Assembly (NCBI GenBank): GCA_023401925.1 | Contig: JAEXDA010000029.1 | Coordinates: 1-64,000 of the forward strand | Length of the DNA stretch: 64,000 nt | Direction: 5' to 3' | Origin: Bacillota bacterium | GTDB taxonomy: Bacteria > Bacillota > UBA4882 > UBA8346 | Notes under the pieces: model-generated | The model's database searches: none | What the model saw: the letters and a program-made list of their open reading frames with translations, nothing else | Told to the model about the DNA's origin: nothing | Program-made: the position numbers and the translations under genes | Shown here: positions 1 to 64,000 of the stretch, in pieces | How positions within the stretch are numbered: position 1 is the stretch's first letter | Layout of the letters: every line of letters starts with the position of its first letter

Positions 1-507
1 GCAAGGAAAGGTCCTGTCAAGGTGAAAAAAGGATGTTTGATTTCATCTCCGCCCCAACGTGAACGATGGGGCTAGGTATATAAAAAACGTTCTAAAGGCC
101 TTTCAGGCCTCGGTGCCTTGTTTTTATCACAGCTTCAGAGCACAGCCTGGAGTATCTTGATATTCCTAAGAAATACGCTGGCATATTTTAGGCTTGTCCG
201 AGGTTTAGAATAATTTTTATTGATGAGTCATTATTATTTTAGCAGCGGTTTCCTGAGCGACGGAGATAATTGGAGTGACTGGGTTCATGGGTGATGTGGG
301 GCAGAGGGGGTGTTATTTCTTTCTTTGGATTGAATATCAGTATTTTCTGGTTCGGACTTTTCGGGGTGAGTTGGGTACTGATGACTCGAGTGAAGAGAGT
401 GCGGTGGAACTGTTGTCAACCCTCCATCTTGCTGGGCTTGTCTCAAAAGGAAATTTGACGAAAGAAATATCCCCGTCGAGGCGCAGCAAGGACAAGGAAA
501 CAAAACA

Positions 508-548
508 ATCAGGGCAATCATTCAAACCGATTGCCCTGGTGTTTTGTA
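508..548. terminator. Putative bidirectional intrinsic terminator: hairpin cagggcaatc...gattgccctg with T-rich tracts on both strands, immediately downstream of the flotillin stop codon
   Basis: Inverted repeat read directly in the sequence with flanking T-runs on both strands. Confidence 0.4.
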
Positions 549-594
549 GATGGCTGCTTTTTGCAAGCAGATTCATTGACTGGTTCTCAGAATG

Positions 595-2055
595 TTATTT
601 GGCTGGAGGATTGGGAGAACTTGTGTTTGGCATCGCTGATTCGGTTTCTTCTTTGGAAGCGCCGGTTTCTTCTGCTGCCGTAGAAGATTCGCCCTTGATT
701 TGTTCCCCCAGGTAATTCGGTAGTTGCAATCCGGCAGTCCGGAATAGTTCATCCAGAGGCGGGATTGATTTGAGCATACCTGCCAAAAAATTGGCGGTCG
801 TCGGTGAGCCGTTATTCCCCATCGAATCCCAAACCGTGATTTTGTCAATTTTTAAATTTTTAATAGCTTCTACTTGGGTTTTAACGATCTCAGGGAGTTT
901 GTCCGCAATCATCAACATAGCGGCTTTATTGGCATCGCCACCGGCTGCTTCGACAATTTTCCGGAAACCATCCGCCTGTTTACTGAGGATTTCATTAATG
1001 CCTCTGGCCCGGGCTTCCATTTCAAGCAGGATTCCATCAGCTTCACCTTTGGCTAAACGGCGGGTTTTCTCGGCCTCGGCTTCAGCGGCGATTTGTACCT
1101 GTTGTTTATCGATTTCAGCGGGGATTACGATATCTGCTGTTCTAGTGGCCCGTTCCCGTTCCGAACGGGCAAGTTCCGCTTCTTGTTCGGCTTGATAGGC
1201 TTCCTCAAGAGATTTGGCGGTTTGGACCTTCTCCGCCGCAGTCGCTTTGCGGTTGGCTTCAGCCTCTTTTTCGCGCCGATCGGCTTCGGAATTGGCAATC
1301 GTTATTTTGGCAAGATTTTCACCTTCAACTGCTTTCGAGTTGGCCAGGGAGACCTGAATCCGCTGGTCCCGCTGAGCGTTGGCCTGACCGATGGAGCCGT
1401 CCCGGTCTTTCTCCGCGACACTCTTTTTAGCGTCATTGATGGCCTTGGCAGCGGCTTCTTTTCCCAATGCTTCGATGTAACCGGATTCGTCTTTGATATC
1501 GGTAACATTGACATTGATGAGTTTTAAACCGATCTTTTTCAACTCAGCTTCAACGTTGTTGGAGACATTGGCGAGGAATTTATCCCGGTCGGAATTGATC
1601 TCTTCAATATCCATGGTGGCGATAACCAGACGGAGTTGACCGAAGATGATATCTTTCGCCAAATCCTGGATGATTTCCAGTTTAAGCCCGAGCAATCTTT
1701 CGGCGGCATTGGTCATTATGCCTTGTTCGGTGGAAATACCTACCGTAAAGCGGGAGGGAACATCGACCCGAATATTTTGTTTACTAAGCGCCTTGGTCAA
1801 ATTGACCTCGATCGAGAAAGGGGTCAGATCCAAGAACTGATAATCCTGAATGACTGGCCAGACAAATGCGGCGCCGCCATGAATGCAAGTTGCCGAGCGG
1901 ACGCTGCCATCCTTGGTCTTGCCGGTCCTGCCGTAGACAACGAGAATTTTGTCTGAGGGACATCGTTTGAAACGCTTGAGCATGGATGCAAAGGTTATAA
2001 AGATTACCACTACAATCACAATAACTAATATCAGAAAGTATTGATCGCCGAACAA
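595..2055 (-). CDS. floT: Flotillin-family (SPFH/band-7) membrane-scaffold protein, FloT/YuaG-like
   Basis: 486 aa. N-terminal transmembrane helix, then an SPFH domain, then a long Ala/Glu-rich coiled-coil region (AEAEAEKTRR...) typical of bacterial flotillins. Tightly downstream of an NfeD-like gene. Confidence 0.8.
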   Translation of the reverse strand: MFGDQYFLILVIVIVVVIFITFASMLKRFKRCPSDKILVVYGRTGKTKDGSVRSATCIHGGAAFVWPVIQDYQFLDLTPFSIEVNLTKALSKQNIRVDVPSRFTVGISTEQGIMTNAAERLLGLKLEIIQDLAKDIIFGQLRLVIATMDIEEINSDRDKFLANVSNNVEAELKKIGLKLINVNVTDIKDESGYIEALGKEAAAKAINDAKKSVAEKDRDGSIGQANAQRDQRIQVSLANSKAVEGENLAKITIANSEADRREKEAEANRKATAAEKVQTAKSLEEAYQAEQEAELARSERERATRTADIVIPAEIDKQQVQIAAEAEAEKTRRLAKGEADGILLEMEARARGINEILSKQADGFRKIVEAAGGDANKAAMLMIADKLPEIVKTQVEAIKNLKIDKITVWDSMGNNGSPTTANFLAGMLKSIPPLDELFRTAGLQLPNYLGEQIKGESSTAAEETGASKEETESAMPNTSSPNPPAK

Positions 2056-2094
2056 TTGCTCAACCTCCTTATATAATAAAGATCATTAACCGGA

Positions 2095-2688
2095 TTACCC
2101 TTTTTTAACCACTAAAATCTGGTCGTTAACAACTTCGGTCACTGTAACCGGTGTGCCGGTGGGTAAGCCGTCTTCCTGGGTCATGGCTTCCATTTCCCGA
2201 ACGGAGCCCTGAATCGTGAGTTGCACTTGTCCCATACCGGACATTTTTCCGGGAATTGGGAGATAGACACGGCCGGGGGCGTTAATGGCGTTGCTCAGAC
2301 GGATATTGCCGCTTTGGGTAAGCTTGGTCATGAAAAAAAGAATTCCCGTTACCGCAAACATTAAGAACGAGCCGACCATAAAAGCAATGAGAACAGTTAC
2401 AATGGGGTTAAAACCGGCGTGAACGGCGAAAATCCCGGCCCATCCGAACCCCGTGAAAAAGATGATGAAGTTACGCAAAGTAAAAAGGCGGAATCCGTCC
2501 ATGGAATCGGCATCGTGATTGACATCAAAACCATCGTGAACATCCAAGTCACTATCATGCCAGTCAATGCCGATCATGGTTAAAATAAGTTGCAACGAAA
2601 AAACAATGGTGAAGGGAATAGCAAAATACCAGAATATTTTTTCGAATGCTGGAATACTGTTCCACCACTGCCCCATTTTGAACGCCAC
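2095..2688 (-). CDS. NfeD-family membrane protein (YuaF-like), the usual flotillin partner
   Basis: 197 aa. Polytopic N-terminal region and a C-terminal soluble beta-rich domain. Operon arrangement with the downstream flotillin mirrors yuaF-yuaG. Confidence 0.65.
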   Translation of the reverse strand: MAFKMGQWWNSIPAFEKIFWYFAIPFTIVFSLQLILTMIGIDWHDSDLDVHDGFDVNHDADSMDGFRLFTLRNFIIFFTGFGWAGIFAVHAGFNPIVTVLIAFMVGSFLMFAVTGILFFMTKLTQSGNIRLSNAINAPGRVYLPIPGKMSGMGQVQLTIQGSVREMEAMTQEDGLPTGTPVTVTEVVNDQILVVKKG

Positions 2689-2831
2689 CTTTCGTATGAT
2701 CCGGTACTAATTTTAATTTCACCATTTTTTATATATTTCCTCCTTTATGAGCTATTTCGGAACCAATGGAAGGAAATGGTCTGGAAAAGGTGAATACTAA
2801 ATCCAAGAAAAATTGGATCTAGGTGATTGTC

Positions 2832-4550
2832 ATGTCGCGCATCATCGGGATTGATGTTGGCGGTACCAACACCAACGCCGCATTACTGGAAGAGGGGCGT
2901 CTTGTTAACACCGCCCAATGCCCCACGAATCATCAGAACTTACTCGATAGTACACGAACCGTTTTAGAGGAAATCCTTCAGGCGAATTCCCAATCCAAAC
3001 CGAAAGATTTAAGCCTTCATCTTAGTACAACCTTAACGACCAATGCCGTCGCGGAAGGGCGGGGTGAACCTGCGGCGGCTATCGTCTCTCCGGGCCCCGG
3101 CGTGAGCCTTGCCGATATGGAGTTTCCATTCCCCGTATATCCTGTGAACGGTTCCATCGATCACCGGGGCCGTGAAACGGCGCCCCTGGAATTGGACCAA
3201 GTACGGCAAGCAATGGGGACAATCGCGGAAAAAGGATTCCGGACCCTGGCGATCATCGGTAAATTTGCGGTTCGTAATCCCCAACACGAATTGGCGATGG
3301 AAAAATTGGCCCGGGCGGAATTTCCCGACATTACCCAGGTGAGCTTGGGACACCGGCTGTCCGGAAGACTTAATTTTCCCCGTCGTGTAACTACGGCGTT
3401 GCTGAATGCCGGCATCGCCCATATTCAGTCGGATTTTGCCGGTATGATTAGGAAACTCGCCCATGATTACGGTATTGACGATCAAGTATCTCTTTTAAAA
3501 GCCGATGGCGGGACGATGAGCCTGGAAGAATCACAGGTCCGCCCGATTGAAACCGTGCTTTCCGGACCGGCCGCCAGTATTATGGGCGCGCTGGCTTTGG
3601 GAGATTTCGGTCATCAAACAACCGTAACCTTGGATATTGGAGGAACCACCACGGAGATTTCCGTTTTGGTGGAAGGAGAACCGCTGGGGGAGCGGGATGG
3701 AGCCATCATCGCCGGATACCGGACTTTAGTGCCCTCTTTGCTCACCCGCTCCTTCGGTTTAGGCGGAGACAGCCGGGTTTATTGGTCGGAACGGAAATTG
3801 CAAATCGGTCCGGAACGGGAAGGTCCGCCGTTTTGCTTGGGAGGGCCGGTTTTAACTCCAACCGACGCAGTGGTGGCTTTGGGTGAAACCTCCTTTGGGG
3901 ACAGGAAAAAAGCCCTTGAGGGACTGGAAGGTTTGGGAAAAGAAGCGGGACTCAATCCGCTGGGCTTAGCCGAAAAGATTATCGGGGAGTTTTGTGATAA
4001 AGCGCTGCATGGAATCGGGGAAGTATTGGATTATCTGAACCGGATACCGGTCTATACCGTGTCCGAAGTGCTGGCGCCCCGTGACTTGAAGCCCGCTAAA
4101 ATTATTGGAATGGGAGGCCCCGCCGGTTATTTCATTCCTAAAATCGCAGCCAAAGTGGGCCTTGACTATCAGGTATTACCCTATGCCGAAGCGGCCAACG
4201 CCATCGGCGCGGCGGCCAGCCGTCCGACTGCGGCCATTCATTTGCGGGCGGATACGGCCTTGGGAAAAGTCGTTATCCCGGAACTGGATGAAATAATGGA
4301 AATTGGAGGGAGTATGCTTTTCGACCGAAAGCAGGCCCGGGCTTTGGCGCTGGAAAAAGCGGCTCTTTATGCCGAAAAGACCGGAGCCTGCCCCGGATGC
4401 CCGGATATCGAAATTACCGATGAAGAAGTGTTTAATGTAGTTCGGGGATTTCATACGACGGGGCGGATCTATTCCCTTACAGCACAGGTTAGACCGGGAG
4501 TTTTTCCGGTTCAAGTTGGAGCCGGAAGAAAGAAGGGATCATCCAAATGA
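2832..4550 (+). CDS. Hydantoinase/oxoprolinase-family (ASKHA-fold) protein
   Basis: N-terminus IIGIDVGGTNTNAALL matches the hydantoinase_A / oxoprolinase GIDVGGTFTD motif. About 570 aa. AGGTGA ribosome-binding site 5 nt upstream of the ATG at 2832; the listed six-frame ORF begins at a GTG at 2823. Confidence 0.65.
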   Translation: MSRIIGIDVGGTNTNAALLEEGRLVNTAQCPTNHQNLLDSTRTVLEEILQANSQSKPKDLSLHLSTTLTTNAVAEGRGEPAAAIVSPGPGVSLADMEFPFPVYPVNGSIDHRGRETAPLELDQVRQAMGTIAEKGFRTLAIIGKFAVRNPQHELAMEKLARAEFPDITQVSLGHRLSGRLNFPRRVTTALLNAGIAHIQSDFAGMIRKLAHDYGIDDQVSLLKADGGTMSLEESQVRPIETVLSGPAASIMGALALGDFGHQTTVTLDIGGTTTEISVLVEGEPLGERDGAIIAGYRTLVPSLLTRSFGLGGDSRVYWSERKLQIGPEREGPPFCLGGPVLTPTDAVVALGETSFGDRKKALEGLEGLGKEAGLNPLGLAEKIIGEFCDKALHGIGEVLDYLNRIPVYTVSEVLAPRDLKPAKIIGMGGPAGYFIPKIAAKVGLDYQVLPYAEAANAIGAAASRPTAAIHLRADTALGKVVIPELDEIMEIGGSMLFDRKQARALALEKAALYAEKTGACPGCPDIEITDEEVFNVVRGFHTTGRIYSLTAQVRPGVFPVQVGAGRKKGSSK

Positions 4551-5875
4551 GAAGCGCCGCTAAACGATTGGGACTGGTTTTTTTCCCCGCTTTCGACTGG
4601 GCCATCAGTGCGGATCATCCGGAACGGGAAGAACGGTTGCTTTATACCCGGGATCAGATCCTGGAAGAAGGTTTACTGGACATCCCCGGGCTGGTGGAAT
4701 ATAATCCGGGAGTCGCCGGGGAACAGGATATCCAGCGGGCCCACATCTGTATTCCCGATGTGAAAACGGTTGTCACCAAGTCCCATCGGGTGGCTGCCGG
4801 AGGCACTATTACGGCAGCTGAAAAAGTCATGAAACATGAAGTGGAACGCGCTTTTGCATTGCTGCGACCCCCCGGGCACCATTCCCACCGGTTGGTTCAT
4901 GGTTCCCGCGGTTTTTGCGCCATTAATAACGAAGCCATTATGATTGAACATTTACGGCATGTTTACGACAGTCATTTGAAAATCGCTATTGTCGACACGG
5001 ATGCCCATCATGCCGACGGTAGCCAGGATATTTATTACAATGACCCGGATGTGTTACATATCTGCATGCATCAGGATGGGCGCACCCTCTATCCCGGAAC
5101 CGGCGATGTGAGCGAACTGGGAGGGCCGGGGGCCTATGGATTGACGCTCAATGTCCCCTTGCCGCCGGAAAGCGGCGACAGTGAGATTTTGTACGTACTG
5201 GAACATTTGGTTTTGCCGGTGCTGGAGGATTTTAGACCGGACATCGTGATCAATGCCGCCGGACAGGATAATCATTATACGGACCCCTTAACCAATATGA
5301 ACGTAACCGCCCAAGGCTATGCCAGGCTGACGGAATTGCTCCAGCCGGATATCGTGGTTTTGGAAGGCGGTTATTCCATTGAAGGAGCCTTGCCATATGT
5401 CAATGCCGGATTAATCCTGGCTTTGGCGGGTCTCGACTATTCGGCGGTCCGGGAACCCCATGCCCAGCCTGGGGAGGCCCCAAAGGAAGTGAAGGAAGCG
5501 GTCCGGAGGACGGTGGGCTTTTTGCAGGAGGTGTGGCACAAACGCGGTGAGCTGGATTTGGACAGGATCTTTGGCTCAGGACCGGTTTTCAAACGCCAGC
5601 GGCGCATCTATTACGATACCGATGAGATCACGGAAGAGCAGAAGGAAGAAATCCGGCGTTGCCCTGATTGCAGCGGTTACCGGGTCATTATTTCCGCTGC
5701 CGACAAATATCACCGTAAGGGAAACCGGATTGGAGCCGTGTTAATCCCGTGGCATGCCTGCGACCAATGCCGCAAGGAAGCCGAAGAGGCTTTTGAACGG
5801 CTGAGATCCCAAAAGGAATTGGAATATGTGTATTTACAGGATGTAGAGGGAGATCGTTATTGGGTCAATAGTTGA
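4547..5875 (+). CDS. Histone-deacetylase-superfamily (AcuC/AphA-like) amidohydrolase with a C-terminal CxxC...CxxC zinc ribbon
   Basis: IVDTDAHHADGSQDIYY...HICMHQD and LEGGYS motifs match the HDAC Zn/active-site signature. C-terminal CPDCSGYR...CDQCRKE. Start overlaps the upstream stop (ATGA). Confidence 0.75.
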   Translation: MRSAAKRLGLVFFPAFDWAISADHPEREERLLYTRDQILEEGLLDIPGLVEYNPGVAGEQDIQRAHICIPDVKTVVTKSHRVAAGGTITAAEKVMKHEVERAFALLRPPGHHSHRLVHGSRGFCAINNEAIMIEHLRHVYDSHLKIAIVDTDAHHADGSQDIYYNDPDVLHICMHQDGRTLYPGTGDVSELGGPGAYGLTLNVPLPPESGDSEILYVLEHLVLPVLEDFRPDIVINAAGQDNHYTDPLTNMNVTAQGYARLTELLQPDIVVLEGGYSIEGALPYVNAGLILALAGLDYSAVREPHAQPGEAPKEVKEAVRRTVGFLQEVWHKRGELDLDRIFGSGPVFKRQRRIYYDTDEITEEQKEEIRRCPDCSGYRVIISAADKYHRKGNRIGAVLIPWHACDQCRKEAEEAFERLRSQKELEYVYLQDVEGDRYWVNS

Positions 5876-5904
5876 AATCATCAATGTCGGCTCGATTGGC
5901 GAAG

Positions 5905-6300
5905 AACGACCTCTCCCCGGCCCCAATGTCATCAAGGGATAATTCCATATTTTGTAAGGATTCCAATTGCCTATTTTGACCTCACCCCGCCCTCTCCGGC
6001 AATGCAACTCAGAGAAGCAAATTCACGGCGAGGGATGTTAGAGCAGTAAACTTGGGCCTTTTTAAAAGCCAAAAATTTGAAGCCTAAAAGATTGGCACGA
6101 ATTTCATTCGATACACCTCTCCCCGTCGAATAGCCGTCATTGAAACCGCGCGCGACTTCGCCGGGGAGAGGCCGGGTGAGAGGTCGGCATTTAGATCCGA
6201 GAGTTTTGGGAAGTTTCTCCATGATAGCCGGATGACATTGACCCCGGCCCTCTCCTAACGAAATCATTTCAAAAGAAGCGGTTTCAAGGAGAGGGATGAC
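5905..6300. repeat. Cluster of at least 6 short GC-rich repeats (core ~CCTCTCCCCGGCC / GGCCGGGGAGAGG) in both orientations within a ~600 bp noncoding gap
   Basis: Motifs read at ~5918, ~5980, ~6115, ~6165-6195 (inverted, doubled), ~6238 and ~6285. No convincing ORF on either strand. Confidence 0.45.
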
Positions 6301-6481
6301 GGAGCAGGAAAATTTGTTTTTTTGTCTGATGTTTCAAAGAAAAAGAGCATAAACCATTTGCCGAGGAAGAGTGTCCAATTTTGCTCTTTGAAGCGGATAC
6401 CACTTTAAACACGGGAAATGTCAAAGATGCTTTTACCAAAGAGAATTTGGAGTGGATATAGTTCAGGCGGGAGTCTGTATA

Positions 6482-7300
6482 CTACAAGGCTTCATACGTC
6501 TCCTTCAGCAACAACGCATCCTTTTCCAGAATCGGACTTTCACAAATGATGCAGCCCTTCACATCAAAATCTTTCAGCGCTTTCAGACAGGCGGAATATT
6601 GGAAATCACTTTCTTTAAACTCCAGGTGGTTTCTCTCCCCTTTGGGAGTATACTGAATGCCGGAGAGATGAATGTGCATATCGTTTAAAGCTTCTTGACC
6701 CAAACCTTCCTTGATTTTAGAAAGCAGGAGGGCAAAGTCGTCGTAATTTTTGAGGGCTCCATTGCCTCTGGCGTGAATATGGGCAAAATCCACACAAAGG
6801 CGGCAATTGGGCACTTCCTTGCATAAAGAGATCAGCTCGTCCAGACTCCCGAATTGAGTGGGTTTCCCGGTAGTCTCCAGCCTATAGTTCACTCCCAGGT
6901 CGGGTAGTTTCAGCAAGTTATCTTTAATCGTGGTATAAGTATCCGCCGGAGAATCACTTAAATAAAAACCGGCGTGAAATATCAAGCTTCTGCCGCCGAC
7001 CGATTCCAAAGCTTTTGCACCCTTGATAATTCTTTCCAGGGACTGTTCCTGCTTTTCAAGTTCATCGGCATTGAGATTGACGAAGTAAGAACCATGGGCG
7101 GAGAGATAGAAATCATTGGCCTTTTTTTCTTCGAATATTTCATCCTTGTTTTTGGCAGTCACATTGACGTTGCGGACAAAGGGAAGCTCCATGGCGTCAA
7201 GGCCGATGGACTTTAAATAGGTGATCCCGCTTTTATAGTTAAATTTGACACTGCCGTCTCCCAACGGGAGACCGGAGATGCCAAACAATAAACGATCCAT
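6482..7300 (-). CDS. AP endonuclease family 2 (endonuclease IV/Nfo-like) or xylose-isomerase-like TIM-barrel protein
   Basis: Metal-ligand pattern SAHGSY / IFHAGFY / LETTGKP / CVDFAHIHARG / DMHIHLSGIQ resembles the Nfo His/Glu/Asp ligand set. 272 aa. Confidence 0.5.
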   Translation of the reverse strand: MDRLLFGISGLPLGDGSVKFNYKSGITYLKSIGLDAMELPFVRNVNVTAKNKDEIFEEKKANDFYLSAHGSYFVNLNADELEKQEQSLERIIKGAKALESVGGRSLIFHAGFYLSDSPADTYTTIKDNLLKLPDLGVNYRLETTGKPTQFGSLDELISLCKEVPNCRLCVDFAHIHARGNGALKNYDDFALLLSKIKEGLGQEALNDMHIHLSGIQYTPKGERNHLEFKESDFQYSACLKALKDFDVKGCIICESPILEKDALLLKETYEAL

Positions 7301-7447
7301 CGTTTACTCCTTCAATTTCATTTTCTCCGATCTTATCATGATTGATTTCAAAGATCAAATGATCTTTAAAAGAAAAGCTTAAGACATTAACTTTTATAGC
7401 CAATGATTTGATATCTCGGAATAATGGATGATGCCGGAGTATAAATC

Positions 7448-9205
7448 TTATTTCAGCCGGATAAAGGCCTTAAAATTCATAGAATTGATACGAATATCGT
7501 CATTGGCCAAATCCTTTTGCCCATAAATGGAGTCGAAGTTATAAAGAACTTGAACCCGTTTATTTTCGTCCGAAAATGTAATCTGCTTTTCTTGCGGCGG
7601 GTTGCCGTTTTTAAAGAACTGACCTGCAATACCGGATACTTTTTTTCGATAAATTTCATGATTTTGAACGGCAATCATGAGTTCCTGAGTATTTAAATTA
7701 TAGATGATCAGGATTTTACTCCCCGGATCCGTCTTGCTAATAGGGGTCTGGGGAATATCGATGTAATAATCAAAACCGCGAATATTGGTTAATTGGCCAT
7801 TTTTGGGGTTTTGATATTGGTAACTGAAGAAAGATTTCCCATCGCGGTCGGGGGAGGCATCCGGATCCCATTGAAACCCAAAAACCTTTGCCATTTCACC
7901 CAGCTTGAAATTTTCCGGCAGGCATTTTAAATCATGAAGGCTATGGGAATATTTGAAGTAGGTCAGGAGGGAAATGATTTGGGCCTTCTCTTCCGGAGTG
8001 ATGGGACGGTTCGGTTTCGCCAGCTTTTCACCATCGATCATGTTATATTTCATTAAGATAGCTGTGAACCGTCTGTTTTGATCCCATTTCGATATGGAAT
8101 AAGCGCTCCAAGGGCCAATGACTGAGAAAACCGCTAAAAAGGCAAGGGAAACCGGTAAGAAAATGTTGCGGACTTTTTTCGCCAACAAATAATAAAGCAT
8201 CCAGCCGGTGATCCACAAGCCGGCGATGACAACAAAATAGCGGCTCTCAGTGGTGCCGTAGGCACGAATGCGAATGCCCATCGCCAAAAACATCATGGCC
8301 AGCAATGGCAGGAGTAACCCGGGGAAAGTTACCAGCAGTTTTTGGAGCCACTTTATCTTGGAATGCAGGAGGTAAATGCAGAAAAATACCCCGCTGCAAA
8401 TAAGACCATACCAAAGCACCAGATTGGAAACAATTCCTGCCGGCCAGCTCCGGACGATGATAATCTTTACAAAATAAACGTACAAAATTACGGAATAGAT
8501 GATAATCATCGGAACAACGATATAAAGGAACAGTATTTTCAGGACTTTGGGGTAACTATCAATGTCGAATTCACTTTCCAAAAGCGGAATTTCAGCCAGG
8601 AAATAGGCTGGAGCGAAAATACCGGCAACAACAAGCCATACATCAAAATAAATGACTCCTTTTAGGGAGATAGCAAATAACATGTTCACCGTGAAAACGA
8701 TTGAGCCGATGCCAAGGTAAAGAACAGCAGCATAAAAGTAAGTGATCAAAAAACGGATCAGGATTTCCACACAATAAAGCTCAAAGTGATCTCTCCGGAA
8801 AAAATAGGGGATAAAAAGGAAAATGAGATAAAATGCAAGGGTCAAAGCAAGATATCGGGACAGGGGAACCATCGAGAAATTCGGAAGTCCATAGCAAAAA
8901 TATAAAAGGAGCCCGGTGGCGGTTCCAAGATAGAGGATGATTTTTAATCCCAGATGCAGCTTAGTCAATCTTTCCATCAGAAGCCGGATTCCTAAAGTAA
9001 GTGGAATACCCAAAGCCAGCACCGCAGCCAGCCTATTTAAATTATTCCGGATCGTTGTTGTATTGTCCAAGGACCCTGAATGATTGAGGAATATTAGTAC
9101 CATTACCGTCAGGGTGGCAAGGAGAATGGCTTCCGGAAAACGATGGAGACCTCTTAACAATTTATCCAGAGACGACTCGATTGTCGAGGCAATTTTTTTA
9201 AACAT
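7448..9205 (-). CDS. Polytopic membrane protein with a C-terminal soluble domain (possibly DUF4153-like), function unknown
   Basis: 585 aa. About 12 hydrophobic helices in the first ~400 aa, followed by a hydrophilic tail. Confidence 0.4.
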   Translation of the reverse strand: MFKKIASTIESSLDKLLRGLHRFPEAILLATLTVMVLIFLNHSGSLDNTTTIRNNLNRLAAVLALGIPLTLGIRLLMERLTKLHLGLKIILYLGTATGLLLYFCYGLPNFSMVPLSRYLALTLAFYLIFLFIPYFFRRDHFELYCVEILIRFLITYFYAAVLYLGIGSIVFTVNMLFAISLKGVIYFDVWLVVAGIFAPAYFLAEIPLLESEFDIDSYPKVLKILFLYIVVPMIIIYSVILYVYFVKIIIVRSWPAGIVSNLVLWYGLICSGVFFCIYLLHSKIKWLQKLLVTFPGLLLPLLAMMFLAMGIRIRAYGTTESRYFVVIAGLWITGWMLYYLLAKKVRNIFLPVSLAFLAVFSVIGPWSAYSISKWDQNRRFTAILMKYNMIDGEKLAKPNRPITPEEKAQIISLLTYFKYSHSLHDLKCLPENFKLGEMAKVFGFQWDPDASPDRDGKSFFSYQYQNPKNGQLTNIRGFDYYIDIPQTPISKTDPGSKILIIYNLNTQELMIAVQNHEIYRKKVSGIAGQFFKNGNPPQEKQITFSDENKRVQVLYNFDSIYGQKDLANDDIRINSMNFKAFIRLK

Positions 9206-9385
9206 GATCCGCGCCCGGCCTCCCCCATATCAAATTATAATCAAGTACGGATGGATATTTGACAGTTGATTTCTATTCGCCAAGGGAAGCACAAATTCCT
9301 TTTTTATCCAATCAATACAAAACCTATCCTTTTAATAAAAGTTGGGGTATTCCCACGTTGAACCAGTCCCTTTACCGGTTTGATT

Positions 9386-10033
9386 TCATTGAATCAACAT
9401 TTCATGAAAGTCATGAACATAGCCGTCCGCGATGGCCTGGATGGCCGCTTTTTGATGGGCGGAATAACTGTCATAGACTCCATAGGCTTTCATGCCGGCC
9501 GCTTTAATGGCAGTAATGGCTTCCAATATATCGTCAAACGCAATGCAATCACCGGGAGCCACTCCTAATTTTTTGGCAGCCAGCCTGTAAATATCCGGGT
9601 GTTCCTTACCACGGCTCACCTCGGCAGTTGAGGTGAGGGCGTCGAATAATTCATAGATTCCATTGTTTTTTAGAACCGGTTCATAAAGCAACTTTGGCAA
9701 GCTGGTAGCCGTTCCGATTTTAACAGGTTGTTGTTTCAGGAATTCAAGATACTCACGGGCATGGGGCTTTAATGATATGTTATGGCCGTATTCGTAGAGA
9801 ACCATGTCATTCCACTCCCCAATGATATCGGGTATTTTTTCGTTTAAATGAAATAAATCAACGGTGTATTGCGCCGCTTCTGGAAAACTCATTGGAGCGA
9901 TGGCTTTTACATATTGTTCCGGCATCGTCAAATTACGTTTGGCCAAAAAGTCGTAGTCGACTTTTTCCCATACCCCCATGGAATCCAGCAGAGTACCGTC
10001 TAAATCAAAGATAGCCGCCTTGAAACCAACCAT
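9386..10033 (-). CDS. HAD-IA family hydrolase (beta-phosphoglucomutase-like phosphatase). Last gene of the thi operon, candidate thiamin monophosphate phosphatase
   Basis: FDLDGTLLDS motif I and downstream HAD motifs. Start lies 2 nt after the thiE stop on the same strand. Confidence 0.7.
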   Translation of the reverse strand: MVGFKAAIFDLDGTLLDSMGVWEKVDYDFLAKRNLTMPEQYVKAIAPMSFPEAAQYTVDLFHLNEKIPDIIGEWNDMVLYEYGHNISLKPHAREYLEFLKQQPVKIGTATSLPKLLYEPVLKNNGIYELFDALTSTAEVSRGKEHPDIYRLAAKKLGVAPGDCIAFDDILEAITAIKAAGMKAYGVYDSYSAHQKAAIQAIADGYVHDFHEMLIQ

Positions 10034-10035
10034 AA

Positions 10036-10713
10036 TCAGTTCCCCTTTGTTTGTAAAAATAGCTTTTTCAAGTTTCCGGCTGCCGAAAGGATATCCTTTT
10101 TGGCAATCAGGGCTGATACTACGGCAATTCCATCAATTCCCGTGTGCTCGAACAAGGGAATGCTTGTTTCATTGATGCCGCCGATCACCACACAGGGTAG
10201 GTCAACCGATGCTTTGATCCGTTTTAATTCTTCCATGGTTACCAGTTTAGCTTCGGTTTTGGTTCCGGTGGCGAACATTGCGCCGACGCCGAGATAATCT
10301 GCGCCCTCCAACCGGGCCTTCATCGCTTCCTTCAGGGAGGAAACCGAGAGGCCCAGGATTTTTCCGGGGCCGATAATTTTCCGGACAATGGAGGCGGGTA
10401 AATCTTCCTGACCGATATGAACACCGGCGGCTTCAACGGCTAAGGCGATATCAACCCGGTCATTAATGATCAGGGGAACGCCATGATCATCGGTGATCCG
10501 TTTGATTGCCACGGCGGTATTGTAAAAATCCAGGGATGAGGTTTTTTTCTCCCGTAACTGGACTAAGGTGCATCCTCCGGCAATCGCTTCTTCTACAGCC
10601 TGTTCCAGGGTGGGGGTGCTCATCAAATCCTGATCCGTGACCAGATAAAGACTATAATCGATTCGAGGCTTTGGTATTATTGGGTCCATAGTTTGATCCC
10701 TCCGTTGGTTCAA
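10036..10713 (-). CDS. thiE: Thiamine-phosphate synthase
   Basis: YLVTDQDL...LVQLREK...INDRVDIAL...GVHIGQEDL motifs of the ThiE/TMP-PPase family. Confidence 0.9.
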
Positions 10714-10754
10714 AGTAAAGTTGTTCCAAGAGCGATTGCTCGATTTCTGCCCGA

Positions 10755-11588
10755 TTATTCATGGGTTTTGGTCTTTTCCATTATCATTTGAGGGTTTAGG
10801 ATGCTGATGCTGTCGATGATGGCCCCGCGATAACTGCCGGTACCTTTGGAGCCGGCAGTTTCATAGGCAAGCTCTCCGGCAATCCCCATGCAGGTAATGC
10901 CGGCCGCTGCCGCCAGAAAATAATCGGAGGTCACTCCGGCAAAAGCGCCTACTAATGAGGTGCTCATGCAACCTGTCCCTGTTACCTGCGATAACATGGG
11001 ATGGCCATTTTGAATTTGTAAAGTTCGTTTGCCGTCGGAAATCAGATCAGTAGCCCCGGTAATGGCGACCACAGTATTTAATTTCTTGGCCAGGCTTTTC
11101 GCGATTTCCATACCGCTTTGGTCACTTTTGGCGATATCGCTCTCGGCAGCGTCAACTCCTTTGGTCGCAGCTTCTAAACCACTCATAAATCGAATTTCCG
11201 ACATATTCCCCCGCAGGATACTGATGGTGACTTGTTCCAACAACCGGGTCACGGTTTGATTGCGCAGTTCCGATGCTCCGGCTCCCACCGGATCCAGTAT
11301 TACCGGAATATTTCTTTGATTGGCCTTCTTTCCCGCAGCCAACATCGAAGAAATCGTCCTTTGATTCAGGGTTCCGATATTGAGGACTAAAGAGGAGGAA
11401 ATGGCGGTGATGGCCTCGACTTCATCGATATCATCGGCCATAATCGGCGATGCGCCGATAGCCAGAACAATATTGGCACAGTCATTGACAGTCACATAAT
11501 TGGTAATGTGATGGATGATGGGCTTTTTTCCCCGGAGTTCCTCCAGGGTTCGCCCAATTTGGATGGGGATGGTGAGGTCTTCTCTCAT
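10755..11588 (-). CDS. thiM: Hydroxyethylthiazole kinase
   Basis: [26 protein letters not shown] motif characteristic of ThiM. 277 aa. Overlaps the thiC stop by 4 nt (ATGA). Confidence 0.9.
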
Positions 11589-12919
11589 ATCGATTCCTTT
11601 CCTTCTTTGGACAGATTGGATTTCAACTCAACATCTTGGCCGTTTAAAATGCGGTTCATGGTTCTGACTGCGCACATTTTGCCGCACATCGAGCAACTCT
11701 GTTTATCTTCCGGCGGAATGCTTTCGAAATAGGTTTTGGCTTTTTCACCGTCGAGTGCCAGTTTAAACATTTTATCCCAGTCCAGGACATGGCGAGCTTC
11801 ACTCATACGATGATCAATGTTGCGGGCATTTCTGACTCCTTTGGCAATGTCCCCCGCGTGAGCGGCTATTTTGGAAGCGATGATGCCGTCCTTTACATCT
11901 TGTAAATCAGGTAATCGCAAATGTTCGGCGGGAGTCACATAGCAGAGAAAATCGGCACCGTTTGCTGCGGCGATAGCACCGCCGATAGCGGAGGTGATGT
12001 GATCATACCCGGGTGCGATATCGGTAACCAAAGGTCCTAATACATAGAATGGCGCACCATGGCACAGGCGTTTTTCCAGCGTCATATTGGCGGCGATTTC
12101 GTCCATTGCCATATGGCCCGGTCCTTCCACCATCACTTGTACATCCTGTTGCCAGGCCCGTTGTGTTAAGTTTCCAAGCTCTATCAGCTCGGTGATTTGC
12201 GAAGGGTCTGTCGAGTCCTGAATGCTGCCGGGGCGAAGCGCATCACCCAGGCTGATGGTGACGTCATATTGACGCAGGATATTTAAAAGATCATCATAGT
12301 ATTCATAGAAAGGGTTTTCATTGCCGGTCATTTTCATCCAAGCGAACAGCAGAGACCCGCCTCGTGAAACAATATTCATTTGCCGTTTTTCACGTATAAA
12401 AATTTCTACGGCCCGGCGGTTGAGGCCCGCATGAATGGTCATGAAATCAACGCCCTCACGGGCATGAAGACGCACAACTTCCAAAAAGTCTTGTGCCGTG
12501 ATGTTTTTTAAATCTTTGTCCAGGTAGCCGACTGCATCGTAGATCGGGACCGTGCCAATCATGGCAGGAGAGTATTCAATCAGTTTTTTTCTAAATTCAT
12601 GGGTCTTGCCGTAATTACTTAAGTCCATGATGGCTTCCGCGCCATATTTGATAGCTAGCTTGACTTTATCCATCTCCGCGTGATAATCGGCGCAGTCACC
12701 GGAAATACCCAGATTGACATTGATTTTTGTCCGGAGTCCGTGGCCGACGCCGCTCGGATGCAAAGATTGGTGGTGAATGTTAGCGGGAATGGCGACTTGT
12801 CCGGTGGCTACCAGGGAAAGTAATTCCTGCTCCGGGAATCCTTCATCTTTGGCGACCTGGGCCAGCTCTTTTGAAACGATGCCTTTTTTGGCGGCTTCCA
12901 TTTGGGTTTTATAATTCAT
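11585..12919 (-). CDS. thiC: Phosphomethylpyrimidine synthase (radical SAM, ThiC family)
   Basis: 444 aa. Conserved ThiC core and C-terminal CSMCGKMCA Fe-S cluster motif. Confidence 0.95.
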
Positions 12920-13727
12920 GGGAACAAACTCCTTTCAATCCGTGTTGATAAAGCTCATAAAAATGGTGGGTTGGGCCGCAACCTTTGCCAATGGATAAGG
13001 CATGTTCGATAGCGGTCGTAACATAGTGTTTTGCGTGTTTCACCGCTTCCGGCAAGTTCATTCCCAAGGCTAGATTGGCGGCAATTGCCGAGGAATAGGT
13101 ACAGCCGGTCCCGTGAGTGTTTTTGGTGGATATGCGTTTGGCATTGTAATGATAAAATTGTCTGCCGTCATATAAAACATCCAAGGCATCTCCCACGGCA
13201 TGCCCTCCTTTGATTAAAACATTCCTGCTACCCATTTGGTAAATTGCTACCGCGGCCTTTTCCATATCCGCAGTGGAGGATATGGATTGGCCGGTGATTT
13301 TTTCAGCCTCCGGAAGATTGGGTGTCAAAACATCGGCCAACGGGATAATAACCTTGATCAGTGTGTTAATGGCATCCGGATTCATGAGGGGACAGCCGTT
13401 TTTGGCCATCATCACCGGGTCAATGACGATGTTGCCGGGCTTGTATTGCCGGAGTTTTGCGGCGACCGCTTCCATGCTTGCGGGCCCCGAAAGCATACCG
13501 ATTTTTACGGCGTCGCTGCCGATATCTTCATAAACGGCGTCGATTTGTTGCTGGATCATTTCCGGGGTAACATCTTGAATTGCCAAGACCCGGCTGGTGT
13601 TTTCAGCGACAACGGACACAATGACGCTCATGCCGAATACGCCGTGAGCCGAAAATGTTTTTAAATCGGCCTGGATACCGGCCCCGCCACTACAATCGGA
13701 TCCGGCGATCGAAAGAACTTTTTTCAT
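12909..13727 (-). CDS. thiD: Hydroxymethylpyrimidine / phosphomethylpyrimidine kinase
   Basis: [24 protein letters not shown] is the canonical ThiD N-terminus. AAGGAGAA ribosome-binding site precedes the ATG at 13727. The listed ORF extends 40 codons upstream into the riboswitch and is over-called. Confidence 0.85.
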
Positions 13728-13739
13728 GATTTTCTCCTT

Positions 13740-13893
13740 GGTTGTAGAATAAAAAAGAGCGCTCCCGGTAGAAAGCGCTCCTAAATTTTGCTTCCCTACG
13801 ACAGTGTTAACCGACAGGTTCAAAGGGTCAGGTTTTAACCTTCTCAACTCGACCGCGTTCGCGTACTTTGCGAACAGAGTTCCCCCGCATGTG
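13740..13893 (-). ncRNA. TPP (THI-box) riboswitch, promoter-distal copy A, with its own intrinsic terminator directly upstream of the thiD ribosome-binding site
   Basis: Minus-strand sequence contains GGGGGAAC...UUGAGAAGG...ACCCUUUGAACCUGUCGGUUAACACUGUCGUAGGGAAGC, matching the THI-element consensus (CUGAGA, ACCCUUUGAACCUGAUC...GCGUAGGGAA). Terminator hairpin GAGCGCUUUCUACCGGGAGCGCUC plus a U-tract at 13756-13781. Confidence 0.85.
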
Positions 13894-13924
13894 AATGATA
13901 TTAAATTGTGTTTCCTACAATGAT

Positions 13925-14090
13925 CAATAAAAAAGCACTTACCCCGAAATAGGCAAGTGCTTGATCAAATACAATAAAGTAAATGATTTGCTTCCCTACG
14001 ACAGTGTTAACCGACAGGTTCAAGGGGTCAGGTTTTAACCTTCTCAACTCAAACGCGTTCGCGTACGTTGCGAACGCGAGTTCCCCCGCA
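13925..14090 (-). ncRNA. TPP riboswitch, promoter-proximal copy B (~95% identical to copy A, 200 bp register), with its own terminator hairpin
   Basis: Second copy of the ~104 nt aptamer at 13987-14090. Hairpin AGCACUUGCCUAUUUCGGGGUAAGUGCU plus UUUUUUAUU at 13928-13962. Confidence 0.8.
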
Positions 14091-14105
14091 AATTTAAATT
14101 AATCC

Positions 14106-14134
14106 TATTATACTCCAAAAGAAGGGAATGTCAA
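14106..14134 (-). promoter_or_regulatory. Near-consensus sigma-A promoter for the thi operon (TTGACA-17-TATAAT), overlapping the 3' end of the upstream convergent-orientation gene
   Basis: Minus strand reads cTTGACAttcccttcttttggagTATAATagg. A transcription start there would lie ~10 nt before riboswitch copy B. Confidence 0.6.
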
Positions 14135-15120
14135 GAAGCATCGTCCGCCGGAAAGACCAAACCAATTTTTTTACGGACTTCATCCAGGATTTCCATGACC
14201 GTCAGGGAAAGTTGGTGGGAATTTATTTGGGATTCGATTTGATGATTTTCAATCAAATGGAAGAACTCTTGTACTTCATAAAACATCAATTCTTCCGTCT
14301 GCTTTCTCGATATGTCCTCTCGCAGGCCGTTCCGGTAACGGATTTCGATTTTTTGCGGCGTCGAAATTTTATCAATGATGATGTTGCCTCCTTCTCCTTG
14401 GATTTCACTAGGAAGCTCTGAGTCGGCAATCTTTGAATGGATAATGACCGCTTCCTTATCGGGATAATGTAAAACCAGGCTTCCTTCACCGTCAATCCCG
14501 GAGTCGAGGAAGACGGCGCTTGCCTCTAAACTATCCGGTTTACCAAACAGGGCTACTACGGGATAAATGCAATATACACCGATGTCCATCAATGAGCCGT
14601 TCGAAAGCTTCGGGTCAAAGGCATTGGCAGTTTTTCCAGCCTTGTAGTCGTCATAGCGGGAGGAATATTGGCATTTGTTGCTAAAAAATCGGCGTATTCT
14701 TCCGATCTTGGATAAATTCACCCGAAGGGCGTGAAAGTTGGGTAAAAGGGTCGTTTTAAGAGCTTCCATCAGGGCTACCTGATTGGCCTTGGAACTTTCA
14801 ATCATCGCCAGAAGTTCCTTGCCGTTGGAAGCAATCGGTTTTTCACAGAGCACATGCTTTTGGTGATTCATGAATAAAATGGCTTGCCGGGCATGACAAC
14901 AATTGGGGCTGGCGATATATACCGCATCGATGGTTTCACTTTTGGCCATTTCCTCTAAATCAGTAAAGATATGTTTCACGGCATATCTTTCGGCAAATTC
15001 CGATGCCCGCGCCTTTGTCCTCGAATAAACGGCCGCCAATTGAAATCTTTCGTCTAAACTTGCGGCTTTAATAAAAGCTTCCGTAATCCATCCTGTACCT
15101 ACCACACCAAATCGGATCAT
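14131..15120 (-). CDS. Gfo/Idh/MocA-family NAD(P)-dependent oxidoreductase
   Basis: N-terminal Rossmann motif IRFGVVGTGWI and EKP motif (CEKPIA). 329 aa. Confidence 0.85.
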   Translation of the reverse strand: MIRFGVVGTGWITEAFIKAASLDERFQLAAVYSRTKARASEFAERYAVKHIFTDLEEMAKSETIDAVYIASPNCCHARQAILFMNHQKHVLCEKPIASNGKELLAMIESSKANQVALMEALKTTLLPNFHALRVNLSKIGRIRRFFSNKCQYSSRYDDYKAGKTANAFDPKLSNGSLMDIGVYCIYPVVALFGKPDSLEASAVFLDSGIDGEGSLVLHYPDKEAVIIHSKIADSELPSEIQGEGGNIIIDKISTPQKIEIRYRNGLREDISRKQTEELMFYEVQEFFHLIENHQIESQINSHQLSLTVMEILDEVRKKIGLVFPADDAS

Positions 15121-15394
15121 GTTAACCCCCGTTATTTTAATTTTGATTTCTTCAAAGGTGCGTGCAACTATTCATTTTAGTATTTTGAGGAAGAAAATTC
15201 AATGATTTGTTTTGGCCCCCCTCACTGGATAGTATAATCAACAGGAGAAATGAGTAAGCGGGGTGAAAAAATATTGATTCCATTACCGAATATATAAAGA
15301 AAATTTCGGGAGGCTTCCGGTTTAAAAATATATCTTTTTCCCCAAAATAGGATGAGCCTTCGGTCAAAATTTTCGGAAAGGACCTTTTGTAAAT

Positions 15395-16279
15395 ATGAAA
15401 AGAAGTAATATTTTCTTGATGGGAGTCGTTCTTTTAGCCTTCTTGGTGACCGGTACAGGCTTGGGAGAACGCATTTTCAGCCATCTTTCTTTGTATCAGC
15501 ACCCCAATGTCCGGAATACATTGACTTACTATTGCCGCGAAGGGATTGTCAAAGTCACTTATCTGGACAGGAAAGTCCAAATCTTACTGCCGGATGGACG
15601 TAAGTTTATGTTGCCGCAGGTGGTTGCGGCTTCCGGGACAAGATATAGCAATGGGAAAATTGAGTTTTGGAGCAAAGGCCCCAATGCTTTTGTTTTGGAA
15701 AATGGTAAAATCATTTGTAGCGACGGGGTTGCAGGGACTGTTCGTCCAATTGACCGGAAAACAGTACTTTTCACGGATGACGGGAAAAACTTTTCCTTTC
15801 AGTATCCAAAGCAATTTCGAGTATCTGGAAAAGGGATCGGCTTTTCGAGGGATTGGCGGGTTGGCGCAACGGACTTGGGAATGGTTTTAGCCATGGTAAC
15901 CATCCCCAAATCATATCTGCCGCAGACTAATTTCAGCGGAGCCACTTTTACCATCGGTCAAAGCAGTAATCCTGAGGCAGTAAAGAGATGCTTTGAAAAC
16001 CCTCAAGGATATGGCGCCCGGATGGAGAAGGTTACGATTCATGGGGTTCCTTTTACCAAGTTCACCTTTTCAGATGCCGGAGCGGGGAATGTTTACGAAA
16101 CAGTCAGTTATCGTACCAAACGCGGCGAAGCGTGTTATGGGGTCGAATACACGATCCATTCCACCAATATCGGGATGTATTCCCCTGATCAGGGCATTAA
16201 AGAATTCGATAAGGCCAAAATCCTCAAGATTCTTGAAAAGATGGCCGGAAGTTTTCGTTTCTTAGAAAAGAGGCAATGA
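15395..16279 (+). CDS. Secreted protein with an N-terminal MliC-like (lysozyme-inhibitor fold) domain and a C-terminal domain of unknown function
   Basis: Signal peptide. YYCREGIVKVTYLD...LLPDG...AASGTRYSNGKIEFWSKGPNAFVLENGKIICSDG fits the MliC pattern (Y.C...SASGARY...FW.KG.EA...C). Confidence 0.45.
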   Translation: MKRSNIFLMGVVLLAFLVTGTGLGERIFSHLSLYQHPNVRNTLTYYCREGIVKVTYLDRKVQILLPDGRKFMLPQVVAASGTRYSNGKIEFWSKGPNAFVLENGKIICSDGVAGTVRPIDRKTVLFTDDGKNFSFQYPKQFRVSGKGIGFSRDWRVGATDLGMVLAMVTIPKSYLPQTNFSGATFTIGQSSNPEAVKRCFENPQGYGARMEKVTIHGVPFTKFTFSDAGAGNVYETVSYRTKRGEACYGVEYTIHSTNIGMYSPDQGIKEFDKAKILKILEKMAGSFRFLEKRQ

Positions 16280-16419
16280 CTGATACCATTTGTTTTTCAT
16301 TGAATACTCCGCAAATAATTTTGCAGTAAACAAAACTATTGACTTATAGTAAGCTCGAAGGTATAAAGTAAAAAATGTATATGAGTCGATAACAACTTTA
16401 TTTAAATGGGGTGATTTTG

Positions 16420-17337
16420 GTGAAAAAAATCAATATTGGGAATGGCACCGTCGATGCTCCGGAGATTGCGCTAGGTTGTATGCGGATTGCGGATATTTCA
16501 CAGAAGGAAGCTGCAACGCTTATTCATACGGCTTTGGAAGAGGGGGTCAATTTTTTCGATCATGCCGATATCTATGCCGGTGGAAAAGCCGAGGAAACCT
16601 TTGCCCAAGCTGTCGAAATGAATTCGAGCCTTCGCGAAAAATTAATCATTCAAACCAAGTGCGGAATCCGGAAGGGCTACTTCGATTTTTCCAAAGAACA
16701 TATTCTGGAAGCCGTCGAAGGTAGTCTCAAACGGTTGCAAACCGAGTATATTGATATTTTGTTGCTGCATCGCCCGGATACTTTGGTGGAGCCGGAAGAG
16801 GTTGCCGAAGCCTTTACTATCCTGGAGAATAGTGGTAAGGTGCGCTATTTCGGGGTAAGCAACCAAAATCCCATGCAGATTGAGTTGCTTCGAAAATATG
16901 TGAAACAAAAATTAATCATTAATCAATTACAATTCAGTATCACCAACACGGGAATGATTGATGCGGGACTCAATGTGAATATGGAGATCGACCGTTCCGT
17001 CGACAGGGATGGCAGTATCTTGGATTACTGCCGACTGAAGGACATTACGATTCAGGCTTGGTCGCCATTCCAATTCGGCTTCTTCGAGGGTGTTTTCTTG
17101 GATAACCCCAAATTTCCGGAATTGAACCAGAAAATTGACGAGCTGGCAAAAGCGAAAGGGGTAGCCAATACCGCAATCGCGATTGCCTGGATTTTAAGGC
17201 ATCCTGCTAAAATCCAGCCGATTGTGGGTACAACCAATGTCAAACGCCTCAAGGATATATGCAAGGCGTCGACAATCAGCCTAAGCAGGGAAGAATGGTA
17301 TCAGATTTACCTGGCTGCCGGCAATAAACTTCCGTGA
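16420..17337 (+). CDS. Aldo/keto reductase family oxidoreductase
   Basis: GCMRI...GVNFFDHADIYAGGKAEE motifs. The listed ORF starts at a GTG at 16411, but the GTG at 16420 has a better-spaced ribosome-binding site. Confidence 0.85.
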   Translation: MKKINIGNGTVDAPEIALGCMRIADISQKEAATLIHTALEEGVNFFDHADIYAGGKAEETFAQAVEMNSSLREKLIIQTKCGIRKGYFDFSKEHILEAVEGSLKRLQTEYIDILLLHRPDTLVEPEEVAEAFTILENSGKVRYFGVSNQNPMQIELLRKYVKQKLIINQLQFSITNTGMIDAGLNVNMEIDRSVDRDGSILDYCRLKDITIQAWSPFQFGFFEGVFLDNPKFPELNQKIDELAKAKGVANTAIAIAWILRHPAKIQPIVGTTNVKRLKDICKASTISLSREEWYQIYLAAGNKLP

Positions 17338-17408
17338 AAAGGGAATGAACCAATTTTTCTTCCATAAAGGCGTTGCGGAGGCAGCGTCTTTATGGAAGCT
17401 CGTAAATT

Positions 17409-17831
17409 TTATAAGTTGGCGGCGGCTGTGATGATTTTTTCCTTGGCAGCCATGGCTGCCACCGTTACTACAGGCCCTTTACAGTTCTCGTAATGAGCGA
17501 TTTTATAATCGATTTTTTCCAGATTCTTTTTGAGTTCGTTGATTTGTTTCAATACATCCTGGCGGTGTTCAACCAACATTTTCTTGCGGGACGCCAAGCT
17601 TTCGTCACCATCCAGACACCAACCGATATATTGTTTGATCTGTTTAATCGGCATCCCGGTGTTTTTTAAACAGCAAATCAATGATAACCATTCCAGATCA
17701 CTCTCCGTAAAAGAACGGTTACCGGTATGATCCCGTTCAACAAAGGGCAATAAACCTTCTTTCTCATAATACCGGAGCGTATACACTGTTAGATTCATCT
17801 TTTCGGCCGCTTGTTTGATCGTTAATCCCAT
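17409..17831 (-). CDS. MerR-family transcriptional regulator
   Basis: N-terminal helix-turn-helix (IKQAAEKMNLTVYTLRYYEKEGLL) plus coiled-coil dimerisation region. Divergent from the Fe-ADH gene. Confidence 0.85.
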   Translation of the reverse strand: MGLTIKQAAEKMNLTVYTLRYYEKEGLLPFVERDHTGNRSFTESDLEWLSLICCLKNTGMPIKQIKQYIGWCLDGDESLASRKKMLVEHRQDVLKQINELKKNLEKIDYKIAHYENCKGPVVTVAAMAAKEKIITAAANL

Positions 17832-18155
17832 GATCGTAAATCCCTCATTTCTTTCATTTTTAAATTGGCAAAGTATCGAGTTTTGTTATTTCCGGTAGAT
17901 GTGACTCCTCAAATCAAGCTTGATGAATTCGGTGGGTTCTCTATACGTAGTCACTTTACTTATATCTTAGAGTATACTCCGGGTCAATGGGAAAACAAAC
18001 AACAAAATTGATTCATGTTCTTTTTTAATTGATTATGCCAAACGGAATGGTCTTCGAATTTATTTGGCTTCAAGTTAACTCAAAGGTATAGATGAAACGG
18101 ATGTTCAAACGATTCTGCCAGGAAACCGGGAATGAAAACAAGGGAGGAAACCAAT

Positions 18156-19322
18156 ATGAATTTTAATTATTATATGCCGACGAAAATTTTATTTGGCAAA
18201 GGACAGCTGAAGTCTTTACACCTCCAGTCGTTGCCGGGTAAAAAGGCTTTGATTGTTACCAGCGCAGGAACTTCTGTAAAAAGATACGGTTATTTGGACA
18301 GTTTGGAAGAACAGCTTAGAAAATCTGATGTCGAATATGTTTTATTTGATAAAGTTATGGCCAATCCCATTAAAAATCACGTCATGGATGGCGCAAAGCT
18401 CGTCAAGGAGACAGGATGCGACTTTGTCATTGGTCTGGGCGGAGGTAGCAGCATCGATTCAGCGAAAAGCATTGCCGTAATGGCAACTAATCCGGGAGAC
18501 TATTGGGATTATATCAACGGTGGTACCGGCAAAGGTCAAACCGTTAAAAACCGTCCTCTACCCATTGTTGCCATAACTACCACGGCGGGAACAGGCACGG
18601 AAGCCGACCCTTGGACCGTTATTACCAATGAAGTAACCCATGAAAAAATCGGTTTCGGATATGAAGGGACATTTCCGGTACTTTCCATTGTCGATCCGGA
18701 ATTAATGATGACAGTGCCCCCGCATTTAACAGCCTACCAAGGATTTGACGCTTTATTTCACAGTACGGAAGGATATATCAATAAATATGCCAATTCCATG
18801 AGCGACTTATATGCTCTGAAAAGTATCGAATTGATCGGAAAAAATTTGGCGACCGCCGTAAGGGATGGTTCCAATGAAGAAGCCAGAGCCAGCGTAGCCC
18901 TGGCCAATACCTTTTCAGGTATCGTCGAGTCAACTTCGGGTTGTACTTCGGAGCATTCAATGGAACACGCGCTTAGCGCCTTTCATCCGGAGCTTCCTCA
19001 CGGGGCGGGGTTAATCATGATAAGTAAGGCTTATTATACGCACTTTGCAGGTAGAGGCGCCTGCGACGGGCGAATGGTTGACATGGCAAAAGCGCTCGGT
19101 TTTACGGAAGCCAAAGAACCAATGGATTTTGTGGATGCATTGGTGAAATTGCAGCAGGGATGCGGAGTCGCCTCCCTTACAATTTCGGATTACGGCATCA
19201 AGGTCGAAGAAATAGATAAATATGTCAGGAATGCCAGAGAGACCATGGGCGGACTGTTTGAAGTCGATCCGGCGCCCCTTTCCGATCAGGATGTGAAAAA
19301 TATTTTAACCCGATCTTTTTAA
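18156..19322 (+). CDS. Iron-containing (group III) alcohol dehydrogenase
   Basis: GGGSSIDSAK and metal-binding His motifs of the Fe-ADH family. AAGGGAGG ribosome-binding site before the ATG at 18156. Confidence 0.85.
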   Translation: MNFNYYMPTKILFGKGQLKSLHLQSLPGKKALIVTSAGTSVKRYGYLDSLEEQLRKSDVEYVLFDKVMANPIKNHVMDGAKLVKETGCDFVIGLGGGSSIDSAKSIAVMATNPGDYWDYINGGTGKGQTVKNRPLPIVAITTTAGTGTEADPWTVITNEVTHEKIGFGYEGTFPVLSIVDPELMMTVPPHLTAYQGFDALFHSTEGYINKYANSMSDLYALKSIELIGKNLATAVRDGSNEEARASVALANTFSGIVESTSGCTSEHSMEHALSAFHPELPHGAGLIMISKAYYTHFAGRGACDGRMVDMAKALGFTEAKEPMDFVDALVKLQQGCGVASLTISDYGIKVEEIDKYVRNARETMGGLFEVDPAPLSDQDVKNILTRSF

Positions 19323-19448
19323 TCAATGGATTTACCAACGGTCGCAAGACCGTTTTTTTTTATTTTAGATTAGGCTGAACAAAGATTGACTGTGAAAAAT
19401 GGTATGAGATAATTGAAGAAAAGTATATTGGTTTTTCGGAGGAATCCA

Positions 19449-20726
19449 GTGCGAATCTTACACACATCCGATTGGCATCTCGGCCGTACTTTGGAAGGAC
19501 GAACGAGGCTCCCGGAGCAGGAACAGTTTATTGATGAATTGGTCGATATCGTCCGGCATGCGGAGGTCCAATTAATATTAATAGCCGGTGACGTCTATGA
19601 TACATATAATCCCCCGGCAGATGCCGAAAAGCTTTTTTTCGATGCCGTGGAACGGCTTTCGGATGGTGGAAAAAGAGCTATTGTAGCGATAGCCGGAAAT
19701 CATGACAGCCCGGAAAGGTTGCTCGCCGTCAGTCCTTTGGCGGTTAAACATGGGATTTCCCTTCTGGGGTATCCCGGGGAACAGCTGGCCGTTCATTCGG
19801 CATCCGGGGGGGTTCAGAGGATCTCTTCCGGATCAGGATGGTTGGAGCTTGGAATGCCCGGCTGTGAGGAAAAAGCCGTCATTTATGCCTTGCCTTATCC
19901 ATCCGAAGCCAGGCTGAACGAAGTGTTGGTAGAAACATTGGAAGAACGTTCACAGCAAATAGCCTATTCAGAGCGGGTAAGCCGGCTTTTTAGAGAAGCG
20001 GATCAAATATTCCGGCCCGATACGGTAAACCTGGCTATGGCCCATTTGTTCGCTTTCGGCGGGGTGGAAAGTGATTCGGAGAGGCAACTTGGTGGAGCTT
20101 TGGCCGTTTCACCGCAATCTATGCCAAAATCCGCACAGTATATTGGGTTAGGACATTTACATCGTCCGCAACAGTTACACACTGCGCCGGTTGCTACCCG
20201 CTACTCCGGTTCACCTCTTTCGTTCAGTTTTTCGGAAGCCGATCAACAAAAGGAAGTGGTTTTGGTTGATGTGATTCCGGGCGGTATGGCTCAGGTACAA
20301 TCGGTAAATTTGAATTGCGGCAAAGTATTGAAACGCTGGCGGGCCGGCAGCGTTGAAGAAGCATTTTCCTGGTGTGGAGAACCTAAAAATCAACTGGGCT
20401 GGGTTGATCTTGAAATCATGGTGGACAAGCCGATTGAGATGAACCAATTGGCGGAATTGCGGAAAGCTCATCCGGGACTCATTTTTATCCAGCCTGTTTT
20501 CCCTGAAACGGACGGAGAAAAGGCCGAAGCCCAAAATAAACATAAACTGGCGGATATGCCTTTGGTCGATCGGTTTAAGCTTTTTTATGAGCGGGAATAT
20601 GGTATCGCGCCGCCGGAAGATTTGGTCGGATTTTTTTTAGAAATGGTCAATCAACCGGAATCCGATAGTTCGAAAGTTTCTAGCTCCGGAAATCCTCCTA
20701 AACGGAACGGAGGTGAGGTGGCATGA
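19449..20726 (+). CDS. sbcD: Exonuclease SbcD (Mre11-family nuclease)
   Basis: ILHTSDWHLG...AGDVYD...GNHD calcineurin-like phosphoesterase motifs. GGAGG ribosome-binding site before the GTG at 19449. Stop overlaps the sbcC start. Confidence 0.85.
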   Translation: MRILHTSDWHLGRTLEGRTRLPEQEQFIDELVDIVRHAEVQLILIAGDVYDTYNPPADAEKLFFDAVERLSDGGKRAIVAIAGNHDSPERLLAVSPLAVKHGISLLGYPGEQLAVHSASGGVQRISSGSGWLELGMPGCEEKAVIYALPYPSEARLNEVLVETLEERSQQIAYSERVSRLFREADQIFRPDTVNLAMAHLFAFGGVESDSERQLGGALAVSPQSMPKSAQYIGLGHLHRPQQLHTAPVATRYSGSPLSFSFSEADQQKEVVLVDVIPGGMAQVQSVNLNCGKVLKRWRAGSVEEAFSWCGEPKNQLGWVDLEIMVDKPIEMNQLAELRKAHPGLIFIQPVFPETDGEKAEAQNKHKLADMPLVDRFKLFYEREYGIAPPEDLVGFFLEMVNQPESDSSKVSSSGNPPKRNGGEVA

Positions 20727-23700
20727 AGCCGATTAAACTTCAATTCTTCGGTCTTAACAGTTACCGGACCCTTCAGATTATTGACTTTGATCAGCTTGGG
20801 GCAGATGGTTTGTTTGGAATATTTGGTCCCACCGGTAGCGGCAAGTCATCAATATTGGATGCCATTACTCTGGCTTTATATGGAGTGGTTGAGCGGGCCA
20901 GTAACAATACCCGGGGGATTATTCATCAGCTTGATAATGCTTTGGAGGTTTCTTTTGAGTTTGAATTGGGAGATGGGCGTTATCTGGTTGAACGCCGCTA
21001 CGAAAGAAATCCCAAAGATCCGGAGTCTGTTGTAGCCAAACAAGCCCGTTTCCGAAGGTTGGACGTGAGTGGAACGGAAGTCATAGCCTCGAAACCTCAG
21101 GAAGTTAACGGCAAGGTTGAAGAGATTCTGGGCATTGGCAGAGCGGAATTTTCCCGCGCAGTAGTGCTCCCGCAGGGTAAATTTGATCAATTTTTGCATT
21201 TAACCGGTGCCGACCGGGCTGCTATGCTGGAACACCTCTTCAATTTGGAACAGTTCGGCGAAGAGTTGGTTCTAAAGGTCAAAAATGAAGCGGCCAATTG
21301 GAGTATGCAGCTGGAGAAATATGAAGGTATGGAGCAAGTTTTGGGGGACTGTTCCGAAGAAGCGGTCGAACAGGCTGTTTTAGTTTTTAAGAATAAGAAT
21401 CATCGGTATACAGGACTTCAGAAGGATTTTGAAGCGGCCGATCAAACCTATAAAGAAACTGAGACAGTCCGTGGATTAGATTTGAAACGGAAAATAGCAG
21501 TTGAAAGACTCAATCAACTGGAGCAAGCGAGCGAAAGAATCAATGGAAAGCAAACGCGTTTAAGTGATGCAGAACGGGCCGAATCATTGCGGGAACTTAT
21601 CTTGCGTCAAAAAGACTTGGATAAAAAGATCAAGGAAGAAGCTGATATCTATCAGCGTAAAAGCCATTCATATTCCGCTGCCGTTATCCAACACCGGGAT
21701 GCCCATGAAGAAATGGAAGTCGCTGAAAAACAATATAACCAACAATTGCCGGAGTTACAAGCCAGAAAGGTTAATTATCAAGGAGCCCAGGAAAAACAGA
21801 AAAAAATGAAAGAAATCCAAAAAAGTCTGGAGGAAAGAAACCGGGAACTGGCTGCAGTAGGGGAATTGATTGCTGTAACGTCTAAAGAAATTGCCGTCGG
21901 TAAAAATGATTTGGATGGTACCCGCAGCGCTTTGGAAGCTTTGCGGCAGGAACGGGCCAAATATCTTGTCAGTCCGGATGAGAAGGAATTAATCGAAAAG
22001 GCCCTCGATTCTCTGGTCCGCCTTGAAGAAAGCGAGAAACGCCATCAAGAGAGTAAGGACAATTACACCAGGCGGAAAACACAAAATGACTGCCAATGGG
22101 AAGCTATCGTTGATAAAGTACACCAAATGCTGCCGGAACAAGTCGTCCCGGTTGGAACCCATGTTGAAAATTATTCGAAACCGCTTTTGGATAAGGCTGA
22201 AAAAGATTTAAACGATGCCCGGAAGATGCAGCAAAGGGCTTTGATTATGAATTCAGCGGCAGAATTGGTTAAAGAATTGCATGACGGGGAGCCTTGTCCG
22301 GTGTGCGGATCCCGGGAACACCCTATTCCAGCCCAATCCATTGCAAGAATGGACGAAATGGAGATTACGATCGCTCAAGCGGAGAGCAGGCTTAAAGAGG
22401 TTCGGAACTGGGAGGGCCAACTTCTCAAGGGGTGGCATGATTGGGTTCTTCAAGATTCGCTGGTCAAGGAATCCAAAGAATCAATGGAGAAAACCCAAAA
22501 AGGATGGGAAAATGTTTTGGCGGAATTTGAAAATATCCGTGGCTCCTTTGACCGTCATCAACTCCGAGAACGCAAGCAGGAACTGGGAGATTTCGAAAAA
22601 CAATTGCACGCCGTCGACCGAAAATGGGAAACCATGCAGAAAACTCAGGAAGAAATCAATCGGGAATTGCAAAAGCTGAATGATTCGTTTCAGAGTAATA
22701 AAATACGGGAAGCCTCCGCTGGGGAATCCTTGAAAAATTACCAGTCCCAAATGGCGGAACTTCGGGATGAGCTTCATCAAATTACCGGCGGGAAAGATCT
22801 GGATGATTTAATCCGGTATATGGTGGAGACTTATCAGAAATTACAAAAAGCGGCAGAGGATACCAAACGCCGTGAAGGGGAAACCCGGTCATTCATGGAA
22901 CAAATTGCCCGGGAAGTTGCTGCACTCGAAGGGACATTAACAGCAAATCGCAAAGAACAGGACGAAGTGAATGAGCGTTTAGCCAAGAGACTGGAAACTG
23001 CGGGGTTCGTCGATGCGCTCCAAGCGGAATCGGCCTTATTAACTTCTGAGGAACGTTTAGCCATTGGGCGGGAAATTGAGGAATACCGGAACGTTTTGAT
23101 GATTGGCCGGGATGAACTGGAGAAGCTGGATCAAGAGATTGACGGCAGGGTCTTTGACGAAGCTTATTATGAACAGGTAAAGGCAGAGCGGCAAGGTTTA
23201 TTGGATGAATTGGAACGATCCAAGGAAGAGGTTACTTTAACCAAGAATAAAGTGGAGGAACTCCAAAAGAAACAGGAACAATGGAGGACCCTTCAACAGC
23301 AGAAAAAGGCGGCGCAAAAGCGGAAAAGCCTTTGTGAGGAACTGGGAAACCTGTTACGGGGGCGTAAGTTTATATCGTTTCTCGCTCAGGAGCACTTGCG
23401 GGATATGACCTTGGAGGCTTCCTTTCAACTGGGCCGGTTAACCGGACAAAGATATGCTTTGGAGCTTGCCAAGGAAAAAGATTGCGAGTTTGTGATCCGG
23501 GATGACTTTAACGGCGGGAACCGTCGGGCCATCAGTTCCCTGTCCGGGGGTGAAATCTTTATGACTTCTCTGGCTTTGGCCTTGGCGCTCTCTTCTAAGA
23601 TTCAATTACGGGGCAGTTATCCTTTGGGGTTTTTCTTTTTGGATGAAGGTTTTGGAACCCTGGATGAGGAAAAACTGGATAAAGTGATGAACGCCCTGGA

Positions 23701-23851
23701 AAAGTTGCACGATAAAAACCGGATCGTCGGTGTGATTAGTCATGTGCGGGAATTGAAAGAAAGACTTCCCCGGTATTTGGAAGTTGTGCCTTCTGGAGAG
23801 GACGGCAGCGGGAGCCGGATTCAGGGAGAAAAGGGCTGCTCTGGAACGTAA
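20723..23851 (+). CDS. sbcC: Exonuclease SbcC (SMC-like ABC ATPase with long coiled coils and a zinc hook CPVCG)
   Basis: Walker A FGPTGSGKSS. Central CPVCGSREHP hook. C-terminal LSGGE signature and Walker B FLDEGFGTLD. 1042 aa. Confidence 0.9.
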   Translation: MKPIKLQFFGLNSYRTLQIIDFDQLGADGLFGIFGPTGSGKSSILDAITLALYGVVERASNNTRGIIHQLDNALEVSFEFELGDGRYLVERRYERNPKDPESVVAKQARFRRLDVSGTEVIASKPQEVNGKVEEILGIGRAEFSRAVVLPQGKFDQFLHLTGADRAAMLEHLFNLEQFGEELVLKVKNEAANWSMQLEKYEGMEQVLGDCSEEAVEQAVLVFKNKNHRYTGLQKDFEAADQTYKETETVRGLDLKRKIAVERLNQLEQASERINGKQTRLSDAERAESLRELILRQKDLDKKIKEEADIYQRKSHSYSAAVIQHRDAHEEMEVAEKQYNQQLPELQARKVNYQGAQEKQKKMKEIQKSLEERNRELAAVGELIAVTSKEIAVGKNDLDGTRSALEALRQERAKYLVSPDEKELIEKALDSLVRLEESEKRHQESKDNYTRRKTQNDCQWEAIVDKVHQMLPEQVVPVGTHVENYSKPLLDKAEKDLNDARKMQQRALIMNSAAELVKELHDGEPCPVCGSREHPIPAQSIARMDEMEITIAQAESRLKEVRNWEGQLLKGWHDWVLQDSLVKESKESMEKTQKGWENVLAEFENIRGSFDRHQLRERKQELGDFEKQLHAVDRKWETMQKTQEEINRELQKLNDSFQSNKIREASAGESLKNYQSQMAELRDELHQITGGKDLDDLIRYMVETYQKLQKAAEDTKRREGETRSFMEQIAREVAALEGTLTANRKEQDEVNERLAKRLETAGFVDALQAESALLTSEERLAIGREIEEYRNVLMIGRDELEKLDQEIDGRVFDEAYYEQVKAERQGLLDELERSKEEVTLTKNKVEELQKKQEQWRTLQQQKKAAQKRKSLCEELGNLLRGRKFISFLAQEHLRDMTLEASFQLGRLTGQRYALELAKEKDCEFVIRDDFNGGNRRAISSLSGGEIFMTSLALALALSSKIQLRGSYPLGFFFLDEGFGTLDEEKLDKVMNALEKLHDKNRIVGVISHVRELKERLPRYLEVVPSGEDGSGSRIQGEKGCSGT

Positions 23852-23879
23852 ACTATTTTCTAAAAGGTGGATATGGATT

Positions 23880-24300
23880 TGAGGATTTACACTCCGGGAG
23901 AGAAAACCTCTAGAAAAGTCTCCGGTGTCGCGCTATCCCACGGGGAATGGAAGGAGGCTGCTTTTCATGAGCCCGTGATTTTTCACCATCCGGATCGCCT
24001 TTTTCTCAATCCCGGGATAGCGGAAAACATCGGTTTTTAATTCGATATTGAGCAATCAATTGATTTCTGCAATAGGTTCCAGCCCCTCTTGTAACTTGGG
24101 TATTCTTTCCTTGGCAAATCTCAAATCAAACCAACTGTCGGCGTCGAGTTCCCGCAATTCGGGCCGGGAAAAATCTTTAACAAACCCGTGACCGTTGGTG
24201 GTTCGGTCGACCTTTTCATCTTGGCAAACCACCACTTCGCCCTAGCTGTTTATAAAAGGGATTTTCCGGATGAGTGGCGCGCTACTATCCCTCCATGAAA
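23880..24300 (-). pseudogene. Degraded glycerophosphodiester phosphodiesterase (GDPD/UgpQ-like) gene remnant
   Basis: Minus-strand translation gives GEVVVCQDEKVDRTTNGHGFVKDFSRPELRELDADSWF...KERIPKLQEGLEPIAEIN, then in another frame LNIELKTDVFRYPGIEKKAIRMVKNHGLMKSS. These are GDPD hallmarks, but there is an in-frame TAG before the HD motif, a frameshift near 24050, the catalytic His is replaced (VCQDE) and the N-terminus is missing. Confidence 0.55.
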
Positions 24301-24519
24301 AAATAAGACTGTTAAGAGCGGATTCGTTTCTAAATGCTTGTTTTAAATATGTTAAATATTGAGTTACGGCGATTGTCCTATGAGTTGAAAAGAAAAAGGG
24401 TTGCTTTTGGTTAAAAATATAAAAAACTCAAGATTGATGTGATATAATTGCTATCAAGCGATAATTATGCGCCCGAAACCTGGACGCTTTTTATTTTGGG
24501 CTTGACTGGGAGACACAAT

Positions 24520-25902
24520 ATGGAACGAATGAAGCAATTATTTGTAGATTTGTTGGACGACCGGGATTTTTATCATAACATGTTGAAAATCGCCCTGCCG
24601 ATCATGATTCAAAATTTCATTTCCTCGTTTTTAAATATGGTGGCCACAATTATGGTCGGTGAACTGGGGGAGACCGCGATTGCCGCCGTGGGTATCGCCA
24701 ACCAGTATTTTTTCTTTTATAATATGTTTTTATTGGGAATAAGCGCAGGCTGCGGAGTGTTTATATCACAATTCTGGGGCCGGGGCGACCTGAAAAGCAT
24801 TAAAAAAATCATGGGCGTCGGACTGATTTCGGCGCTACTGTGCGCCGCTATCTTCATAGTGTTTGGTTTTCTTTTTCCGGGTATGATCATTGCGACTTTT
24901 AATCATGACCCGAAGGTGATCGCTTTGGGGATAAGTTATCTGCGGATGATATTGATTAGTTATCTGTTTACCGGAATCACCTTTATATTCAATTTTTCGC
25001 TGCGTTCTATCGGAAAAGCGATTCAACCGATGATTATAAGTGCCGTTGCGTTGGTTTTTGATATCTTCTTCAACTATGTATTCATTTTTGGGAAATTCGG
25101 AGTTCCCGCCATGGGTGTGGCCGGTTCGGCCCTGGGGACCGTCATCGCTAGAATCGTCGAAACCACGGGAGTGTTGCTCTACATTTATGGAACGAAAACG
25201 GCGTTGGCCGCTTCAGTCCGCGAATTGACGGATCTATCCCTGGAGTTTGTGAAGAAATCGTACCGGGTGATCGCTCCGGTGATCTTGAATGATATCTGCT
25301 GGGGCCTAGCAAGTCTGGTCTATGCGGCGGTTTATGGCAGGATGGGAACCCAGGCGATGGCGGCGATCCAGATTTGCAACACCGTCAATAATTTGTTTTT
25401 GGTGGCCATTTTCGGGGTTTCAAGCGCGGCTGCGGTGATGGTTGGTAACAGCATTGGCGCGGGGCAAGAAGACCTCGCCAAGACATATGCCAAGCGTTTT
25501 TCCTTGCTTTCGGTGGCGCTGGGAGCCGTTTTAGGAGTTTGTCTGGCTTTGGCAGCGCCATTGGTTCTGAGTGTTTTTAATGTTTCGGATACGGTCCGAA
25601 GCAGTTCCCGGATTATCCTGGACATTATATCGGGGATCTTTTTTATCCGGGTTCTGGGAGTCGTCTTGATCGTCGGCATTTTGCGGGGCGGCGGCGATGC
25701 CCGGCAGGCTTTCGTAATTGAGGGGTTTACCATGTGGTTTATCGGGGTGCCGTTAACGGTTTTAGGAGCTTTTGTTTTCAAGCTGCCGGTACATTGGGTC
25801 TATGGCTTGGCGGTTTTGGAGGAATTATCAAAATGCATTTTAGCCTTGGGGCGTTTGCGGTCCGGGCGCTGGCTCCGGAATGTGACCCGAAATATGGCGT
25901 GA
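24520..25902 (+). CDS. MATE-family efflux transporter
   Basis: 12 predicted transmembrane helices and the MATE N-terminal signature (IALPIMIQNFISSFLNMV). GGGAGA ribosome-binding site before the ATG at 24520. Confidence 0.85.
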   Translation: MERMKQLFVDLLDDRDFYHNMLKIALPIMIQNFISSFLNMVATIMVGELGETAIAAVGIANQYFFFYNMFLLGISAGCGVFISQFWGRGDLKSIKKIMGVGLISALLCAAIFIVFGFLFPGMIIATFNHDPKVIALGISYLRMILISYLFTGITFIFNFSLRSIGKAIQPMIISAVALVFDIFFNYVFIFGKFGVPAMGVAGSALGTVIARIVETTGVLLYIYGTKTALAASVRELTDLSLEFVKKSYRVIAPVILNDICWGLASLVYAAVYGRMGTQAMAAIQICNTVNNLFLVAIFGVSSAAAVMVGNSIGAGQEDLAKTYAKRFSLLSVALGAVLGVCLALAAPLVLSVFNVSDTVRSSSRIILDIISGIFFIRVLGVVLIVGILRGGGDARQAFVIEGFTMWFIGVPLTVLGAFVFKLPVHWVYGLAVLEELSKCILALGRLRSGRWLRNVTRNMA

Positions 25903-25936
25903 GATCCGAATAAGAATTCATGGGATAGGCAAAGTT

Positions 25937-27184
25937 TCAAAACTTTTTTCCTCTCCGGAAATAGCCGACCGGCCCGGTTTTTGGATCACGGCTTCGTGAT
26001 TGGGGTCGTACTGCCGTTTCCTGATCCGTCAAGGGTTTGGTTTGTTTTAACGAATAAGGATGCTCCTCCACCACCGGAATTGCCTTGGCGATTAGCTTGT
26101 GGATGCTTTTAAGGTAATCTTTTTCTTCGCTGTCACAAAAGGAGATGGCAACCCCGCTTTGACCGGCCCTGCCGGTCCGGCCGATTCGATGTACATAGGT
26201 CTCCGGGATATTCGGCAATTCAAAGTTAATCACATGGGATAGTTCCTCAATGTCGATGCCCCGGGCCGCAATGTCGGTGGCCACCAAAACCCGGATTTGC
26301 CTTGATTTAAAATCATGTAAAGCCCGTTGCCTGGCATTTTGCGATTTGTCACCATGAATCGACTCCGCTTTGATCCCTGCTTTATTCAGCACCCGGGCTA
26401 CTTTATCAGCCCCGTATTTGGTTCGGGTAAATACTAGAGCCGTAGAGATGGCTGAATCCGTTAATAAATGAATCAGCAGGGCGCGTTTGTCTTCCCGCGC
26501 TACATAATAGACAAACTGTTCGGTAGCATCGACTGTGGAAGACACAGGAGCAACCGCCACTTTTTTCGGATTGACCAGAATCGTGTCCGCCAGTTTGGCG
26601 ATTTCCGGAGGCATGGTGGCGGAAAACAGCAAAGTTTGTCGCTTCTGCACCGGAAGAAGGGCAATAATCTTTTTAACATCGTGGATAAAGCCCATATCCA
26701 ACATCCGATCCGCTTCGTCGAGGACGAAGAGTTCGATGTGATGGAGATTGATGAATTTTTGGTTGACCAGGTCCAAGAGACGTCCGGGGGTGGCCACTAA
26801 AATATCGACGCCTCTTTTTAAAGAATCGGTTTGCGTCTTTTGAGGGACTCCACCGAAAATCACGCTATGACGCAATCCGGTGTGCCGGCCATAGGCCCCG
26901 ATACTTTCATCGATTTGGAGGGCCAGTTCCCGGGTAGGCGTAAGAATGAGCGCCCGAATATGGGAAGGTCCTTTCCGGGTCGGGGATCGATGATGTAAAA
27001 TCTGTAAGATTGGAATGGCAAAAGCCGCTGTTTTTCCGGTGCCCGTTTGGGCGCATCCCAGCAAATCACTTTCCGCAAGGATGATGGGAATGGCTTTTTC
27101 CTGGATGGGGGTTGGATTCTGGTATCCCTCTGTTTGTAAAGCTTTTAAAATCGGTGATATCAAGCCTAAATCTTCGAAGGTCAT
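25937..27184 (-). CDS. DEAD-box ATP-dependent RNA helicase
   Basis: Q-motif, [21 protein letters not shown] and HRIGRTGR motifs all present. Confidence 0.9.
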
Positions 27185-27646
27185 AAGGTCTCCTTATTCA
27201 GCTTTGACTACCTGTCAAGCTGCAAAAAATCTATGGACGATACTCAATGGTTCTGCCAAAGGGTTTATTGTAACCAATTTATTTATTATAGCATAACTTT
27301 CGAAGGGATCAACCATAAATGCCTTTATAAACTATCCTTTGAATAAAATTTAATTCGGTTTTATGGACTGAATCGACCAAATTCTCCCCAGGGTGGCGTG
27401 GATACTATAGATCCAAAGCCCCCGGCAGAATTGCGGCTCATTCCCAAAAGAGCCTGCCATTTATAAGTTAAATCGCCAAATTGCGAAAGACGAGAGATTT
27501 GGAGCGGTTCTGCGGTATGTTTGCATAGATTGATATAGCAAAATATGTATAATTTGTTGGCTAATTGAACAGATAAAAACCATTTTTCAACTAATCTTGC
27601 TTGACATTTGAATGGGATCGCCGTAAACTGTAAGCGAGGTGGAATA

Positions 27647-28498
27647 ATGCAAGATATCACCTATGGTTTTGACCACATCAAGCAACCTTTATTCATTTGG
27701 AAAGAACGCTTTCAAGTTCCTCGGAACATGATGAGCAATCATTATCATGACGCTTATGAAATCTATTATTTGCTCGAAGGCGAAAGGGATTACTTCATCA
27801 AAGGCCGTACTTATCATATTCAAAAAGGCGATTTGATACTGATCGATGTCAATGAATTGCATAAAACCATGGATGTATCGGTTCATGAGCGTATTTTGCT
27901 GAATTTCAGGCGGGACTTTTTGCCTGATGCGTTTCAGAATACCTTGCCAAACGATCTTTTTGCCTGTTTTCATCAAGATAGCAACCTATTGCGGCTCAAT
28001 GCTTCAGAACAGGATTTCGTAAGCCGTTTACTATTCAAAATGTTGGCCGAGAATGAAGCGCCGCGGCCCGATTCGAAGCTTTATCTGCAAGTACTCCTGG
28101 CTGAATTGTTGATTTTTTTAAATCGCCAACTGGCTCAGAAATCAACCGGGACTTTTTCTTTTCCCAATCCGATTCATCAAAAAATATCGGAAATTGTAGA
28201 ATACATTACTGTCAATTTTCAGCAAGATATAACCTTGGGAGGAATCTCGGAACGTTTTGGAATCAGTAAATATTACTTGTCACGAATGTTTAAAGAGGTC
28301 ACCGGATTTACACTCATTGAATATCTCAACGGCATCCGGACCAAACAGGCTCAAAAAATGCTGCGGACAACCGCTTTAAATGTCACTGCTATCTCTGAAA
28401 ACGTTGGTTTTGATAGTATCACTCATTTTGGGAGAGTGTTTAAAACAATAACTGGATCTTCACCGCTCCAGTATCGGAAAACGGTTCGGAAAAGCTAA
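27647..28498 (+). CDS. AraC-family transcriptional regulator (cupin sensor plus helix-turn-helix), likely regulator of the adjacent hexuronate operon
   Basis: C-terminal AraC helix-turn-helix (ISERFGISKYYLSRMFKEVTG...TAISENVGFDSITHFGRVFK). Ribosome-binding site GAGGTGG before the ATG at 27647. Confidence 0.8.
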   Translation: MQDITYGFDHIKQPLFIWKERFQVPRNMMSNHYHDAYEIYYLLEGERDYFIKGRTYHIQKGDLILIDVNELHKTMDVSVHERILLNFRRDFLPDAFQNTLPNDLFACFHQDSNLLRLNASEQDFVSRLLFKMLAENEAPRPDSKLYLQVLLAELLIFLNRQLAQKSTGTFSFPNPIHQKISEIVEYITVNFQQDITLGGISERFGISKYYLSRMFKEVTGFTLIEYLNGIRTKQAQKMLRTTALNVTAISENVGFDSITHFGRVFKTITGSSPLQYRKTVRKS

Positions 28499-28588
28499 GA
28501 CTTGGAATCGCTCGACCAAACTTGTCTATGACCAAATTTGTGAATTTGGTTGTAATAGAAACAGCGTAAAAAAAGGAGGAATGTTGGA

Positions 28589-29998
28589 TTGAAATCGTTT
28601 ATGGATCAAGATTTCCTGCTCCAAAATAAGACTGCCGCCGAGCTTTATCATCAGTATGCAAAGCCAATGCCGATCTTCGATTTTCATTGTCATTTAAGCC
28701 CCAAAGAAATTGCGGAGAATAAACAATACCGTAATATCACCGAGCTTTGGCTAGGCGGCGACCATTACAAATGGCGCGCCATGCGCAGCAATGGTGTGGC
28801 TGAACGTTTTATCACCGGAGAGGCAAGTGATGAAGAGAAATTTCAAAAATGGGCTGAAACGATGGTTTGCTGTATCGGCAACCCTCTTTACCATTGGACT
28901 CATTTGGAATTGCGAAGATATTTTGGAATTGATGAGCTTTTATCGCCGAAAACGGCGCAGGGGATTTGGGAGAAATGCAATCAATTATTGAAAGAAGAAG
29001 GCTTTACCGCTCAAGGATTGATCGTCCGTTCCAATGTGAAAGCGATTTGCACCACCGATGATCCGGTTGATTCGTTGGAATACCACCAAGTCTTGGCCAA
29101 TAACAAAAATTTTCCGGTGAAGGTGGCGCCGGCGCTCAGACCTGATAAAGGCATTCATATTGAAAGAGCGGATTTTTTACCCTGGCTCGCTAAACTTGGT
29201 GAAACCGTCCATTCCACGATTACCAATTTGGATGATTTAAAAAACGCCCTTCGCAAGCGGCTGCAATTTTTCCATCAAGCCGGGTGCCGGCTTTCCGACC
29301 ACGCTTTGGACCCTATCCGTTTTCAAGAGGCATCCGATGGAGAAATTGATTTGATCCTCAAGAAAATGCTCCATCATGAAAATTTAACCCAAACGGAAGT
29401 CGAAAAATATCAAACCGGGATGTTGCTCTTTTTAGGAAGGGAATATTCGCGGCTTGGGTGGACTATGCAACTGCATATGGGGGTTATTCGTAACAACAAC
29501 CGGAAGATGATGAGCCTACTGGGTCCCGATACCGGGTTTGACACCATTGGCGATGAATCCTATGCCAAAGATTTGGCGCAATTCCTAAATGCCCTGGATC
29601 AAACGGATGAATTACCTAAAACGATTCTTTATTGCATTAATCCACGTGATAATGAAGTGATTGGGACGATGCTTGGGTGTTTTCAAGGCAGCGAAGCTCC
29701 GGGAAAGGTGCAATTTGGTTCCGGATGGTGGTTTAATGATCAGAAAGACGGCATGAACCGTCAAATGATCGCTTTAGCCAATTTAGGACTTCTATCCCGG
29801 TTTGTGGGGATGGTCACGGATTCCCGCAGTTTCCTTTCCTATACCAGACATGAGTATTTCCGGAGAATTCTTTGCAATCTCCTGGGAGAATGGGTGGAAA
29901 ACGGTGAAGCGCCAAATGATCTTCCATTGCTCGGAAAAATGGTGCAAGATATTTGTTATCATAATGCCAAAAACTATTTCACAGGGATTATTGACTAG
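28589..29998 (+). CDS. uxaC: Glucuronate isomerase
   Basis: FLLQNKTAAELYHQYAKPMPIFDFHCHLSPKEIAEN is the classic UxaC N-terminus. 469 aa. Confidence 0.9.
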   Translation: MKSFMDQDFLLQNKTAAELYHQYAKPMPIFDFHCHLSPKEIAENKQYRNITELWLGGDHYKWRAMRSNGVAERFITGEASDEEKFQKWAETMVCCIGNPLYHWTHLELRRYFGIDELLSPKTAQGIWEKCNQLLKEEGFTAQGLIVRSNVKAICTTDDPVDSLEYHQVLANNKNFPVKVAPALRPDKGIHIERADFLPWLAKLGETVHSTITNLDDLKNALRKRLQFFHQAGCRLSDHALDPIRFQEASDGEIDLILKKMLHHENLTQTEVEKYQTGMLLFLGREYSRLGWTMQLHMGVIRNNNRKMMSLLGPDTGFDTIGDESYAKDLAQFLNALDQTDELPKTILYCINPRDNEVIGTMLGCFQGSEAPGKVQFGSGWWFNDQKDGMNRQMIALANLGLLSRFVGMVTDSRSFLSYTRHEYFRRILCNLLGEWVENGEAPNDLPLLGKMVQDICYHNAKNYFTGIID

Positions 29999-30039
29999 CA
30001 TTTATACATAATTTTTTAGGCAAAATAGGAGCTAACTTC

Positions 30040-31506
30040 ATGAAAAATATTAAGGATGTCAGAAAGAAAACTCACGGAGGATTACCGGAAAAAGTTTTAC
30101 AAATTGGAGAAGGCAACTTTTTACGCGGGTTTGCGGATTGGATGATTGAACGTACAAATAGCGCCGGTTATTTTAACGGTAGCGTGGTACTTTGTCAGCC
30201 TATTCAGGCGGGGATGGCGGAACAAATCAATGCTCAGAACGGTATTTATACGGTGATGATGCGTGGAGTGGAAAATAATGAAATCGTGGAACGAATCCAG
30301 GAGATTACTTCCATTTCACGCTGCATTAACCCTTTTTCCGACTATGAGGCATTGGTTGAAATCGCTCAAAGTCCGGAGTTAAAAGTGATTATCAGCAATA
30401 CAACCGAAGCCGGGATTGCCTATCGGGTCGGTGACAAGCTAACCGATAAACCTCCCGTAAGCTATCCCGCCAAGTTGACCGTATTGCTTTATGAGAGATT
30501 TAAAAAAATGATGGGACAGGAAGATAAAGGATTATTGATTTTACCTGTTGAATTAATCGAAAGAAACGGTGACAACCTTAAACGGTACGTGCTACAATAT
30601 GCAGAAGAGTGGGGACTTGGAGGAGCATTTACCGAGTGGCTGGAAAACGCCAATTGTTTCGCCAATACGCTGGTGGATCGGATCGTTACCGGTTACCCGC
30701 GGGATGAGATCAAAGAAATTCGGGAATCTTTGGGATATGAAGACAATATCCTGGTCACCTGTGAACCTTTTAATCTCTGGGTGATTGAGGCTCCGGAAAA
30801 GTGGGCCAAAGTAATTCCTTTTCAAGGTGATAACGTTCACGTTATTTGGACTTCGGATATGACTCCTTATCGTACCCGTAAAGTGCGTATTTTAAATGGA
30901 GCCCATACCGTGAGCGTGCTGGCGGCATATTTAGCCGGCCATGATATTGTGCTTTCCATGATGAAGGACAAGGTGTTTGAACAGTATTTGAGAAAATGTA
31001 TCTGGAATGAAATCATTCCGAACATTCCTCTCCCCCAAAAAGAGATGAATGAATTTGCCAATGCTGTGTTTGAACGGTTTGCCAATCCTTTTATCAAACA
31101 CCGGCTTCTTGATATCAGCTTGAATTCGGTATCAAAATATAAGGCGCGCTGTTTGCCGTCTTTATTGGATTATATCCATAAATATCATAAATTACCTCAG
31201 ATATTGCCGTTCGGATTTGCCGCATTGATAGCCTTTTACAGAGGCAAAATGCAGGATGGTAAGTATATCGGAAATCGTGGCGAAGAAACCTATGAGATCC
31301 ATGATAACCCTGAAGTCTTGGAGTTTTTCGCCAAAGCGTGGCAGAGTCCGGATAATATCGTCCGAAAGGTTCTCGCAAATACGGATTTTTGGGGAGAGGA
31401 CTTGACGAAAATCAAAGGCCTCCAGGAACTTGTCGAAGAATATCTTGGCTCGATTATTCATGACGGAGCGGCGCTTGCCGTTAAAAATTTCGTGGAGAGT
31501 CTTTGA
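30040..31506 (+). CDS. uxaB: Altronate oxidoreductase / tagaturonate reductase (mannitol dehydrogenase family)
   Basis: VLQIGEGNFLRGFADWMIE N-terminus and length (488 aa) match UxaB. Confidence 0.8.
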   Translation: MKNIKDVRKKTHGGLPEKVLQIGEGNFLRGFADWMIERTNSAGYFNGSVVLCQPIQAGMAEQINAQNGIYTVMMRGVENNEIVERIQEITSISRCINPFSDYEALVEIAQSPELKVIISNTTEAGIAYRVGDKLTDKPPVSYPAKLTVLLYERFKKMMGQEDKGLLILPVELIERNGDNLKRYVLQYAEEWGLGGAFTEWLENANCFANTLVDRIVTGYPRDEIKEIRESLGYEDNILVTCEPFNLWVIEAPEKWAKVIPFQGDNVHVIWTSDMTPYRTRKVRILNGAHTVSVLAAYLAGHDIVLSMMKDKVFEQYLRKCIWNEIIPNIPLPQKEMNEFANAVFERFANPFIKHRLLDISLNSVSKYKARCLPSLLDYIHKYHKLPQILPFGFAALIAFYRGKMQDGKYIGNRGEETYEIHDNPEVLEFFAKAWQSPDNIVRKVLANTDFWGEDLTKIKGLQELVEEYLGSIIHDGAALAVKNFVESL

Positions 31507-31507
31507 A

Positions 31508-32941
31508 ATGGATAAATTCATTAAAATTTCTCCCGGGGATAATGTAGTCGTTGCCGTCCAGGCTACTGAAGCCATACCGTTCGGGCATAAAAAAGCCCTT
31601 TGGGATATCAAACAAGGCGAAAACATCATTAAATACGGTTATCCGATTGGACATGCCACCAGCGACATCCAGGCCGGTAGTCATGTCCATACTCATAACT
31701 TGAAAACCAATCTCTCAGGAGTCATCGAATACTCCTACAAAGGAAACTTTCCGGCGGATTCCCAAAAACCGGCTGCAACTTTTCAGGGTTATCCGCGCAA
31801 AAACGGAAAAATCGGGATCCGCAATGAAGTATGGATTATTCCAACCGTAGGTTGTGTTAATAATACGGCTGAATTGATTCAAAAGAAAGCTCAAGAAAAA
31901 TACGGACATTTAGGTGATGGAATTTTCTGTTTTACTCATCCCTACGGCTGTTCGCAAATGGGTGAAGATCAACTCTATACTCAGAAGCTCCTCGCTGGGC
32001 TGGTGAATCATCCCAATGCCGCTGGAGTGCTGGTATTGGGACTTGGCTGTGAAAATAACCATGTTGACGTATTCCGGCCTTTTCTGGGAGATTACGATCA
32101 GGACCGGGTCAAGTTTCTGGTCACTCAGAATGTTGAAGATGAAATTGCAGAAGGAATGAGTTTGATTGGTGATCTGGCTGAGCGGGCCTCCATGGAAAAA
32201 AGGCAACCGGTGAGCGCCGAACATTTGATTATCGGGCTTAAATGCGGTGGTTCGGATGCTTTTTCCGGTATCACGGCCAATCCTCTTTGCGGTAAAATCA
32301 CCAATGAAATATCCGCCCAAGGTGGGAGGGTTATTTTAACTGAAGTGCCTGAAATGTTCGGCGCTGAAACTATCTTGATGGAACGGGCAGCCGATGTTGA
32401 GGTTTTTGATGAAACTGTGGCGATGATTAACGGTTTCAAGGACTATTATACTGCTCACCATCAGGTGATTTATGAAAATCCTTCCCCTGGAAATAAAGCG
32501 GGAGGAATCACAACTCTTGAGGAAAAGTCTCTGGGCTGTATTCAAAAGGGCGGTCAGGCTAAGGTAACCGCGGTTTTGAAATATGGTGAGCCATGTCTGA
32601 AAAAGGGCTTGAATCTGCTTACCGGACCGGGAAACGATATCGTTTCCTGCACCAATATGACGGCAGCCGGAGCGCATCTGATTTTATTTACCACCGGGAG
32701 GGGGACCCCGTTGGGCGCCCCGGTTCCGACAATAAAAATTGCATCCAATTCCGGCTTAGCCGCGCGTAAACCCGGCTGGATCGACTACGATGCAGGAAAA
32801 ATCCTTGATAATTTTAGTATGGAAGATAGCGCCGGTGAATTATGGCAATTGATTTTAAATGTAGCCTCAGGGAAGAAAACCCAAAATGAGGAGCATGGAT
32901 ATAGAGAGATTGCCATTTTTAAAGATGGCGTTACTTTATAA
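31508..32941 (+). CDS. uxaA: Altronate dehydratase
   Basis: MDKFIKISPGDNVVVAV...IKYGYPIGHATSDIQAGSHVHTHN SAF-domain N-terminus and overall UxaA/GarD layout. Real start is the ATG at 31508; the listed ORF is extended upstream. Confidence 0.85.
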   Translation: MDKFIKISPGDNVVVAVQATEAIPFGHKKALWDIKQGENIIKYGYPIGHATSDIQAGSHVHTHNLKTNLSGVIEYSYKGNFPADSQKPAATFQGYPRKNGKIGIRNEVWIIPTVGCVNNTAELIQKKAQEKYGHLGDGIFCFTHPYGCSQMGEDQLYTQKLLAGLVNHPNAAGVLVLGLGCENNHVDVFRPFLGDYDQDRVKFLVTQNVEDEIAEGMSLIGDLAERASMEKRQPVSAEHLIIGLKCGGSDAFSGITANPLCGKITNEISAQGGRVILTEVPEMFGAETILMERAADVEVFDETVAMINGFKDYYTAHHQVIYENPSPGNKAGGITTLEEKSLGCIQKGGQAKVTAVLKYGEPCLKKGLNLLTGPGNDIVSCTNMTAAGAHLILFTTGRGTPLGAPVPTIKIASNSGLAARKPGWIDYDAGKILDNFSMEDSAGELWQLILNVASGKKTQNEEHGYREIAIFKDGVTL

Positions 32942-32965
32942 AATTGAAACAGGAGGGTATGTCAC

Positions 32966-34063
32966 TTGAGTTTGGATCTGAAATTACGCGAGAAAAGTTC
33001 GTATGATGCAATTTCGTTAGGAGAAATTATGCTGCGCCTCGATCCCGGTGATGGCCGGATTCGGACAGCCAGGCAATTCAAAGCCTGGGAAGGCGGGGGC
33101 GAGTATAATGTAGTCCGGGGTTTACGCAAGTGTTTTGGACTTAAAACTGCGGCTGTTACCGCGTTGGCTGATAATGAAATCGGGCGTTTGGTTGAAGACT
33201 TCATGATGCAGGGCGGGGTCGATACATCACTGATTAAATGGTTTCCCTATGATGGAATCGGCAGAACCGTTCGTAACGGCTTGAATTTTACCGAGCGCGG
33301 ATTCGGTATCCGTGGCGCCGTTGGTGTTTCGGACCGGGGAAATACGGCTGTATCCCAATTAAAACCGGGAGATATCGACTGGGAATATGTTTTTGGGACC
33401 CTGGGAGTCCGCTGGCTCCACACCGGGGGTATCTTCGCCGCGTTATCGGAGACAACGGCCCAGGTTGTTATTGAGGCCGTGATGGCTGCTAAAAAGCATG
33501 GCACGGTTGTATCCTATGATTTAAATTATCGTCCATCCATGTGGAAAAATATTGGCGGTAAGGAAAAAGCCCAGGAAGTCAACAAAACGATTGCCAAATA
33601 TATTGACGTTATGATTGGAAACGAAGAAGATTTTACCGCTTGTCTTGGTTTTGAAGTGGAAGGGAATGATGAGAACCTCAAGGAGTTAAACATGGAGGGG
33701 TATAAAAAAATGCTTGGTAATGCAACCAAAGCCTATCCCAACTTTAAAGTCATTGCTACCACTTTGCGGACTGTGAAAACAGCCACGGTAAATGATTGGA
33801 AAGCCATGGTTTATGCAGACGGAAATATTTATTTTTCCAATGAGTATCCAAACCTGGAAATCTACGATCGGGTCGGTGGCGGTGACAGTTTTGCCTCCGG
33901 TCTGATTTACGGGTTAATGACAACCGGAGACGCCCAAAAGGCGGTTAATTACGGAGCTGCCCACGGCGCACTGGCAATGACCACACCGGGTGATACTTCC
34001 ATGGCAACCAAAAATGAAGTTGAGGCGCTCATCAAAGGGGCCGGTGCAAGGGTGCAAAGATAA
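32966..34063 (+). CDS. kdgK: PfkB-family sugar kinase, 2-dehydro-3-deoxygluconokinase-like
   Basis: Ribokinase-fold motifs (GGGEYNV...; C-terminal DRVGGGDSFASG anion hole). Position between uxaA and eda. Confidence 0.75.
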   Translation: MSLDLKLREKSSYDAISLGEIMLRLDPGDGRIRTARQFKAWEGGGEYNVVRGLRKCFGLKTAAVTALADNEIGRLVEDFMMQGGVDTSLIKWFPYDGIGRTVRNGLNFTERGFGIRGAVGVSDRGNTAVSQLKPGDIDWEYVFGTLGVRWLHTGGIFAALSETTAQVVIEAVMAAKKHGTVVSYDLNYRPSMWKNIGGKEKAQEVNKTIAKYIDVMIGNEEDFTACLGFEVEGNDENLKELNMEGYKKMLGNATKAYPNFKVIATTLRTVKTATVNDWKAMVYADGNIYFSNEYPNLEIYDRVGGGDSFASGLIYGLMTTGDAQKAVNYGAAHGALAMTTPGDTSMATKNEVEALIKGAGARVQR

Positions 34064-34113
34064 GGAAAACTTTCGAAGTAAGGTTGATCAATATGAATGA
34101 GGTGTGAAAAGAA

Positions 34114-34758
34114 ATGAAAAAAGAACAGGTATTATCCAAAATCAAAGAGGCCGGTATTGTGGCTGTGGTACGGGCTGAGTCCAGCGATCAAGCCAAACGT
34201 ATTGCCGATGCTTGTATAGAAGGCGGAGTTGCGGCAATCGAATTGACATTTACTGTTCCCGGGGCTCATCGGGTCATCGAGGAATTGGCCGCTACCTATA
34301 CGAAGGGTGAAATCATTTTAGGCGCCGGGACGGTGCTCGATCCGGAAACGGCCAGAATTGCAATACTTTCCGGTGCGGAATATATTGTGAGCCCTTGTTT
34401 GAATCCGGATATGGTCCGTTTGTGCAACCGTTATCGAATCGCCTGCATGCCGGGGATTATGACCCTTCGGGATGCGGTGGAAGCTTTGGAACTGGGTGTT
34501 GATATTCTTAAACTTTTCCCGGGTGAAGCTTTCGGACCCAAAATGATTAAAGCCATTGCCGGTCCGTTGCCACAGGCGAGCATTATGCCAACGGGCGGAG
34601 TCGATGTGGATAACGTCGGAGAATGGATTAAAGCGGGAGCTGTGGCCGTGGGCGCAGGCGGCGCTTTGACTGCGGGAGCCAAAAAAGGCGACTATGAATC
34701 CATAACCAAACTGGGCCGTGAATTTGTAAACAATATCAAGGCGGCACGCCAAAAATAA
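34114..34758 (+). CDS. eda: KDPG / KHG aldolase
   Basis: Eda-family TIM-barrel aldolase motifs (AIELTFT...GAGTV...KLFPG). 214 aa. Confidence 0.85.
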   Translation: MKKEQVLSKIKEAGIVAVVRAESSDQAKRIADACIEGGVAAIELTFTVPGAHRVIEELAATYTKGEIILGAGTVLDPETARIAILSGAEYIVSPCLNPDMVRLCNRYRIACMPGIMTLRDAVEALELGVDILKLFPGEAFGPKMIKAIAGPLPQASIMPTGGVDVDNVGEWIKAGAVAVGAGGALTAGAKKGDYESITKLGREFVNNIKAARQK

Positions 34759-34794
34759 AACGGCTTTGCCATCAATATTTATTTAGATAAAGGT

Positions 34795-34925
34795 AAATAT
34801 TGCACAAAAGCTGTTGCGAAATGAATTCATCGATAGAGAGATACAATATAAACTTCTGCTCATGATCAGTGGATATATTGTATCTTTCATTGATGTTACC
34901 ATTCATTCGCGACAGCTTTTTTGAT
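34795..34925 (+). terminator. Long nested inverted repeat downstream of eda (outer arms ~20 bp, inner arms ~12 bp), ending in a T-run. Terminator or structured RNA
   Basis: AAAAGCTGTTGCGAAATGAAT...ATTCATTCGCGACAGCTTTTTT with inner AGATACAATATA...TATATTGTATCT. Confidence 0.4.
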
Positions 34926-35081
34926 TGGAGTCGATAAAAAAACAAATTGTTAATGAACAGTAAACTTGTAAAAGCAGGGAGAATGGGAAAAAATTTTTTA
35001 TCGGGCACGGGGGAATTATGAGTTATAAAGAAGAATTAAAGGGGATATCGTAAGTTTTAAAAAGGGGTTAAGAGGTTAATC

Positions 35082-35756
35082 ATGATGAAACGAATCATTC
35101 ATTTGTCAACTTTGATACTTTTATCAGTACTTCTATTTTCCTCTGGTACGGGATACACAATAATCCGGGCAATTCCAGTAGAGTATCTTGCCGGATCATC
35201 CAAGATCGGCTGGATTGAGAAATTAGCTGATAAGAGTTTTTCGGGTTTGAGTACCACCACCCACCCAACGATTGCTGTCAATTTGTTCAGGGATGAACGT
35301 GAAAATACCGATAGTACAGGTGCTATTTACAGCCGGTCCGGAAAAAAGCTTGAGACCCTGGTGACTGACAAAAAACCAACGGAAATAATTGAAAAGAATC
35401 TGGCCGAACAGCTCCAAAAAGCCGGGTATAACGTTATTCTCACTTCGGGTTGGAATTTGAATGCTGAAAAAGTACCTAGTTATTTGGGAACTGATTTGAT
35501 TTTAGGCGGACAAGTGAAAGAGTTCTGGGTGGAGTCCAAGGCGGGGGTGATCACTTCGACCATACGCTCTAAAGTTGTTTATGACCTGGTAATTGCCAAT
35601 ATTCATCAAAAAAGGCTAATCTATAAAGGGCAAGCGGAAGGTAACGATTCCCGAAAATCCCTGGCCCATGCTAGCGATTATTTTTGGACGGATATGGGAA
35701 CTTCTCTCAGCCAATCTTTAACCAAAGCAATCAATGAACCGGTGAGTCAGAAATAG
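35082..35756 (+). CDS. Secreted or lipoprotein-like hypothetical protein
   Basis: N-terminal signal sequence. No recognisable catalytic motifs. 224 aa. Confidence 0.35.
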   Translation: MMKRIIHLSTLILLSVLLFSSGTGYTIIRAIPVEYLAGSSKIGWIEKLADKSFSGLSTTTHPTIAVNLFRDERENTDSTGAIYSRSGKKLETLVTDKKPTEIIEKNLAEQLQKAGYNVILTSGWNLNAEKVPSYLGTDLILGGQVKEFWVESKAGVITSTIRSKVVYDLVIANIHQKRLIYKGQAEGNDSRKSLAHASDYFWTDMGTSLSQSLTKAINEPVSQK

Positions 35757-35825
35757 TAACGATAAAAAAATGAAGATGATCGTTTATGGGTAATTATTAA
35801 CCGCCTAAGCTCTTTCTACAGGCGG

Positions 35826-37421
35826 TTAATAATTTAAACGAAATGTTAAATCAATAAAGTTCTTCGCAAAATCCCAACCGATACCGAATTTAATACAATC
35901 GACTTCCCGCGCAATGCCGGCAACTTGGCTCACCCATTCGTCATTTCGCAGATTATAGGTACCGGTGGTATAAACAAAATAATGAGGGTTAAAGGGAAGT
36001 TTCATACCGTAAATGAGATTGCCGCCCAGCCGGTAACCATCGACCACTAAAAACTTTTTCTCCAAATGTCCCCAATCCTGGTCTGAGCCACTAAGGTTTT
36101 GGATATAAAGATAACTCAAATTGAAATCAGGCGTCAGTTGGTAATCCAAACGGTAGCCCCCATCGATCCCCTGATAGGTTGTATCAGACTTTTCATCATA
36201 AAGAAGTCTTCCAAATACTCCCACTTGCCAGTTTCCGTAATCAGTTCTCCAGGCCTTTTTAGTGAAAGTCGCTCCAAGTTCGCGCTTGGGGTCGGCATTC
36301 AAGTCCGTTTTTCCATCAATGGTGAGATTATACAGATCCCAGTCGATCTGATAAATATCATTGACGCTAAAGATTCCTTCCGAATCGAAGTTCACGTCGA
36401 TTTCATTGGACAAGTCGTTCCATTCATAAATTCGTCCGATGGTAACCCGGGAAGGTTTGTCATTGGTATTGATTTCCCCACTAAACCGCGGACTGACCCG
36501 GGCTTTTTTCCTTTTTGGAGCGGATAGATCTGCTGAACCTCCCGATTGGACATTGTTATCGGATGGCTGAGTGGCAGCACTGGTTGACTCCGTGGAATTA
36601 ATTTGCGGGTCCGAATTTCCCACCTTTTCGTCAGCAGCTTGTGCTTTATTGATTACATCATTCAAGTCGGGTTGTGTGCCTTGGTTAGCACTTAAATTGA
36701 TATGGGGCAATGATTCCCCCCGAAGGGCCATATGAGGCAAATAAAGCAAGGGAATCCCCATGATCTTGAAGACTACTTTCTCCATATAAACATGTTTACC
36801 TTGGCTGATCATCCTTTTACCAGAAAATACATAGTCGGCAAAATCTTTACGGGGACAACGGGTTATCGTTGCCGGGGAAATGATTACCGTGTCTCCCTTG
36901 AATTCGGCGTTTTTTCCAGTCACATAAAAATCCTTGTCTTTGCCCTTAATAACGCCCTGGATGGACGGACCGCCTTCGCCGGTATTTTGACTCAGGTTAA
37001 AACGAATCTTTTCCATTGAAAAACTTTGCTCCGGATTTTCCAGTTGAATGGAACCGGATGCCTCCAGCCAACCGGTTTTAAGATTGAGGGTAAGATGATT
37101 GGCCCGGATGGATATGGTATCTTTCATAAGCATTACGTTGCCATCAAGGACTACCAAGTTTTGATTTCCATAAAAAATCAAAGAATCCGTCTCGATCGTG
37201 ATATTATCAAGAGTCACTCGGGCGTGGCTCATATTGGTAAAGGTGTTTTGTTTCGGGTCATATTGCTGCTTTCCCATGGTATCGATGGTGATATTCTTAA
37301 AATGAATCGTTTTGACCGGGCTGTCGGCCAAAGCGGGCATGGCAAACAAGACGATTGACACGATAGTTATCAGCCATATTAAGCACGCGTTCGTGCGGAG
37401 TTTTTGTAAATACAAACGCAT
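35826..37421 (-). CDS. LptD/OstA-family outer-membrane protein (OstA-like N-terminal beta-jellyroll, low-complexity linker, beta-rich C-terminus ending in an aromatic residue)
   Basis: Signal peptide. Repeated antiparallel-strand pattern typical of the LptA/LptD N-domain. C-terminus ...TFRLNY. Confidence 0.45.
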   Translation of the reverse strand: MRLYLQKLRTNACLIWLITIVSIVLFAMPALADSPVKTIHFKNITIDTMGKQQYDPKQNTFTNMSHARVTLDNITIETDSLIFYGNQNLVVLDGNVMLMKDTISIRANHLTLNLKTGWLEASGSIQLENPEQSFSMEKIRFNLSQNTGEGGPSIQGVIKGKDKDFYVTGKNAEFKGDTVIISPATITRCPRKDFADYVFSGKRMISQGKHVYMEKVVFKIMGIPLLYLPHMALRGESLPHINLSANQGTQPDLNDVINKAQAADEKVGNSDPQINSTESTSAATQPSDNNVQSGGSADLSAPKRKKARVSPRFSGEINTNDKPSRVTIGRIYEWNDLSNEIDVNFDSEGIFSVNDIYQIDWDLYNLTIDGKTDLNADPKRELGATFTKKAWRTDYGNWQVGVFGRLLYDEKSDTTYQGIDGGYRLDYQLTPDFNLSYLYIQNLSGSDQDWGHLEKKFLVVDGYRLGGNLIYGMKLPFNPHYFVYTTGTYNLRNDEWVSQVAGIAREVDCIKFGIGWDFAKNFIDLTFRLNY

Positions 37422-37777
37422 TCAAGCTCCTGATAAGACATTTATTTAATTATATTCCATTTCACTTTCAATAACGCAATTTATCATAATTAGTTGTATT
37501 AAATTCTCGTAAAAAAATGAGAATCCCTGCTTTTTATCACCAGGCCATTTACAAGTAACACGTTCTCTCAATAACCGCTCAATGATTATGAACGTTTACT
37601 TGAGCAGAGCGTATCTTCCCCATTTCTGATTGCCGGTTACTCTACTAGTTTCCCCAACCATCGTTGAAAGATTAATCCCTATTAAATATATTATTTTAAT
37701 TTGACTTATAGGTCTAGATACCCTATGATGAGTTTAAGGAAAAAGATGAAATATTAGGATGCTGGAGGCTCGAAGAT

Positions 37778-38575
37778 TTGGATAAAATTCAAGCGTTGAA
37801 AGAATTGTTGCAGAAAATGCCAGGAGCGGTAATTGCTTATTCCGGCGGAGTTGACAGTACTTTTTTGGCAGTGATGGCGCATGAGGTATTAGGAGATAAG
37901 ACTTTAGCCATTACTGCAGTTTCTCCCACTTACCCCGAACAACAATTAACGGAAGCCGAAGCCTTGGCTAAAAAATTCGGTCTAGCCCATAAAATAATTC
38001 AAACCAATGAATTTGATGATACCAACTATGTTGCCAATCCGGCCAACCGCTGTTATTATTGTAAGTTGTCCTTGTTCAAGGAATTATGCCGTATCGCGAG
38101 TGAAAAAGGTTGGGTTGTCTTAGACGGCGCCAACATAGACGACTTATCAGATCATAGGCCCGGCCATCAGGCCGCTAAAGAAATGGGAGTTCGTAGCCCT
38201 TTGCAGGAAGCGGGTTTATCAAAACAGGATATCAGGGATTTCTCAAGGAAAAAGTCTTTGCCAACCTGGAATAAGCCTGCGTATGCTTGTCTCGCCTCAC
38301 GGATTCCTTATGGAAGCAAAATCACTCCCGAAAATTTGAAACGGATTGATAGGGCGGAGAATTTTTTAAACGATTTGGGCTTCACGCAGTTCAGAGTGAG
38401 GGATCATTTTCCCATTGCCAGAGTTGAAGTTTCTGCCGAGCAGTTGGATACAGCGTGGCAAAACCGGGAGAAAATCAGTACTGGACTGCATGAGTTGGGA
38501 TTCACTTACGTTACCCTTGATTTGGATGGTTTCCGTTCCGGGAGCATGAATGAAACCCTCAAGATGAAGCTTTAA
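37778..38575 (+). CDS. LarE-like PP-loop ATP pyrophosphatase (TIGR00268 family)
   Basis: AYSGGVDSTFL PP-loop motif, ~265 aa, and overall similarity to the sacrificial sulfur transferase LarE. No larB or larC in the window. Confidence 0.65.
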   Translation: MDKIQALKELLQKMPGAVIAYSGGVDSTFLAVMAHEVLGDKTLAITAVSPTYPEQQLTEAEALAKKFGLAHKIIQTNEFDDTNYVANPANRCYYCKLSLFKELCRIASEKGWVVLDGANIDDLSDHRPGHQAAKEMGVRSPLQEAGLSKQDIRDFSRKKSLPTWNKPAYACLASRIPYGSKITPENLKRIDRAENFLNDLGFTQFRVRDHFPIARVEVSAEQLDTAWQNREKISTGLHELGFTYVTLDLDGFRSGSMNETLKMKL

Positions 38576-38900
38576 GATATTGAGAATCATTTTCAGTTCC
38601 AGAACTATGCCTTTAGCTGCAAAAGATGCTAAAGAAAGGTTATATCGTACAGTATCTCCGTGTTTCTGTGGTCAGATCATTTGGCCGCCAAGACACGGAG
38701 ATTTTAGTTTTATCAATGGGTTCCAGTAAAAGCGAGCTGTGCCAACTCGAACGGGCTTTCTAAAGAGAACATGGTGAACTTTCCTTTCTCCTCTCCCTGC
38801 CCGGGTTCTCTTGGTTTGATTTACTGTTTTAGTGAATAGATTGAGAACGAAATGTTCAACCTAAGGCTAATAATTTATTTCAAGTCGAAGCTGGTCACTA

Positions 38901-39896
38901 ATGCGAATCGGAATCCCCAATACATTATCCACAGCCTATCACTTAACTTATTGGCAAGAATTTTTCAGTCAGCTGGGTGTTGATGTCGTTATTTCCAAGG
39001 GTAGCGGCAAAGAATCCATCGACATCGGTTCTAAGCTGATTCCTCACGAGTTTTGCATTCCTGTTAAAGCCTTTCTTGGTCATATCGTGGATTTGGTAAC
39101 CCAAAAGGTTGATCGGATTTTGGTCCCCAGATTACTGGATTGGAAGAATCATGAATTTTTTTGCCCGAAACTTACTGGACTTCCCGAAATCGTAAAATAT
39201 GCGCTGGAACTCGATGATGAGTTGTTTTTTGTACCCACGGTTACCTGTAATGGATTGGACCCCGAAATTATCCAGTACCCGCAGCCTAAGATTCAGTCGG
39301 CTACTCAATTAAAGCGGGCCCAAAATAGCGCCTTGCATCACTGGCGACAGACTCTGACTGATTGCCGTAAAAGACAGGTGATTTTATCGCAGACCGGGAT
39401 CAAGGAACAAAATCCAGGCGGCGCAGGTGAAGTTCGCCTGGGATTACTGGGCTATGCCTATATCCTTTATGATCCTTTTATTAGTAAAGGACTGATTCAG
39501 AAATTGGCCGCGATGGGATGTCAGATAACCACCTGGGAAATGCTTGAGAGCGAGAAAATAACCGGAAGTTTAAAAGAACTGAAAAGGCCCATGTTTTGGA
39601 ATTTCGGAAGGATTTTGCTGGGCGCGGGCCTTAATTTTTTGGCCGATAGCGAAATCGATGGAGTTATTTATGTTACTCCTTTCGGATGCGGCCCGGATTC
39701 AATCACTGTCAAGTTACTTGGCTTGCAAGCCTCAATGATCCAGAAACCTTTTTTACAAATCACACTGGATGAACACAGTGAAGACGGGCATTTGAAAACC
39801 CGTTTGGAAGCGTTTGTCGATATGTTCGCTTACGGAAAGAAGGGACAGCCCGTTGAAAATAACCTTCCCATACTTGGGTCCGGTACTTGCTTATGA
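38901..39896 (+). CDS. DUF2229 / HgdAB-like subunit of a benzoyl-CoA reductase / 2-hydroxyacyl-CoA dehydratase superfamily enzyme (YjiM-like)
   Basis: Conserved Cys motifs HEFCIPVKAF, FFCPKLTG and PFGCGPDS characteristic of the family. Confidence 0.55.
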   Translation: MRIGIPNTLSTAYHLTYWQEFFSQLGVDVVISKGSGKESIDIGSKLIPHEFCIPVKAFLGHIVDLVTQKVDRILVPRLLDWKNHEFFCPKLTGLPEIVKYALELDDELFFVPTVTCNGLDPEIIQYPQPKIQSATQLKRAQNSALHHWRQTLTDCRKRQVILSQTGIKEQNPGGAGEVRLGLLGYAYILYDPFISKGLIQKLAAMGCQITTWEMLESEKITGSLKELKRPMFWNFGRILLGAGLNFLADSEIDGVIYVTPFGCGPDSITVKLLGLQASMIQKPFLQITLDEHSEDGHLKTRLEAFVDMFAYGKKGQPVENNLPILGSGTCL

Positions 39897-40920
39897 GAAG
39901 ATGTTTGAACTCTTCGGTCACCAAGTGGTAGCGCCATCACCGCCAACTCCCAGGACTATTGAGCTTGGTGTCAAATATAGTCCGGAGTTTATCTGTTTTC
40001 CATTCAAAATTATTCTGGGAAGTTATTTGGATGCGATCCATCGCGGCGCCGAACTGATTGTGACCAGCGGAGGCGTCGGAGCTTGCAGGGCCGGCTATTT
40101 CGGGGCCCTAAGCGAGAAAATTTTGAACCAGTTGGGGTATAAGGTAAAAGTTTTGGTTTTCGATAGTGTCGTTAATGAATTTGCCACCTTTTACCGGCAG
40201 GGCCAGGAAATCCGTAATCATAAATCAATCGTTCAAACCATCGCGATACTATATTTAACCATCCAGCTTATTTTTGTCTTGGATAAATATGAAAAAAAAA
40301 TCAGCCAGCTTCGCCCCTATGAAAAAGTCCCCGGAACATGCAAGCGGAAATGGCGGGCGATTCAGACTTTGCTGGGTGGAAGCGGCAGCTTAAAAGAATT
40401 ACGGGCCAATATATCTCAGGCGGATCGATTGGTTGATGCGATCGAAGTTGAACCCAAGGAAGATAGCATTAAAATCGGCCTGCTGGGTGAAATTTATATG
40501 GTGATGGACGGCCCCATGAATGAGGAATTCGAAGAAAAATTAGCTTCCTTAGGGGTTCAGGTGGTACGGTACCGTTATATCTCTCAATGGTTGAAAAATG
40601 CGGTTCGGCCCGATTATGGGCTGTTAAAAAAGGCGGACCGTTATTTACAGTATGACCTTGGTGGTCATGAACGGGAGAACATCGGCCATATGATTCGCTT
40701 TAAAGAATTGGGTTACGATGGGGTCATCCATTTGCTGCCTTTTGGGTGCATGCCGGAACTTGTGACCCAGACGGTTATTCCTAAATTGATGAAAGATTTG
40801 GACTTGCCGATTTTATCGCTATCTCTCGATGAACAAACCGGATGGCTCAATAATCAGGTGAGACTGGAAGCTTTTGTCGATTTGCTGAAAAATCGCAAAG
40901 AATTGTTGAAGGAAGGATAA
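39853..40920 (+). CDS. Second DUF2229 / HgdAB-like subunit
   Basis: EFICFPFK and LLPFGCMPE motifs. Probable TTG start at 39853 with an AAGGGA ribosome-binding site; the listed ORF starts earlier and only overlaps the upstream gene because it is over-extended. Confidence 0.55.
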   Translation: MKITFPYLGPVLAYEKMFELFGHQVVAPSPPTPRTIELGVKYSPEFICFPFKIILGSYLDAIHRGAELIVTSGGVGACRAGYFGALSEKILNQLGYKVKVLVFDSVVNEFATFYRQGQEIRNHKSIVQTIAILYLTIQLIFVLDKYEKKISQLRPYEKVPGTCKRKWRAIQTLLGGSGSLKELRANISQADRLVDAIEVEPKEDSIKIGLLGEIYMVMDGPMNEEFEEKLASLGVQVVRYRYISQWLKNAVRPDYGLLKKADRYLQYDLGGHERENIGHMIRFKELGYDGVIHLLPFGCMPELVTQTVIPKLMKDLDLPILSLSLDEQTGWLNNQVRLEAFVDLLKNRKELLKEG

Positions 40921-40989
40921 AGAGGAATGGCAACGGCCGGTTAAGGGCTGGCGGTAATGGCTAATTAAAGGAAAAGGAATCGATAAAAA

Positions 40990-41955
40990 GTGGAAAAAGT
41001 ATACTTGGGAGTCGATGTCGGCTCGGTGAGTACCAATATCGTCGGTATTGATGAACAGGAGTCGGTAATTTTTTCTAAATATTTAAGGAATGACGGGCAA
41101 CCCCTTGAGGTCATTCAAGATGGCTTGAAAAAGATTGATCATGAATTCGTGAATTTAAAAGTGATGGGAGTCGGCACTACTGGGAGCGGTAGGTTACTCG
41201 CCGGAACAATGCTTGGAGCCGATATCATCAAGAATGAAATCACCGCCCATGCTTATGCAGCAGTTCATTTCCATCCTGAGGTGCAAGCCATTATTGAAAT
41301 TGGCGGTCAGGACTCCAAATTAATTATCATAACCCATGGTGTAGTCAGCGATTTTTCTATGAATACCGTCTGTGCGGCCGGTACCGGTTCGTTTCTTGAT
41401 CATCAAGCGGAAAGACTCAAAGTCCCGATTGAGGACTTTGGCGATCTCGCTTTATCAGCCCGGAAACGGGTACGTATCGCCGGAAGGTGTACGGTATTCG
41501 CTGAATCCGACATGATTGCCAAGCAGCAATTCGGTTTTTCCAAGGCCGAGATTATCAATGGCTTATGTGATGCATTGGTTCGTAATTATCTTAACAATTT
41601 AGGCCGGGATAAATCAATCCTTGCTCCGGTTTTGTTTCAGGGTGGTGTTGCCGCCAACAAGGGGATCAAGGCTGCTTTTGAGAGGGAATTGCACATTCCG
41701 GTGATTGTACCAAGATATTTCAACGTAATGGGTGCAATTGGCGCTGCGCTGCTGGCTCGGAAACAATTGCGGAAAACTGGTTGCGATACCGGGTTTAGGG
41801 GATTTGAACAGTTGTTGCTTGACTTCGCTCCCACTTCATTTGAATGTGAGGGTTGCAGCAATTGCTGCGAAGTCATTCAGGTTGAACAGGAGCAGCGGAT
41901 TATCGCCATCTGGGGCGATAAATGCGGCAAATACAGCAACCGGATTTCAGCTTAA
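40990..41955 (+). CDS. CoA-substrate-specific enzyme activase (HgdC/BcrAD/YjiL-like ASKHA ATPase, [4Fe-4S] electron donor) with an unusual Cys-rich C-terminal tail
   Basis: LGVDVGSVSTN...GTTGSGR...CAAGTGSF ASKHA motifs. C-terminus FECEGCSNCCEV...GDKCGKY. GTG start. Confidence 0.7.
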   Translation: MEKVYLGVDVGSVSTNIVGIDEQESVIFSKYLRNDGQPLEVIQDGLKKIDHEFVNLKVMGVGTTGSGRLLAGTMLGADIIKNEITAHAYAAVHFHPEVQAIIEIGGQDSKLIIITHGVVSDFSMNTVCAAGTGSFLDHQAERLKVPIEDFGDLALSARKRVRIAGRCTVFAESDMIAKQQFGFSKAEIINGLCDALVRNYLNNLGRDKSILAPVLFQGGVAANKGIKAAFERELHIPVIVPRYFNVMGAIGAALLARKQLRKTGCDTGFRGFEQLLLDFAPTSFECEGCSNCCEVIQVEQEQRIIAIWGDKCGKYSNRISA

Positions 41956-41965
41956 TCGATTCTAG

Positions 41966-41997
41966 CCGTCCTCAAATTTCTTTTTGGGACGGTTTAT
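41966..41997 (+). terminator. Intrinsic terminator after the activase gene
   Basis: CCGTCC-loop-GGACGG followed by TTTATTT. Confidence 0.5.
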
Positions 41998-42555
41998 TTA
42001 TGCGCTAAAACAGATTCAAAAATTTTGGAGGAAAGTGCCGCTGAATTAGCTTTGATGCACCGGCTTTTGTACCTTTCCCTGGGTTCCCGCCTATAGGTTC
42101 CATCGATAAAAATGAATATTGTCCAGAAGGGTTGATTGTGATATAGTATATACAAAAGGGTAAATATGGTAAATAAGGTAAAACAAAGAAAAGTTAATTC
42201 GTCATCAAACCCCAATGGACCACCAGGACAGTCCGGTTGACGCCAGCCATCTAGTAAGTGCGAAAAATAAAACGTTGATTCAGGACGAGCTTTTAAAACC
42301 TAGTTTGAAATCGAAAATACTTAAACTTGTCACCGGTGTCATCGCGAAAAGTAAGGATTGCCGACATAAAAAATAAATGGGTTTTAAACTCCGGCACCGT
42401 TCTTGCTTTCTGCCGTTTTTTCCATCGTTGACGGTGAGCCCGGTGCGGCATGGATAACCCAAACGATGCCTCGGAAGGGGGGAGACGTTGCATAAGATTC
42501 ATAGTGGTTGAGGAAGGGAAAGAGTTTTTTTAAGCGGGAAACCAAAAAAGAAAGG

Positions 42556-44346
42556 ATGGTTTTGGTCATGGTAAAAAAATCTTACGGGTTACGGTATGTC
42601 ATCCCCGTCATCATGATCTGTCTTCTGGCTGCCACCTTTACTTGGACATCCCAGATTTCCAAAGCGGCCAACTATAATGTCAATATCGATACGAGCACAA
42701 CCTACCAAACCTTGGAAGGGTTTGGCGCCGCCACGGCTTGGTACACCAGCTGGCTCACCCAGCATCCGAATAAAGCCGAGATCTACGACTTGCTTTTTAA
42801 CGGCTTGGGACTCGATATCATTCGTTTTCGAAATACTTACGGAAGTCGCAATGGGGCGTCCTTTGCTCCCGATGAACCGGAAATTGTACAGCAAGCGAGC
42901 CTATCGTTGGGACATCCCATTAAAGTACTCGTCAGCTCCTGGACACCGCCTTCGGATTTGAAAGCGGGCGGCACTTTAAACGGCGGAACCCTGGCCAAGG
43001 TAAGCGGCGCTTTTAATTATAGTGGCTTTGCCGATTACTGGTACAACTCCATTAATGGGTATACCGGCAAAGGGATTATCCCCGATTATATCAGCATTCA
43101 AAATGAGCCTGATTATGAAAACACAGGGTGGGAAACTTGTATTTTTAAACCGACCGAAGATTCAAATTATCCCGGCTATGGTAAAGCCTTGGACGCCGTT
43201 TACAGCCGTATCCAGTCTATGGCAAACAAGCCGAAAATCCTGGGACCGGAGACCGCCGGCATCGGCAGCAACCTGGTGCAAAACTATTGCGCCAACATGA
43301 ATCTTTCGGAAGTTTACGGCATTGATCATCATTTATATAATGGCGGGGATGCCAATAGCCCGGACAGTTTCAATTCCGCTCTTCAAAGTTTAGCCAGTTC
43401 CTACTATCCGGGCAAACCGCTTTTCCAAACCGAATATGATCAAGGCACGGTTTTTACCACCGGCCAGTTGATGATTAACTCCCTGGTTTACGAAAACGCC
43501 AGCGCCTATTTCTACTGGGATCTGATTTGGACCATGGACCAGCGACCGCTGGTGAATTTGGAAGACCCCAATAACCGCAGCGGTTGGACGACAGCCCGGG
43601 GTTATAAAGTCTCCGACTTCTATTATGTGTTCAAGCACTTTAGTAAATATACCGACCCCGGATATAAGCGAGTGGCCGCTACAGCCGACAACAGCAATGT
43701 CCGGACTGTGGCCTTCATTTCGCCGGACCAAAAACAATTGACGGTTATCTTGCTGAATAATAGCAGTTCACAAAATTCAGTGGCCTTAAATCTGAACGGT
43801 TACCCGGTGGGAAGTTCGGCCATTTACCGCACCACTCCCGGAGGCAGTGAAAGGTTTGCCAGTGTGGGCGCTTTAGGAAGTGACAATACCGTCACCTTAC
43901 CGGCCCAGTCCATTGCTACAGTAGTGATTATGAGTTCAGGTCCGACTCCGACGGTAACACCGACTGTGACGCCTACAATAACACCGACGATAACGCCAAC
44001 AGTAACTCCTACGCCGCCAGTCAACGGTGTTACGGTAACCTATGCCATCCAAAACGATTGGGGTAACGGATCGACCATCAATGTAACGATCAAAAACAAC
44101 GGTACTTCGGCAATCAATGATTGGCAGTTGGCCTGGACCTTCCCGGGCAACCAGAAGATCACCAATCTGTGGAACGGCAGTTACACCCAAAACGGGGCGA
44201 ACGTAACTGTGACCAATCTCAGTTATAATAGTGGCATCCCTGCGGGGGGCGGTACGGTGAATTTCGGGTTCAACATCAGCTATAGCGGTTCCAACGCCAA
44301 ACCGGCCGGTTTTACCCTTAACGGGACCCCAACCCAAGTTCAATAA
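42556..44346 (+). CDS. Secreted GH30-family glycoside hydrolase (glucuronoxylanase XynC-like) with a Pro/Thr linker and a C-terminal CBM2-like carbohydrate-binding module
   Basis: Signal peptide. TLEGFGAA...SWTPPSDLK...IQNEPDY match GH30_8 catalytic-region motifs. Linker PTPTVTPTVTPTITPTITPTVTPTPP. C-terminal WQLAWTF...FGFN CBM2-like module. Confidence 0.7.
   Translation: MVLVMVKKSYGLRYVIPVIMICLLAATFTWTSQISKAANYNVNIDTSTTYQTLEGFGAATAWYTSWLTQHPNKAEIYDLLFNGLGLDIIRFRNTYGSRNGASFAPDEPEIVQQASLSLGHPIKVLVSSWTPPSDLKAGGTLNGGTLAKVSGAFNYSGFADYWYNSINGYTGKGIIPDYISIQNEPDYENTGWETCIFKPTEDSNYPGYGKALDAVYSRIQSMANKPKILGPETAGIGSNLVQNYCANMNLSEVYGIDHHLYNGGDANSPDSFNSALQSLASSYYPGKPLFQTEYDQGTVFTTGQLMINSLVYENASAYFYWDLIWTMDQRPLVNLEDPNNRSGWTTARGYKVSDFYYVFKHFSKYTDPGYKRVAATADNSNVRTVAFISPDQKQLTVILLNNSSSQNSVALNLNGYPVGSSAIYRTTPGGSERFASVGALGSDNTVTLPAQSIATVVIMSSGPTPTVTPTVTPTITPTITPTVTPTPPVNGVTVTYAIQNDWGNGSTINVTIKNNGTSAINDWQLAWTFPGNQKITNLWNGSYTQNGANVTVTNLSYNSGIPAGGGTVNFGFNISYSGSNAKPAGFTLNGTPTQVQ
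43935..44012 (+). repeat. Imperfect 12-bp tandem repeats encoding the (T-P-T-V/I) linker
   Basis: ccgac(t/g)ccgac.gtaaca repeated about 6 times. Confidence 0.6.
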
Positions 44347-44352
44347 AATATA

Positions 44353-44387
44353 ACCAGGGGAGCCGGATAACCGGTTTCCCTGGTTTA
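44353..44387 (+). terminator. Intrinsic terminator after the GH30 gene
   Basis: CCAGGGGAGCCGGATAACCGGTTTCCCTGG followed by TTT. Confidence 0.5.
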
Positions 44388-44825
44388 GAACCGATATTTC
44401 AATGGGTTTTTCTCTAGGTGAGTGGGTAAGGATGGAAAAAAAGAGTTTTTTGAGATTTCACAAGAACACTTTGATGGTTCCGGATTACAATTGCAATTCC
44501 GCAAAAAAAATTATTTTTCTTCGGAAAACATAAACTGAGGGAGAAATGATTTTGTAGACCGGTCTAGCAACATTGAGGATGGGAGAAATAATTTTATCGA
44601 TGATCTTCAATAACCGGATGGTTATTCCAGAATGAAGCTGGAGTTGTTGAAACCGGGAGCCGGATGGATGGACGTTCGATTGGCTTGGTAAAGATGGGGG
44701 GATTGGTACGGATGATACCGCCCCCCGTATTTTGCTTTATGCTTGAATTCCGGTATTTCATGTTGCGATGTGGGGTTTTTGCATAGGGAATTCTATGGAG
44801 CGGTTTTTTAAACCCGATTCCTCCA

Positions 44826-45623
44826 TTATTTTTCAGCAACCGGTTCCTCTTTCAATAGATCCTGGATAACTTCCCCCGCGATGATCAATCCCGCAATCGG
44901 AGGAAGATAGGACATACTCCCGGGGATCTTTCGCCGTTTGGTGCAGTTCCAGCCCGGGTCCTCATCATCACGGTGGGGGCAGATGCATCCGCCGTGACAA
45001 GTGACTACCCCTTCTTTGGACTCCACCGGAACTTCCGTAGAATAGACCACTTTGACTCCGCTTTCAATCCCTTTTTCCCGCAAGGCTTTGCGAACCGATT
45101 TGGCCAGCGGACAGGTATGGGTTTTACTGATATCGTCAACCCGGAAGGACAAAGGATCGAACTTATTGCCTGTCCCCATGGAGGAAATCACCGGGATAGC
45201 GTTTTCTTTACAGTAACGGATTAAATCCACCTTGGACCAGACGGTGTCGATGGCGTCAACCACATAAGAAATTCTGCCGTGCAAGATGACATCAATATTT
45301 CGGGCATCTAAAAATTCTTTCCAGGATACCACGACAGCCTCCGGATTGATGGCCTTAACCCTTTCAGCCATGACTTCGACTTTGGGACGGCCGTAGGTTC
45401 CTTCAATGGCATGAATTTGCCGGTTGGTATTGGTCAAACAGATTTCATCGAAATCCACTAAAATGAGCCAGCCAACCCCAGCCCTGGCTAAAGCTTCAAC
45501 CGTATAAGCTCCAACACCTCCCAGACCAATTACAGCGACCCGGGCGCTGTTTAACTTGGCCAAACCTTCGCTGCCAATTAATAATTCGGTTCTACTAAAC
45601 CGGTGTTGGGCCAGTTCACTCAT
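44826..45623 (-). CDS. tcdA: tRNA threonylcarbamoyladenosine dehydratase (ThiF/MoeB/HesA-family E1-like)
   Basis: VIGLGGVGAYTVEALARAGVGWLILVDFD nucleotide-binding motif plus a Cys-rich C-terminal extension, as in TcdA/CsdL. Confidence 0.75.
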   Translation of the reverse strand: MSELAQHRFSRTELLIGSEGLAKLNSARVAVIGLGGVGAYTVEALARAGVGWLILVDFDEICLTNTNRQIHAIEGTYGRPKVEVMAERVKAINPEAVVVSWKEFLDARNIDVILHGRISYVVDAIDTVWSKVDLIRYCKENAIPVISSMGTGNKFDPLSFRVDDISKTHTCPLAKSVRKALREKGIESGVKVVYSTEVPVESKEGVVTCHGGCICPHRDDEDPGWNCTKRRKIPGSMSYLPPIAGLIIAGEVIQDLLKEEPVAEK

Positions 45624-45860
45624 GTTATGCCTCCTGCGTCTATATTTTTTGAATGGAGTCCATTTCGCTATTGGTTTTGGAAATCCTTTATGTTCGAATC
45701 AGGTAAAATGGTCATTTGCAAAAAAAGCTTTGATACTATTATACCCCGGGAAGGATTGGAATTGTGTAAGCAAAATATGAACAAAAAAGAAGCTGTTGCA
45801 AAATAAGATTTATCGAGGGAGAAATCACTTCTGCAACAGCTTCTTTAAAGGTTTGGAATT

Positions 45861-47159
45861 TTATTTCTGCGAAATCGCTAATGCTTCATCAAGGGCTTCG
45901 ATGATATCATCCGGATGCTCGAGCCCGATGGATAACCGGATGAGGTCGGGTGTGAGTCCGCCTTCACGCTGCTGTTCCTCGCTCAATTGGGAATGGGATG
46001 TGGAGGACGGATGCAAAATTAAGCTCTTGGCATCGCCTACGTTGGCCAGATTCGAGAACAACGTGATATTGTCAATCAGTTTTACCGCCGCTTCATAGCC
46101 GCCTTTCACTCCAAAGACCACCATGCCGCCGAAACCATTTTGCAAGTATTTCTTAGCGACCGGATAGGTTGGGTCGTCGGGAAGACCGGGGTAACGTACC
46201 CAAGCCACTCGCGGGTCCTTTTTCAAAAATTCGGCAACTTTCAAGGCGTTATCGGAATGTTTTTCCATACGTACCGGCAATGTTTCAATACCTTGCGTAA
46301 AGATCCAGGCATTATCGGGGGAAAGTGTGGCCCCAAGGTTACGAAGAGGTACGGTACGGAAACGCAATGCGTAAGAAATCGGAGAGAGCGCTTCCGGAAG
46401 ATCATAGGCCCACTTTAAACCGTGATAATTGGGATCAGGCTGGGTCATTAAAGGGAACTTATCGTTCTTCCAGTTAAATTTGCCGGAATCGGTGATAATT
46501 CCTCCAATAGCGGAACCATGGCCTCCAAGCCATTTGGTGAGAGAATTGATGACGATATCGGCGCCATAATCGATAGCTCTCAGCAGGTAGGGAGTCGTAA
46601 ATGTACCGTCAACGATTAAGGGAATATTATGAGCATGGGCAATCTTGGCAACTTCGCCGACATCGGTAAAATCAAGCGCGGGATTGCCGATGGTTTCAAT
46701 ATATAGCAGTTTGGTTTTCGGAGTGATGGCTTTTTCAAAGTTTTGGGGATCTTTGGCATCGACAAACTTGGTGATAATGCCGAATTGGGGTAAGATAGCG
46801 TCAAACATCGTATAGGTCCCGCCATAGAGATTGTTGGCGGAAACGATTTCGTCCCCTTGTCCCGCAATCGTAATGATGGCATAGTGGATTGCGCTGGTAC
46901 CCGATGCAACGGATACTGAAGCGGCCCCACCCTCGAGTGCGGAGACACGGTCTTCAAGAACTGCATTGGTGGGATTACCGAGCCGGCTGTATATAAAGCC
47001 AAGTTCTTTCAAACCAAAGAGATTGGCGCCGTGTTCGGTATTTTTGAATACAAAGGAACTGGTGCGATGAACGGAAATGCCCCGCGATAAAGTGGTAGGA
47101 TCGGGAACCTGCCCCGCGTGAATGGAAAGTGTTTCAAACCGGTAATTGTTTTTGGCCAT
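45861..47159 (-). CDS. metY: O-acetylhomoserine aminocarboxypropyltransferase (PLP-dependent, Cys/Met metabolism family), paralog 1
   Basis: ETLSIHAGQ...YSRLGNPT...PLP-lysine region. 432 aa. Confidence 0.85.
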   Translation of the reverse strand: MAKNNYRFETLSIHAGQVPDPTTLSRGISVHRTSSFVFKNTEHGANLFGLKELGFIYSRLGNPTNAVLEDRVSALEGGAASVSVASGTSAIHYAIITIAGQGDEIVSANNLYGGTYTMFDAILPQFGIITKFVDAKDPQNFEKAITPKTKLLYIETIGNPALDFTDVGEVAKIAHAHNIPLIVDGTFTTPYLLRAIDYGADIVINSLTKWLGGHGSAIGGIITDSGKFNWKNDKFPLMTQPDPNYHGLKWAYDLPEALSPISYALRFRTVPLRNLGATLSPDNAWIFTQGIETLPVRMEKHSDNALKVAEFLKKDPRVAWVRYPGLPDDPTYPVAKKYLQNGFGGMVVFGVKGGYEAAVKLIDNITLFSNLANVGDAKSLILHPSSTSHSQLSEEQQREGGLTPDLIRLSIGLEHPDDIIEALDEALAISQK

Positions 47160-47323
47160 TGCAATTCTCCTTTATAAATATTTTTTTGAAAAACCAAAAT
47201 GTATCCGTCAGTTCTTACTCCGGTTTTGAGCCCCTTTTGAATGGTCTTTGGGTCATCCGGAATCACCAACAAAAAAATAAAATAAAACCTATATGTTTAG
47301 TAGGGAAATTAAATTATAAAAAT

Positions 47324-47351
47324 TATATCTTACTGATCCAATGATTGTCAA
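47324..47351 (-). promoter_or_regulatory. Candidate sigma-A promoter for metY (TTGACA-16-TATAAT) with a ~165 nt leader of unassigned structure
   Basis: Minus strand reads TTGACAatcattggatcagtaagaTATAAT. Confidence 0.35.
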
Positions 47352-47645
47352 CAAGAAAATTTCCCAATCGAAAACTACTTGGATTCCGGTATTCAATGAG
47401 GCTGTTAAATCCCTCACTAAGTAGTGAAATCGGGATAAAGGCCTTTCATTAAAATTATTGGATAAAGTATCACGCACTTCGAACCCGGCATACATTAAAA
47501 AAGATGTAGGAAATTCATACCGATCGGAACCGGTAGGAGTTTCCTAAAACTTAATCAAACCCCGGCCCAAAAAATGAAGCGTCGATCCGGATAGAGCCGA
47601 GGCTATTTTCTAAGTCTAGTTTGATAATGAAAGGGGTAGCAATAG

Positions 47646-48425
47646 ATGATCACCGAATTAAATATTCTGCCGGGTTTCAATAAATCCGGGATCCAGGAAG
47701 ATTTTGAGGAGCTTACACTGAAGGCGGGGGAGACCATATCGATAGTGGGCCCGACCGGAAGCGGCAAAACTGCTTTTATTACCGATATAGAATTACTGGC
47801 GCAAGGGGATACATCCACCAAACGACATATTTTGCTCAACCGGGAAGTGCCCGAGGACAGTATCCGTTATAATCCGGCTTTGAAACCGATTGCCATGATC
47901 ACTCAAAATACCAAATGCTTTGCGGATTTAGCGACTGAGGAGTTTCTGCAAATCCATGCCCGGGCCCGTTGTATTCAAAGTAAAACCATCATTGAGGAAA
48001 CCATTGAATTGGCTAATATTTTCACCGGTGAAAAAATTCAAAAGAATAATAAAGTCACGACCCTTTCCGGCGGTCAAACCCGTTCCCTGTTAATCGCCGA
48101 TGCTATTTTGATAGGGGCGGCGCCTATTGTATTATTGGATGAGATTGAGAACGCCGGCATTTTTAAACAGGAAGTATTGGAGATCATCCACGGGGCCGGG
48201 AAAATTATTATTTTTGTGACCCATGATCCGGTGATCGCCTTACATACTGAGAAAAGGGTGATTATGGAAAATGGCGGCGTCAAAAAGGTCCTTCAGCAAA
48301 ATGAGTTAGAAATATATGCCGCCCGGAATCTGGTTGAACTTGATAAAAGAGTGGGAGCCATTCGAGAGGAGTTACGAGCGGGCCATATTATTACGAGGGA
48401 ACTGGCCAATTTAAATTTTGCCTAA
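47646..48425 (+). CDS. Stand-alone ABC-type ATPase with no adjacent permease; atypical Walker B (LLDEIENAG)
   Basis: Walker A GPTGSGKT, Q-loop, LSGGQ signature, D-E Walker B, H-loop THD. 259 aa. Confidence 0.75.
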   Translation: MITELNILPGFNKSGIQEDFEELTLKAGETISIVGPTGSGKTAFITDIELLAQGDTSTKRHILLNREVPEDSIRYNPALKPIAMITQNTKCFADLATEEFLQIHARARCIQSKTIIEETIELANIFTGEKIQKNNKVTTLSGGQTRSLLIADAILIGAAPIVLLDEIENAGIFKQEVLEIIHGAGKIIIFVTHDPVIALHTEKRVIMENGGVKKVLQQNELEIYAARNLVELDKRVGAIREELRAGHIITRELANLNFA

Positions 48426-48448
48426 AAGGTACGAAGGAGTTGTAAAAA

Positions 48449-49159
48449 TTGAAGTTAGCGATTATAGCCGGACCACCGTCTGCCGGAAAAACTGCCCTTA
48501 TTAAACAAATTGTGGGCAATCTTCGAGATTCGATGCGGATTGTTTTTCTAAAAATTGATGTGGTAAAAGCTTATGAAGATATTGAACTTGAAATGGAATT
48601 CGGGATTCTGACCAAAAAGATTTATTCGGGGGATTTGTGTCCGGATCATGCCGGAGTGATGGTTCTTGGGGATGCGATTGAGTGGGCCTTCGCCAACAAG
48701 GCCGATTTGTTTATCGTTGAAAGCGCCGGTTTATGCTTGCGTTGTTCGCCGTACTTGAACCAGGGACTGGGGATTGTGGTCTTAAGTTCCATTTCGGGAA
48801 TTCATACCCCGGAAAAGATGGGGGCGATGGTGAGCTTGGCCGATGTGGCGGTCGTAACCAAAATTGATTTGGTAAGTCAGGCCGAACGGGAGGTGTTGAT
48901 TCAAAAAATCAAGGAGATTCACCCCGCTGTGATCTTACTGGAAACAAACGCTCTTCAGGGCACGTCCTTGCAGCGGCTCTATGAGCTCATTCGTAATTCG
49001 GGTGACATTTCCGAAGATAATTTATACTTGAAAGGGAATCCGCCGCTCGGTACTTGTACTATCTGTGTTGGCAAGAAAGATATCGGGTGGCGCAAACACT
49101 TTGGAGTTGTCAAGAAATTGGAAGGCAATATCGCCGACTATTTATATCGGGGTGAATGA
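48449..49159 (+). CDS. G3E-family P-loop GTPase (HypB/UreG/CobW-like metallochaperone fold)
   Basis: G1 GPPSAGKT; switch motif VESAGLCLRCSP (compare ENVGNLVCP in HypB and ESGG in UreG); G4-like TKID; CPDH motif. Confidence 0.55.
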   Translation: MKLAIIAGPPSAGKTALIKQIVGNLRDSMRIVFLKIDVVKAYEDIELEMEFGILTKKIYSGDLCPDHAGVMVLGDAIEWAFANKADLFIVESAGLCLRCSPYLNQGLGIVVLSSISGIHTPEKMGAMVSLADVAVVTKIDLVSQAEREVLIQKIKEIHPAVILLETNALQGTSLQRLYELIRNSGDISEDNLYLKGNPPLGTCTICVGKKDIGWRKHFGVVKKLEGNIADYLYRGE

Positions 49160-49160
49160 A

Positions 49161-49811
49161 ATGACCATTGCAAAACTGTGGCATCCACCGGGCAAAAATT
49201 GCGGTTTATGCGGGGATGAGTCATGCCGGGATTTTTTACGGGCGGTTATTAATGAACAAAAAAGTTATAGCGACTGCCCTTATTATCAAGAACAGTCCCT
49301 GGCGGCGGAAGGACAGATGCGGGAAGCGATTTATACCGACTTGGATGTCCTAGGCCATCCTTATGATTTTGTTTTGAGCCCAATACCGGGGGAGATCTCG
49401 GCCCGGAAAATTGTATTGCCTTTCCGGGGCGACCTGGTAGAAAAGATGGAAATTGTAAAGGGTGATTATGTCATGGGCCGCCCCATGGGAGCCGGATGCC
49501 CGATTCCCCATGTTTTGGAAGTGATTGAAGCTGATCCCCTTACCGGCCTGCTTACAACATGGGTGGTAGGACCTAGAGTGTCCCGGGAAAAACCGGTCAA
49601 AGATGTCAAGGCCTATCATATGATAGGTTTTGACGGCCTGGCTGAACATGTCCGAAGAAAACCAGCGGTGGGATATAGGATGTCCTTTCTGCCAGGCTGC
49701 TGTATGATGAATTTGAACCATACCGGCCTGGTTAACATGGTGCTTGAAAAAAGTTACGGCACCCAAATCCGGGTGGAAGACATCAGGATACTGGCCGGAC
49801 CTGAGGGGTAA
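49161..49811 (+). CDS. Cys-motif protein of unknown function (CGLCGDESC-x16-C, GCPIPH, PGCC)
   Basis: ATG 1 nt after the preceding stop. 7 Cys including a CxxCx4C cluster near the N-terminus. No recognisable family. Confidence 0.45.
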   Translation: MTIAKLWHPPGKNCGLCGDESCRDFLRAVINEQKSYSDCPYYQEQSLAAEGQMREAIYTDLDVLGHPYDFVLSPIPGEISARKIVLPFRGDLVEKMEIVKGDYVMGRPMGAGCPIPHVLEVIEADPLTGLLTTWVVGPRVSREKPVKDVKAYHMIGFDGLAEHVRRKPAVGYRMSFLPGCCMMNLNHTGLVNMVLEKSYGTQIRVEDIRILAGPEG

Positions 49812-49942
49812 TGGGTCTGTTTATATTTCACCTTTGAAATTTTAATGAAAGAGGCTCTCGCAAAAGGAAATACGCCCCGGGCACGCCCGAAAAAGCGCGT
49901 ACACGCGACGTATTTCTCAGTGAACAGCCTTTAAAATTTTCA

Positions 49943-50518
49943 TTAAAATTGATATCCTAGTTTGACGGAACCCTCGTACATCAGATCCGGAAGTTTTAGA
50001 TTGCCGGAACCAACCGTGACGTTTTCGTCGCTCAGGTTGTAATGAAAGGCAGCCCAAGGATTGATATACCAGTGATCGCTAAGTTTATATACATACCCGC
50101 AACCGAGGGTGAGGATTTTCTGAGAAAACTTGCCGCCAACACCGGTATTTTTGTTTTGAATCCGGCTGTCCCAAAATTCGACGCCTCCTGCCAGCCACAA
50201 ACCCTCCCGGTTTTCGTCCGGGAAATAATCCACAATCACCGCATTGACATCCAAATCCCAATCCTTGTAGCCCTTTGGAGTTACAAAACCAGGGATGGTG
50301 GTTTTGGTCCGAATCAGCCGGAGATTATAGTGGTCAAATCCTATCACTCCGCTGATGTAATGTCCTCCGGAAAGATAAGGCAGCGCATCAACTTCTATTC
50401 CAAAGGTAAGTCCGGGATCGCTTTGAGAAGCGGCAAGGGTTGTCATAGATAACCCCAGTGTCAGCAAGATTCCCAGGATGCAAATTCCCCAAACTTTCTG
50501 TGTTTGATTTTTAAACAT
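49943..50518 (-). CDS. Small outer-membrane beta-barrel protein (signal peptide, alternating amphipathic strands, C-terminal ...GYQF)
   Basis: Signal peptide ending AAS. Terminal Phe is the classic BAM-recognition signature. Confidence 0.5.
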   Translation of the reverse strand: MFKNQTQKVWGICILGILLTLGLSMTTLAASQSDPGLTFGIEVDALPYLSGGHYISGVIGFDHYNLRLIRTKTTIPGFVTPKGYKDWDLDVNAVIVDYFPDENREGLWLAGGVEFWDSRIQNKNTGVGGKFSQKILTLGCGYVYKLSDHWYINPWAAFHYNLSDENVTVGSGNLKLPDLMYEGSVKLGYQF

Positions 50519-50550
50519 CGATGATTCCTCCTAAATTTGAGTAGGGATGA

Positions 50551-51648
50551 TTATTGAATAACCGGAACCGGCCTTCGCAAACTGGCGGGATGGCCGTAGT
50601 TCTTAACATAACCAACCCGAAGTATCATTTGCGCCTCTTGAGAAATTCCCAACTTCTTTGAAAATGTTTCTTTCCAGGGACTTTCCTCTAAAGGAGCGCT
50701 CATGGGATGCACAGCCAGCTTTTTCCCGGTTGCCGCGATTAAAAATCTCTCTAATGAACGGCCGCTATCGATTAACGACGAAATGGCATCGTCATCGGAT
50801 GAAAGAACCACAAAACCGCTGCAATTTTCGGCTTGTTTTTTTGCCGAAGCGACGGTTTGATTCCTGAACGATTTTGACATCACGGTATTCTGCGTAAAGA
50901 AGTTCGAAACAAACCAGCGGGTGATACCTGAAAGTCCCAGGCTTTCAGGGGTTAAACCGTCTCTCTCCTTTAAGGCTTCTTTTTTGGAAAAACGAAACAA
51001 TCCTGCCAGTTCCTTTTGTTTTTGATCATGGGTTACTTGCTGTTTGGTAGCCTGAATGATGGCCTCTTGGATATATCGTCCCTCTGGGCTTTCAAGGGAA
51101 AAATAATGAAACTGCGGCCCGAGTGACTTTATCCATTTGGCATCCTGATCTGTTAATGACTTGCGTAAGTAAGGAATACGAATGGTATGCCGGTTTTTGA
51201 TGTCGTCCAATCTATCCGGTAAGGAAATGCTGTTTTTCGGATAAAAGGTTAATTCAGCAATTTCCTGATCGTGGGGATTGAGATTTTGGGCTAAAACCGT
51301 TACTTCCGGTTGTAAACCAAAACTCATGGCAGCTTCAACCATATTCTCGATAAATGCTCCCAGTGAGATTAATGTTTCACGGTTTTCAGGATCGACTTGC
51401 GGTAAAAGATGTTGACGATCAACAAGGACTCTGATTTTATTTTCGGCAATCATTTTGATCTTCCACATTTGCGCATTGTGGCTGCTGGGAGCTAAGGAAC
51501 CATAATGAATCAGTTGATCGATTTTATTCTTCAAATTCAGGTTTTCCAATTTTTCTTCTCCCTGAATCCTGCAGTCAAAACTGATGATGAAAAGACAGCC
51601 CAATAATAGAAAAAGTTGAATTTTTTGATGCATTTTAATCTTGCTCAC
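50551..51648 (-). CDS. Nitroreductase-family flavoprotein with an N-terminal signal/anchor sequence
   Basis: SSHNAQMWKI resembles the nitroreductase SxHNxQPW motif. 365 aa. Confidence 0.5.
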   Translation of the reverse strand: MSKIKMHQKIQLFLLLGCLFIISFDCRIQGEEKLENLNLKNKIDQLIHYGSLAPSSHNAQMWKIKMIAENKIRVLVDRQHLLPQVDPENRETLISLGAFIENMVEAAMSFGLQPEVTVLAQNLNPHDQEIAELTFYPKNSISLPDRLDDIKNRHTIRIPYLRKSLTDQDAKWIKSLGPQFHYFSLESPEGRYIQEAIIQATKQQVTHDQKQKELAGLFRFSKKEALKERDGLTPESLGLSGITRWFVSNFFTQNTVMSKSFRNQTVASAKKQAENCSGFVVLSSDDDAISSLIDSGRSLERFLIAATGKKLAVHPMSAPLEESPWKETFSKKLGISQEAQMILRVGYVKNYGHPASLRRPVPVIQ

Positions 51649-51794
51649 CTCTTATTTTTTAAGATTGAAAAAGGCTGTTGCAAAAGGGATTGAAATCAAT
51701 GAGAAATACAATATATACCTTAAATAATGGGTAAAGTTTTACATATATTGTATTTCTCTATCGATAAAGCTTATTTTGCAACAGACCCCTATAG

Positions 51795-52436
51795 CTATGG
51801 TTTTAAGCTTTTGGTAATCAGCCGGGTCATCTCTGCAATCAAGGAGGGGATATCTTTATGGTAAGTATGGGCAATATATTTTTCTTTTTTTAGGATCATG
51901 TTGATAAAACCAATCATATTGCCATAGAGTATAAACGCTGTGTTTACAGGGTCAAGCTCTTTGGATATACTGCCGTCTTCAATACCTTGGCGAATGCTGT
52001 GAATCAGCAAATCGGCACTTTTATTTCCTTCAATGTAGTTGGCCCTTTTGTATTCATCCTGAGAAGCTAAATCTTCATCACGGTTTTCATAGTCGGCCAT
52101 CGCTTTAAAATAATGGGGATAGGTATTGGTAAACTCCAAGTAGGTTCGTCCGATGAATAAAACTTTTTCAAGCCCGTTTGCCGGCTGCTGCTTTTGAAGG
52201 GCGTCGAAGGTCAGCCTGTTTAGTATTTCGTAAGCCCGGCTGATAATGGCGTCATAAATTTGTTCCTTACTGGAAAAGTAAGCATAGACCGTCCTTTTAC
52301 TGTATTCCGCAGTCTTCGCAACCTCATCCATGGTGGCGTTATGAATTCCGTTGGCGAAAAACACTTTTTCAGCCGCGTTGATAATGTCTTCCTGACGTAG
52401 TTTCCGGAGTTGATTTTTCCGTTCTGTGGCGCCCAT
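51795..52436 (-). CDS. TetR/AcrR-family transcriptional regulator
   Basis: N-terminal helix-turn-helix (AAEKVFFANGIHNATMDEVAKTAEYSKRTVYAYF). Confidence 0.85.
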   Translation of the reverse strand: MGATERKNQLRKLRQEDIINAAEKVFFANGIHNATMDEVAKTAEYSKRTVYAYFSSKEQIYDAIISRAYEILNRLTFDALQKQQPANGLEKVLFIGRTYLEFTNTYPHYFKAMADYENRDEDLASQDEYKRANYIEGNKSADLLIHSIRQGIEDGSISKELDPVNTAFILYGNMIGFINMILKKEKYIAHTYHKDIPSLIAEMTRLITKSLKP

Positions 52437-52457
52437 AATTACCTCATCTTGATTATA

Positions 52458-52551
52458 CTAAAAAAGTAAACTGACAGTTTACTTTTTTAGTATAGCATAA
52501 ATTTATAAACTATACTAGTAAAAAATAACACTGACAGTTTACTTTTATTTG
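52458..52551. promoter_or_regulatory. Two copies of a TetR-type operator (perfect 34-bp palindrome CTAAAAAAGTAAACTGACAGTTTACTTTTTTAG, and a second copy with core AACACTGACAGTTTACTTTT), plus an AT-rich dyad between divergent TetR genes
   Basis: Palindromes read directly. Located in the shared promoter region. Confidence 0.5.
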
Positions 52552-52665
52552 AATTCTTTTGGAGAGTTTCAAACCAAGTTATGAAATGGCTCTTTCCAAC
52601 CCCTTGACAAGAATCATCAGTTTGGCTATAATGACTTTAAACTCATTGAGTTTGGAGTCATTATA

Positions 52666-53253
52666 ATGAAAATATCAAAACGAAAATTGCAAAAAGACCA
52701 GACCAGGGAGGGGATCCTTCAGGGGGCTCTGCATGAATTTGCTTCCAGAGGCTTTATTACCACCCGGACCAGTGATATTGCCGATGTAGCAGGCGTTTCC
52801 CACGGAACGGTTTTTGCGCATTTTGCCACCCGTGAGGATTTGTTAGTTGCTGTTATCGAAGAGTTCGGACGCAAGGTCGCCGGGCGAATTCACGAATTGG
52901 CAAGCCGGGGCGGGAGTGTGCGAGAGGTTCTCCAAGCTCACTTGGAAGGTCTTATTGAAGAGGAAGCTCTTTATTCCAGAATGGTCTTGGAAAGGTCCCT
53001 GTTGCCTGCTAATGCCCAAAGTGCTTTAGTGGCAATTCAATCAGCAATTTCCATCCATTTAAATCAAGCGGCAAGCCGCGAGATAACTTCAGGAGCGATT
53101 CGCCCCATTCCCATGCACTTTTTTTTTAATACCTGGATGGGATTGATTCATTATTATTTGAGCAATGCCGATTTATTTGCGCCGGGAGAGTCGGTTTTAA
53201 AGCGTTACGGGTCGGAATTGCTTGAATATTTCATAAGCTTGATGGCTCCGTAA
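52666..53253 (+). CDS. TetR/AcrR-family transcriptional regulator
   Basis: N-terminal helix-turn-helix (ALHEFASRGFITTRTSDIADVAGVSHGTVFAHF). Confidence 0.85.
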   Translation: MKISKRKLQKDQTREGILQGALHEFASRGFITTRTSDIADVAGVSHGTVFAHFATREDLLVAVIEEFGRKVAGRIHELASRGGSVREVLQAHLEGLIEEEALYSRMVLERSLLPANAQSALVAIQSAISIHLNQAASREITSGAIRPIPMHFFFNTWMGLIHYYLSNADLFAPGESVLKRYGSELLEYFISLMAP

Positions 53254-53292
53254 AGTTTAAAACGGAGCGTTAAATTTGAAAGGGGTGCTACG

Positions 53293-54015
53293 ATGGATCA
53301 AAGACCGAAGACGCCAACAATTGAAAATCTGTTACTCAATTCCGGCCTCCCGGGTCCCAGAGGAAATTTGGAACTACTTTATTCATTCGCCCATCGTGCC
53401 ACCGCTGGTGAAATTGAAGAATGTTTGGCCTATTATCATGATCATCTTAAAAACTCTCCGGAAGAGTTCGTGGTCATGTGCGGAATTGTCGGATATTGTA
53501 TTTTGAATCAGAATAACATCGAAGATACGATAGGGGAAATCAAGAGTTATGCTTCTCATGAGAGCTGGCGAATAAGAGAAGCGGTTGCCATCGGAATTCA
53601 AGAGATTGCTGAAAAAAATATGGCGGAGATAATGGATAGTCTGGAGAAATGGATGGATGGCAATGGTTTGGAAAAACGGGCCATAGTTGCCTCATTATGT
53701 GAACCCAAATTATTGAAAGTGAAATCCATCAAGCGCAGAATTTTAGATATCCTTACCCAAATAACGTTAGGGTTCACCATGAATAATACGAAGCTTTCCG
53801 ATCATCAGAGTGTGTTACGAAAAACTCTGGGTTATGGCTGGAGTGTAGTGATTGTTTCACTTCCGGAAGAGGGAAAAGCTGTGTTTGAAGATGTGGCCCA
53901 AAACCAAAATAAGCATATTCAATGGATAGTCAAAGAGAATTTAAAAAAGAATCGTTTACGGGTAATGGATGAGGAATGGGTTGAAAAGATGCTGATTAAG
54001 GAGACAAAGAAATGA
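53293..54015 (+). CDS. HEAT-repeat protein resembling DNA alkylation repair enzymes (AlkD/AlkC-like), tentative
   Basis: All-helical ~240 aa with WRIREAVAIG-type repeats; assignment made from memory of the family pattern only. Confidence 0.4.
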   Translation: MDQRPKTPTIENLLLNSGLPGPRGNLELLYSFAHRATAGEIEECLAYYHDHLKNSPEEFVVMCGIVGYCILNQNNIEDTIGEIKSYASHESWRIREAVAIGIQEIAEKNMAEIMDSLEKWMDGNGLEKRAIVASLCEPKLLKVKSIKRRILDILTQITLGFTMNNTKLSDHQSVLRKTLGYGWSVVIVSLPEEGKAVFEDVAQNQNKHIQWIVKENLKKNRLRVMDEEWVEKMLIKETKK

Positions 54016-54395
54016 AAGATTATGATAATTTCTTTTTACCTGCTAATGACCTGCATAAAGGCAAAGAATTCTATCAAGGAGTTTTGGGTCTGGATGTTAA
54101 GTTTGATTTTAGTAACCGGGGTATGATTGCATTTAAGGTTGGGGAGCAAGAACCGGCAATTATTCTTAAAACCCAGCCAAATGCCAAGCCTACGATTTGG
54201 TTTACAGTTGATGATGTTAAACAAGAATTCGACCGGTTAAAGACCAAGGGCGTCCGATTCTGTTCAGAACCGTTTCCCATTCGCACCGGATTGGCAGTCG
54301 AGTTTGAAGACCCATTTGGTAATCGCTTGGGAATTACGGATTATTCAGCTGTTCCGATAAAGACCAATGAAACTACTGTTGCGGGGAGAGATTGA
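54012..54395 (+). CDS. VOC-family (glyoxalase/bleomycin-resistance fold) protein
   Basis: 127 aa. Paired beta-alpha-beta-beta-beta module pattern. Start overlaps the upstream stop. Confidence 0.65.
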   Translation: MKDYDNFFLPANDLHKGKEFYQGVLGLDVKFDFSNRGMIAFKVGEQEPAIILKTQPNAKPTIWFTVDDVKQEFDRLKTKGVRFCSEPFPIRTGLAVEFEDPFGNRLGITDYSAVPIKTNETTVAGRD

Positions 54396-54637
54396 AAATG
54401 AAAACTTGTATTGCTTGTGGAATGCCTATGGAGAAAACGGAAGATTTCGCGATGGGAGATGTTACGAAGGATTATTGTGTTTATTGCGCGCGTCCTGACG
54501 GTGCCATGCAATCTTATGAAGAAAAATTGAAAGGTATGGCTGAGTTTATCGTGAAAACGCAGGGATTTGATGAAAAGGCAGCCCAAAGTGCCGCTCGGGA
54601 AATGATGGCAAAGCTTCCGGCTTGGCAGGGAAAATAA
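54392..54637 (+). CDS. Small zinc-ribbon protein
   Basis: CIACGMP...CVYCARPDG gives two CxxC pairs. 81 aa. ATGA overlap with the upstream gene. Confidence 0.5.
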   Translation: MKMKTCIACGMPMEKTEDFAMGDVTKDYCVYCARPDGAMQSYEEKLKGMAEFIVKTQGFDEKAAQSAAREMMAKLPAWQGK

Positions 54638-54754
54638 GTGATAAAGGATCAGGATGTCCTAAAATAAAATTTAGTGGAGTCAATATGAAGTAATTAGTTT
54701 TTTTATAGTTGATTTTTCCATCAAAAAGTATTATCATATCAACTAAAATATAAA

Positions 54755-54950
54755 AGCGCTCTTATCCGGAGAGGGGAAGGGACTGGCCCGATGAACCCTC
54801 GGCAACTGAAAGCGGTTTGACAATTTGAAAGTCCGCCTCACAGTGCCAATTCCTGCAGGGGAAACCCGAGAGATGAGAGGAAAATGGAAAATTATAGCCG
54901 AGCTATCGCTTGGTTATAGAAACCTCTTCCTCGTGGAAGAGGTTTTTTTA
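54755..54950 (+). ncRNA. SAM-I (S-box) riboswitch with intrinsic terminator, in the metA leader
   Basis: GCUCUUAUCCGGAGAGGGGAAGGGACUGGCCCGAUGAACCCUCGGCAAC...GGUGCCAAUUCCUGCAGGGGAAACCCGAGAGAUGAGAGG matches the S-box consensus. Terminator GAAACCUCUUCC-UCGU-GGAAGAGGUUUUUUUAUUUU at 54918-54950. Confidence 0.9.
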
Positions 54951-54996
54951 TTTTAATTTCAACCTGAACCATGAAGCAAAATTAGGAGGAGATAAC

Positions 54997-55914
54997 ATGC
55001 CGATTCGAATACCAAACAATCTACCAGCCACAGAGATTTTGGGCCGGGAAAATATCTTTGTAATGACAGAAGACCGGGCTCGCCATCAGGACATCCGCCC
55101 GTTAAAGATAGCGATTCTTAATTTGATGCCGACCAAAATCACCACAGAAACCCAGTTGTTACGATTGCTTGGGAATACTCCGCTCCAAGTGGAGGCGATT
55201 TTGCTTCAGCCCAAAAACCACCAGGCCAAGAACACGCCGGAAGAACATTTGAAGACTTTTTATAAAACCGTTGATGAGGTCGCTCATGAAAACTTTGATG
55301 GCTTGGTAATCACAGGAGCGCCGGTGGAGCAATTGGATTTCGAGGAAGTTGATTATTGGAAGGAACTGACTGAAATTTTGGATTGGGCCGATCACCATGT
55401 TTACTCAACCTTTTATATCTGTTGGGCGGCTCAAGCCGGACTTTTCTATCATTATAAGATTCCCAAGTATCCCTTATCCCAAAAAAAGTTTGGTGTCTTT
55501 GAACATACCGTCAATCAAAAATATACCAAATTATTGCGGGGGTTTGATGATGTTTTCCTGGCGCCTCATTCCCGTCATACCGAGGTGCGGCAGGCCGATA
55601 TCGAAAAAGTCCCTGGACTTGAGATTTTATCGACTTCTAAGGAAGCCGGGGTTTATATCGTAGTTTCCAACGATGAACGGAGGGTGTTTGTGACCGGACA
55701 TTCGGAATACGATCCGTTAACTCTAAAAGCCGAGTACGACCGGGATATTGCCAGAGGCATGCAGATTGATGTCCCGCGAAATTATTATCCCAACGATGAC
55801 CCCGGTAAGGAACCGATTGTAAAATGGCGGAGCCACGCTCATTTGCTTTATTTTAACTGGTTAAATTACTATGTATATCAAGGTACTCCTTATGACTTAA
55901 ATGACATCCGTTAA
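54997..55914 (+). CDS. metA: Homoserine O-acyltransferase (MetA family)
   Basis: [11 protein letters not shown]...[10 protein letters not shown] is the canonical MetA N-terminus. GGAGGAG ribosome-binding site before the ATG at 54997. Confidence 0.85.
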
Positions 55915-56062
55915 GAATTGGGTTTGTATTGGATCTTTTATAAAAATCATTTCGAAATGTATGTAACTTTTTAAATCCTTTTCGTTATGCAAAGTGATTT
56001 TAAACAGAGGCTGCTTCCCATTTTCGGGAAGCAGTTTGCATTGAGAGGGAACTTTGCCAATA

Positions 56063-56090
56063 TTGACAAAGCTTTCTTTTGGATATAATA
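56063..56090 (+). promoter_or_regulatory. Consensus-like sigma-A promoter (TTGACA-16-TATAAT) upstream of cysK, preceded by a terminator hairpin (56009-56039) for metA
   Basis: TTGACAaagctttcttttggaTATAAT. Hairpin GGCTGCTTCCC-ATTTTC-GGGAAGCAG followed by TTTGC. Confidence 0.5.
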
Positions 56091-56159
56091 TCAAAATAAA
56101 ATAAGATGGACCAAGCTACGATCGATGGATGGAATTCTTTTTGCGGAGGTTTATGTTGA

Positions 56160-57095
56160 ATGTCCAAAATTGCCCAAAGTTTAACGGATTTAATCGGTAA
56201 CACTCCTTTACTGGAGCTTAGTAATTTTAACAAATTTCATGGACTCAGCGCCAGAGTAATTGCGAAACTGGAATATTTCAATCCCCTCGGTAGTGTAAAA
56301 GACCGGGTCGGTTTTGCAATGATTCAAGACGCCGAAGCAAAGGGCCTGATCAACAAGGATACGGTCATCATCGAGCCGACCAGCGGTAATACCGGCGTCG
56401 CTTTGGCTTTTGTCGCCGCATCCCGGGGCTACCGGTTGATTTTAACGATGCCGGATAGCTTCAGTATTGAACGGCGCAACCTGTTAAAAGCTCTGGGGGC
56501 TGAATTGGTCCTTACTCCAGGAGTTGAGGGAATGTCGGGCGCAGTGCGCAGAGCGAATGAATTGGCCGCTCAAAATCCCAATTCGTTTATTCCCGGGCAG
56601 TTTAAAAATCCGGCAAACCCGGAGATGCACCGGAGAACGACTGCCGAGGAAATCTGGCGCGATACCGACGGAAAAGTGGATATTTTTATTGCCGGCGTCG
56701 GTACCGGGGGTACCGTCAGCGGTGTTGGGGAAGGTCTGAAAAAGAAAAATCCCAAGATACAAATCATCGCTTTTGAACCTTTTGATTCTTCTGTTTTATC
56801 CGGAGGGCGGCCAGGGCCCCATAAACTTCAAGGCATTGGCGCGGGATTTGTACCCGAGGTTTTCAATCGCTCTATCGTTGATGAAATTGTTACTGTGAAG
56901 AGTGAAGATGCCTTTGCAACTGCCAGGCGGCTTGCAAAACAGGAAGGCTTATTGGTGGGCATAACATCAGGCGCAGCTGTATTCGTAGGAACTGAGGTTG
57001 CCAAACGTCCGGAAAATAAGGGAAAGACGATTGTGGTATTGTTGCCGGATACCGGGGAACGTTATTTATCGACTCCTTTATTCCAGGAAAGTTAA
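56160..57095 (+). CDS. cysK: Cysteine synthase A (O-acetylserine sulfhydrylase)
   Basis: IGNTPLL...NPLGSVKDR...[11 protein letters not shown]-fold type II motifs. 311 aa. Confidence 0.9.
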
Positions 57096-57124
57096 TTCGA
57101 GAAAGTGAATAATAATTTGTTTAA

Positions 57125-57165
57125 AAACAAAACGATAACGCATCTCTTCGTTATCGTTTTGTTAT
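57125..57165 (+). terminator. Intrinsic terminator after cysK
   Basis: AACGATAACG-catctctt-CGTTATCGTT followed by TTGTT. Confidence 0.55.
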
Positions 57166-57481
57166 AGGATTGGGATTTTAATTGGGAGAATCCGGTGCCA
57201 TGGCGGACTTTCAGATTCGTTTGAAAAGATGCTTTGCACTTAAATGAAAAACGGGCTATCCTATTGCTTTTCACACACTGGGAGTGTGAATTCTCAAATT
57301 CATTTTGGAAATTTCATTTTCAACCGATTGATTCATCTACGGACTCCTTGGCAGAAGGGCTGTCAAAGATGTAATGTAGAAATAGTTTCTGAGAAAGTTC
57401 AATGACGGAATACCCTGTGATTTGAATAAATTAACGCCATTTTTCAAGATTTTCGAAGCAGTAACTTTGGAGGTTTGACTT

Positions 57482-58135
57482 ATGAGTTTCAGCGGTATCG
57501 TTTTCGATTTTAACGGCACTTTGTTTTGGGACACTCCCTTGCATAATCAGGCCTGGGATATTTTCATGCAGGAGCACAACCTGGAGCAGCTTACCGACGC
57601 CGAAAAGAATCAGAAAATGCATGGCAAGGCCAATCATGAGATCCTGCCGGTGCTGTTTCATAAAGAATTATCTCCTGCAGAGCTTGAAGGTTTCATTCAT
57701 AAAAAAGAAACCATCTACCAAGAACTTTGTTTGCAGCAGAAAATGGAATTAGCGCCGGGGGTCTTGCCGCTGCTCGATTTTTTAAAAGAGCGCCGAAAAG
57801 CTTTTACGATCGCCACCTCGTCCGGCATCGGTAACTTACGGTTTTATTTTGAACATTTTCATTTAAGCCGGTGGTTTGATTTTGAGCAGATTGTGTATGA
57901 TGATGGTTCACTCAAGAGTAAACCGGATCCGCAGATTTTTGAGGCGGCTATGGCTAAAATAGGAAAAGGCCCCAAAGATGTGGTTATATTTGAGGATTCA
58001 TTCGCCGGAATTTTAGCTGCTCAGAGAGCCCATCCAGGGAAGATAATTATCGTTGATTCGGTTCATGAAGATTATAGCAAGTGGAATTATCAGGTTATCA
58101 GGAGTTTTGTCGAGGTTGATAAGGAAATGTTTTGA
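57482..58135 (+). CDS. HAD-IA family hydrolase
   Basis: FDFNGTLFWDT motif I and downstream HAD motifs. Confidence 0.7.
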   Translation: MSFSGIVFDFNGTLFWDTPLHNQAWDIFMQEHNLEQLTDAEKNQKMHGKANHEILPVLFHKELSPAELEGFIHKKETIYQELCLQQKMELAPGVLPLLDFLKERRKAFTIATSSGIGNLRFYFEHFHLSRWFDFEQIVYDDGSLKSKPDPQIFEAAMAKIGKGPKDVVIFEDSFAGILAAQRAHPGKIIIVDSVHEDYSKWNYQVIRSFVEVDKEMF

Positions 58136-58492
58136 AAAACCGTGTATTGAGAATAAATGTAGGAGATGGAACATTTGCTGGTGGAAGCCGTCAATTTGGA
58201 CCTGGATTTCTGCTGGGTCGCCTGGTTCCGACAAGATGATATCCGCCCCATTTTCAACATTCCTCGGGATAAATCGGGGTAGGAATCATTACCGGTTGGT
58301 TATGCAGATGAAAATCCAAACCCGCGGCCCAGAAAAAGCTTGAGGATATTCTTCATTATGAACATTGGTGAGGACGTCCACAACTGATATGGAGTGGGAA
58401 AAAAGTATTGATTATTTCTTTGTGACAGTCTATGATTATTTTAAATTCAGAGACGTATCTAATCATTGAAAGGGAGAAAAGAGGAAAATTCG

Positions 58493-59767
58493 ATGTCGAT
58501 GTCTGCATGGAGAATAGAAACCAAATGCCTCCAGGAGGGATACAAGCCTGGAAATGGTGAGCCGCGGGTACTTCCGATTTATCAAAGCACTACTTACAAA
58601 TATAACTCAACGGAACAGGTTGCCAAGTTATTTGACTTGACCGAACCGGGCCATATGTATAGCCGTATCAGCAATCCTACCGTGGCATGTCTTGAAAACA
58701 AGATTGCCGCCCTGGAGGGTGGCGTAGGTGCCCTTTGTACATCATCCGGACAGTCGGCTACCTTAAATGCCCTGCTGAACATTGGCGAATGCGGGGACCA
58801 TTTCGTATCCTCCAGCACCATTTATGGCGGGACCTATAACCTGCTGGCCATTACCATCAAAAGGATGGGGATCGAGGTTACCTTTGTCAATCCGGATAGT
58901 TCCGAGGAGGAGATTCAGAAGGCATTCCGTCCGAACACCAAGGCTCTCTTTGGAGAAACCATCGCCAATCCGAAAATCAACGTCCTTGATATCGAGAAAT
59001 TCGCGCGCATAGCCGGAAAAAATCAGGTTCCGCTGATTGTGGACAACACGTTCGCCACTCCGGTTCTTTGCCGGCCTTTTGAATGGGGCGCGGATATCGT
59101 GATTCATTCTACCACCAAATATATGGATGGACATGCCACCTGTATCGGCGGCGCGATCGTAGATTCCGGAAAATTCGATTGGACAAACGGCAAATATCCC
59201 TTGCTGACTACGGCCGATGCATCGTATCATGGGGTTGTTTATACCAAAGATTTCGGAGCTGCGGCCTATATCACCAAAGCCCGGGTCCAATATATGCGGG
59301 ATATTGGTAACTGTATGAGCCCCAATAATGCCTTTCTGACTAATTTAGGTTTGGAAACGTTACATATTCGAATTGAACGCCATTCGGAGAATGCTTTAAA
59401 AGTAGCCCGGTATTTAGAAGATAGTAATAAAATCATATCCGTCAGTTATCCCGGATTGGCTGAGGACCCCTACCATCGTCTGGCTGAAAAATATTTGCCG
59501 AAAGGATGCAGCGGGGTGATTTCATTCCGGATCAAGGGCGGTAGGGAAGGTGCGGTGAAATTTATGGATAGGTTGAAGATGGCCGCCATCGTGGTTCATG
59601 TGGCGGATGCCAGGACCAGTGTGCTCCACCCGGCCAGTTCCACCCACCGTCAAATGAACGACGAACAACTTTTACAAGCCGGAATTGAGCCGGATTTGAT
59701 CCGTTTTTCGGTGGGCCTCGAACATGTTGACGACATCCTCGAAGATATTGAACAGGCTTTGGAGTAA
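58493..59767 (+). CDS. metY: O-acetylhomoserine aminocarboxypropyltransferase, paralog 2
   Basis: Same family as 45861-47159 (LPIYQSTTY...YSRISNPT...). Ribosome-binding site AAGGGAGAAAAGAGG before the ATG at 58493. Confidence 0.85.
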   Translation: MSMSAWRIETKCLQEGYKPGNGEPRVLPIYQSTTYKYNSTEQVAKLFDLTEPGHMYSRISNPTVACLENKIAALEGGVGALCTSSGQSATLNALLNIGECGDHFVSSSTIYGGTYNLLAITIKRMGIEVTFVNPDSSEEEIQKAFRPNTKALFGETIANPKINVLDIEKFARIAGKNQVPLIVDNTFATPVLCRPFEWGADIVIHSTTKYMDGHATCIGGAIVDSGKFDWTNGKYPLLTTADASYHGVVYTKDFGAAAYITKARVQYMRDIGNCMSPNNAFLTNLGLETLHIRIERHSENALKVARYLEDSNKIISVSYPGLAEDPYHRLAEKYLPKGCSGVISFRIKGGREGAVKFMDRLKMAAIVVHVADARTSVLHPASSTHRQMNDEQLLQAGIEPDLIRFSVGLEHVDDILEDIEQALE

Positions 59768-59847
59768 TCGTTTTTGGCGATTTGCATTGACAGGATGATT
59801 TTGGATTGTGAAAACCCAAGTATTAGTTTGCCGAGGGAGGGGATTGA

Positions 59848-60264
59848 ATGCTTTCCGAATTATTGAAAAGCGGTTATGGAAATGATCGGGATTTTAACTG
59901 TGCTGAAAAAATTTTATACGGGGCCAATGAAGCTTACCAACTAGGATTGAACAAGGAAGCTCTTAAATTATCCTCCGGTTTTGGAGGTGGAATGGCCATC
60001 GAAGGCACCTGCGGAGCTCTAACGGCTTCCATTATGGTGCTGGGACGGCTTTTTGTCAAGGACAACGCTCATGAGAGCACCCGGATCAAGGAACTAACGA
60101 AGGAACTGTTTGAGGAATACCGGAAGGCAATGGGGGATATTGACTGCGCCCCTTTAAAAGCAAAATACCGGACGGAAGCGATTGGATGCCGCGATGTCAT
60201 TTTCAAGGCGGCGGAGATTTTAGACGGAATGATAGCAAGAGAACGGAAAAAGGATCAACCATAA
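59848..60264 (+). CDS. C_GCAxxG_C_C-family protein (putative redox-active small protein)
   Basis: NCAEKIL...GGGMA...TCGALTASIMVLG...C...C pattern defining the family. 138 aa. Confidence 0.6.
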   Translation: MLSELLKSGYGNDRDFNCAEKILYGANEAYQLGLNKEALKLSSGFGGGMAIEGTCGALTASIMVLGRLFVKDNAHESTRIKELTKELFEEYRKAMGDIDCAPLKAKYRTEAIGCRDVIFKAAEILDGMIARERKKDQP

Positions 60265-60436
60265 ACAATAATCCATGGATCGTTTATTCTCATGGGTTGA
60301 GATTCATTCCCAAGATGAAAATTACCTTTTTACTTTTGGGGTTTGGATATGAGAAAGGAGATTTGGCGCAGGATATCTCCTTTCCCTAATGCTTGGAAAG
60401 CCGTCAATCATGGGCTTTTTAATTTATAACGGCAAG

Positions 60437-62506
60437 TTAATCTACATGAAAACGGTGGATTTTATGAAGCAATTGAGTGGCTATTTTTGCCAAATCTTCC
60501 GCGGAAGAAGCGATTTGCTGCATATAGGCGGTCTGTTCTTCGGAAGAAGCCGAGACCTCTTCCGAACCGGCGGCAGTTTCTTCGGCGATGGTGGCAATTT
60601 CGTCAATGGACGTTCCTGCGTGATTGGCGTTGCTTGTTAATTCATCCGCCGCTTTGGAAACAGTTTTGATTCGGGCTGTGATGACTTCAACGGATTCCGA
60701 TGCGTTCCGGAACATTGAAATTAAATCACGCAACGATTTTTCTCCTTCATCGGCAACGGATTCCATTTGGTTCATTTCTTCTACAATTTCTCCGATATGG
60801 GCTTGGAGAGTATGAACGATGGAACTGATGTTTTCCACAGAGTTTCCGGACTGTTCCGACAAAGATTTGACTTGTTGAGCGACGACCGCAAAACCCCTTC
60901 CCTGTTCTTTGGCGCGGGCCGCCTCTATTGCTGCGTTAATAGCCAGTAAGTTTGTTTGTTCAGCGACGGCTCGAATAACGGAGAGGATTTCTTCGATTTC
61001 GGAAGACATTTGGGTCAAATTATAAATGGAAGTGTTAACTTTGGCTGTTAACTTTTTATTTTCCTCCATCTTGCTTTCCTGAAGCTGGACAACTTTATGC
61101 CCCTGATTCATGTTTTCCCAGGTTTTTGTCGCCAGTTCCTCGGAATTTTCCATTTCGGCCGCAATTTGACGTAACCCTTCAACGATATCTTTGATCTTGG
61201 TATTTCCCTTTTCGGTTAAAACTGCCTGTTCGGAGGCTTCTCTTGCCAGGTCGGTGATGGCGCCCACGACATGTTCTCCTGCTTTGGTAACTTCTTGGGA
61301 TGAAGCCATCATTTCTTCCGCCGATGCGGCCACTGTTTCTCCCAGAACCTGAATCTCGTGGACCAATTCCTTGACATTTCCCACCATAATTTTTAATGAG
61401 GACAGGAGTTGTCCGATTTCATCCCGGGAGATCTCTGATTCGGGGATTTCAACGTTGAGGTTCCCGTCGGCAACTTGTTTTAGCACGCTGACTGCTGTCT
61501 TTAACGGTTTAATGATATTCCCGTCTAAAAAGAACTTGACCATAAAATAAGCCAGCATTATCAATAGGAGTGTGATAACGGTTACACTTAGTAATACAAT
61601 ATTGCTTGTACTATAGACTTCCTTCAAAGATTCACCGGCAAATAATACGCCGATAGGCCGGTTGTCCGGACCCAATAACGGCATATAGGCCGTGATGTAA
61701 GGGATGCCGAGAATTTTAGTTGTACCAAGATATTGACGGTTATCGGTTAATACCACCTTGGCGATCCGGGGATCGAGACGGGTTCCGACTGCCCGGTGAC
61801 CATCTTTTTGGATGGTGGTTGCAAGCCTAACATCATTGAGGAAGATGGTGGCGTCCGTTCGAAAAGTTTTCTTAATATGATCGACGATTTCCGGCTTTTC
61901 CAATCGGTATCCGGCAGAGATGACTCCAATAATATTTCCGGCTTCATTTTTAACAGGAACCCCGGCCCGGGCCGATATTTTAACGGCCGTCCCTTTTTCA
62001 ATGGTTGCAAAAGCTTCCCCTTTAAGAGCCATCTCCACGTTCAACTGATTTGTTATACTGTCTCCGTAGTTCGAAGCTTCGTGAGTCCTCGCAAGTACAA
62101 TACCGTGGGCATCCGTAACCGTTACAAAATCAATATGAGCTTTTTTAGTCAGGGGCGTTAAATGGTTCAACAGGGATGATGTATTATGCTCAGCGACTGC
62201 TTTTGCTATACTGGGATGACTGGCAAAAATGGATGCATAGTTTAAGGCTTTATTCTTGTATTCATCGAGGGAAAGATTCAGGCCGTTCATTCCGTTGATG
62301 GCATTTTTTTCAGCGACGGTATTATTGTGTTGTAAAAAGAATAAAAGAGTGGTTCCGACAGTTAGGAAGACAGTAATAACGATGCTGAACATAATAAACA
62401 GCGGGAGTTTTTTATTAATACTAATATTCCTGAGTTGTGCCAATATGGGTTGGGGCAAAGTATTATTGGGAGTTGGCGCCTGAAGTTTTCTGAAGGGTAG
62501 TTTCAT
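60437..62506 (-). CDS. Methyl-accepting chemotaxis protein (periplasmic Cache-type sensor, HAMP, MCP signalling domain)
   Basis: N-terminal transmembrane helix, ~270-aa periplasmic domain, second transmembrane helix, HAMP, then conserved MCP signalling region (...[29 protein letters not shown]...). Confidence 0.9.
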
Positions 62507-62707
62507 GTTGCAGCTCCTTTACACCAATATCAAGTTGTCTTATAAGTATTTATCGGGATATTTGACCACAAGTTGAGACATTTTTTTGCCACTCCAATAG
62601 CGTATTTCAATGGAAAAGACCGCCGGGCAACTTTGGTTGCAACATTCCCAAAGTATTACCGGCGGCCATCAAGGGCGCTAGGCTTTATGAATCCATCGCA
62701 TGAATAC

Positions 62708-64000
62708 TTAAATGAATAAATTTACATTTCCTTGTTCGGCGGCAGCCAGATAGGAAGCGACCCCGCCGACTTCCACGCCTTCGATCAATTCCTCTTTCTT
62801 GATGCCCATAACATCCATGGACATTTGGCAGGCTACCATTTTGATACCCATCATTCGGGCTTCCCCGATCATGCTTTCCAGCGCGGCAATATTCTTTTTT
62901 CGCATCACCATCCGAATCATCTTCGGTCCGATGCCACCCATATTCATTCTGGATAATCCTAACTTGAATGAACCCCGTGGCATCATCATGCCAAACATTT
63001 TATCGAGTAGGCCTTTTTGAACTTTCACTTTTTTGGGTTTGCGTAAAATATTTAACCCCCAGAAGGTAAAGAACATGGTCACTTGCCGGCCCATCGATGC
63101 CGCTCCGGTCGCAATGATGAAGCTCGCTATTGCTTTATCCAAATCACCGCTGAAAACTACAATCGTTTTGTCCTGCGGTAAAGCTGTATTCGCCGTTGGA
63201 GCTTTGGCAGTTGCTCCTTTACGAATCCGGGCTGTTATCTGACCGGCCCCCCGGTCTAGGTGAATTAAGGTGTTGCCGGTTCTGGAGCACCAGGCCTCCA
63301 CATCATTGGCAAATCCGGGATCGGAAGCGGTTATTTCCAGAATATCGCCCTCATGTAATGGTTGCATCCGGTTATATAATTGCAGAATTGGACCGGGGCA
63401 CTGTAAGCCGCAGGCATTTACTTTAACAATTTCCATATTGGTATTTTCCTCCTTGGGATGGGCATAAAGGGCAACACCAGCGATTTTGGACTTTGCGGAC
63501 CCATCCAAAAAATTTTGTTCCTGCCTTGCAATATGATAAGTTTTATAACCGCCGCTCAGATTCTTCACTTTGGTAAAGCCGTTTTGAAGCAGGATTCGGG
63601 ATGCGATGTAGGCCCGTAAACCAACCTGACAGGTTACAATGATTTCCTTGTCCTTGGGCAATTCTCCAAGACGTCCTCTGAGTTCATGGAGGGGAATATT
63701 AACAGCTCCAGGTAGAGTACCCAGTTCTACTTCAATCGGTTCCCGGACATCCAGGTAAAAGCTGTGCGGGTGGCTTTCCAATTGATCCCAACTCATTGCG
63801 TCCACATCTTGATTTATGATGTTTGCAGCGGTATAACCGGCAATGTTTACCGGATCCTTAGCCGATGAAAATGGTGGGGCATAGGCTAGCTCCAAATCCA
63901 TCAAATTGAAAACCGTTTTTCGGAACCGGATGGCAGTCGCCAAGACATCAAGCCGTTTGTCGACACCTTCATAACCGACGACTTGGGCGCCATAGAGTTG
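62708..64000 (-). CDS. C-terminal ~430 aa of a multidomain CoA-disulfide-reductase / NADH-oxidase-like flavoprotein fused to rhodanese, TusA-like and DsrE/DsrF-like domains. The 5' end lies beyond the window
   Basis: In-frame translation continues to the window edge (...GVDKRLDVLATAIRFRKTVFNLMDLELAYAPPFSSAKDPVN matches the pyridine-nucleotide-disulfide-oxidoreductase dimerisation region). Rhodanese active-site loop CQVGLRA. TusA CPGP motif (CGLQCPGPIL). DsrE-like C-terminus. Confidence 0.7.
   Translation of the reverse strand, partial: QLYGAQVVGYEGVDKRLDVLATAIRFRKTVFNLMDLELAYAPPFSSAKDPVNIAGYTAANIINQDVDAMSWDQLESHPHSFYLDVREPIEVELGTLPGAVNIPLHELRGRLGELPKDKEIIVTCQVGLRAYIASRILLQNGFTKVKNLSGGYKTYHIARQEQNFLDGSAKSKIAGVALYAHPKEENTNMEIVKVNACGLQCPGPILQLYNRMQPLHEGDILEITASDPGFANDVEAWCSRTGNTLIHLDRGAGQITARIRKGATAKAPTANTALPQDKTIVVFSGDLDKAIASFIIATGAASMGRQVTMFFTFWGLNILRKPKKVKVQKGLLDKMFGMMMPRGSFKLGLSRMNMGGIGPKMIRMVMRKKNIAALESMIGEARMMGIKMVACQMSMDVMGIKKEELIEGVEVGGVASYLAAAEQGNVNLFI

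What the first reader, a model, noticed from the sequence alone, without database searches (positions are those of the whole stretch)
13740..14134. Two complete TPP riboswitches in tandem, each with its own terminator, behind a consensus promoter. The two copies are near-identical with an exact 200-bp register
Most thi operons carry a single THI element. Here two full aptamer-plus-terminator units (~95% identical over 104 nt, copy starts exactly 200 bp apart) are stacked in the leader of thiD-thiC-thiM-thiE-HAD. Tandem riboswitches produce a steeper, more digital response to ligand; a tandem TPP arrangement of this kind has been reported for a Bacillus tenA leader. The near-identity and fixed register point to a recent local duplication rather than two ancient elements.
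Basis: seen in the sequence. Interest (0 to 1): 0.55.

Follow-up and report, generated by a model that had tools for sequence, protein, structure and literature searches.

The report
Tandem TPP riboswitches before thiD operon
The leader of a thiamin-biosynthesis operon carries two complete vitamin-B1-sensing RNA switches in series, a known arrangement; here the two sensors have been kept alike by copying between them, not by a recent duplication.

Summary
On the minus strand, a 12/12 sigma-70 promoter (14134-14107) is followed by two TPP (THI-box) aptamers. Each has its own antiterminator and intrinsic terminator, and both lie upstream of thiD-thiC-thiM-thiE-HAD. Copy A scores 62.7 bits with Rfam RF00059. 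Copy B scores 51.0, below the 54.3 gathering score, because its P1 has only 3 contiguous pairs; its ligand-pocket nucleotides are identical to A's. The copies are 94% identical (97/103). The spacing is 200 nt over 89 nt and 201 nt over the 5' 13 nt.

The functional reading is supported: two independent TPP-dependent terminators in series. This is a known kind, with the B. anthracis tenA precedent and 213 tandem TPP cases catalogued in 2022.

The "recent local duplication" reading is not supported. The whole tandem leader is orthologous in relatives whose ThiD is 97% and 84% identical. The two terminators are unrelated to each other within a genome. The 71-nt aptamer core is nearly invariant in every comparison, so it says nothing about age. 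In the variable P3 extension, sites group by genome rather than by position (11:0 and 14:0). This points to an older duplication followed by gene conversion confined to the aptamers. It is an ordinary regulatory element with a modest evolutionary twist.

The parts
14129..14134 (-). -35 box TTGACA; it overlaps the TGA stop codon (14133..14131) of the upstream Gfo/Idh/MocA oxidoreductase gene
   Evidence: 12/12 promoter match. Invariant in the four orthologous leaders. ORF end.
14107..14112 (-). -10 box TATAAT; the inferred transcription start is near 14100
   Evidence: The start site itself is inferred and not mapped.
13975..14097 (-). TPP aptamer A (Rfam span; P1-to-P1 core 14093..13986), with a 6-bp P1 AUUUGC/GCAAAU and a long P3 extension
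   Evidence: RF00059 at 62.7 bits, above the 54.3 gathering score. The MFE equals the canonical TPP fold at -35.3 kcal/mol.
13949..13999 (-). Antiterminator A: aptamer 3' segment GUAGG.AAG (13999..13991) pairs with CUU.CCUAU (13957..13949), which is the 5' arm and loop of terminator A. It encloses a small linker hairpin.
   Evidence: Fold of unit A without the terminator's 3' arm. The same pairing is predicted in L085, L089 and L091.
13929..13962 (-). Intrinsic terminator A (stem 13962..13933, U tract to 13929)
   Evidence: Hairpin energy -17.3 kcal/mol. Orthologously conserved.
13897..13928 (-). Spacer between the two units; no promoter-like site was found in it
13775..13896 (-). TPP aptamer B (Rfam span; core 13889..13789), with a P1 of only 3 contiguous pairs UGC/GCA. 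It differs from A by 5 substitutions and 1 indel, none of them in pocket nucleotides.
   Evidence: RF00059 at 51.0 bits, below the 54.3 gathering score, E 4.3e-9. The canonical fold is -24.4 kcal/mol against an MFE of -26.2. The alignment consensus fold is the canonical TPP fold.
13768..13799 (-). Antiterminator B: GUAGGGA (13799..13793) pairs with UUUCUAC (13774..13768), which lies in the 5' arm and loop of terminator B
   Evidence: An equivalent pairing in a shifted register (GGGAAGC with GCUUUCC or GCUUCCC) is predicted in L089 and L091.
13751..13782 (-). Intrinsic terminator B (stem 13782..13755, U tract to 13751)
   Evidence: Hairpin energy -17.2 kcal/mol. Unrelated in sequence to terminator A.
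13734..13739 (-). Ribosome-binding site AAGGAG, 6 nt before the thiD ATG (13727..13725); it is not part of terminator B
   Evidence: Sequence. The 272-aa gene call appears in homologous contigs.
12909..13727 (-). thiD (HMP/HMP-P kinase)
   Evidence: Pfam PF08543. TIGR00097 at 350 bits, above the 205 cut-off.
11585..12919 (-). thiC (HMP-P synthase)
   Evidence: PF01964. NF009895 at 644.7 bits, above the 410 cut-off.
10755..11588 (-). thiM (hydroxyethylthiazole kinase)
   Evidence: PF02110. NF006830 at 334.8 bits, above the 180 cut-off.
10036..10713 (-). thiE (thiamine-phosphate synthase)
   Evidence: PF02581. TIGR00693 at 210 bits, above the 145 cut-off.
9386..10033 (-). HAD-IA family hydrolase, the last clearly co-oriented and abutting gene
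   Evidence: PF00702 and PF13419. Only a subfamily-level NCBIfam match.

Best explanation
The leader holds two complete, independently acting TPP riboswitches of the OFF type in series, so thiD-thiC-thiM-thiE-HAD is made only from transcripts that escape both terminators.

Proposed steps:
1. Transcription starts at the sigma-70-type promoter.
2. When TPP is bound, aptamer A locks P1 and P4. The segment (G)UAGGGAAG is then unavailable, terminator A forms, and the transcript ends near 13929.
3. Without TPP, that segment pairs with the 5' arm of terminator A (the antiterminator) and the polymerase reads on.
4. The same decision is repeated at aptamer B and terminator B, about 200 nt downstream.

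The expected result is lower leak and a steeper response than one switch gives. For two identical ideal switches my own arithmetic gives a 40-fold instead of an 81-fold ligand range for 90% to 10% expression. Copy B has a much weaker P1 (3 bp) and a canonical fold about 10.6 kcal/mol less stable than A's (-24.4 against -35.0), so it probably needs more TPP or switches less completely.

Evolution: the duplication predates the split of the sampled relatives. The two aptamers, but not their expression platforms, have since been homogenised repeatedly by gene conversion.

Shown here: the sequence anatomy, the model matches, the folds and the comparative pattern. Inferred: TPP binding, termination efficiencies, the independence of the two units and the shape of the dose response.
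For: Anatomy:
- Two RF00059 matches (62.7 and 51.0 bits) have identical pocket segments: UUGAGA, ACCC(C/U)UUGAACCUG and CGUAGGGA.
- The promoter matches 12/12 and there are two terminators.
- Aptamer A's MFE is the canonical fold. Aptamer B's canonical fold is only 1.8 kcal/mol above its MFE.
- The consensus fold of the 8 aptamers from 4 genomes is the canonical TPP fold, with 5 pairs in the P3 extension kept through double changes.
- Antiterminator pairings are predicted for both units in all four genomes, and terminator hairpins range from -12.9 to -24.1 kcal/mol.
- The thiamin genes downstream are confirmed.

Conservation:
- The full tandem leader aligns end to end in L085 (ThiD 97%), L089 (84%) and L091 (84%). 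Both copies are detected by Rfam in each.

Conversion:
- Within-genome A-B identity is 94.2, 98.1, 99.0 and 87.0%. Orthologous identity between the window and L089 is 86.4% (A) and 84.5% (B).
- The P3 extension is 100% identical within L085 and within L089, but 56-66% between the window and L089.
- Informative sites group by genome 11:0 (window/L089) and 14:0 (L085/L089) over grouping by position.
- Flanks and platforms of A and B within a genome are at shuffle level, 46-59%.

Precedent:
- Tandem TPP riboswitches that each terminate transcription are described for B. anthracis tenA. A 2022 survey catalogued 213 tandem TPP cases (PMC9481103; PMC5367253).
Against: - Copy B is below Rfam's gathering score in the window, L085 and L091 (51.0, 51.3 and 50.9 bits). 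Its thermodynamic MFE is not the canonical fold, and its P1 is only 3 contiguous base pairs.
- No experiment here shows ligand binding or termination.
- The clade's aptamers lack two J4/5 nucleotides of the Rfam consensus. A 2022 review states that some RNAs classed as TPP riboswitches prefer thiamin or TMP, so the exact ligand is not proven.
- The whole-leader MFE pairs the 5' half of A with the 3' half of B, so cross-folding between the near-identical copies is thermodynamically possible.
- Only four independent genomes underlie the conversion argument. L091 shows little homogenisation (A-B 87%).
Confidence: 0.85

Rival explanations
1. Recent local tandem duplication of a whole riboswitch unit in this genome. 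On this view the two copies are alike simply because they are young.
For: - The aptamers are 94% identical, with a 37-nt exact stretch.
- The spacing is nearly constant at 200/201 nt.
Against: - Identity stops at the aptamer edges. The 5' flanks and the linker-plus-terminator segments of A and B are at shuffle level, 48-53%.
- The same tandem layout, with the same two different terminators, is present in relatives whose ThiD is 84% identical.
- The 71-nt core differs at only 0-5 sites between any two aptamers of any genome, so core identity carries no information on age.
Confidence: 0.05
2. Only copy A is a working riboswitch. Copy B is a decaying relic, and its terminator acts constitutively or not at all.
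For: - Copy B is below the Rfam gathering score in three of four genomes.
- Its P1 has only 3 contiguous pairs.
- Its canonical fold is not the MFE and is about 10.6 kcal/mol weaker than A's.
Against: - B keeps every pocket nucleotide of A.
- B and its terminator and antiterminator are conserved in four genomes, and the antiterminator complementarity is retained through a register shift.
- In L089 copy B passes the gathering score at 55.4 bits.
- A constitutive terminator with a U tract directly upstream of thiD would silence the operon, so some ligand-dependent antitermination is needed.
- The weak P1 itself is conserved, which suggests tuning rather than decay.
Confidence: 0.08
3. A two-input logic gate: the two aptamers sense different thiamin-related ligands (for example TPP and thiamin, TMP or HMP-PP).
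For: - A 2022 review notes that some 'TPP' aptamers prefer thiamin or TMP, and that some tandem pairs may therefore differ in ligand.
- TPP/HMP-PP tandems exist.
Against: - The A and B copies in the window differ only in the P1 5' strand, the distal P3 extension and one P2 pair (C to U). All junction and P4/P5 nucleotides are identical.
- Gene conversion keeps the two copies alike.
- No other riboswitch family matched the leader better than E = 1.9.
Confidence: 0.03
4. The within-genome similarity of the P3 extensions reflects selection for a particular sequence (for example a protein-binding or DNA-level palindromic site needed at both copies), not gene conversion.
For: - The P3 extension is an 8-bp inverted repeat at the DNA level (GCGTTCGC...GCGAACGC) and is present in both copies.
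Against: - The extension differs strongly between genomes (56-72% between the more divergent genomes) while staying a helix through compensatory changes. This is what a structural spacer does, not a sequence-specific site.
- L091 tolerates two different extensions (76%).
Confidence: 0.04

Closest known systems
Tandem TPP riboswitches of the Bacillus anthracis tenA leader (Welz & Breaker 2007; 'pseudo-cooperative' tandem riboswitches in Sherlock et al. 2022, PMC9481103)
   Same: Two complete TPP riboswitches sit in one 5' UTR, each with its own intrinsic terminator. Both are OFF switches that control thiamin genes in a Bacillota organism.
   Different: - The operon differs: thiD-thiC-thiM-thiE-HAD rather than tenA-led.
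- The lineage differs: an uncultured Bacillota MAG whose closest named ThiD relatives are Alkaliphilus and Lachnospiraceae at 74-80%.
- Both aptamers carry a long P3 extension.
- The second aptamer has a conserved minimal 3-bp P1.
- Function was not tested here.
Single TPP riboswitch (THI element, Rfam RF00059) with a terminator expression platform
   Same: Each unit taken alone has the standard anatomy: P1-P5 with an optional P3a hairpin, the conserved UGAGA and CGUAGGGA segments, and an antiterminator that competes with P1/P4.
   Different: Two units are stacked. Copy B scores below the family's gathering score because of P1 and P3 mismatches.
Concerted evolution of tandem or dispersed repeats by gene conversion (for example bacterial rRNA operons or the tuf genes; cited from my own knowledge, not tested here)
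   Same: Paralogous copies within a genome are more alike than orthologous copies between genomes, while the flanks stay orthologous.
   Different: - The tract is only about 100 nt, limited to the ligand-sensing domain of a cis-regulatory RNA.
- The two copies are 200 nt apart.
- I found no paper in the held library that describes this for tandem riboswitches.

Membership tests
TPP riboswitch aptamer (Rfam RF00059) | Covariance-model score at or above the curated gathering score (54.3 bits) | tested here: inconclusive
   Copy A scores 62.7 bits and meets it. Copy B scores 51.0 bits and does not, with E 4.3e-9 in a 601-nt scan. Orthologous B copies score 51.3, 55.4 and 50.9 bits.
TPP riboswitch aptamer (Rfam RF00059) | Canonical P1-P2-P3 / P4-P5 three-way architecture | tested here: met
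   Copy A's MFE is the canonical fold. For copy B the canonical fold is feasible at -24.4 kcal/mol, 1.8 above its MFE, with a P1 of 3 contiguous pairs. The RNAalifold consensus of 8 copies is the canonical fold, and 5 pairs carry compensatory changes.
TPP riboswitch aptamer (Rfam RF00059) | Conserved junction and pocket segments (UGAGA in J3/2; ACCC..UGAACCUG; CGUAGGGA) | tested here: met
   Both copies match the consensus at these segments and are identical to each other there. Both lack two J4/5 consensus positions.
TPP riboswitch aptamer (Rfam RF00059) | Binds thiamin pyrophosphate selectively | not testable with these tools
   This needs in-line probing, ITC or a similar assay. The review's caveat about variants that prefer thiamin or TMP applies.
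TPP riboswitch aptamer (Rfam RF00059) | Located in the 5' UTR of thiamin biosynthesis or transport genes | tested here: met
   thiD, thiC, thiM and thiE lie directly downstream.
Tandem complete ('pseudo-cooperative') riboswitches for one ligand | Two aptamers of the same class on the same strand in one leader, with no promoter or ORF between them | tested here: met
   The only promoter-like site between −10 and ATG is a 9/12 match inside aptamer A, and none lies in the spacer.
Tandem complete ('pseudo-cooperative') riboswitches for one ligand | Each aptamer has its own expression platform | tested here: met
   There are two terminator hairpins with U tracts (-17.3 and -17.2 kcal/mol). There are two antiterminator alternatives, conserved in four genomes. 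This evidence is computational only.
Tandem complete ('pseudo-cooperative') riboswitches for one ligand | The units act independently and give a steeper dose response | not testable with these tools
   This needs transcription-termination assays with ligand titration.
Concerted evolution by gene conversion | Paralogues within a genome are more alike than orthologues between genomes | tested here: met
   Within-genome A-B identity is 94.2, 98.1 and 99.0%, against 84.5-86.4% for window-L089 orthologues. L091 is an exception at 87.0%. Site patterns group by genome 11:0 and 14:0.
Concerted evolution by gene conversion | Flanking sequence is orthologous between genomes and unrelated between paralogues | tested here: met
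   Orthologous platform identity is 79-96% for A and 61-98% for B. Within a genome, platform A against platform B is 46-50% and the 5' flanks 50-59%, both at shuffle level.
TPP/HMP-PP two-input tandem | A second, different aptamer (HMP-PP, embedded in a terminator) follows the TPP aptamer | tested here: not met
   The second element is a TPP-type aptamer. No other family matched the leader below E = 1.9. I did not verify that Rfam 15 contains an HMP-PP model.

The most novel reading that the evidence does not exclude
In tandem riboswitches the ligand-sensing domains evolve in concert through short-tract gene conversion, while the expression platforms diverge freely. The two sensors are thereby kept matched in specificity, and the platforms and P1 stems are left free to set different thresholds (a strong P1 in A, a conserved minimal P1 in B).

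Lineage-specific P3 and P3a features shared by both copies in other tandem lineages suggest this may be general for tandem TPP leaders in Clostridia. Examples are L181 with CUCCGG and GGCUGAAACC, L177 with ACUUGU, and L100 with CCACGG.
Probability: 0.55. Interest if true: 0.45.

Novelty: new member of a known kind. Interest (0 to 1): 0.3.

Why it matters
As a regulatory element this adds one more case to a catalogued class, and it allows a confident annotation of the operon's control region. It also shows that Rfam's gathering cut-off can hide the second unit of a tandem pair. That happened here, in L085 and L091, and also in L001.

The evolutionary pattern is the only part with wider reach. 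It is a clean natural example in which the aptamer and the expression platform behave as separate evolutionary modules. It also warns that near-identity of tandem RNA elements should not be read as evidence of youth.

Tried and rejected
They returned no relative above 77% identity, so they did not reach the window's own clade. That clade was reached instead through the search for homologous proteins and exact-protein look-ups.
- The contig for P0003 (ThiD 86%) had no DNA available. Its gene table shows a 423-nt gap before thiD, which is compatible with a tandem leader but was not verified.
- Five Logan contigs were cut within the leader. Four of them start exactly 30 nt (k-1) before the point where A and B diverge. 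This is indirect evidence for the repeat in the 94% and 88% relatives, but it gives no leader sequence.
- Welz & Breaker 2007 (PMC1831863) is not held, so it is cited only through reviews.
- I could not identify reference 82 of PMC9481103, on thiamin/TMP-preferring variants.
- My nhmmer TPP profile was seeded largely from this clade. Its bit scores are therefore biased and were used only to locate copies.
- I considered an internal promoter for unit B and found none in the spacer.
- I considered translational control by unit B. The RBS lies outside terminator B, 11 nt downstream of its U tract.
- I looked for a terminator after the HAD gene to fix the operon's end and found none on the minus strand. 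Whether the DUF4153 gene (9205..7448) belongs to the operon is left open.

Full report
**Observation**

On the minus strand the region reads as follows. A TTGACA-16-TATAAT promoter lies at 14134..14107 with 12/12 matches. Next comes a first TPP aptamer, a hairpin with a U tract, a 32-nt spacer, a second TPP aptamer and a second hairpin with a U tract. These are followed by the RBS AAGGAG and the thiD ATG at 13727.

A whole-window Rfam scan at gathering thresholds reports only one TPP element, at 14097..13975 with 62.7 bits. A permissive scan of the leader adds the second, at 13896..13775 with 51.0 bits and E 4.3e-9. That is 3.3 bits under the gathering score of 54.3. The deficit comes from two non-standard P1 pairs and one P3 pair, not from the junctions.

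The repeat finder gives 89 nt at 96% identity with spacing 200, and 13 nt at 100% with spacing 201. The 'exact 200-bp register' therefore holds only 3' of a 1-nt indel. Aptamer identity is 97/103. The leader is identical in three independent metagenome assemblies, which rules out an assembly artefact.

Downstream genes are ThiD, ThiC, ThiM and ThiE, all above their NCBIfam cut-offs, followed by a HAD-IA hydrolase.

**Anatomy and mechanism**

- Aptamer A alone folds into the canonical TPP architecture as its MFE (-35.3 kcal/mol), with a 6-bp P1.
- Aptamer B can adopt the same architecture at -24.4 kcal/mol, which is 1.8 kcal/mol above an alternative MFE. It has only three contiguous P1 pairs, UGC/GCA.
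- B differs from A by five substitutions and one indel. These lie in the distal P3 extension and in one P2 pair (C to U); in addition, the strand 5' of the shared UGC, which extends A's P1, is unrelated in B. All junction and P4/P5 nucleotides are the same. Both copies should therefore recognise the same ligand.
- If the 3' arm of each terminator is withheld, the predicted fold pairs the aptamer's (G)UAGGGAAG segment with the 5' arm and loop of the following terminator. This is 13999..13991 with 13957..13949 in unit A, and 13799..13793 with 13774..13768 in unit B. That segment forms P4 and leads into P1 in the ligand-bound aptamer. This is the usual mutually exclusive antiterminator logic.
- The terminator hairpins are -17.3 and -17.2 kcal/mol.
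- No promoter-like site lies in the spacer between the units, and the RBS is not part of terminator B.

The best reading is two OFF switches in series acting on transcription elongation. Binding, termination efficiency and independence of the two units are inferred, not shown.

**Comparative evidence**

Scans of the genome and metagenome collections with ThiD returned only relatives at 77% identity or less. The window's own clade was reached through the protein database and exact-protein look-ups.

- Leaders from L085 (ThiD 97%), L089/L090 (84%) and L091 (84%) align with the window from promoter to ATG. The order of parts is the same throughout.
- Rfam finds both aptamers in each of them: 63.7/51.3, 56.3/55.4 and 59.0/50.9 bits.
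- Both units keep a terminator and an antiterminator in every genome. In unit B of L089 and L091 the antiterminator register shifts but complementarity is kept.
- The consensus fold of the eight aptamers is the canonical TPP fold, and five P3-extension pairs are kept through double changes.

Copy B, weak P1 included, is therefore a conserved feature and not a relic.

**Age of the duplication**

Four results argue against a recent local duplication.

1. The tandem layout is shared by genomes whose ThiD proteins are 84% identical.
2. Within each genome, the 5' flanks (50-59%) and the linker-plus-terminator segments (46-50%) of units A and B are no more alike than shuffled sequences. The aptamers, by contrast, are 88-99% alike. 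Each platform is conserved orthologously.
3. Outside the P3 extension, the 71-nt aptamer core differs at only 0-5 positions between any two of the eight copies. It is also very similar in singleton and tandem aptamers of more distant lineages. Core identity therefore reflects constraint, not age.
4. In the unconstrained P3 extension, the copies are 100% identical within L085 and within L089 and 84% within the window. Between the window and L089 they are only 56-66% identical. Informative sites group by genome rather than by position: 11 to 0 for window/L089 and 14 to 0 for L085/L089.

An old duplication followed by repeated non-reciprocal copying between the aptamers explains all four results. 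The P1 5' strand and the 3' linker were never exchanged, so the conversion tracts end inside the aptamer. L091 shows weaker homogenisation (87%).

Four Logan (k=31) contigs from other samples start exactly 30 nt before the point where A and B diverge. This is what a de Bruijn graph does at a repeat. It indirectly extends the repeat to relatives at 94% and 88% ThiD identity. One of these carries a lineage-specific P5 change inside the shared stretch.

**How unusual is it**

An nhmmer profile run over all fetched loci found two aptamers in front of thiD or a tenA-like gene in several further lineages. These are L177-L180 (Alkaliphilus-like), L093/L103, L094, L001, L100, L109 and L181. Rfam confirmed most of them, and each unit has its own terminator.

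Among loci with at least 450 nt of upstream sequence, 102 had no aptamer within 1200 nt upstream of thiD on the same strand, 35 had one and 19 had two. These counts are not de-duplicated.

In the literature, tandem TPP riboswitches were characterised in the B. anthracis tenA leader. A 2022 survey lists 213 TPP-TPP cases. A 2025 survey finds TPP-TPP to be the predominant contiguous-riboswitch arrangement (96-100%) for tenA, thiE and related genes in Bacillota. The regulatory architecture is therefore a new member of a known kind.

Neither survey mentions duplication or gene conversion. Full-text searches for gene conversion or concerted evolution together with riboswitch returned nothing relevant. 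The concerted-evolution observation may thus be undescribed, within the limits of the held library.

**Rivals**

- A recent duplication is contradicted as set out above.
- A dead copy B is unlikely given its conservation, and because an unregulated terminator directly before thiD would silence the operon.
- A two-ligand gate is unlikely because the pockets are identical.
- Selection for a specific P3 sequence is unlikely because that sequence differs freely between genomes while the helix is maintained.

**Verdict**

The functional interpretation is supported by computation. The evolutionary interpretation is replaced by an older duplication with aptamer-limited gene conversion. Interest is modest: this is a routine riboswitch architecture with a neat, probably general, evolutionary footnote.

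Noticed in passing
window 54759..54879 (+), terminator about 54921..54950, metA-like ORF 54910..55914 (true start probably the ATG at 54998): A SAM-I riboswitch (RF00162, 76.8 bits) with an apparent terminator lies upstream of a homoserine O-acyltransferase gene (PF04204). A PLP-dependent enzyme gene follows. This looks like an ordinary S-box leader.
   Followed up: partly
window 14129..14134 / 14131..14133 (-): The -35 box of the thi promoter overlaps the TGA stop codon of the upstream Gfo/Idh/MocA oxidoreductase gene, and no terminator lies between them. Read-through from that gene would therefore also enter the riboswitches. In L089 only a remnant of that gene's 3' end is left, yet the promoter is intact.
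   Followed up: no
window 14096..13783 (-): The MFE of the whole leader pairs the 5' half of aptamer A with the 3' half of aptamer B. This is a domain-swapped misfold made possible by their near-identity. Co-transcriptional folding presumably avoids it.
   Followed up: no
L091 and the P0003 contig; L173-L176: The operon content behind the leader varies among close relatives. In some, thiC is absent and a cytosine/purine-permease-family gene (PF02133) sits between thiM and thiE. Relatives at 80-81% ThiD identity (L173-L176) have a single aptamer. That state could be ancestral, or it could be a collapse by recombination between the two copies.
   Followed up: no
L181 1505..1840: This is a tandem TPP leader in a 77% ThiD relative. 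Both copies share lineage-specific P3 (CUCCGG) and P3a (GGCUGAAACC) sequences. Terminator A resembles the window's terminator B (GAGCGCUUUCC) and terminator B resembles the window's terminator A (GGUGCUUGCC), so the platform order appears swapped.
   Followed up: partly
L001 2166..2263 and L093 2620..2744: Further TPP matches fall just under the gathering score: 48.9 bits for the second tandem copy in Anaerosacchariphilus hominis, and 50.4 bits for a third element downstream of thiD in L093. Gathering-score scans therefore under-count tandem copies.
   Followed up: no
L081 3309..4654: In one metagenome assembly of the same species, thiC is called as two pieces (40 aa and 392 aa), which suggests a frameshift or an assembly error there.
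   Followed up: no
window 7448..9205 (-): A 585-aa DUF4153 membrane-type protein gene lies 180 nt after the HAD gene on the same strand, with no terminator detected between them. It may or may not belong to the thi operon.
   Followed up: partly

Follow-up and report, generated by a model that had tools for sequence, protein, structure and literature searches.

A three-gene operon for a putative reductase of the DUF2229 branch in a Bacillota bacterium, related to the PlsA-PlsR and Ger enzymes of ether-lipid synthesis

Gene content and boundaries of the module

The window analysed here is a stretch of 64,000 nucleotides from a metagenome-assembled genome (MAG) of a Bacillota bacterium (assembly GCA_023401925.1, contig JAEXDA010000029.1, positions 1–64,000). 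The module at 38901–41955 consists of three ORFs on the forward strand, encoding two small reductase subunits, SubA and SubB, and an activase (Table 1). An earlier note, made from the letters of this DNA, had described these ORFs and quoted several of their motifs, and all of them are present. Each of the three is conserved as a separate ORF across phyla, which rules out a pseudogene or a gene split by a frameshift.

Table 1. Features of the module and its surroundings in the window
Feature	Position	Strand	Description
LarE gene	37778–38575	+	TIGR00268 match, 335 bits
Terminator-like hairpin and U-tract after LarE	38654–38712	+	Found by folding
SubA	38901–39896	+	331 aa; DUF2229 reductase subunit; counterpart of the PlsA C-terminal reductase domain (Red1)
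SubB	39853–40920	+	355 aa from the probable TTG start at 39853; second reductase subunit; counterpart of PlsR (Red2)
Activase	40990–41955	+	321 aa; single-domain ASKHA ATPase, HgdC/HadI type
Activase C-terminal four-Cys domain	41824–41943	+	Residues ~279–318; predicted three-stranded beta unit
Terminator-like hairpin and U-rich tail directly 3' of the activase stop codon	41964–42003	+	Found by folding

The longest ORF for SubB (39814–40920) encodes 368 aa. Because 80 homologues begin with MK[IV][ST]FPYMG, a sequence that in the window starts at the TTG at 39853, translation probably starts there. With this start, SubB overlaps the end of SubA by 44 nt.

The three genes form one self-contained operon with hairpin terminators on both sides. 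The hairpin that separates LarE from the module has a folding energy of −29.8 kcal/mol (z −6.8) and is followed by AUUUUAGUUUUA. The second hairpin (−15.9 kcal/mol, z −4.0), followed by UUUAUUUAU, is the 3' end of the operon. For each of the two, none of 200 shuffled sequences folded equally well. Both were found by reading the sequence and then folding it – a scan for consensus promoters and terminators returned sites no more commonly than in shuffled sequence, and its loop limit made it miss both hairpins. An Rfam scan of 37300–42600, with E-values up to 1, returned no RNA element. The LarE gene, 325 bp upstream of the module, scores above the TIGR00268 cut-off of 150 bits. None of the window ORFs that were tested matched the LarA, LarB or LarC families, as the earlier note had stated for larB and larC.

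Domains and cysteines of the reductase subunits

SubA matches the Pfam family DUF2229 (PF09989) with 138.1 bits over profile positions 1–217 of 218. SubB matches it at its N-terminus with 39.2 bits, and both scores are above the gathering threshold of 29.4 bits. Matches to HGD-D (PF06050) score 30–35 bits and are limited to the C-terminal ends – residues 247–308 of SubA (62 residues, 34.7 bits) and 235–357 of SubB (123 residues, 30 bits). Neither subunit matched a dehydratase or reductase model in the NCBIfam profile search. On the DCCP model NF040772, which has a cut-off of 350 bits, SubA scored 21.3 bits and SubB had no match.

The subunits have the two-domain Rossmann-like fold of the BCR/HAD/DCCP superfamily, with conserved cysteines in each and a cognate ASKHA ATPase encoded alongside, and they belong to its DUF2229 branch. 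In a structure comparison, the dehydratases, the arene reductases and DCCP were all about equally distant from them. The earlier description of the subunits as HgdAB-like is thus right as to the superfamily fold but too specific, as HGD-D covers only their C-terminal ends and they belong to the DUF2229 branch. The contrast that it drew between their size and that of characterised subunits was overstated: solved beta-type subunits have 373–386 aa, alpha-type subunits 399–438 aa, and DCCP 421 aa.

SubA contains the motifs EFCIP, FFCPK and PFGCGPDS, and SubB contains EFICFP, GACRAG and PFGCMPE. Three cysteines in each subunit – C52, C88 and C263 in SubA, and C48, C78 and C299 in SubB (355-aa numbering) – are invariant in 79–80 homologues and in both types of the fusion proteins described below, as the earlier note had expected of cluster ligands. 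Each set of three is likely to bind an Fe-S cluster.

The activase and its cysteine-rich tail

The assignment of the third protein as an HgdC-type activator was confirmed: it scores 187 bits on TIGR00241 (cut-off 125) and 156 bits on BcrAD_BadFG, and matches HgdC (1hux) with an E-value of 2e-36. Its AF2 model has a pLDDT of 89.2, and a Foldseek search matched MbdQ, HadI and HgdC with target TM scores of 0.88–0.91 over ~264 columns. Residues C128 and C167 are invariant; they lie in two stretches, CAAGTG and CTVFAES, for which HgdC has aligned counterparts, and by analogy would be the ligands of an inter-subunit [4Fe-4S] cluster. An activase entry is present in the proteomics of ethanol stress in C. 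thermocellum, but it is uninformative. The selenium link of "CoA-substrate-specific enzyme activase" was rejected, as it concerns a different HGD-D system.

The activase ends in a further group of cysteines, with the motif F-x-C-x2-C-x-N-x-C-E-[VI] ... G-D-[KR]-C-G-[KR]-[WY]. Four of these, C286, C289, C293 and C312, are invariant (74 of 74 activases), while C292 and C265 of the window activase are not conserved. The strands predicted in this tail (279–285, 294–300 and 303–308) have a pLDDT of ~80–85, and the tail is a putative metal site, for either Zn or an Fe-S cluster. No counterpart of it is found in the solved activators, which have 241–268 aa. The extra cysteine cluster pointed out in the earlier note is therefore real, but it is no oddity of this protein: the ~1400-aa fusion proteins of the PlsA/Ger kind carry the same motif behind their second activase domain. 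The tail aligns with the motif of the type II fusions, where C289 is present in 32 of 32 aligned sequences and the other three cysteines in at least 90%. It also aligns with the start of the type I equivalent, HCKGCTNNC...CNRC; the spacing is C-x2-C-x3-C...C in the module and C-x2-C-x3-C...C-x2-C in the type I fusions.

Relationship to PlsA-PlsR and Ger

The only characterised members of the DUF2229 branch are PlsA-PlsR, a plasmalogen synthase, and Ger, a glycerol ester reductase, and the literature on DUF2229 has an ether-lipid context only. Their substrates are esters of membrane lipids rather than acyl-CoA. The type I fusions are of the PlsA-PlsR kind; PlsA-PlsR is CPE1194/1195 in C. perfringens, while Listeria, Enterococcus, Lachnospiraceae and others have it fused into a single protein of ~1400 aa. 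The link of the type I fusions to PlsA is based on matches to Listeria, Collinsella and Fusobacterium and on statements in the literature. The type II fusions are mostly from Thermodesulfobacteriota and, judged by taxonomy alone, are probably Ger (T. maritima Tmari_0479, D. alkenivorans SHJ90043).

The PlsA-type fusion of Pseudobacteroides cellulosolvens is collinear with SubA-SubB in its residues 674–1402, with ~23% identity over ~770 aa and E-values down to 1e-34, and its second activase domain and Cys motif align with the window activase. This fusion is 52.8% identical to a Listeria monocytogenes gene over 99% of its length; both plsA orthologues and plasmalogens have been reported in Listeria (PMC9702350). 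SubA and the Listeria gene are 26.6% identical (E-value 4e-15). In an exhaustive search with the activase, the ~1400-aa fusions ranked first, aligning with residues 3–319 of the query, tail included, at 42–48% identity.

A crude neighbour-joining tree of 321 columns separated SubA and the Red1 domains of both fusion types from SubB and the Red2 domains of both in 100 of 100 bootstrap replicates. The Red1 domains of types I and II excluded SubA in 87 replicates, and the Red2 domains of types I and II excluded SubB in 94. SubA is the counterpart of the reductase domain of PlsA, SubB is the counterpart of PlsR, and the module represents a third, deep-branching lineage, a sister group of the two fusion types that is nested in neither. 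In all six groups, conservation of the three cysteines is 100%; SubA retains 17 Red1-specific residues, and an RPYE motif is common to SubB and Red2. For the two refuting conditions named in the earlier note, the outcome is mixed: the subunits adjoin a clade of known specificity, that of the characterised PlsA and Ger enzymes, without falling inside it, and the cysteines have not been lost. Since the module is a sister clade outside the fusions, homology is a weak guide to its substrate.

The likeness to PlsA-PlsR extends over the whole module: an HgdC-type activase, a Cys-rich motif after it, a DUF2229 Red1 and a Red2, with the Red1-Red2 order the same as that of SubA-SubB and with the cysteines and signature residues kept. 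The type I gene also stands alone, without pathway neighbours. However, PlsA has two tandem activase domains N-terminal to Red1, while the module has one free activase, encoded last. Compared with the PlsA type, SubA is 24% identical, SubB 19% and the activase 34%. Nearest to the window proteins are the type II fusions, with 44–48% identity to the activase (the tail is almost identical), 24–30% to SubA and 21–25% to SubB, but Ger is a fusion with two activase domains. It has the same domains in a BBD... architecture, its two-activase "BBD" core is conserved in all alkyl-ether producers, and in E. coli it suffices by itself (PMC13159169). The module lacks this core of two activases fused N-terminally to Red1. 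Overall, its reductase subunits are 19–30% identical to the enzymes of characterised type.

Distribution and gene neighbourhood

A scan of one genome per species found 590 matching stretches, and the best 80 species loci were analysed. Modules of this family are common among anaerobes, and carriers among these best 80 of the 590 include Clostridia, Halanaerobiales, Thermotogota, Calditrichales and Gastranaerophilales. Cultured carriers include Clostridium aceticum, Monoglobus and Lutispora. Gene order is kept in ~75 of the 80, and the activase adjoins the reductase genes in 76, the other four being cut by contig ends. In public records, the genes carry only generic "acyl-CoA dehydratase" names.

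No conserved partner gene was found in the 80 loci, whether by clustering of flanking ORFs, by position relative to the module, or by Pfam counts of the 267 nearest neighbours. The most widespread neighbour family accounts for at most 8 of these 267 ORFs. The 25 commonest Pfam families on each side do not include CoA-transferases or ligases, 2-hydroxyacid dehydrogenases, acyl-CoA dehydrogenases or ETF, and the same counts showed no lipid-biosynthesis genes linked to the module. The lack of shared neighbours, and of CoA-pathway families among the commonest ones, is consistent with an enzyme whose substrates are membrane-resident lipids. A TetR regulator is among the two nearest upstream ORFs in eight loci, and the pls gene of E. 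faecalis also has a TetR regulator upstream (PMC9702350).

In P. cellulosolvens (locus L038), the module lies directly upstream of the PlsA-type gene, at a distance of 212 bp. The source MAG has two modules (L001 and L033), and related MAGs have orphan SubB-like paralogues. A module and a PlsA-type gene in one genome, and two modules in another, argue against simple redundancy and allow for a different substrate.

Proposed function

The operon may encode an oxygen-sensitive reductase of the DUF2229 branch, made of three components and driven by ATP, that acts on a membrane glycerolipid ester to give an ether bond. This reading is tentative, held at a little less than even confidence, and the glycerolipid ester is put forward as the likeliest substrate because of the homology with PlsA-PlsR and Ger. 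The statement in the earlier note that no substrate can be inferred was too pessimistic, given that these DUF2229 relatives act on lipid esters.

In the proposed mechanism, the activase would be a homodimer with one [4Fe-4S] cluster held between its subunits by C128 and C167, and would receive an electron from ferredoxin or flavodoxin. With ATP hydrolysis as the driving force, a SubA-SubB heterodimer would receive this electron at very low potential. Each reductase subunit would carry a three-Cys [4Fe-4S] cluster, with one iron free for the carbonyl of the substrate. The four-Cys tail, as a further metal site, may dock the activase on SubA/SubB or relay the electron. The ester carbonyl of the glycerolipid would then be reduced, and possibly dehydrated, to form a vinyl-ether or alkyl-ether bond.

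The same injection of electrons into SubA-SubB could instead serve another carbonyl, ester or unsaturated compound, which is unlikely but a serious alternative. The separate deep clade, the low identity to the fusions (19–30%), the coexistence with a PlsA-type gene in P. cellulosolvens, the duplication in the source MAG and the orphan paralogues all fit a diversification of substrates, and the superfamily is chemically diverse, with dehydratases, arene reductases and DCCP among its members. On the other hand, the module retains both the signature residues specific to Red1 and a Cys tail of the PlsA type, and none of the 80 loci has linked pathway genes that would supply or consume a soluble compound.

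A narrower proposal within the ether-lipid reading is that the module, rather than being a redundant plasmalogen synthase, is the enzyme for a step beyond PlsA and Ger – either saturation of the sn-1 vinyl ether to give an alkyl ether, or formation of an ether bond at sn-2 or in another lipid class. This must be considered improbable, at roughly one chance in five. A 2026 paper on brGDGT biosynthesis in Bacillota mentions a "yet-unknown enzyme", and reports that every screened member of the Bacillota has additional, unexplained PlsA homologues that lack an activation domain (PMC13274423). The module matches these reported "PlsA homologs lacking an activation domain". If the narrower proposal is true, the module would be the "yet-unknown enzyme", and the adjacency of the module and the PlsA-type gene in P. 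cellulosolvens would represent two consecutive steps of one pathway.

Its public annotation would make the module a 2-hydroxyacyl-CoA dehydratase or aryl-CoA reductase of the classical kind, together with its activator, but this is very improbable. HGD-D covers only the short C-terminal stretches given above, whereas DUF2229 spans SubA from end to end. In addition, no NCBIfam dehydratase or reductase model was matched, no CoA-pathway family is among the commonest neighbours, and the tree groups the subunits with PlsA/PlsR-type domains. A 2-hydroxyacyl-CoA dehydratase would be recognised by a full-length HGD-D match and linkage to a CoA-transferase and a 2-hydroxyacid dehydrogenase; the HGD-D matches here are partial, and neither of the two enzyme families is among the 25 commonest on either side of the module. 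In the known systems HadBC-HadI and HgdAB-HgdC, the activators do not have the Cys tail of the module activase. Class I benzoyl-CoA reductases, for their part, use aromatic CoA esters as substrates and have two unlike ATPase subunits, fused or associated. The 2-hydroxyacyl-CoA and aromatic CoA substrates that the earlier note had suggested for screening are probably the wrong ones, because the DUF2229 relatives act on lipid esters and CoA-pathway families are not among the commonest neighbours.

About as improbable is a DCCP-like reductase of small molecules. DCCP/DCCP-R shares the superfamily fold and the ATP-driven electron injection with the module, as do BzdNOPQ and MbdONPQ, but DCCP differs in being a homodimer and in its double-cubane cluster. 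Finally, a partnership with LarE, such as sulfur insertion or the maturation of a cofactor, was rejected as highly improbable. It would fit the position of LarE and the module, which share a strand and are 325 bp apart both in the window and in L001 (the same species). However, LarE adjoins the module in only this one of the 80 loci and is missing from the flanks of the other 79, a strong terminator hairpin follows it, and conserved neighbours of any kind are lacking around the module.

Significance

Bacterial ether lipids and plasmalogens bear on the debate about the "lipid divide", on brGDGT proxies in palaeoclimate research, and on the signalling of gut microbes to their host. To our knowledge, PlsA-PlsR and Ger are the only anaerobic enzymes known to make such ether bonds, and genome screens for ether-lipid capacity target large fused proteins. 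What is new here is a third deep lineage of the PlsA/Ger family, split into three genes and with a single free activase. If the module makes or modifies ether lipids, current screens would miss many producers, and the PlsA homologues without an activation domain would be explained. If it acts on some other compound, that compound would add a new class to the substrates of ATP-driven radical reductases.

Genes and boundaries of the module

The earlier note had described a three-gene module between 38901 and 41955. This was confirmed – SubA, SubB and an activase fill the interval on one strand, each with its family matches. Against Pfam DUF2229, SubA scores 138.1 bits across nearly the full profile (positions 1–217 of 218); its match to HGD-D is confined to the final 62 residues (34.7 bits). 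SubB scores 39.2 bits against DUF2229 and 30 bits against HGD-D. The activase scores 156 bits against BcrAD_BadFG and 187 bits against TIGR00241 (cut-off 125), and matches HgdC (1hux, E 2e-36), MbdQ (1e-34) and HadI (7e-32). The most likely length of SubB is 355 aa, because 80 SubB homologues start with MK[IV][ST]FPYMG, equivalent to TTG 39853; this start gives a 44-nt overlap with the end of SubA. In the window's clade, SubA has a C-terminal extension (39840–39896, …ENNLPILGSGTCL; alignment columns 386–410) that overlaps the SubB start and has a pLDDT below 50 in the AlphaFold model. Like extensions occur in some distant homologues (FSSHGKS…, LSIHGNN…).

Features of the module and its surroundings
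Feature	Coordinates	Strand	Details
AraC-type regulator	27608-28498		
Hexuronate catabolism cluster	28589-34758	+	glucuronate isomerase, tagaturonate reductase, altronate/galactarate dehydratase-like gene, KDG kinase, KDPG aldolase
ORF upstream of LarE	35082-35756	+	224 aa
ORF upstream of LarE	35826-37421	-	531 aa
LarE	37778-38575	+	TIGR00268 335 bits (cut-off 150); 325 bp upstream of SubA
Hairpin and U-tract after LarE	38654-38702	+	dG -29.8 kcal/mol, z -6.8
SubA	38901-39896	+	331 aa, DUF2229 and C-terminal HGD-D
SubB	39853-40920	+	355 aa from TTG 39853; 368 aa from first possible start codon
Activase	40990-41955	+	321 aa, HgdC/HadI-type
Hairpin and U-rich run, directly after activase stop codon	41964-41994	+	dG -15.9, z -4.0
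GH30-like xylanase with carbohydrate-binding module	42508-44346		

The upstream LarE had been recognized in the earlier note, as had the lack of larB and larC. Its TIGR00268 score bears out the identification; among the ORFs tested across the 64-kb window, none matched a LarA, LarB or LarC family. With one hairpin after LarE, which none of 200 shuffles equalled in folding, and another after the activase, the three genes look like one transcription unit apart from LarE. Among the best 80 of at least 590 related stretches (one genome per species), LarE adjoins the module only in L001, from the window's own species (MAG Bacillota bacterium OH_SBB_108, 95% protein identity); the other 79 have no LarE in their flanks. 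LarE is a neighbour of the module, no part of it. Its cysteines, a C-x2-C pair (NRCYYCK) and that of CLASR, form the three-Cys pattern of the [4Fe-4S]-type LarE, not the sacrificial type.

The two ORFs just upstream of LarE are both kept in L001; they have N-terminal hydrophobic, signal-like segments and no NCBIfam match at E ≤1e-5. Farther upstream, the hexuronate catabolism cluster is complete. The organism is a plant-polysaccharide degrader.

Conservation and genomic context

In every one of the best 80 loci, the module consists of separate ~330-aa genes. The order is SubA-SubB-activase in 75 loci and SubA-activase-SubB in one (L078, 8001–11150), while the remaining four are cut by contig ends. 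Carriers among the Clostridia include Alkaliphilus, Natronincola, Geosporobacter, Lutispora, Caloranaerobacter, Pseudobacteroides and Thermoanaerobacter; others belong to the Halanaerobiales and Thermotogota, with one Calditrichales strain and one Gastranaerophilales MAG. The activase is the most conserved component in these loci (59–77% identity). In Monoglobus pectinilyticus, RefSeq names the three proteins [quoted passage not shown].

There is no conserved partner gene: any flanking gene cluster occurs in at most 13 of the 80 loci, and every Pfam family at most 8 times among the 267 nearest neighbour ORFs. The commonest neighbour families are TetR_N and class I/II aminotransferase, followed by BioY, FUR and hemerythrin. 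The 25 commonest families on either side include no CoA-transferase/ligase, 2-hydroxyacid dehydrogenase, acyl-CoA dehydrogenase or ETF, and none for lipid synthesis. FUR and hemerythrin genes lie downstream of the module in 6 loci each. A TetR-family regulator is within the two nearest upstream ORFs in 8 of ~70 loci (e.g. L066, 7352–7978); in E. faecalis, a TetR/AcrR regulator is likewise reported to precede pls (PMC9702350).

The OH_SBB_108 MAG has a second, divergent whole module on another contig (L033, 8001–11043), with a SubA 33% identical to that of the window; there are therefore two module lineages within one genome. An additional SubB-like gene occurs in two MAGs of the window's clade (L002, 15236–16381, minus strand; L004, 3198–4328, plus strand), at a distance of a few kb from spoVA-like genes. 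These genes encode 376–381 aa, are 33–35% identical and keep the three Cys motifs. In L004 the gene is not preceded by any ORF ≥120 aa, and neither a SubA nor an activase partner was seen beside it; in L002 no partner was seen in a locus that stops ~550 bp beyond the gene, where one may lie.

Superfamily, cluster cysteines and the activase tail

The superfamily assignment of the earlier note holds, because each subunit has exactly three invariant cysteines (SubA C52, C88, C263; SubB C48, C78, C299) and the activase resembles HgdC, HadI and MbdQ. The three-Cys pattern is typical of [4Fe-4S] subunits of 2-hydroxyacyl-CoA dehydratases. For the activase, a confident model (pLDDT 89.2) could be superposed on the structures of MbdQ, HadI and HgdC (target TM 0.88–0.91, ~264 columns). 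Its invariant cysteines C128 and C167 are part of the sequences CAAGTG and CTVFAES, which align with HgdC. By analogy, these two cysteines would hold the bridging cluster.

The Cys-rich activase tail that had been noted is also genuine: C286, C289, C293 and C312 are invariant in 74/74 module activases, in the motif F-x-C-x2-C-x-N-x-C-E-[VI] ... G-D-[KR]-C-G-[KR]-[WY]. The tail is modelled as three short strands (279–285, 294–300, 303–308; pLDDT ~80–85), with no counterpart in any solved activator, all of 241–268 aa. Searched exhaustively with HMMER, a set of 1.84 billion representative proteins contained 6487 matches to the activase at E ≤1e-3, 1229 of them below 1e-30. At the top rank were ~1400-aa fusions (42–48% identity), in which residues ~327–641, the second activase domain plus tail, align with activase residues 3–316 to 3–319. 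These top-ranked fusions are here called type II and, on taxonomic grounds, are probably of the Ger type; type I denotes the PlsA-PlsR plasmalogen synthase type. The tail of type II fusions is nearly the same as that of the module (e.g. FECKKCENLCEI...YGSRCGRFE), whereas type I has HCKGCTNNC...CNRC in its place. The Cys-rich tail is a hallmark of the enzyme family.

Relationship to the PlsA-PlsR and Ger fusions

The likeness to HgdAB proposed in the earlier note was not borne out; alignments with the fusions make PlsA-PlsR and Ger the specific relatives. Pseudobacteroides cellulosolvens (L038, 8001–15579) has a module followed after 212 bp by a same-strand, 1412-aa PlsA-type fusion, the sole such pairing within the flanks of the best 80 loci. 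The two may act together or in successive steps. This fusion has the architecture activase-activase-DUF2229-... and aligns with the activase at residues 321–615 (34% identity, E 2e-47), SubA at 674–989 (24%, E 2e-16) and SubB at 1009–1376 (20%, E 5e-7). By tblastn, its residues 674–1402 are collinear across SubA–SubB in several loci, with E down to 1e-34. It is 52.8% identical to a Listeria monocytogenes gene over 99% of its length, 55% to a Collinsella gene and 47% to a Fusobacterium gene; plsA orthologues and plasmalogens are reported in Listeria (PMC9702350). The window's SubA is 26.6% identical to the Listeria gene (E 4e-15).

Type II fusions, mostly from Thermodesulfobacteriota and Deltaproteobacteria MAGs, are only ~28% identical to type I. 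Identity to types II and I, respectively, is 24–30% and 24% for SubA, 21–25% and 19% for SubB, and 44–48% and 34% for the activase. A neighbour-joining tree (Poisson distances, 321 trimmed columns, 12 sequences per group, 100 bootstraps) separated SubA and the first reductase domain of both fusion types (Red1, in PlsA) from SubB and the second (Red2, PlsR) with a bootstrap of 100, although this is a crude tree that long-branch effects may have influenced. SubA (100) and SubB (98) were each monophyletic, and types I and II grouped without the module in both Red1 (87) and Red2 (94). These groupings make SubA the counterpart of the reductase domain in PlsA, and SubB that of PlsR; the duplication behind the pair predates the module–fusion split. 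The module is a third lineage, sister to the fusions and not nested in them, and the three are about equally distant: mean identity is 23–26% between the module and each fusion type, and 25% between the types. The three cysteines are 100% conserved in 6/6 groups (SubA, SubB, and Red1 and Red2 of both types). SubA and both fusion types have 17 Red1-specific positions in common (SubA G4, P6, S32, P54, K56, G60, L65, P76, A140, Y187, D191, W233, G264, D266, D290, E291 and R301), and SubB and Red2 have an RPYE motif in common.

Proposed function and significance

The superfamily mechanism is established for HgdC/HadI, BCR and DCCP-R, and by analogy the module would use it. The reduced activase dimer would bind ATP, dock onto the reductase and pass one low-potential electron into its [4Fe-4S] clusters; a substrate carbonyl on the cluster iron would then become a ketyl radical. 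The mechanistic core is very probably a three-component, ATP-driven Fe-S reductase.

The most likely substrate, proposed tentatively from distant homology, is a membrane-lipid ester. This is favoured because the Red1 and Red2 signatures are conserved, the tail is common to module and fusions, the module has no pathway neighbours, and in one genome it lies beside a PlsA-type gene. For PlsA/PlsR, the published proposal has the sn-1 ester reduced in two successive one-electron steps, after which protonation and dehydration give the vinyl ether. Ger, a PlsA-like glycerol ester reductase with DUF2229/PF09989 as its "reduction" domain, makes saturated ethers and works alone in anaerobic E. coli (PMC13159169). 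In the literature searched, DUF2229/PF09989 had no context other than ether lipids. A simple transfer of function from the fusions is doubtful, because identity is low, the clade is sister and not nested, and the activase arrangement differs. The module also coexists with a PlsA-type gene in L038, OH_SBB_108 has two modules (L001, L033), and orphan paralogues of the SubB type occur in related MAGs.

A 2026 study of Bacillota lipids (PMC13274423) found PlsA and Ger indistinguishable from sequence, suggested that a "yet-unknown enzyme" may turn vinyl ethers into alkyl ethers, and described extra PlsA homologues without an activation domain in all Bacillota screened, a description that SubA and SubB fit. 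The present analysis adds that such genes occur in pairs and belong to a conserved operon, which also encodes one activase of their own with the family Cys motif; no paper describing this three-gene form was found in the literature searched. The finding of the earlier note is real, and more specific than it supposed. In its architecture and its phylogenetic position the module is a new variant, but the kind of enzyme is known, and it is not categorically new. It is widespread and generically annotated, and a plausible function can be put directly to the test with an existing assay.

Follow-up and report, generated by a model that had tools for sequence, protein, structure and literature searches.

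A conserved ATPase, GTPase and Fe-S protein cassette of bacteria and archaea that may provide strict anaerobes with sulfite for making sulfonates

Three intact genes lie together on one strand of the 64,000-nucleotide stretch of DNA analysed here (the window). They encode an ABC-type ATPase, a GTPase and an Fe-S protein, and they raise the question of what two NTPases and an Fe-S protein do together. An earlier note on this DNA described the genes as tightly packed, found no pathway to which they could be assigned, and proposed that they mature or insert a metallocentre. The features of the operon are collected in Table 1. The longest reading frame of gene 3 opens at a GTG at 49065. Homologues place its true start at an ATG at 49161, so the gaps are 23 nt between genes 1 and 2 and 1 nt between genes 2 and 3, in agreement with the spacing given earlier. 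The TTG start of gene 2 agrees with the N-terminus of archaeal homologues.

Table 1. Features of the operon and its flanks; positions are those of the window.
Feature	Position	Strand	Basis
Sigma-K/sigma-E-type (mother-cell sporulation) promoter-like element	47468..47497	+	consensus match
Presumed 5' leader, about 145 nt, with Shine-Dalgarno AAAGGGG ahead of the ATG	47498..47645	+	sequence
Gene 1, soluble ABC-type ATPase, 259 aa, ATG start	47646..48425	+	PF00005, motifs, 75 orthologues
Gene 2, HypB-like G3E GTPase, 236 aa	48449..49159	+	PF02492, PDB match, motifs
Gene 3, COG2000-type Fe-S protein, 216 aa	49161..49811	+	PF04060 domain, homologues, AF2 model
Gene 3, PF04060 domain of predicted [4Fe-4S] type, residues 10-41 (C14, C17, C22, C39)	49188..49283	+	Pfam
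Gene 3, predicted all-beta C-terminal domain, residues about 58-213	49332..49799	+	AF2 model, alignments
Weak terminator-like hairpin with T-rich tail over the gene 3 stop codon	49796..49829	+	pattern match

The three genes form a real and strongly conserved operon, well past anything that chance would give. The earlier note had suggested examining the conservation of the neighbourhood. The order ABC ATPase, GTPase, Fe-S protein is retained in 74 of 82 genome loci, with the exceptions mostly at contig ends, and is identical in all 58 archaeal-type metagenome loci with enough upstream DNA; the loci behind these counts are related by descent and are not phylogenetically independent. Adjacency and order are invariant in bacteria and archaea, with gaps of 0-100 nt and identities of protein 3 down to 30%. 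Orthologues share a median 72% of residues with the window's ABC ATPase and a median 79% with its GTPase. Protein 3 of the metagenome-assembled genomes OH_SBB_108, OH_CBrB_22 and OH_PBB_143 is about 96-97% identical to that of the window. Compared with one archaeal set, the window proteins are 54% (ATPase), 64% (GTPase) and 55% (Fe-S protein) identical, and every motif is retained. Judged from the protein sequences, a cassette of ATPase, HypB-like GTPase and COG2000 Fe-S protein is conserved (the COG2000 label is that of PMC12068725), and the trio is its bacterial version. A role in anti-phage defence was considered and rejected: the PADLOC matches of genes 1 and 2 are only generic ABC/P-loop ones, and gene 3 has no match.

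Gene 1 encodes a single nucleotide-binding domain with no transmembrane partner. It matches PF00005 (57.2 bits; Pfam gathering threshold 25) and has the complete set of ABC ATPase motifs that had been noticed before: GPTGSGKT (Walker A), the Q-loop ITQN/QNTKCF, LSGGQ, IVLLDE (Walker B) and THD (H-loop). In 75 orthologues GPTGSGKT, ITQN, LSGGQ, IVLLDE and THD are at least 90% identical, and most are at least 98% identical. The sequence LLDEIENAG had been called atypical; its Walker B part, LLDE, is present, and the odd part is the D-loop, in which the canonical SALD is missing and IENAG is conserved throughout the family, including the archaeal copies. Gene 1 could in principle be an ordinary importer ATPase whose permease is encoded elsewhere and whose place in the trio is accidental. 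The ABC_tran match is generic, and the nearest PDB and NCBIfam matches are nucleotide-binding domains of transporters. However, among the best 25 of 144 NCBIfam families the top scores are about 50 bits, far below every transporter family cut-off, and the D-loop is swapped for IENAG. Also, no permease, binding-protein or membrane-protein gene recurs within 8-10 kb of the trio in 85 genome loci, which extends the earlier observation that none is nearby. The invariant order and adjacency in both bacteria and archaea contradict the importer explanation, and it is almost certainly wrong. The SufC and A2 models are not among the best 25 of 144 NCBIfam families that match gene 1.

Gene 2 is related to HypB and falls short of the HypB equivalog. 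It matches PF02492 (CobW/HypB/UreG; 43.5 bits, threshold 20.7) and carries the hallmarks of the G3E family that were recognized earlier, namely GPPSAGKT, CPDH, ESAGLCLRCSP and TKIDL. In addition, it has a conserved C-terminal extension, CTIC..GW..HFG, and a YLYRGE tail. Among the orthologues GPPSAGKT is at least 90% conserved and ESAG, the ExxG Walker B, is invariant. The guanine-specificity position reads TKID rather than NKxD and is invariant in 81 orthologues; TKxD is found in SRP-type GTPases. The best PDB match is M. jannaschii HypB (2hf8, E 5e-12). In the alignment to 2hf8, C(PD)H and the LRCSP cysteine fall on the C-H and C of HypB, with a two-residue insertion. The best NCBIfam match, the HypB equivalog TIGR00073, scores 67.7 bits and is below its cut-off of 121.2. 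No hydrogenase, hyp, urease, CODH or nitrile-hydratase genes are found in the trio neighbourhoods examined, and the earlier statement that the genes do not fit the cassettes for urease, hydrogenase, CODH or nitrile hydratase holds. Maturation of hydrogenase, urease or CODH was rejected because such genes are absent and the HypB cut-off is missed.

Gene 3 combines a predicted Fe-S domain with a domain that appears to be new. It had been reported to match no recognized family, which stands for about 170 of its residues and not for the first 40 or so, which match PF04060 (40 bits, gathering threshold 23, E 3.2e-10). All 24 members of a diverse gene 3 alignment match PF04060; in the diverse alignment, which reaches down to 27% identity, C14, C17 and C22 never vary, while C39 is at least 90% conserved. 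The N-terminal domain is a predicted [4Fe-4S] cluster domain of the PF04060 type. In the Pfam searches that the earlier note recommended, genes 1, 2 and 3 each have a match above cut-off (PF00005, PF02492 and PF04060). Structure modelling had also been recommended, and the AF2 model of protein 3 (mean pLDDT 80.8) has an all-beta C-terminal domain. This domain matches no Pfam family and no PDB fold, so that as modelled it is a fold without a recognized relative in either database. It contains the elements R107-P108, C113-P114-x-x-H117, C181-M-M and H187, which are conserved throughout the family and form a putative metal or active site. The Cys motifs listed earlier (CGLCGDESC...C, GCPIPH and PGCC) are all present, with the correction that only the second Cys of PGCC (C181) is conserved.

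In archaea the trio is linked to coenzyme M (CoM) synthesis. Chadwick et al. (2025, PLoS Genet, PMC12068725) reported that a trio of ATPase, Ni-binding GTPase and COG2000 Fe-S protein often adjoins the CoM genes of methanogens, and the legend of their Fig 2B assigns no function to it. In the present analysis the trio lies inside CoM operons in all three archaeal genome loci. Of the archaeal-type metagenome loci, 57 extend at least 2.5 kb downstream; 47 of these contain CoM genes, in each case including cysteate synthase or ComA. The usual order is trio, Mmp16 (ComF), cysteate synthase, ComDE. Mmp16/ComF directly follows the Fe-S gene in 46 of the 57 loci, with gaps of -6 to +21 nt. Two loci (L081 and L164) have the trio, cysteate synthase and ComDE and no adjacent Mmp16.

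In some Firmicutes the trio is linked to sulfolactate synthesis instead. ComA (phosphosulfolactate synthase) is found within 10 kb of the trio in 14 Firmicute loci, and in 10 of these the genes are contiguous in the order ComA-(ComB)-ABC-GTPase-FeS. The ComA of one locus (L018) reaches 347.7 bits, above the cut-off of 280. None of the 14 loci has Mmp16, ComDE or cysteate synthase. Most bacterial trios stand alone, including that of the window, which has no ComA, ComB, ComC, ComDE, cysteate synthase or Mmp16 in its 64 kb. The window does carry other genes of sulfur metabolism: metY, metA preceded by a SAM riboswitch, cysK and a further OAH sulfhydrylase. Another neighbour (49943-50518), earlier called an outer-membrane barrel, has no NCBIfam match at E <= 1e-6. 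A different group of trios, represented by locus L160, has LarE-like, SsuA-family, ThiF/MoeB and TauE-like genes as neighbours. The view that the trio has no assignable pathway describes most bacterial copies, which stand alone, but not the relatives in CoM and ComA/ComB operons. The cassette had already been reported beside CoM genes; the usual gene order of the archaeal-type operons, the linkage to ComA in Firmicutes and the promoter described below are further findings of this analysis.

The named isolates with the trio are not sulfate reducers; they belong to Pelotomaculum, Heliobacteria, Phosphitispora and Hydrogenispora. D. reducens and D. acetoxidans, which do reduce sulfate, have ComA genes with no trio nearby. 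Judged by the matches listed, sulfate reducers may lack the trio. Genome-wide co-occurrence of the trio and ComA was seen in one isolate, P. terephthalicicum JT.

One role that these linkages could reflect is service to the COG1900 aldehyde-to-thiol enzymes, which are Mmp16/ComF and the L-aspartate semialdehyde sulfurtransferase that makes homocysteine. The trio would deliver activated sulfur or low-potential electrons to them, or mature their metal or Fe-S centres. The position of Mmp16 directly after the trio in archaea fits a role in the thiolation step equally well as one in sulfite supply. Mmp16 has been called a metalloprotein whose sulfur donor and reductant are undefined (PMC12068725), and the window trio adjoins genes for homocysteine and cysteine synthesis. 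There is also a precedent in the activation complex of methyl-coenzyme M reductase, where an ABC-type ATPase and Fe-S proteins together carry out an ATP-driven reduction (PMC12176620). However, no Mmp16/COG1900 homologue is found in about 80 Firmicute loci or in the window, and the loci L081 and L164 do without an adjacent one. In the Firmicute operons the trio's partners are ComA/ComB only, and the ComA/ComB pathway does not include thiolation. A role in thiolation is therefore unlikely.

The proposal of the earlier note, in a general form, is that the trio matures a Ni, Co, Zn or Fe-S metallocentre for a client encoded elsewhere and has no tie to sulfonates. Soluble ABC ATPases like SufC act in cluster assembly, the GTPase retains HypB-type metal ligands, protein 3 has two Cys/His-rich sites, and the solitary state of most bacterial copies would be expected of such a system. 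To this extent the proposal is supported in part. The client on the other hand is missing: all-against-all clustering of the ORFs of 85 loci recovered only the trio, antisense shadow ORFs and lineage-specific synteny, and no client gene recurs beside the trio, as the absence of an evident client near the window operon had already indicated. Hydrogenase, urease, CODH and nitrile-hydratase genes are likewise missing from the neighbourhoods. General maturation also fails to explain why the trio is linked, repeatedly and in independent arrangements, to genes for CoM and sulfolactate, and it is quite unlikely as the whole function of the trio.

Upstream sequences suggest that many of the Firmicute operons are expressed during sporulation. 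Upstream regions were scanned for the motif AC-N15-18-CATAnnnTA, in which AC and CATAnnnTA are what we take to be the sigma-K/sigma-E consensus letters. It was found upstream of 40 of 73 Firmicute operons; the background frequency is 1.1% of 13,804 windows, and shuffled sequences gave a mean of 1.7. None of 60 archaeal-type loci has it, and the trios of Heliobacteria are also without it. In operons that begin with ComA, the motif stands upstream of ComA. The window operon has a candidate mother-cell sigma-K/sigma-E promoter, with the -35 AC at 47472-47473, a 15-nt spacer and the -10 CATACATTA at 47489-47497, and its spacing agrees with that of known sigma-K/E promoters (about 15-17 nt; PMC517825). 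The window operon has a longer leader than most relatives, whose -10 element stands 37-51 nt from the start codon. A riboswitch or other leader RNA was looked for and rejected, as Rfam gave none for the operon in a scan of the whole window at gathering thresholds, nor anything at E <= 1 on 47100-47700. A sigma-70 promoter for the trio was rejected as well: the scan counts were not above those of shuffled sequences, and the sole perfect site belongs to the divergent metY. The hairpin at the end of gene 3 is probably the end of the operon, judging from its pattern and with the number of terminator-like sites in the region not above that in shuffles. Together with the ComA linkage, the promoter suggests that loading of endospores with sulfolactate is widespread in anaerobic Firmicutes and is under mother-cell sigma control as in B. 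subtilis.

Sulfite is the sole need that the different contexts share, because the trio is found with the ComA pathway, with the cysteate pathway and in operons with ComA/ComB only. ComA would use sulfite for spore sulfolactate in Firmicutes and for CoM in some methanogens, and cysteate synthase would use it for CoM in other methanogens. CoM is indispensable for biological methane formation, and its sulfonate group needs sulfite. The source of the sulfite for CoM in methanogens grown on sulfide is stated as open in PMC3448663 and PMC6286981. Our tentative answer, which falls somewhat short of an even chance, is that strict anaerobes obtain from the trio the sulfite they need to make sulfonates, namely spore sulfolactate in Firmicutes and CoM in methanogens. 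Also in its favour are the promoter motif of the Firmicute operons, the parallel with B. subtilis drawn below, the sulfur-related genes around the window trio and the L160 group, and the named carriers of the trio, none of which reduces sulfate. The product of the trio would be oxidized sulfur, either sulfite or an enzyme-bound equivalent, in strict anaerobes that live on sulfide.

The trio might instead handle sulfite made by other means, by sensing, sequestering, channelling or detoxifying it around the sulfonate-making enzymes. Such a role shares the same genomic associations with sulfite-using enzymes, conserved Arg residues beside the Cys and His residues of protein 3 would suit an oxyanion site, and sulfite, which is toxic to anaerobes, inhibits methanogenesis (PMC3448663). 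Yet it leaves the origin of sulfite in sulfide-grown cells unexplained, two NTPases seem too many for binding or channelling, and dedicated detoxifying reductases (Fsr) exist already. Sulfite handling is improbable, with a small chance of being correct.

For sulfite supply, a mechanism can be outlined that is possible but more doubtful than the role itself. The trio would be a new metallo-redox enzyme that is driven by NTP and turns reduced sulfur into sulfite or a sulfonyl equivalent bound to protein; this would be the missing first step in the synthesis of CoM and spore sulfolactate. Protein 3 would be the working component, with its [4Fe-4S] domain trading electrons with the Cys/His/Arg-lined site of the beta domain. 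The HypB-like GTPase may load or gate a metal at that site, and a dimer of the ABC ATPase may be a clamp that uses ATP to drive a redox or assembly step that is otherwise unfavourable. In the window the operon would be turned on in the sporulating mother cell. The six-electron oxidation of sulfide has an E0' of about -116 mV. With NAD-level carriers as acceptors it costs roughly +118 kJ/mol (calculated here from textbook potentials), and a need for NTP hydrolysis is therefore plausible. Several points count against sulfite supply. A six-electron oxidation on a protein of 216 aa is a bold proposal, and to our knowledge there is no biochemical precedent in these protein families for the formation of sulfite. 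The place of Mmp16/ComF right behind the archaeal trio would suit thiolation just as well, most bacterial trios have no ComA beside them, and the Heliobacteria lack the promoter motif.

Across two domains of life the cassette accompanies ComA and cysteate synthase, the two kinds of enzyme that consume sulfite, which makes the question of the sulfite source testable with three genes. If sulfite supply is the correct role, the trio would be a new target for the inhibition of methanogenesis. The known roles of G3E GTPases and soluble ABC ATPases would be extended beyond classical metallocentre insertion, and a new Cys/His site on a beta fold would be added.

The individual proteins resemble parts of known systems. 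AcsC/CdhE (the large subunit of the corrinoid/iron-sulfur protein) and RnfB share the CxxCx4C...C N-terminal motif with protein 3, and the N-terminus of protein 3 has a weak but specific match to 4djd_C (E 0.0028). The likeness covers only the first 40 or so residues, while the other 170 have no Pfam or PDB relative. HypB, together with HypA/SlyD, carries out GTP-dependent delivery of nickel to [NiFe]-hydrogenase. Gene 2 has the G3E fold, Walker A, ExxG and Cys/His...Cys site of HypB, but it has C-x2-H in place of CH, TKID in place of NKxD, an extra conserved C-terminal CxxC...H tail, and no hyp or hydrogenase genes nearby. SufC of the SufBCD system, and component A2 of the methyl-coenzyme M reductase activation complex (PMC12176620), are likewise ABC nucleotide-binding domains without a membrane partner and are tied to an assembly that contains Fe-S. 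Unlike them, gene 1 has no SufB/SufD or Mcr-associated partners, and its IENAG D-loop is unique.

As a whole, the window operon has the same three families in the same order as the CoM-linked trio of methanogens (PMC12068725). It differs in that it is bacterial, has no CoM genes in the surrounding 64 kb and has a sporulation-type promoter ahead of it. The yitA, yitB and yisZ genes of B. subtilis encode enzymes of the sulfate-activation and PAPS-reductase type, a dedicated sulfite supply that is usable where sulfate is assimilated. They form a second late mother-cell operon, yitBA-yisZ, that has been assigned to the pathway of yitCD (ComB/ComA); yitCD is mainly under sigma-K control, both sigma-E and sigma-K read its promoter, and 5% of the spore dry weight is sulfolactate (PMC517825). 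The Firmicute operons with ComA are similar in joining ComA/ComB with a three-gene set under apparent sigma-K/sigma-E control, and the trio has no sequence relationship to yitBA-yisZ. By analogy, the trio would be a non-homologous substitute for yitBA-yisZ in strict anaerobes.

The trio of an ABC ATPase, a HypB-like GTPase and a COG2000-type Fe-S protein (protein 3) is probably tied functionally to sulfonate or sulfur metabolism. The longest ORF of gene 3 begins upstream at GTG 49065; homologues put its true start at ATG 49161, and because of this start the intergenic gaps are 23 nt and 1 nt. An earlier note made from the sequence alone had described three same-strand genes with these gaps, which the ORF and homologue starts confirm, and all the motifs it quoted are found in the three ORFs. 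The family scan it suggested places gene 1 in ABC_tran (PF00005, 57.2 bits) and gene 2 in CobW/HypB/UreG (PF02492, 43.5 bits), and gene 3 carries PF04060 alone ('putative Fe-S cluster', 40 bits, residues 10-41).

Features of the window discussed in the text
Feature	Position	Strand	Remarks
TPP riboswitch	13975-14097	-	62.7 bits
Acyl-CoA dehydratase activase-type ATPase (HgdC/BcrAD family)	40990-41955	+	187 bits, upstream of trio
TcdA/ThiF-like adenylyltransferase	44826-45623	-	Cys-rich C-terminus, upstream of trio
metY	45861-47159	-	upstream of trio
metY promoter and leader region	47160-47351	-	leader of about 160 nt
metY sigma-70 promoter	47351 to 47322	-	TTGACA-18-TATAAT
Sporulation-type promoter motif	47472-47497		about 150-155 nt from start codon
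Extra leader of trio	47498-47645		about 110 nt extra
Gene 1, ABC ATPase	47646-48425	+	ORF, 259 aa
Gene 2, GTPase	48449-49159	+	ORF, 236 aa, TTG start
C-terminal tail of GTPase	49010-49159
Gene 3, Fe-S protein	ATG 49161 (start)	+	216 aa, start set by homologues
191-aa protein	49943-50518	-	signal peptide, beta-rich sequence
SAM-I riboswitch	54759-54879	+	76.8 bits, precedes metA
metA, homoserine O-acetyltransferase	54910-55914		after SAM-I riboswitch
cysK	56160-57095		followed by HAD hydrolase
Second O-acetylhomoserine sulfhydrylase	58466-59767		after HAD hydrolase

The three genes are conserved together. The neighbourhood comparison proposed in the earlier note finds them adjacent and co-oriented in 74 of 82 loci, with the exceptions mostly at contig ends. 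When the ORFs of 85 loci were all clustered against one another, no further gene proved to be conserved beside them; the remaining clusters were antisense shadow ORFs and lineage-specific synteny. The same genes occur in the same order on a 6-Mb bacterial contig whose member is 30% identical to protein 3. Hundreds of close relatives of protein 3 are known, about 215-235 aa long with PF04060 as their sole domain, and only 129 clusters reached E <= 1e-3 when 1.84 billion cluster representatives were searched exhaustively; the family is therefore compact. One genome per species was scanned, and the best 80 of 194 relatives come from Peptococcia, Desulfotomaculales (Pelotomaculum, Thermincola), Heliobacteria, Dethiobacteria and Hydrogenispora among the bacteria, and from Methanofollis, Methanogenium and one uncultured archaeon. 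MAGs named 'Bacillota bacterium OH_*' have proteins about 96-97% identical to protein 3 of the window and are probably the same organism. A defence role for the trio was excluded.

Conservation is unusually high in the ATPase and the GTPase (median identity 72% and 79%). LSGGQ, DEIENAG, THDP and QNTKCF are near-invariant in the ATPase, as are CPDH, ESAGLCLRCSP, TKIDL and a C-terminal CTIC..GW..HFG..YLYRGE extension in the GTPase. Gene 1 encodes a single nucleotide-binding domain, catalytically complete by its motifs, whose conserved D-loop is atypical. Its top transporter-family matches score about 50 bits, far under the family cut-offs, and an ordinary-importer role is among the less likely readings, as is one in sulfite handling. 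Gene 2 has TIGR00073 HypB as its top NCBIfam match (67.7 bits, under the cut-off of 121.2) and aligns best with M. jannaschii HypB (2hf8, E 5e-12), whose Cys-His and Cys metal ligands correspond to its C-x2-H and the Cys of LRCSP. Unlike canonical HypB, it ends in D/NYLYRGE/D preceded by CTIC..GW..HFG. This ending is common to bacteria and archaea (archaeal locus L083, 1538-2242) and looks like a docking or metal-binding tail. Members of the protein 3 family down to 27% identity keep the four cluster Cys, R107-P108, C113-P114-x-x-H117, C181 and G189, and position 187 is His in most. This pattern is the signature of a second, putative metal or active site, and the several conserved Arg in it would suit an anionic ligand.

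In archaea the trio is associated with coenzyme M (CoM) biosynthesis. It is co-operonic with CoM genes in all three archaeal genome loci. In L083 it is followed by methanogenesis marker 16 (Mmp16; TIGR03287, 507 bits), phosphosulfolactate synthase (ComA), ComB, ComC and ComDE, in L077 by Mmp16, cysteate synthase (644 bits) and ComDE, and in L081 by cysteate synthase and ComDE. Scanning metagenomes with an archaeal-type alignment added 80 loci, and the canonical trio is present in 58/58 of those with enough upstream DNA. CoM genes are found in 47 of 57 archaeal-type metagenome loci with at least 2.5 kb downstream, and all 47 carry cysteate synthase or ComA; in 46 of the 57, Mmp16 starts -6 to +21 nt past the Fe-S gene. 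The association of the trio with CoM genes was already reported by Chadwick et al. (PMC12068725), who identify Mmp16 as the main CoM synthase ComF. An archaeal-type subgroup lacks CoM genes (L160, 2344-12721; L162, L163, L167 and L169 are of the same type). The genes around its trios encode a LarE-like sacrificial sulfur transferase, an SsuA-family sulfonate-binding protein, a ThiF/MoeB enzyme and a TauE-like membrane protein, together with a radical SAM protein, a DUF2284 metal-binding protein and an AIR-synthase-like (SelD/HypE/ThiL family) protein. These predicted functions point to another sulfur-trafficking neighbourhood.

In bacteria the trio is linked to ComA and ComB. When all Firmicute loci were searched with archaeal CoM proteins, 14 proved to have ComA no more than 10 kb from the trio (347.7 bits in L018, cut-off 280). 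Ten of these have a contiguous, single-strand ComA-(ComB)-ABC-GTPase-FeS arrangement, and the other four have an MFS-ComA pair 5-7 kb downstream of the trio. The MFS gene lies upstream of ComA in several Desulfotomaculales (L085 5439-7816, L086 5478-7822, L087 5576-7801, L018 8662-10907), and its product may transport sulfolactate or sulfite. Desulfotomaculales in general commonly have ComA. No trio is near the MFS-ComA pair of the sulfate reducers Desulforamulus reducens and Desulfofarcimen acetoxidans, and in Pelotomaculum terephthalicicum JT ComA and the trio are on separate contigs. The strongest rival explanation is that the trio supports COG1900 (Mmp16) thiolation enzymes with sulfur, electrons or maturation, as the near-invariant FeS-Mmp16 junction in archaea would suggest. 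However, Mmp16, ComDE and cysteate synthase were all missing from the bacterial loci and from the 64-kb window in the same search, and operons of trio, cysteate synthase and ComDE exist without Mmp16. Generic metallocentre maturation, the function favoured in the earlier note, may apply to the many copies that stand alone, but it leaves the linkage to CoM genes and ComA entirely unexplained.

Many of the Firmicute operons have a sporulation-type promoter motif. Aligned upstream regions share a recurrent G-AC...CATAnnnTA, 37-51 nt before the ABC start codon. A strict motif (AC-N15-18-CATAnnnTA, at most 200 nt upstream of the operon's first gene) is present in 40 of 73 Firmicute operons, representing 36 distinct sequences, although these loci are phylogenetically related and a binomial P therefore overstates their independence. 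It occurs in 1.1% of 13,804 background windows, in 1.7 shuffled upstream regions on average and never in more than 7, and in none of 60 AT-rich archaeal-type upstream regions. It recurs in several families amid differing surrounding sequence. In ComA-first operons, gCAC-N17-CATATCATA is found upstream of ComA and is missing before the ABC gene. By consensus the motif matches the mother-cell sigma-K/sigma-E type, the letters being those we take to define that class. The -10 of the window is distant, as in its closest relatives L005 and L006 (about 155 nt), and most lineages have 37-51 nt. The extra leader (compare L004, L014 and L050) contains a possible hairpin, CCGATCGGAACCGGTAGG. A sigma-K/E-like variant, GGkAAC-N17-AATACTAT, precedes ComA in L018 and L087. 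In L019 a gerA/gerB/gerC-type germinant receptor operon (1926-6128, minus strand) is divergent from the ComA-ComB-trio operon, and this predicted flank adds to the sporulation context. Promoter architecture of the sigma-K/sigma-E type is described in PMC517825 for B. subtilis, in which yitCD (ComB/ComA) is chiefly under sigma-K control. The same paper places a second late operon, yitBA-yisZ, in the phosphosulfolactate pathway with yitCD, and gives sulfolactate as 5% of spore dry weight.

Sulfur metabolism, as far as gene assignments indicate, is the theme of the surroundings across loci and in the window. On one side of the trio are metY and the TcdA/ThiF-like gene, and on the opposite side, 5-10 kb away, is a sulfur amino-acid island extending from the SAM riboswitch to 59767. 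A perfect sigma-70 promoter precedes metY. Methionine genes are usually headed by an S-box or T-box; the metY leader has no Rfam match at E <= 1 and may hold an undescribed regulatory element. The window also has a TPP riboswitch. The 191-aa protein, called an outer-membrane barrel in the earlier note, matches no NCBIfam family at E <= 1e-6; if it is an outer-membrane protein, this would be notable in a Bacillota genome.

The trio occurs in three pathway settings: CoM synthesis by way of ComA, CoM synthesis by way of cysteate synthase, and ComA/ComB with no other CoM genes. Their sole common requirement is sulfite, the substrate of ComA (PMC3087415) and of cysteate synthase. PMC3448663 and PMC6286981 declare the sulfite source of sulfide-grown methanogens unresolved; reverse-running Dsr-like proteins have been suggested, and some methanogens lack them. 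The shared sulfite requirement and a genomic position like that of yitBA-yisZ therefore lead us to propose, tentatively, that sulfonate synthesis receives its sulfite, or a bound equivalent, from the trio. In the mechanism that we infer, the redox chemistry would take place on protein 3, whose metal site would be loaded or gated by the GTPase, and the ABC ATPase would be a clamp that couples the energy of ATP to the process. By our calculation with textbook potentials, oxidation of sulfide to sulfite with NAD-level acceptors is about 118 kJ/mol uphill, and this cost would explain why NTP hydrolysis is invested.

The earlier note regarded the trio as a candidate undescribed system. The cassette has been mentioned once before, for archaea alone and with no function given; the searched literature has no mention of COG2000 in a CoM context beyond Chadwick et al. 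Compared with that literature, the bacterial form, the ComA/ComB linkage, the sporulation-type promoter, the fold-orphan putative catalytic domain and the sulfite-supply hypothesis appear to be new. The B. subtilis genes yitA, yitB and yisZ are annotated as paralogues of those for sulfate adenylyltransferase, PAPS reductase and APS kinase, and we take them to provide sulfite specifically in the mother cell. In spore formers that are strict anaerobes, the genomic position equivalent to that of yitBA-yisZ is taken by the trio.
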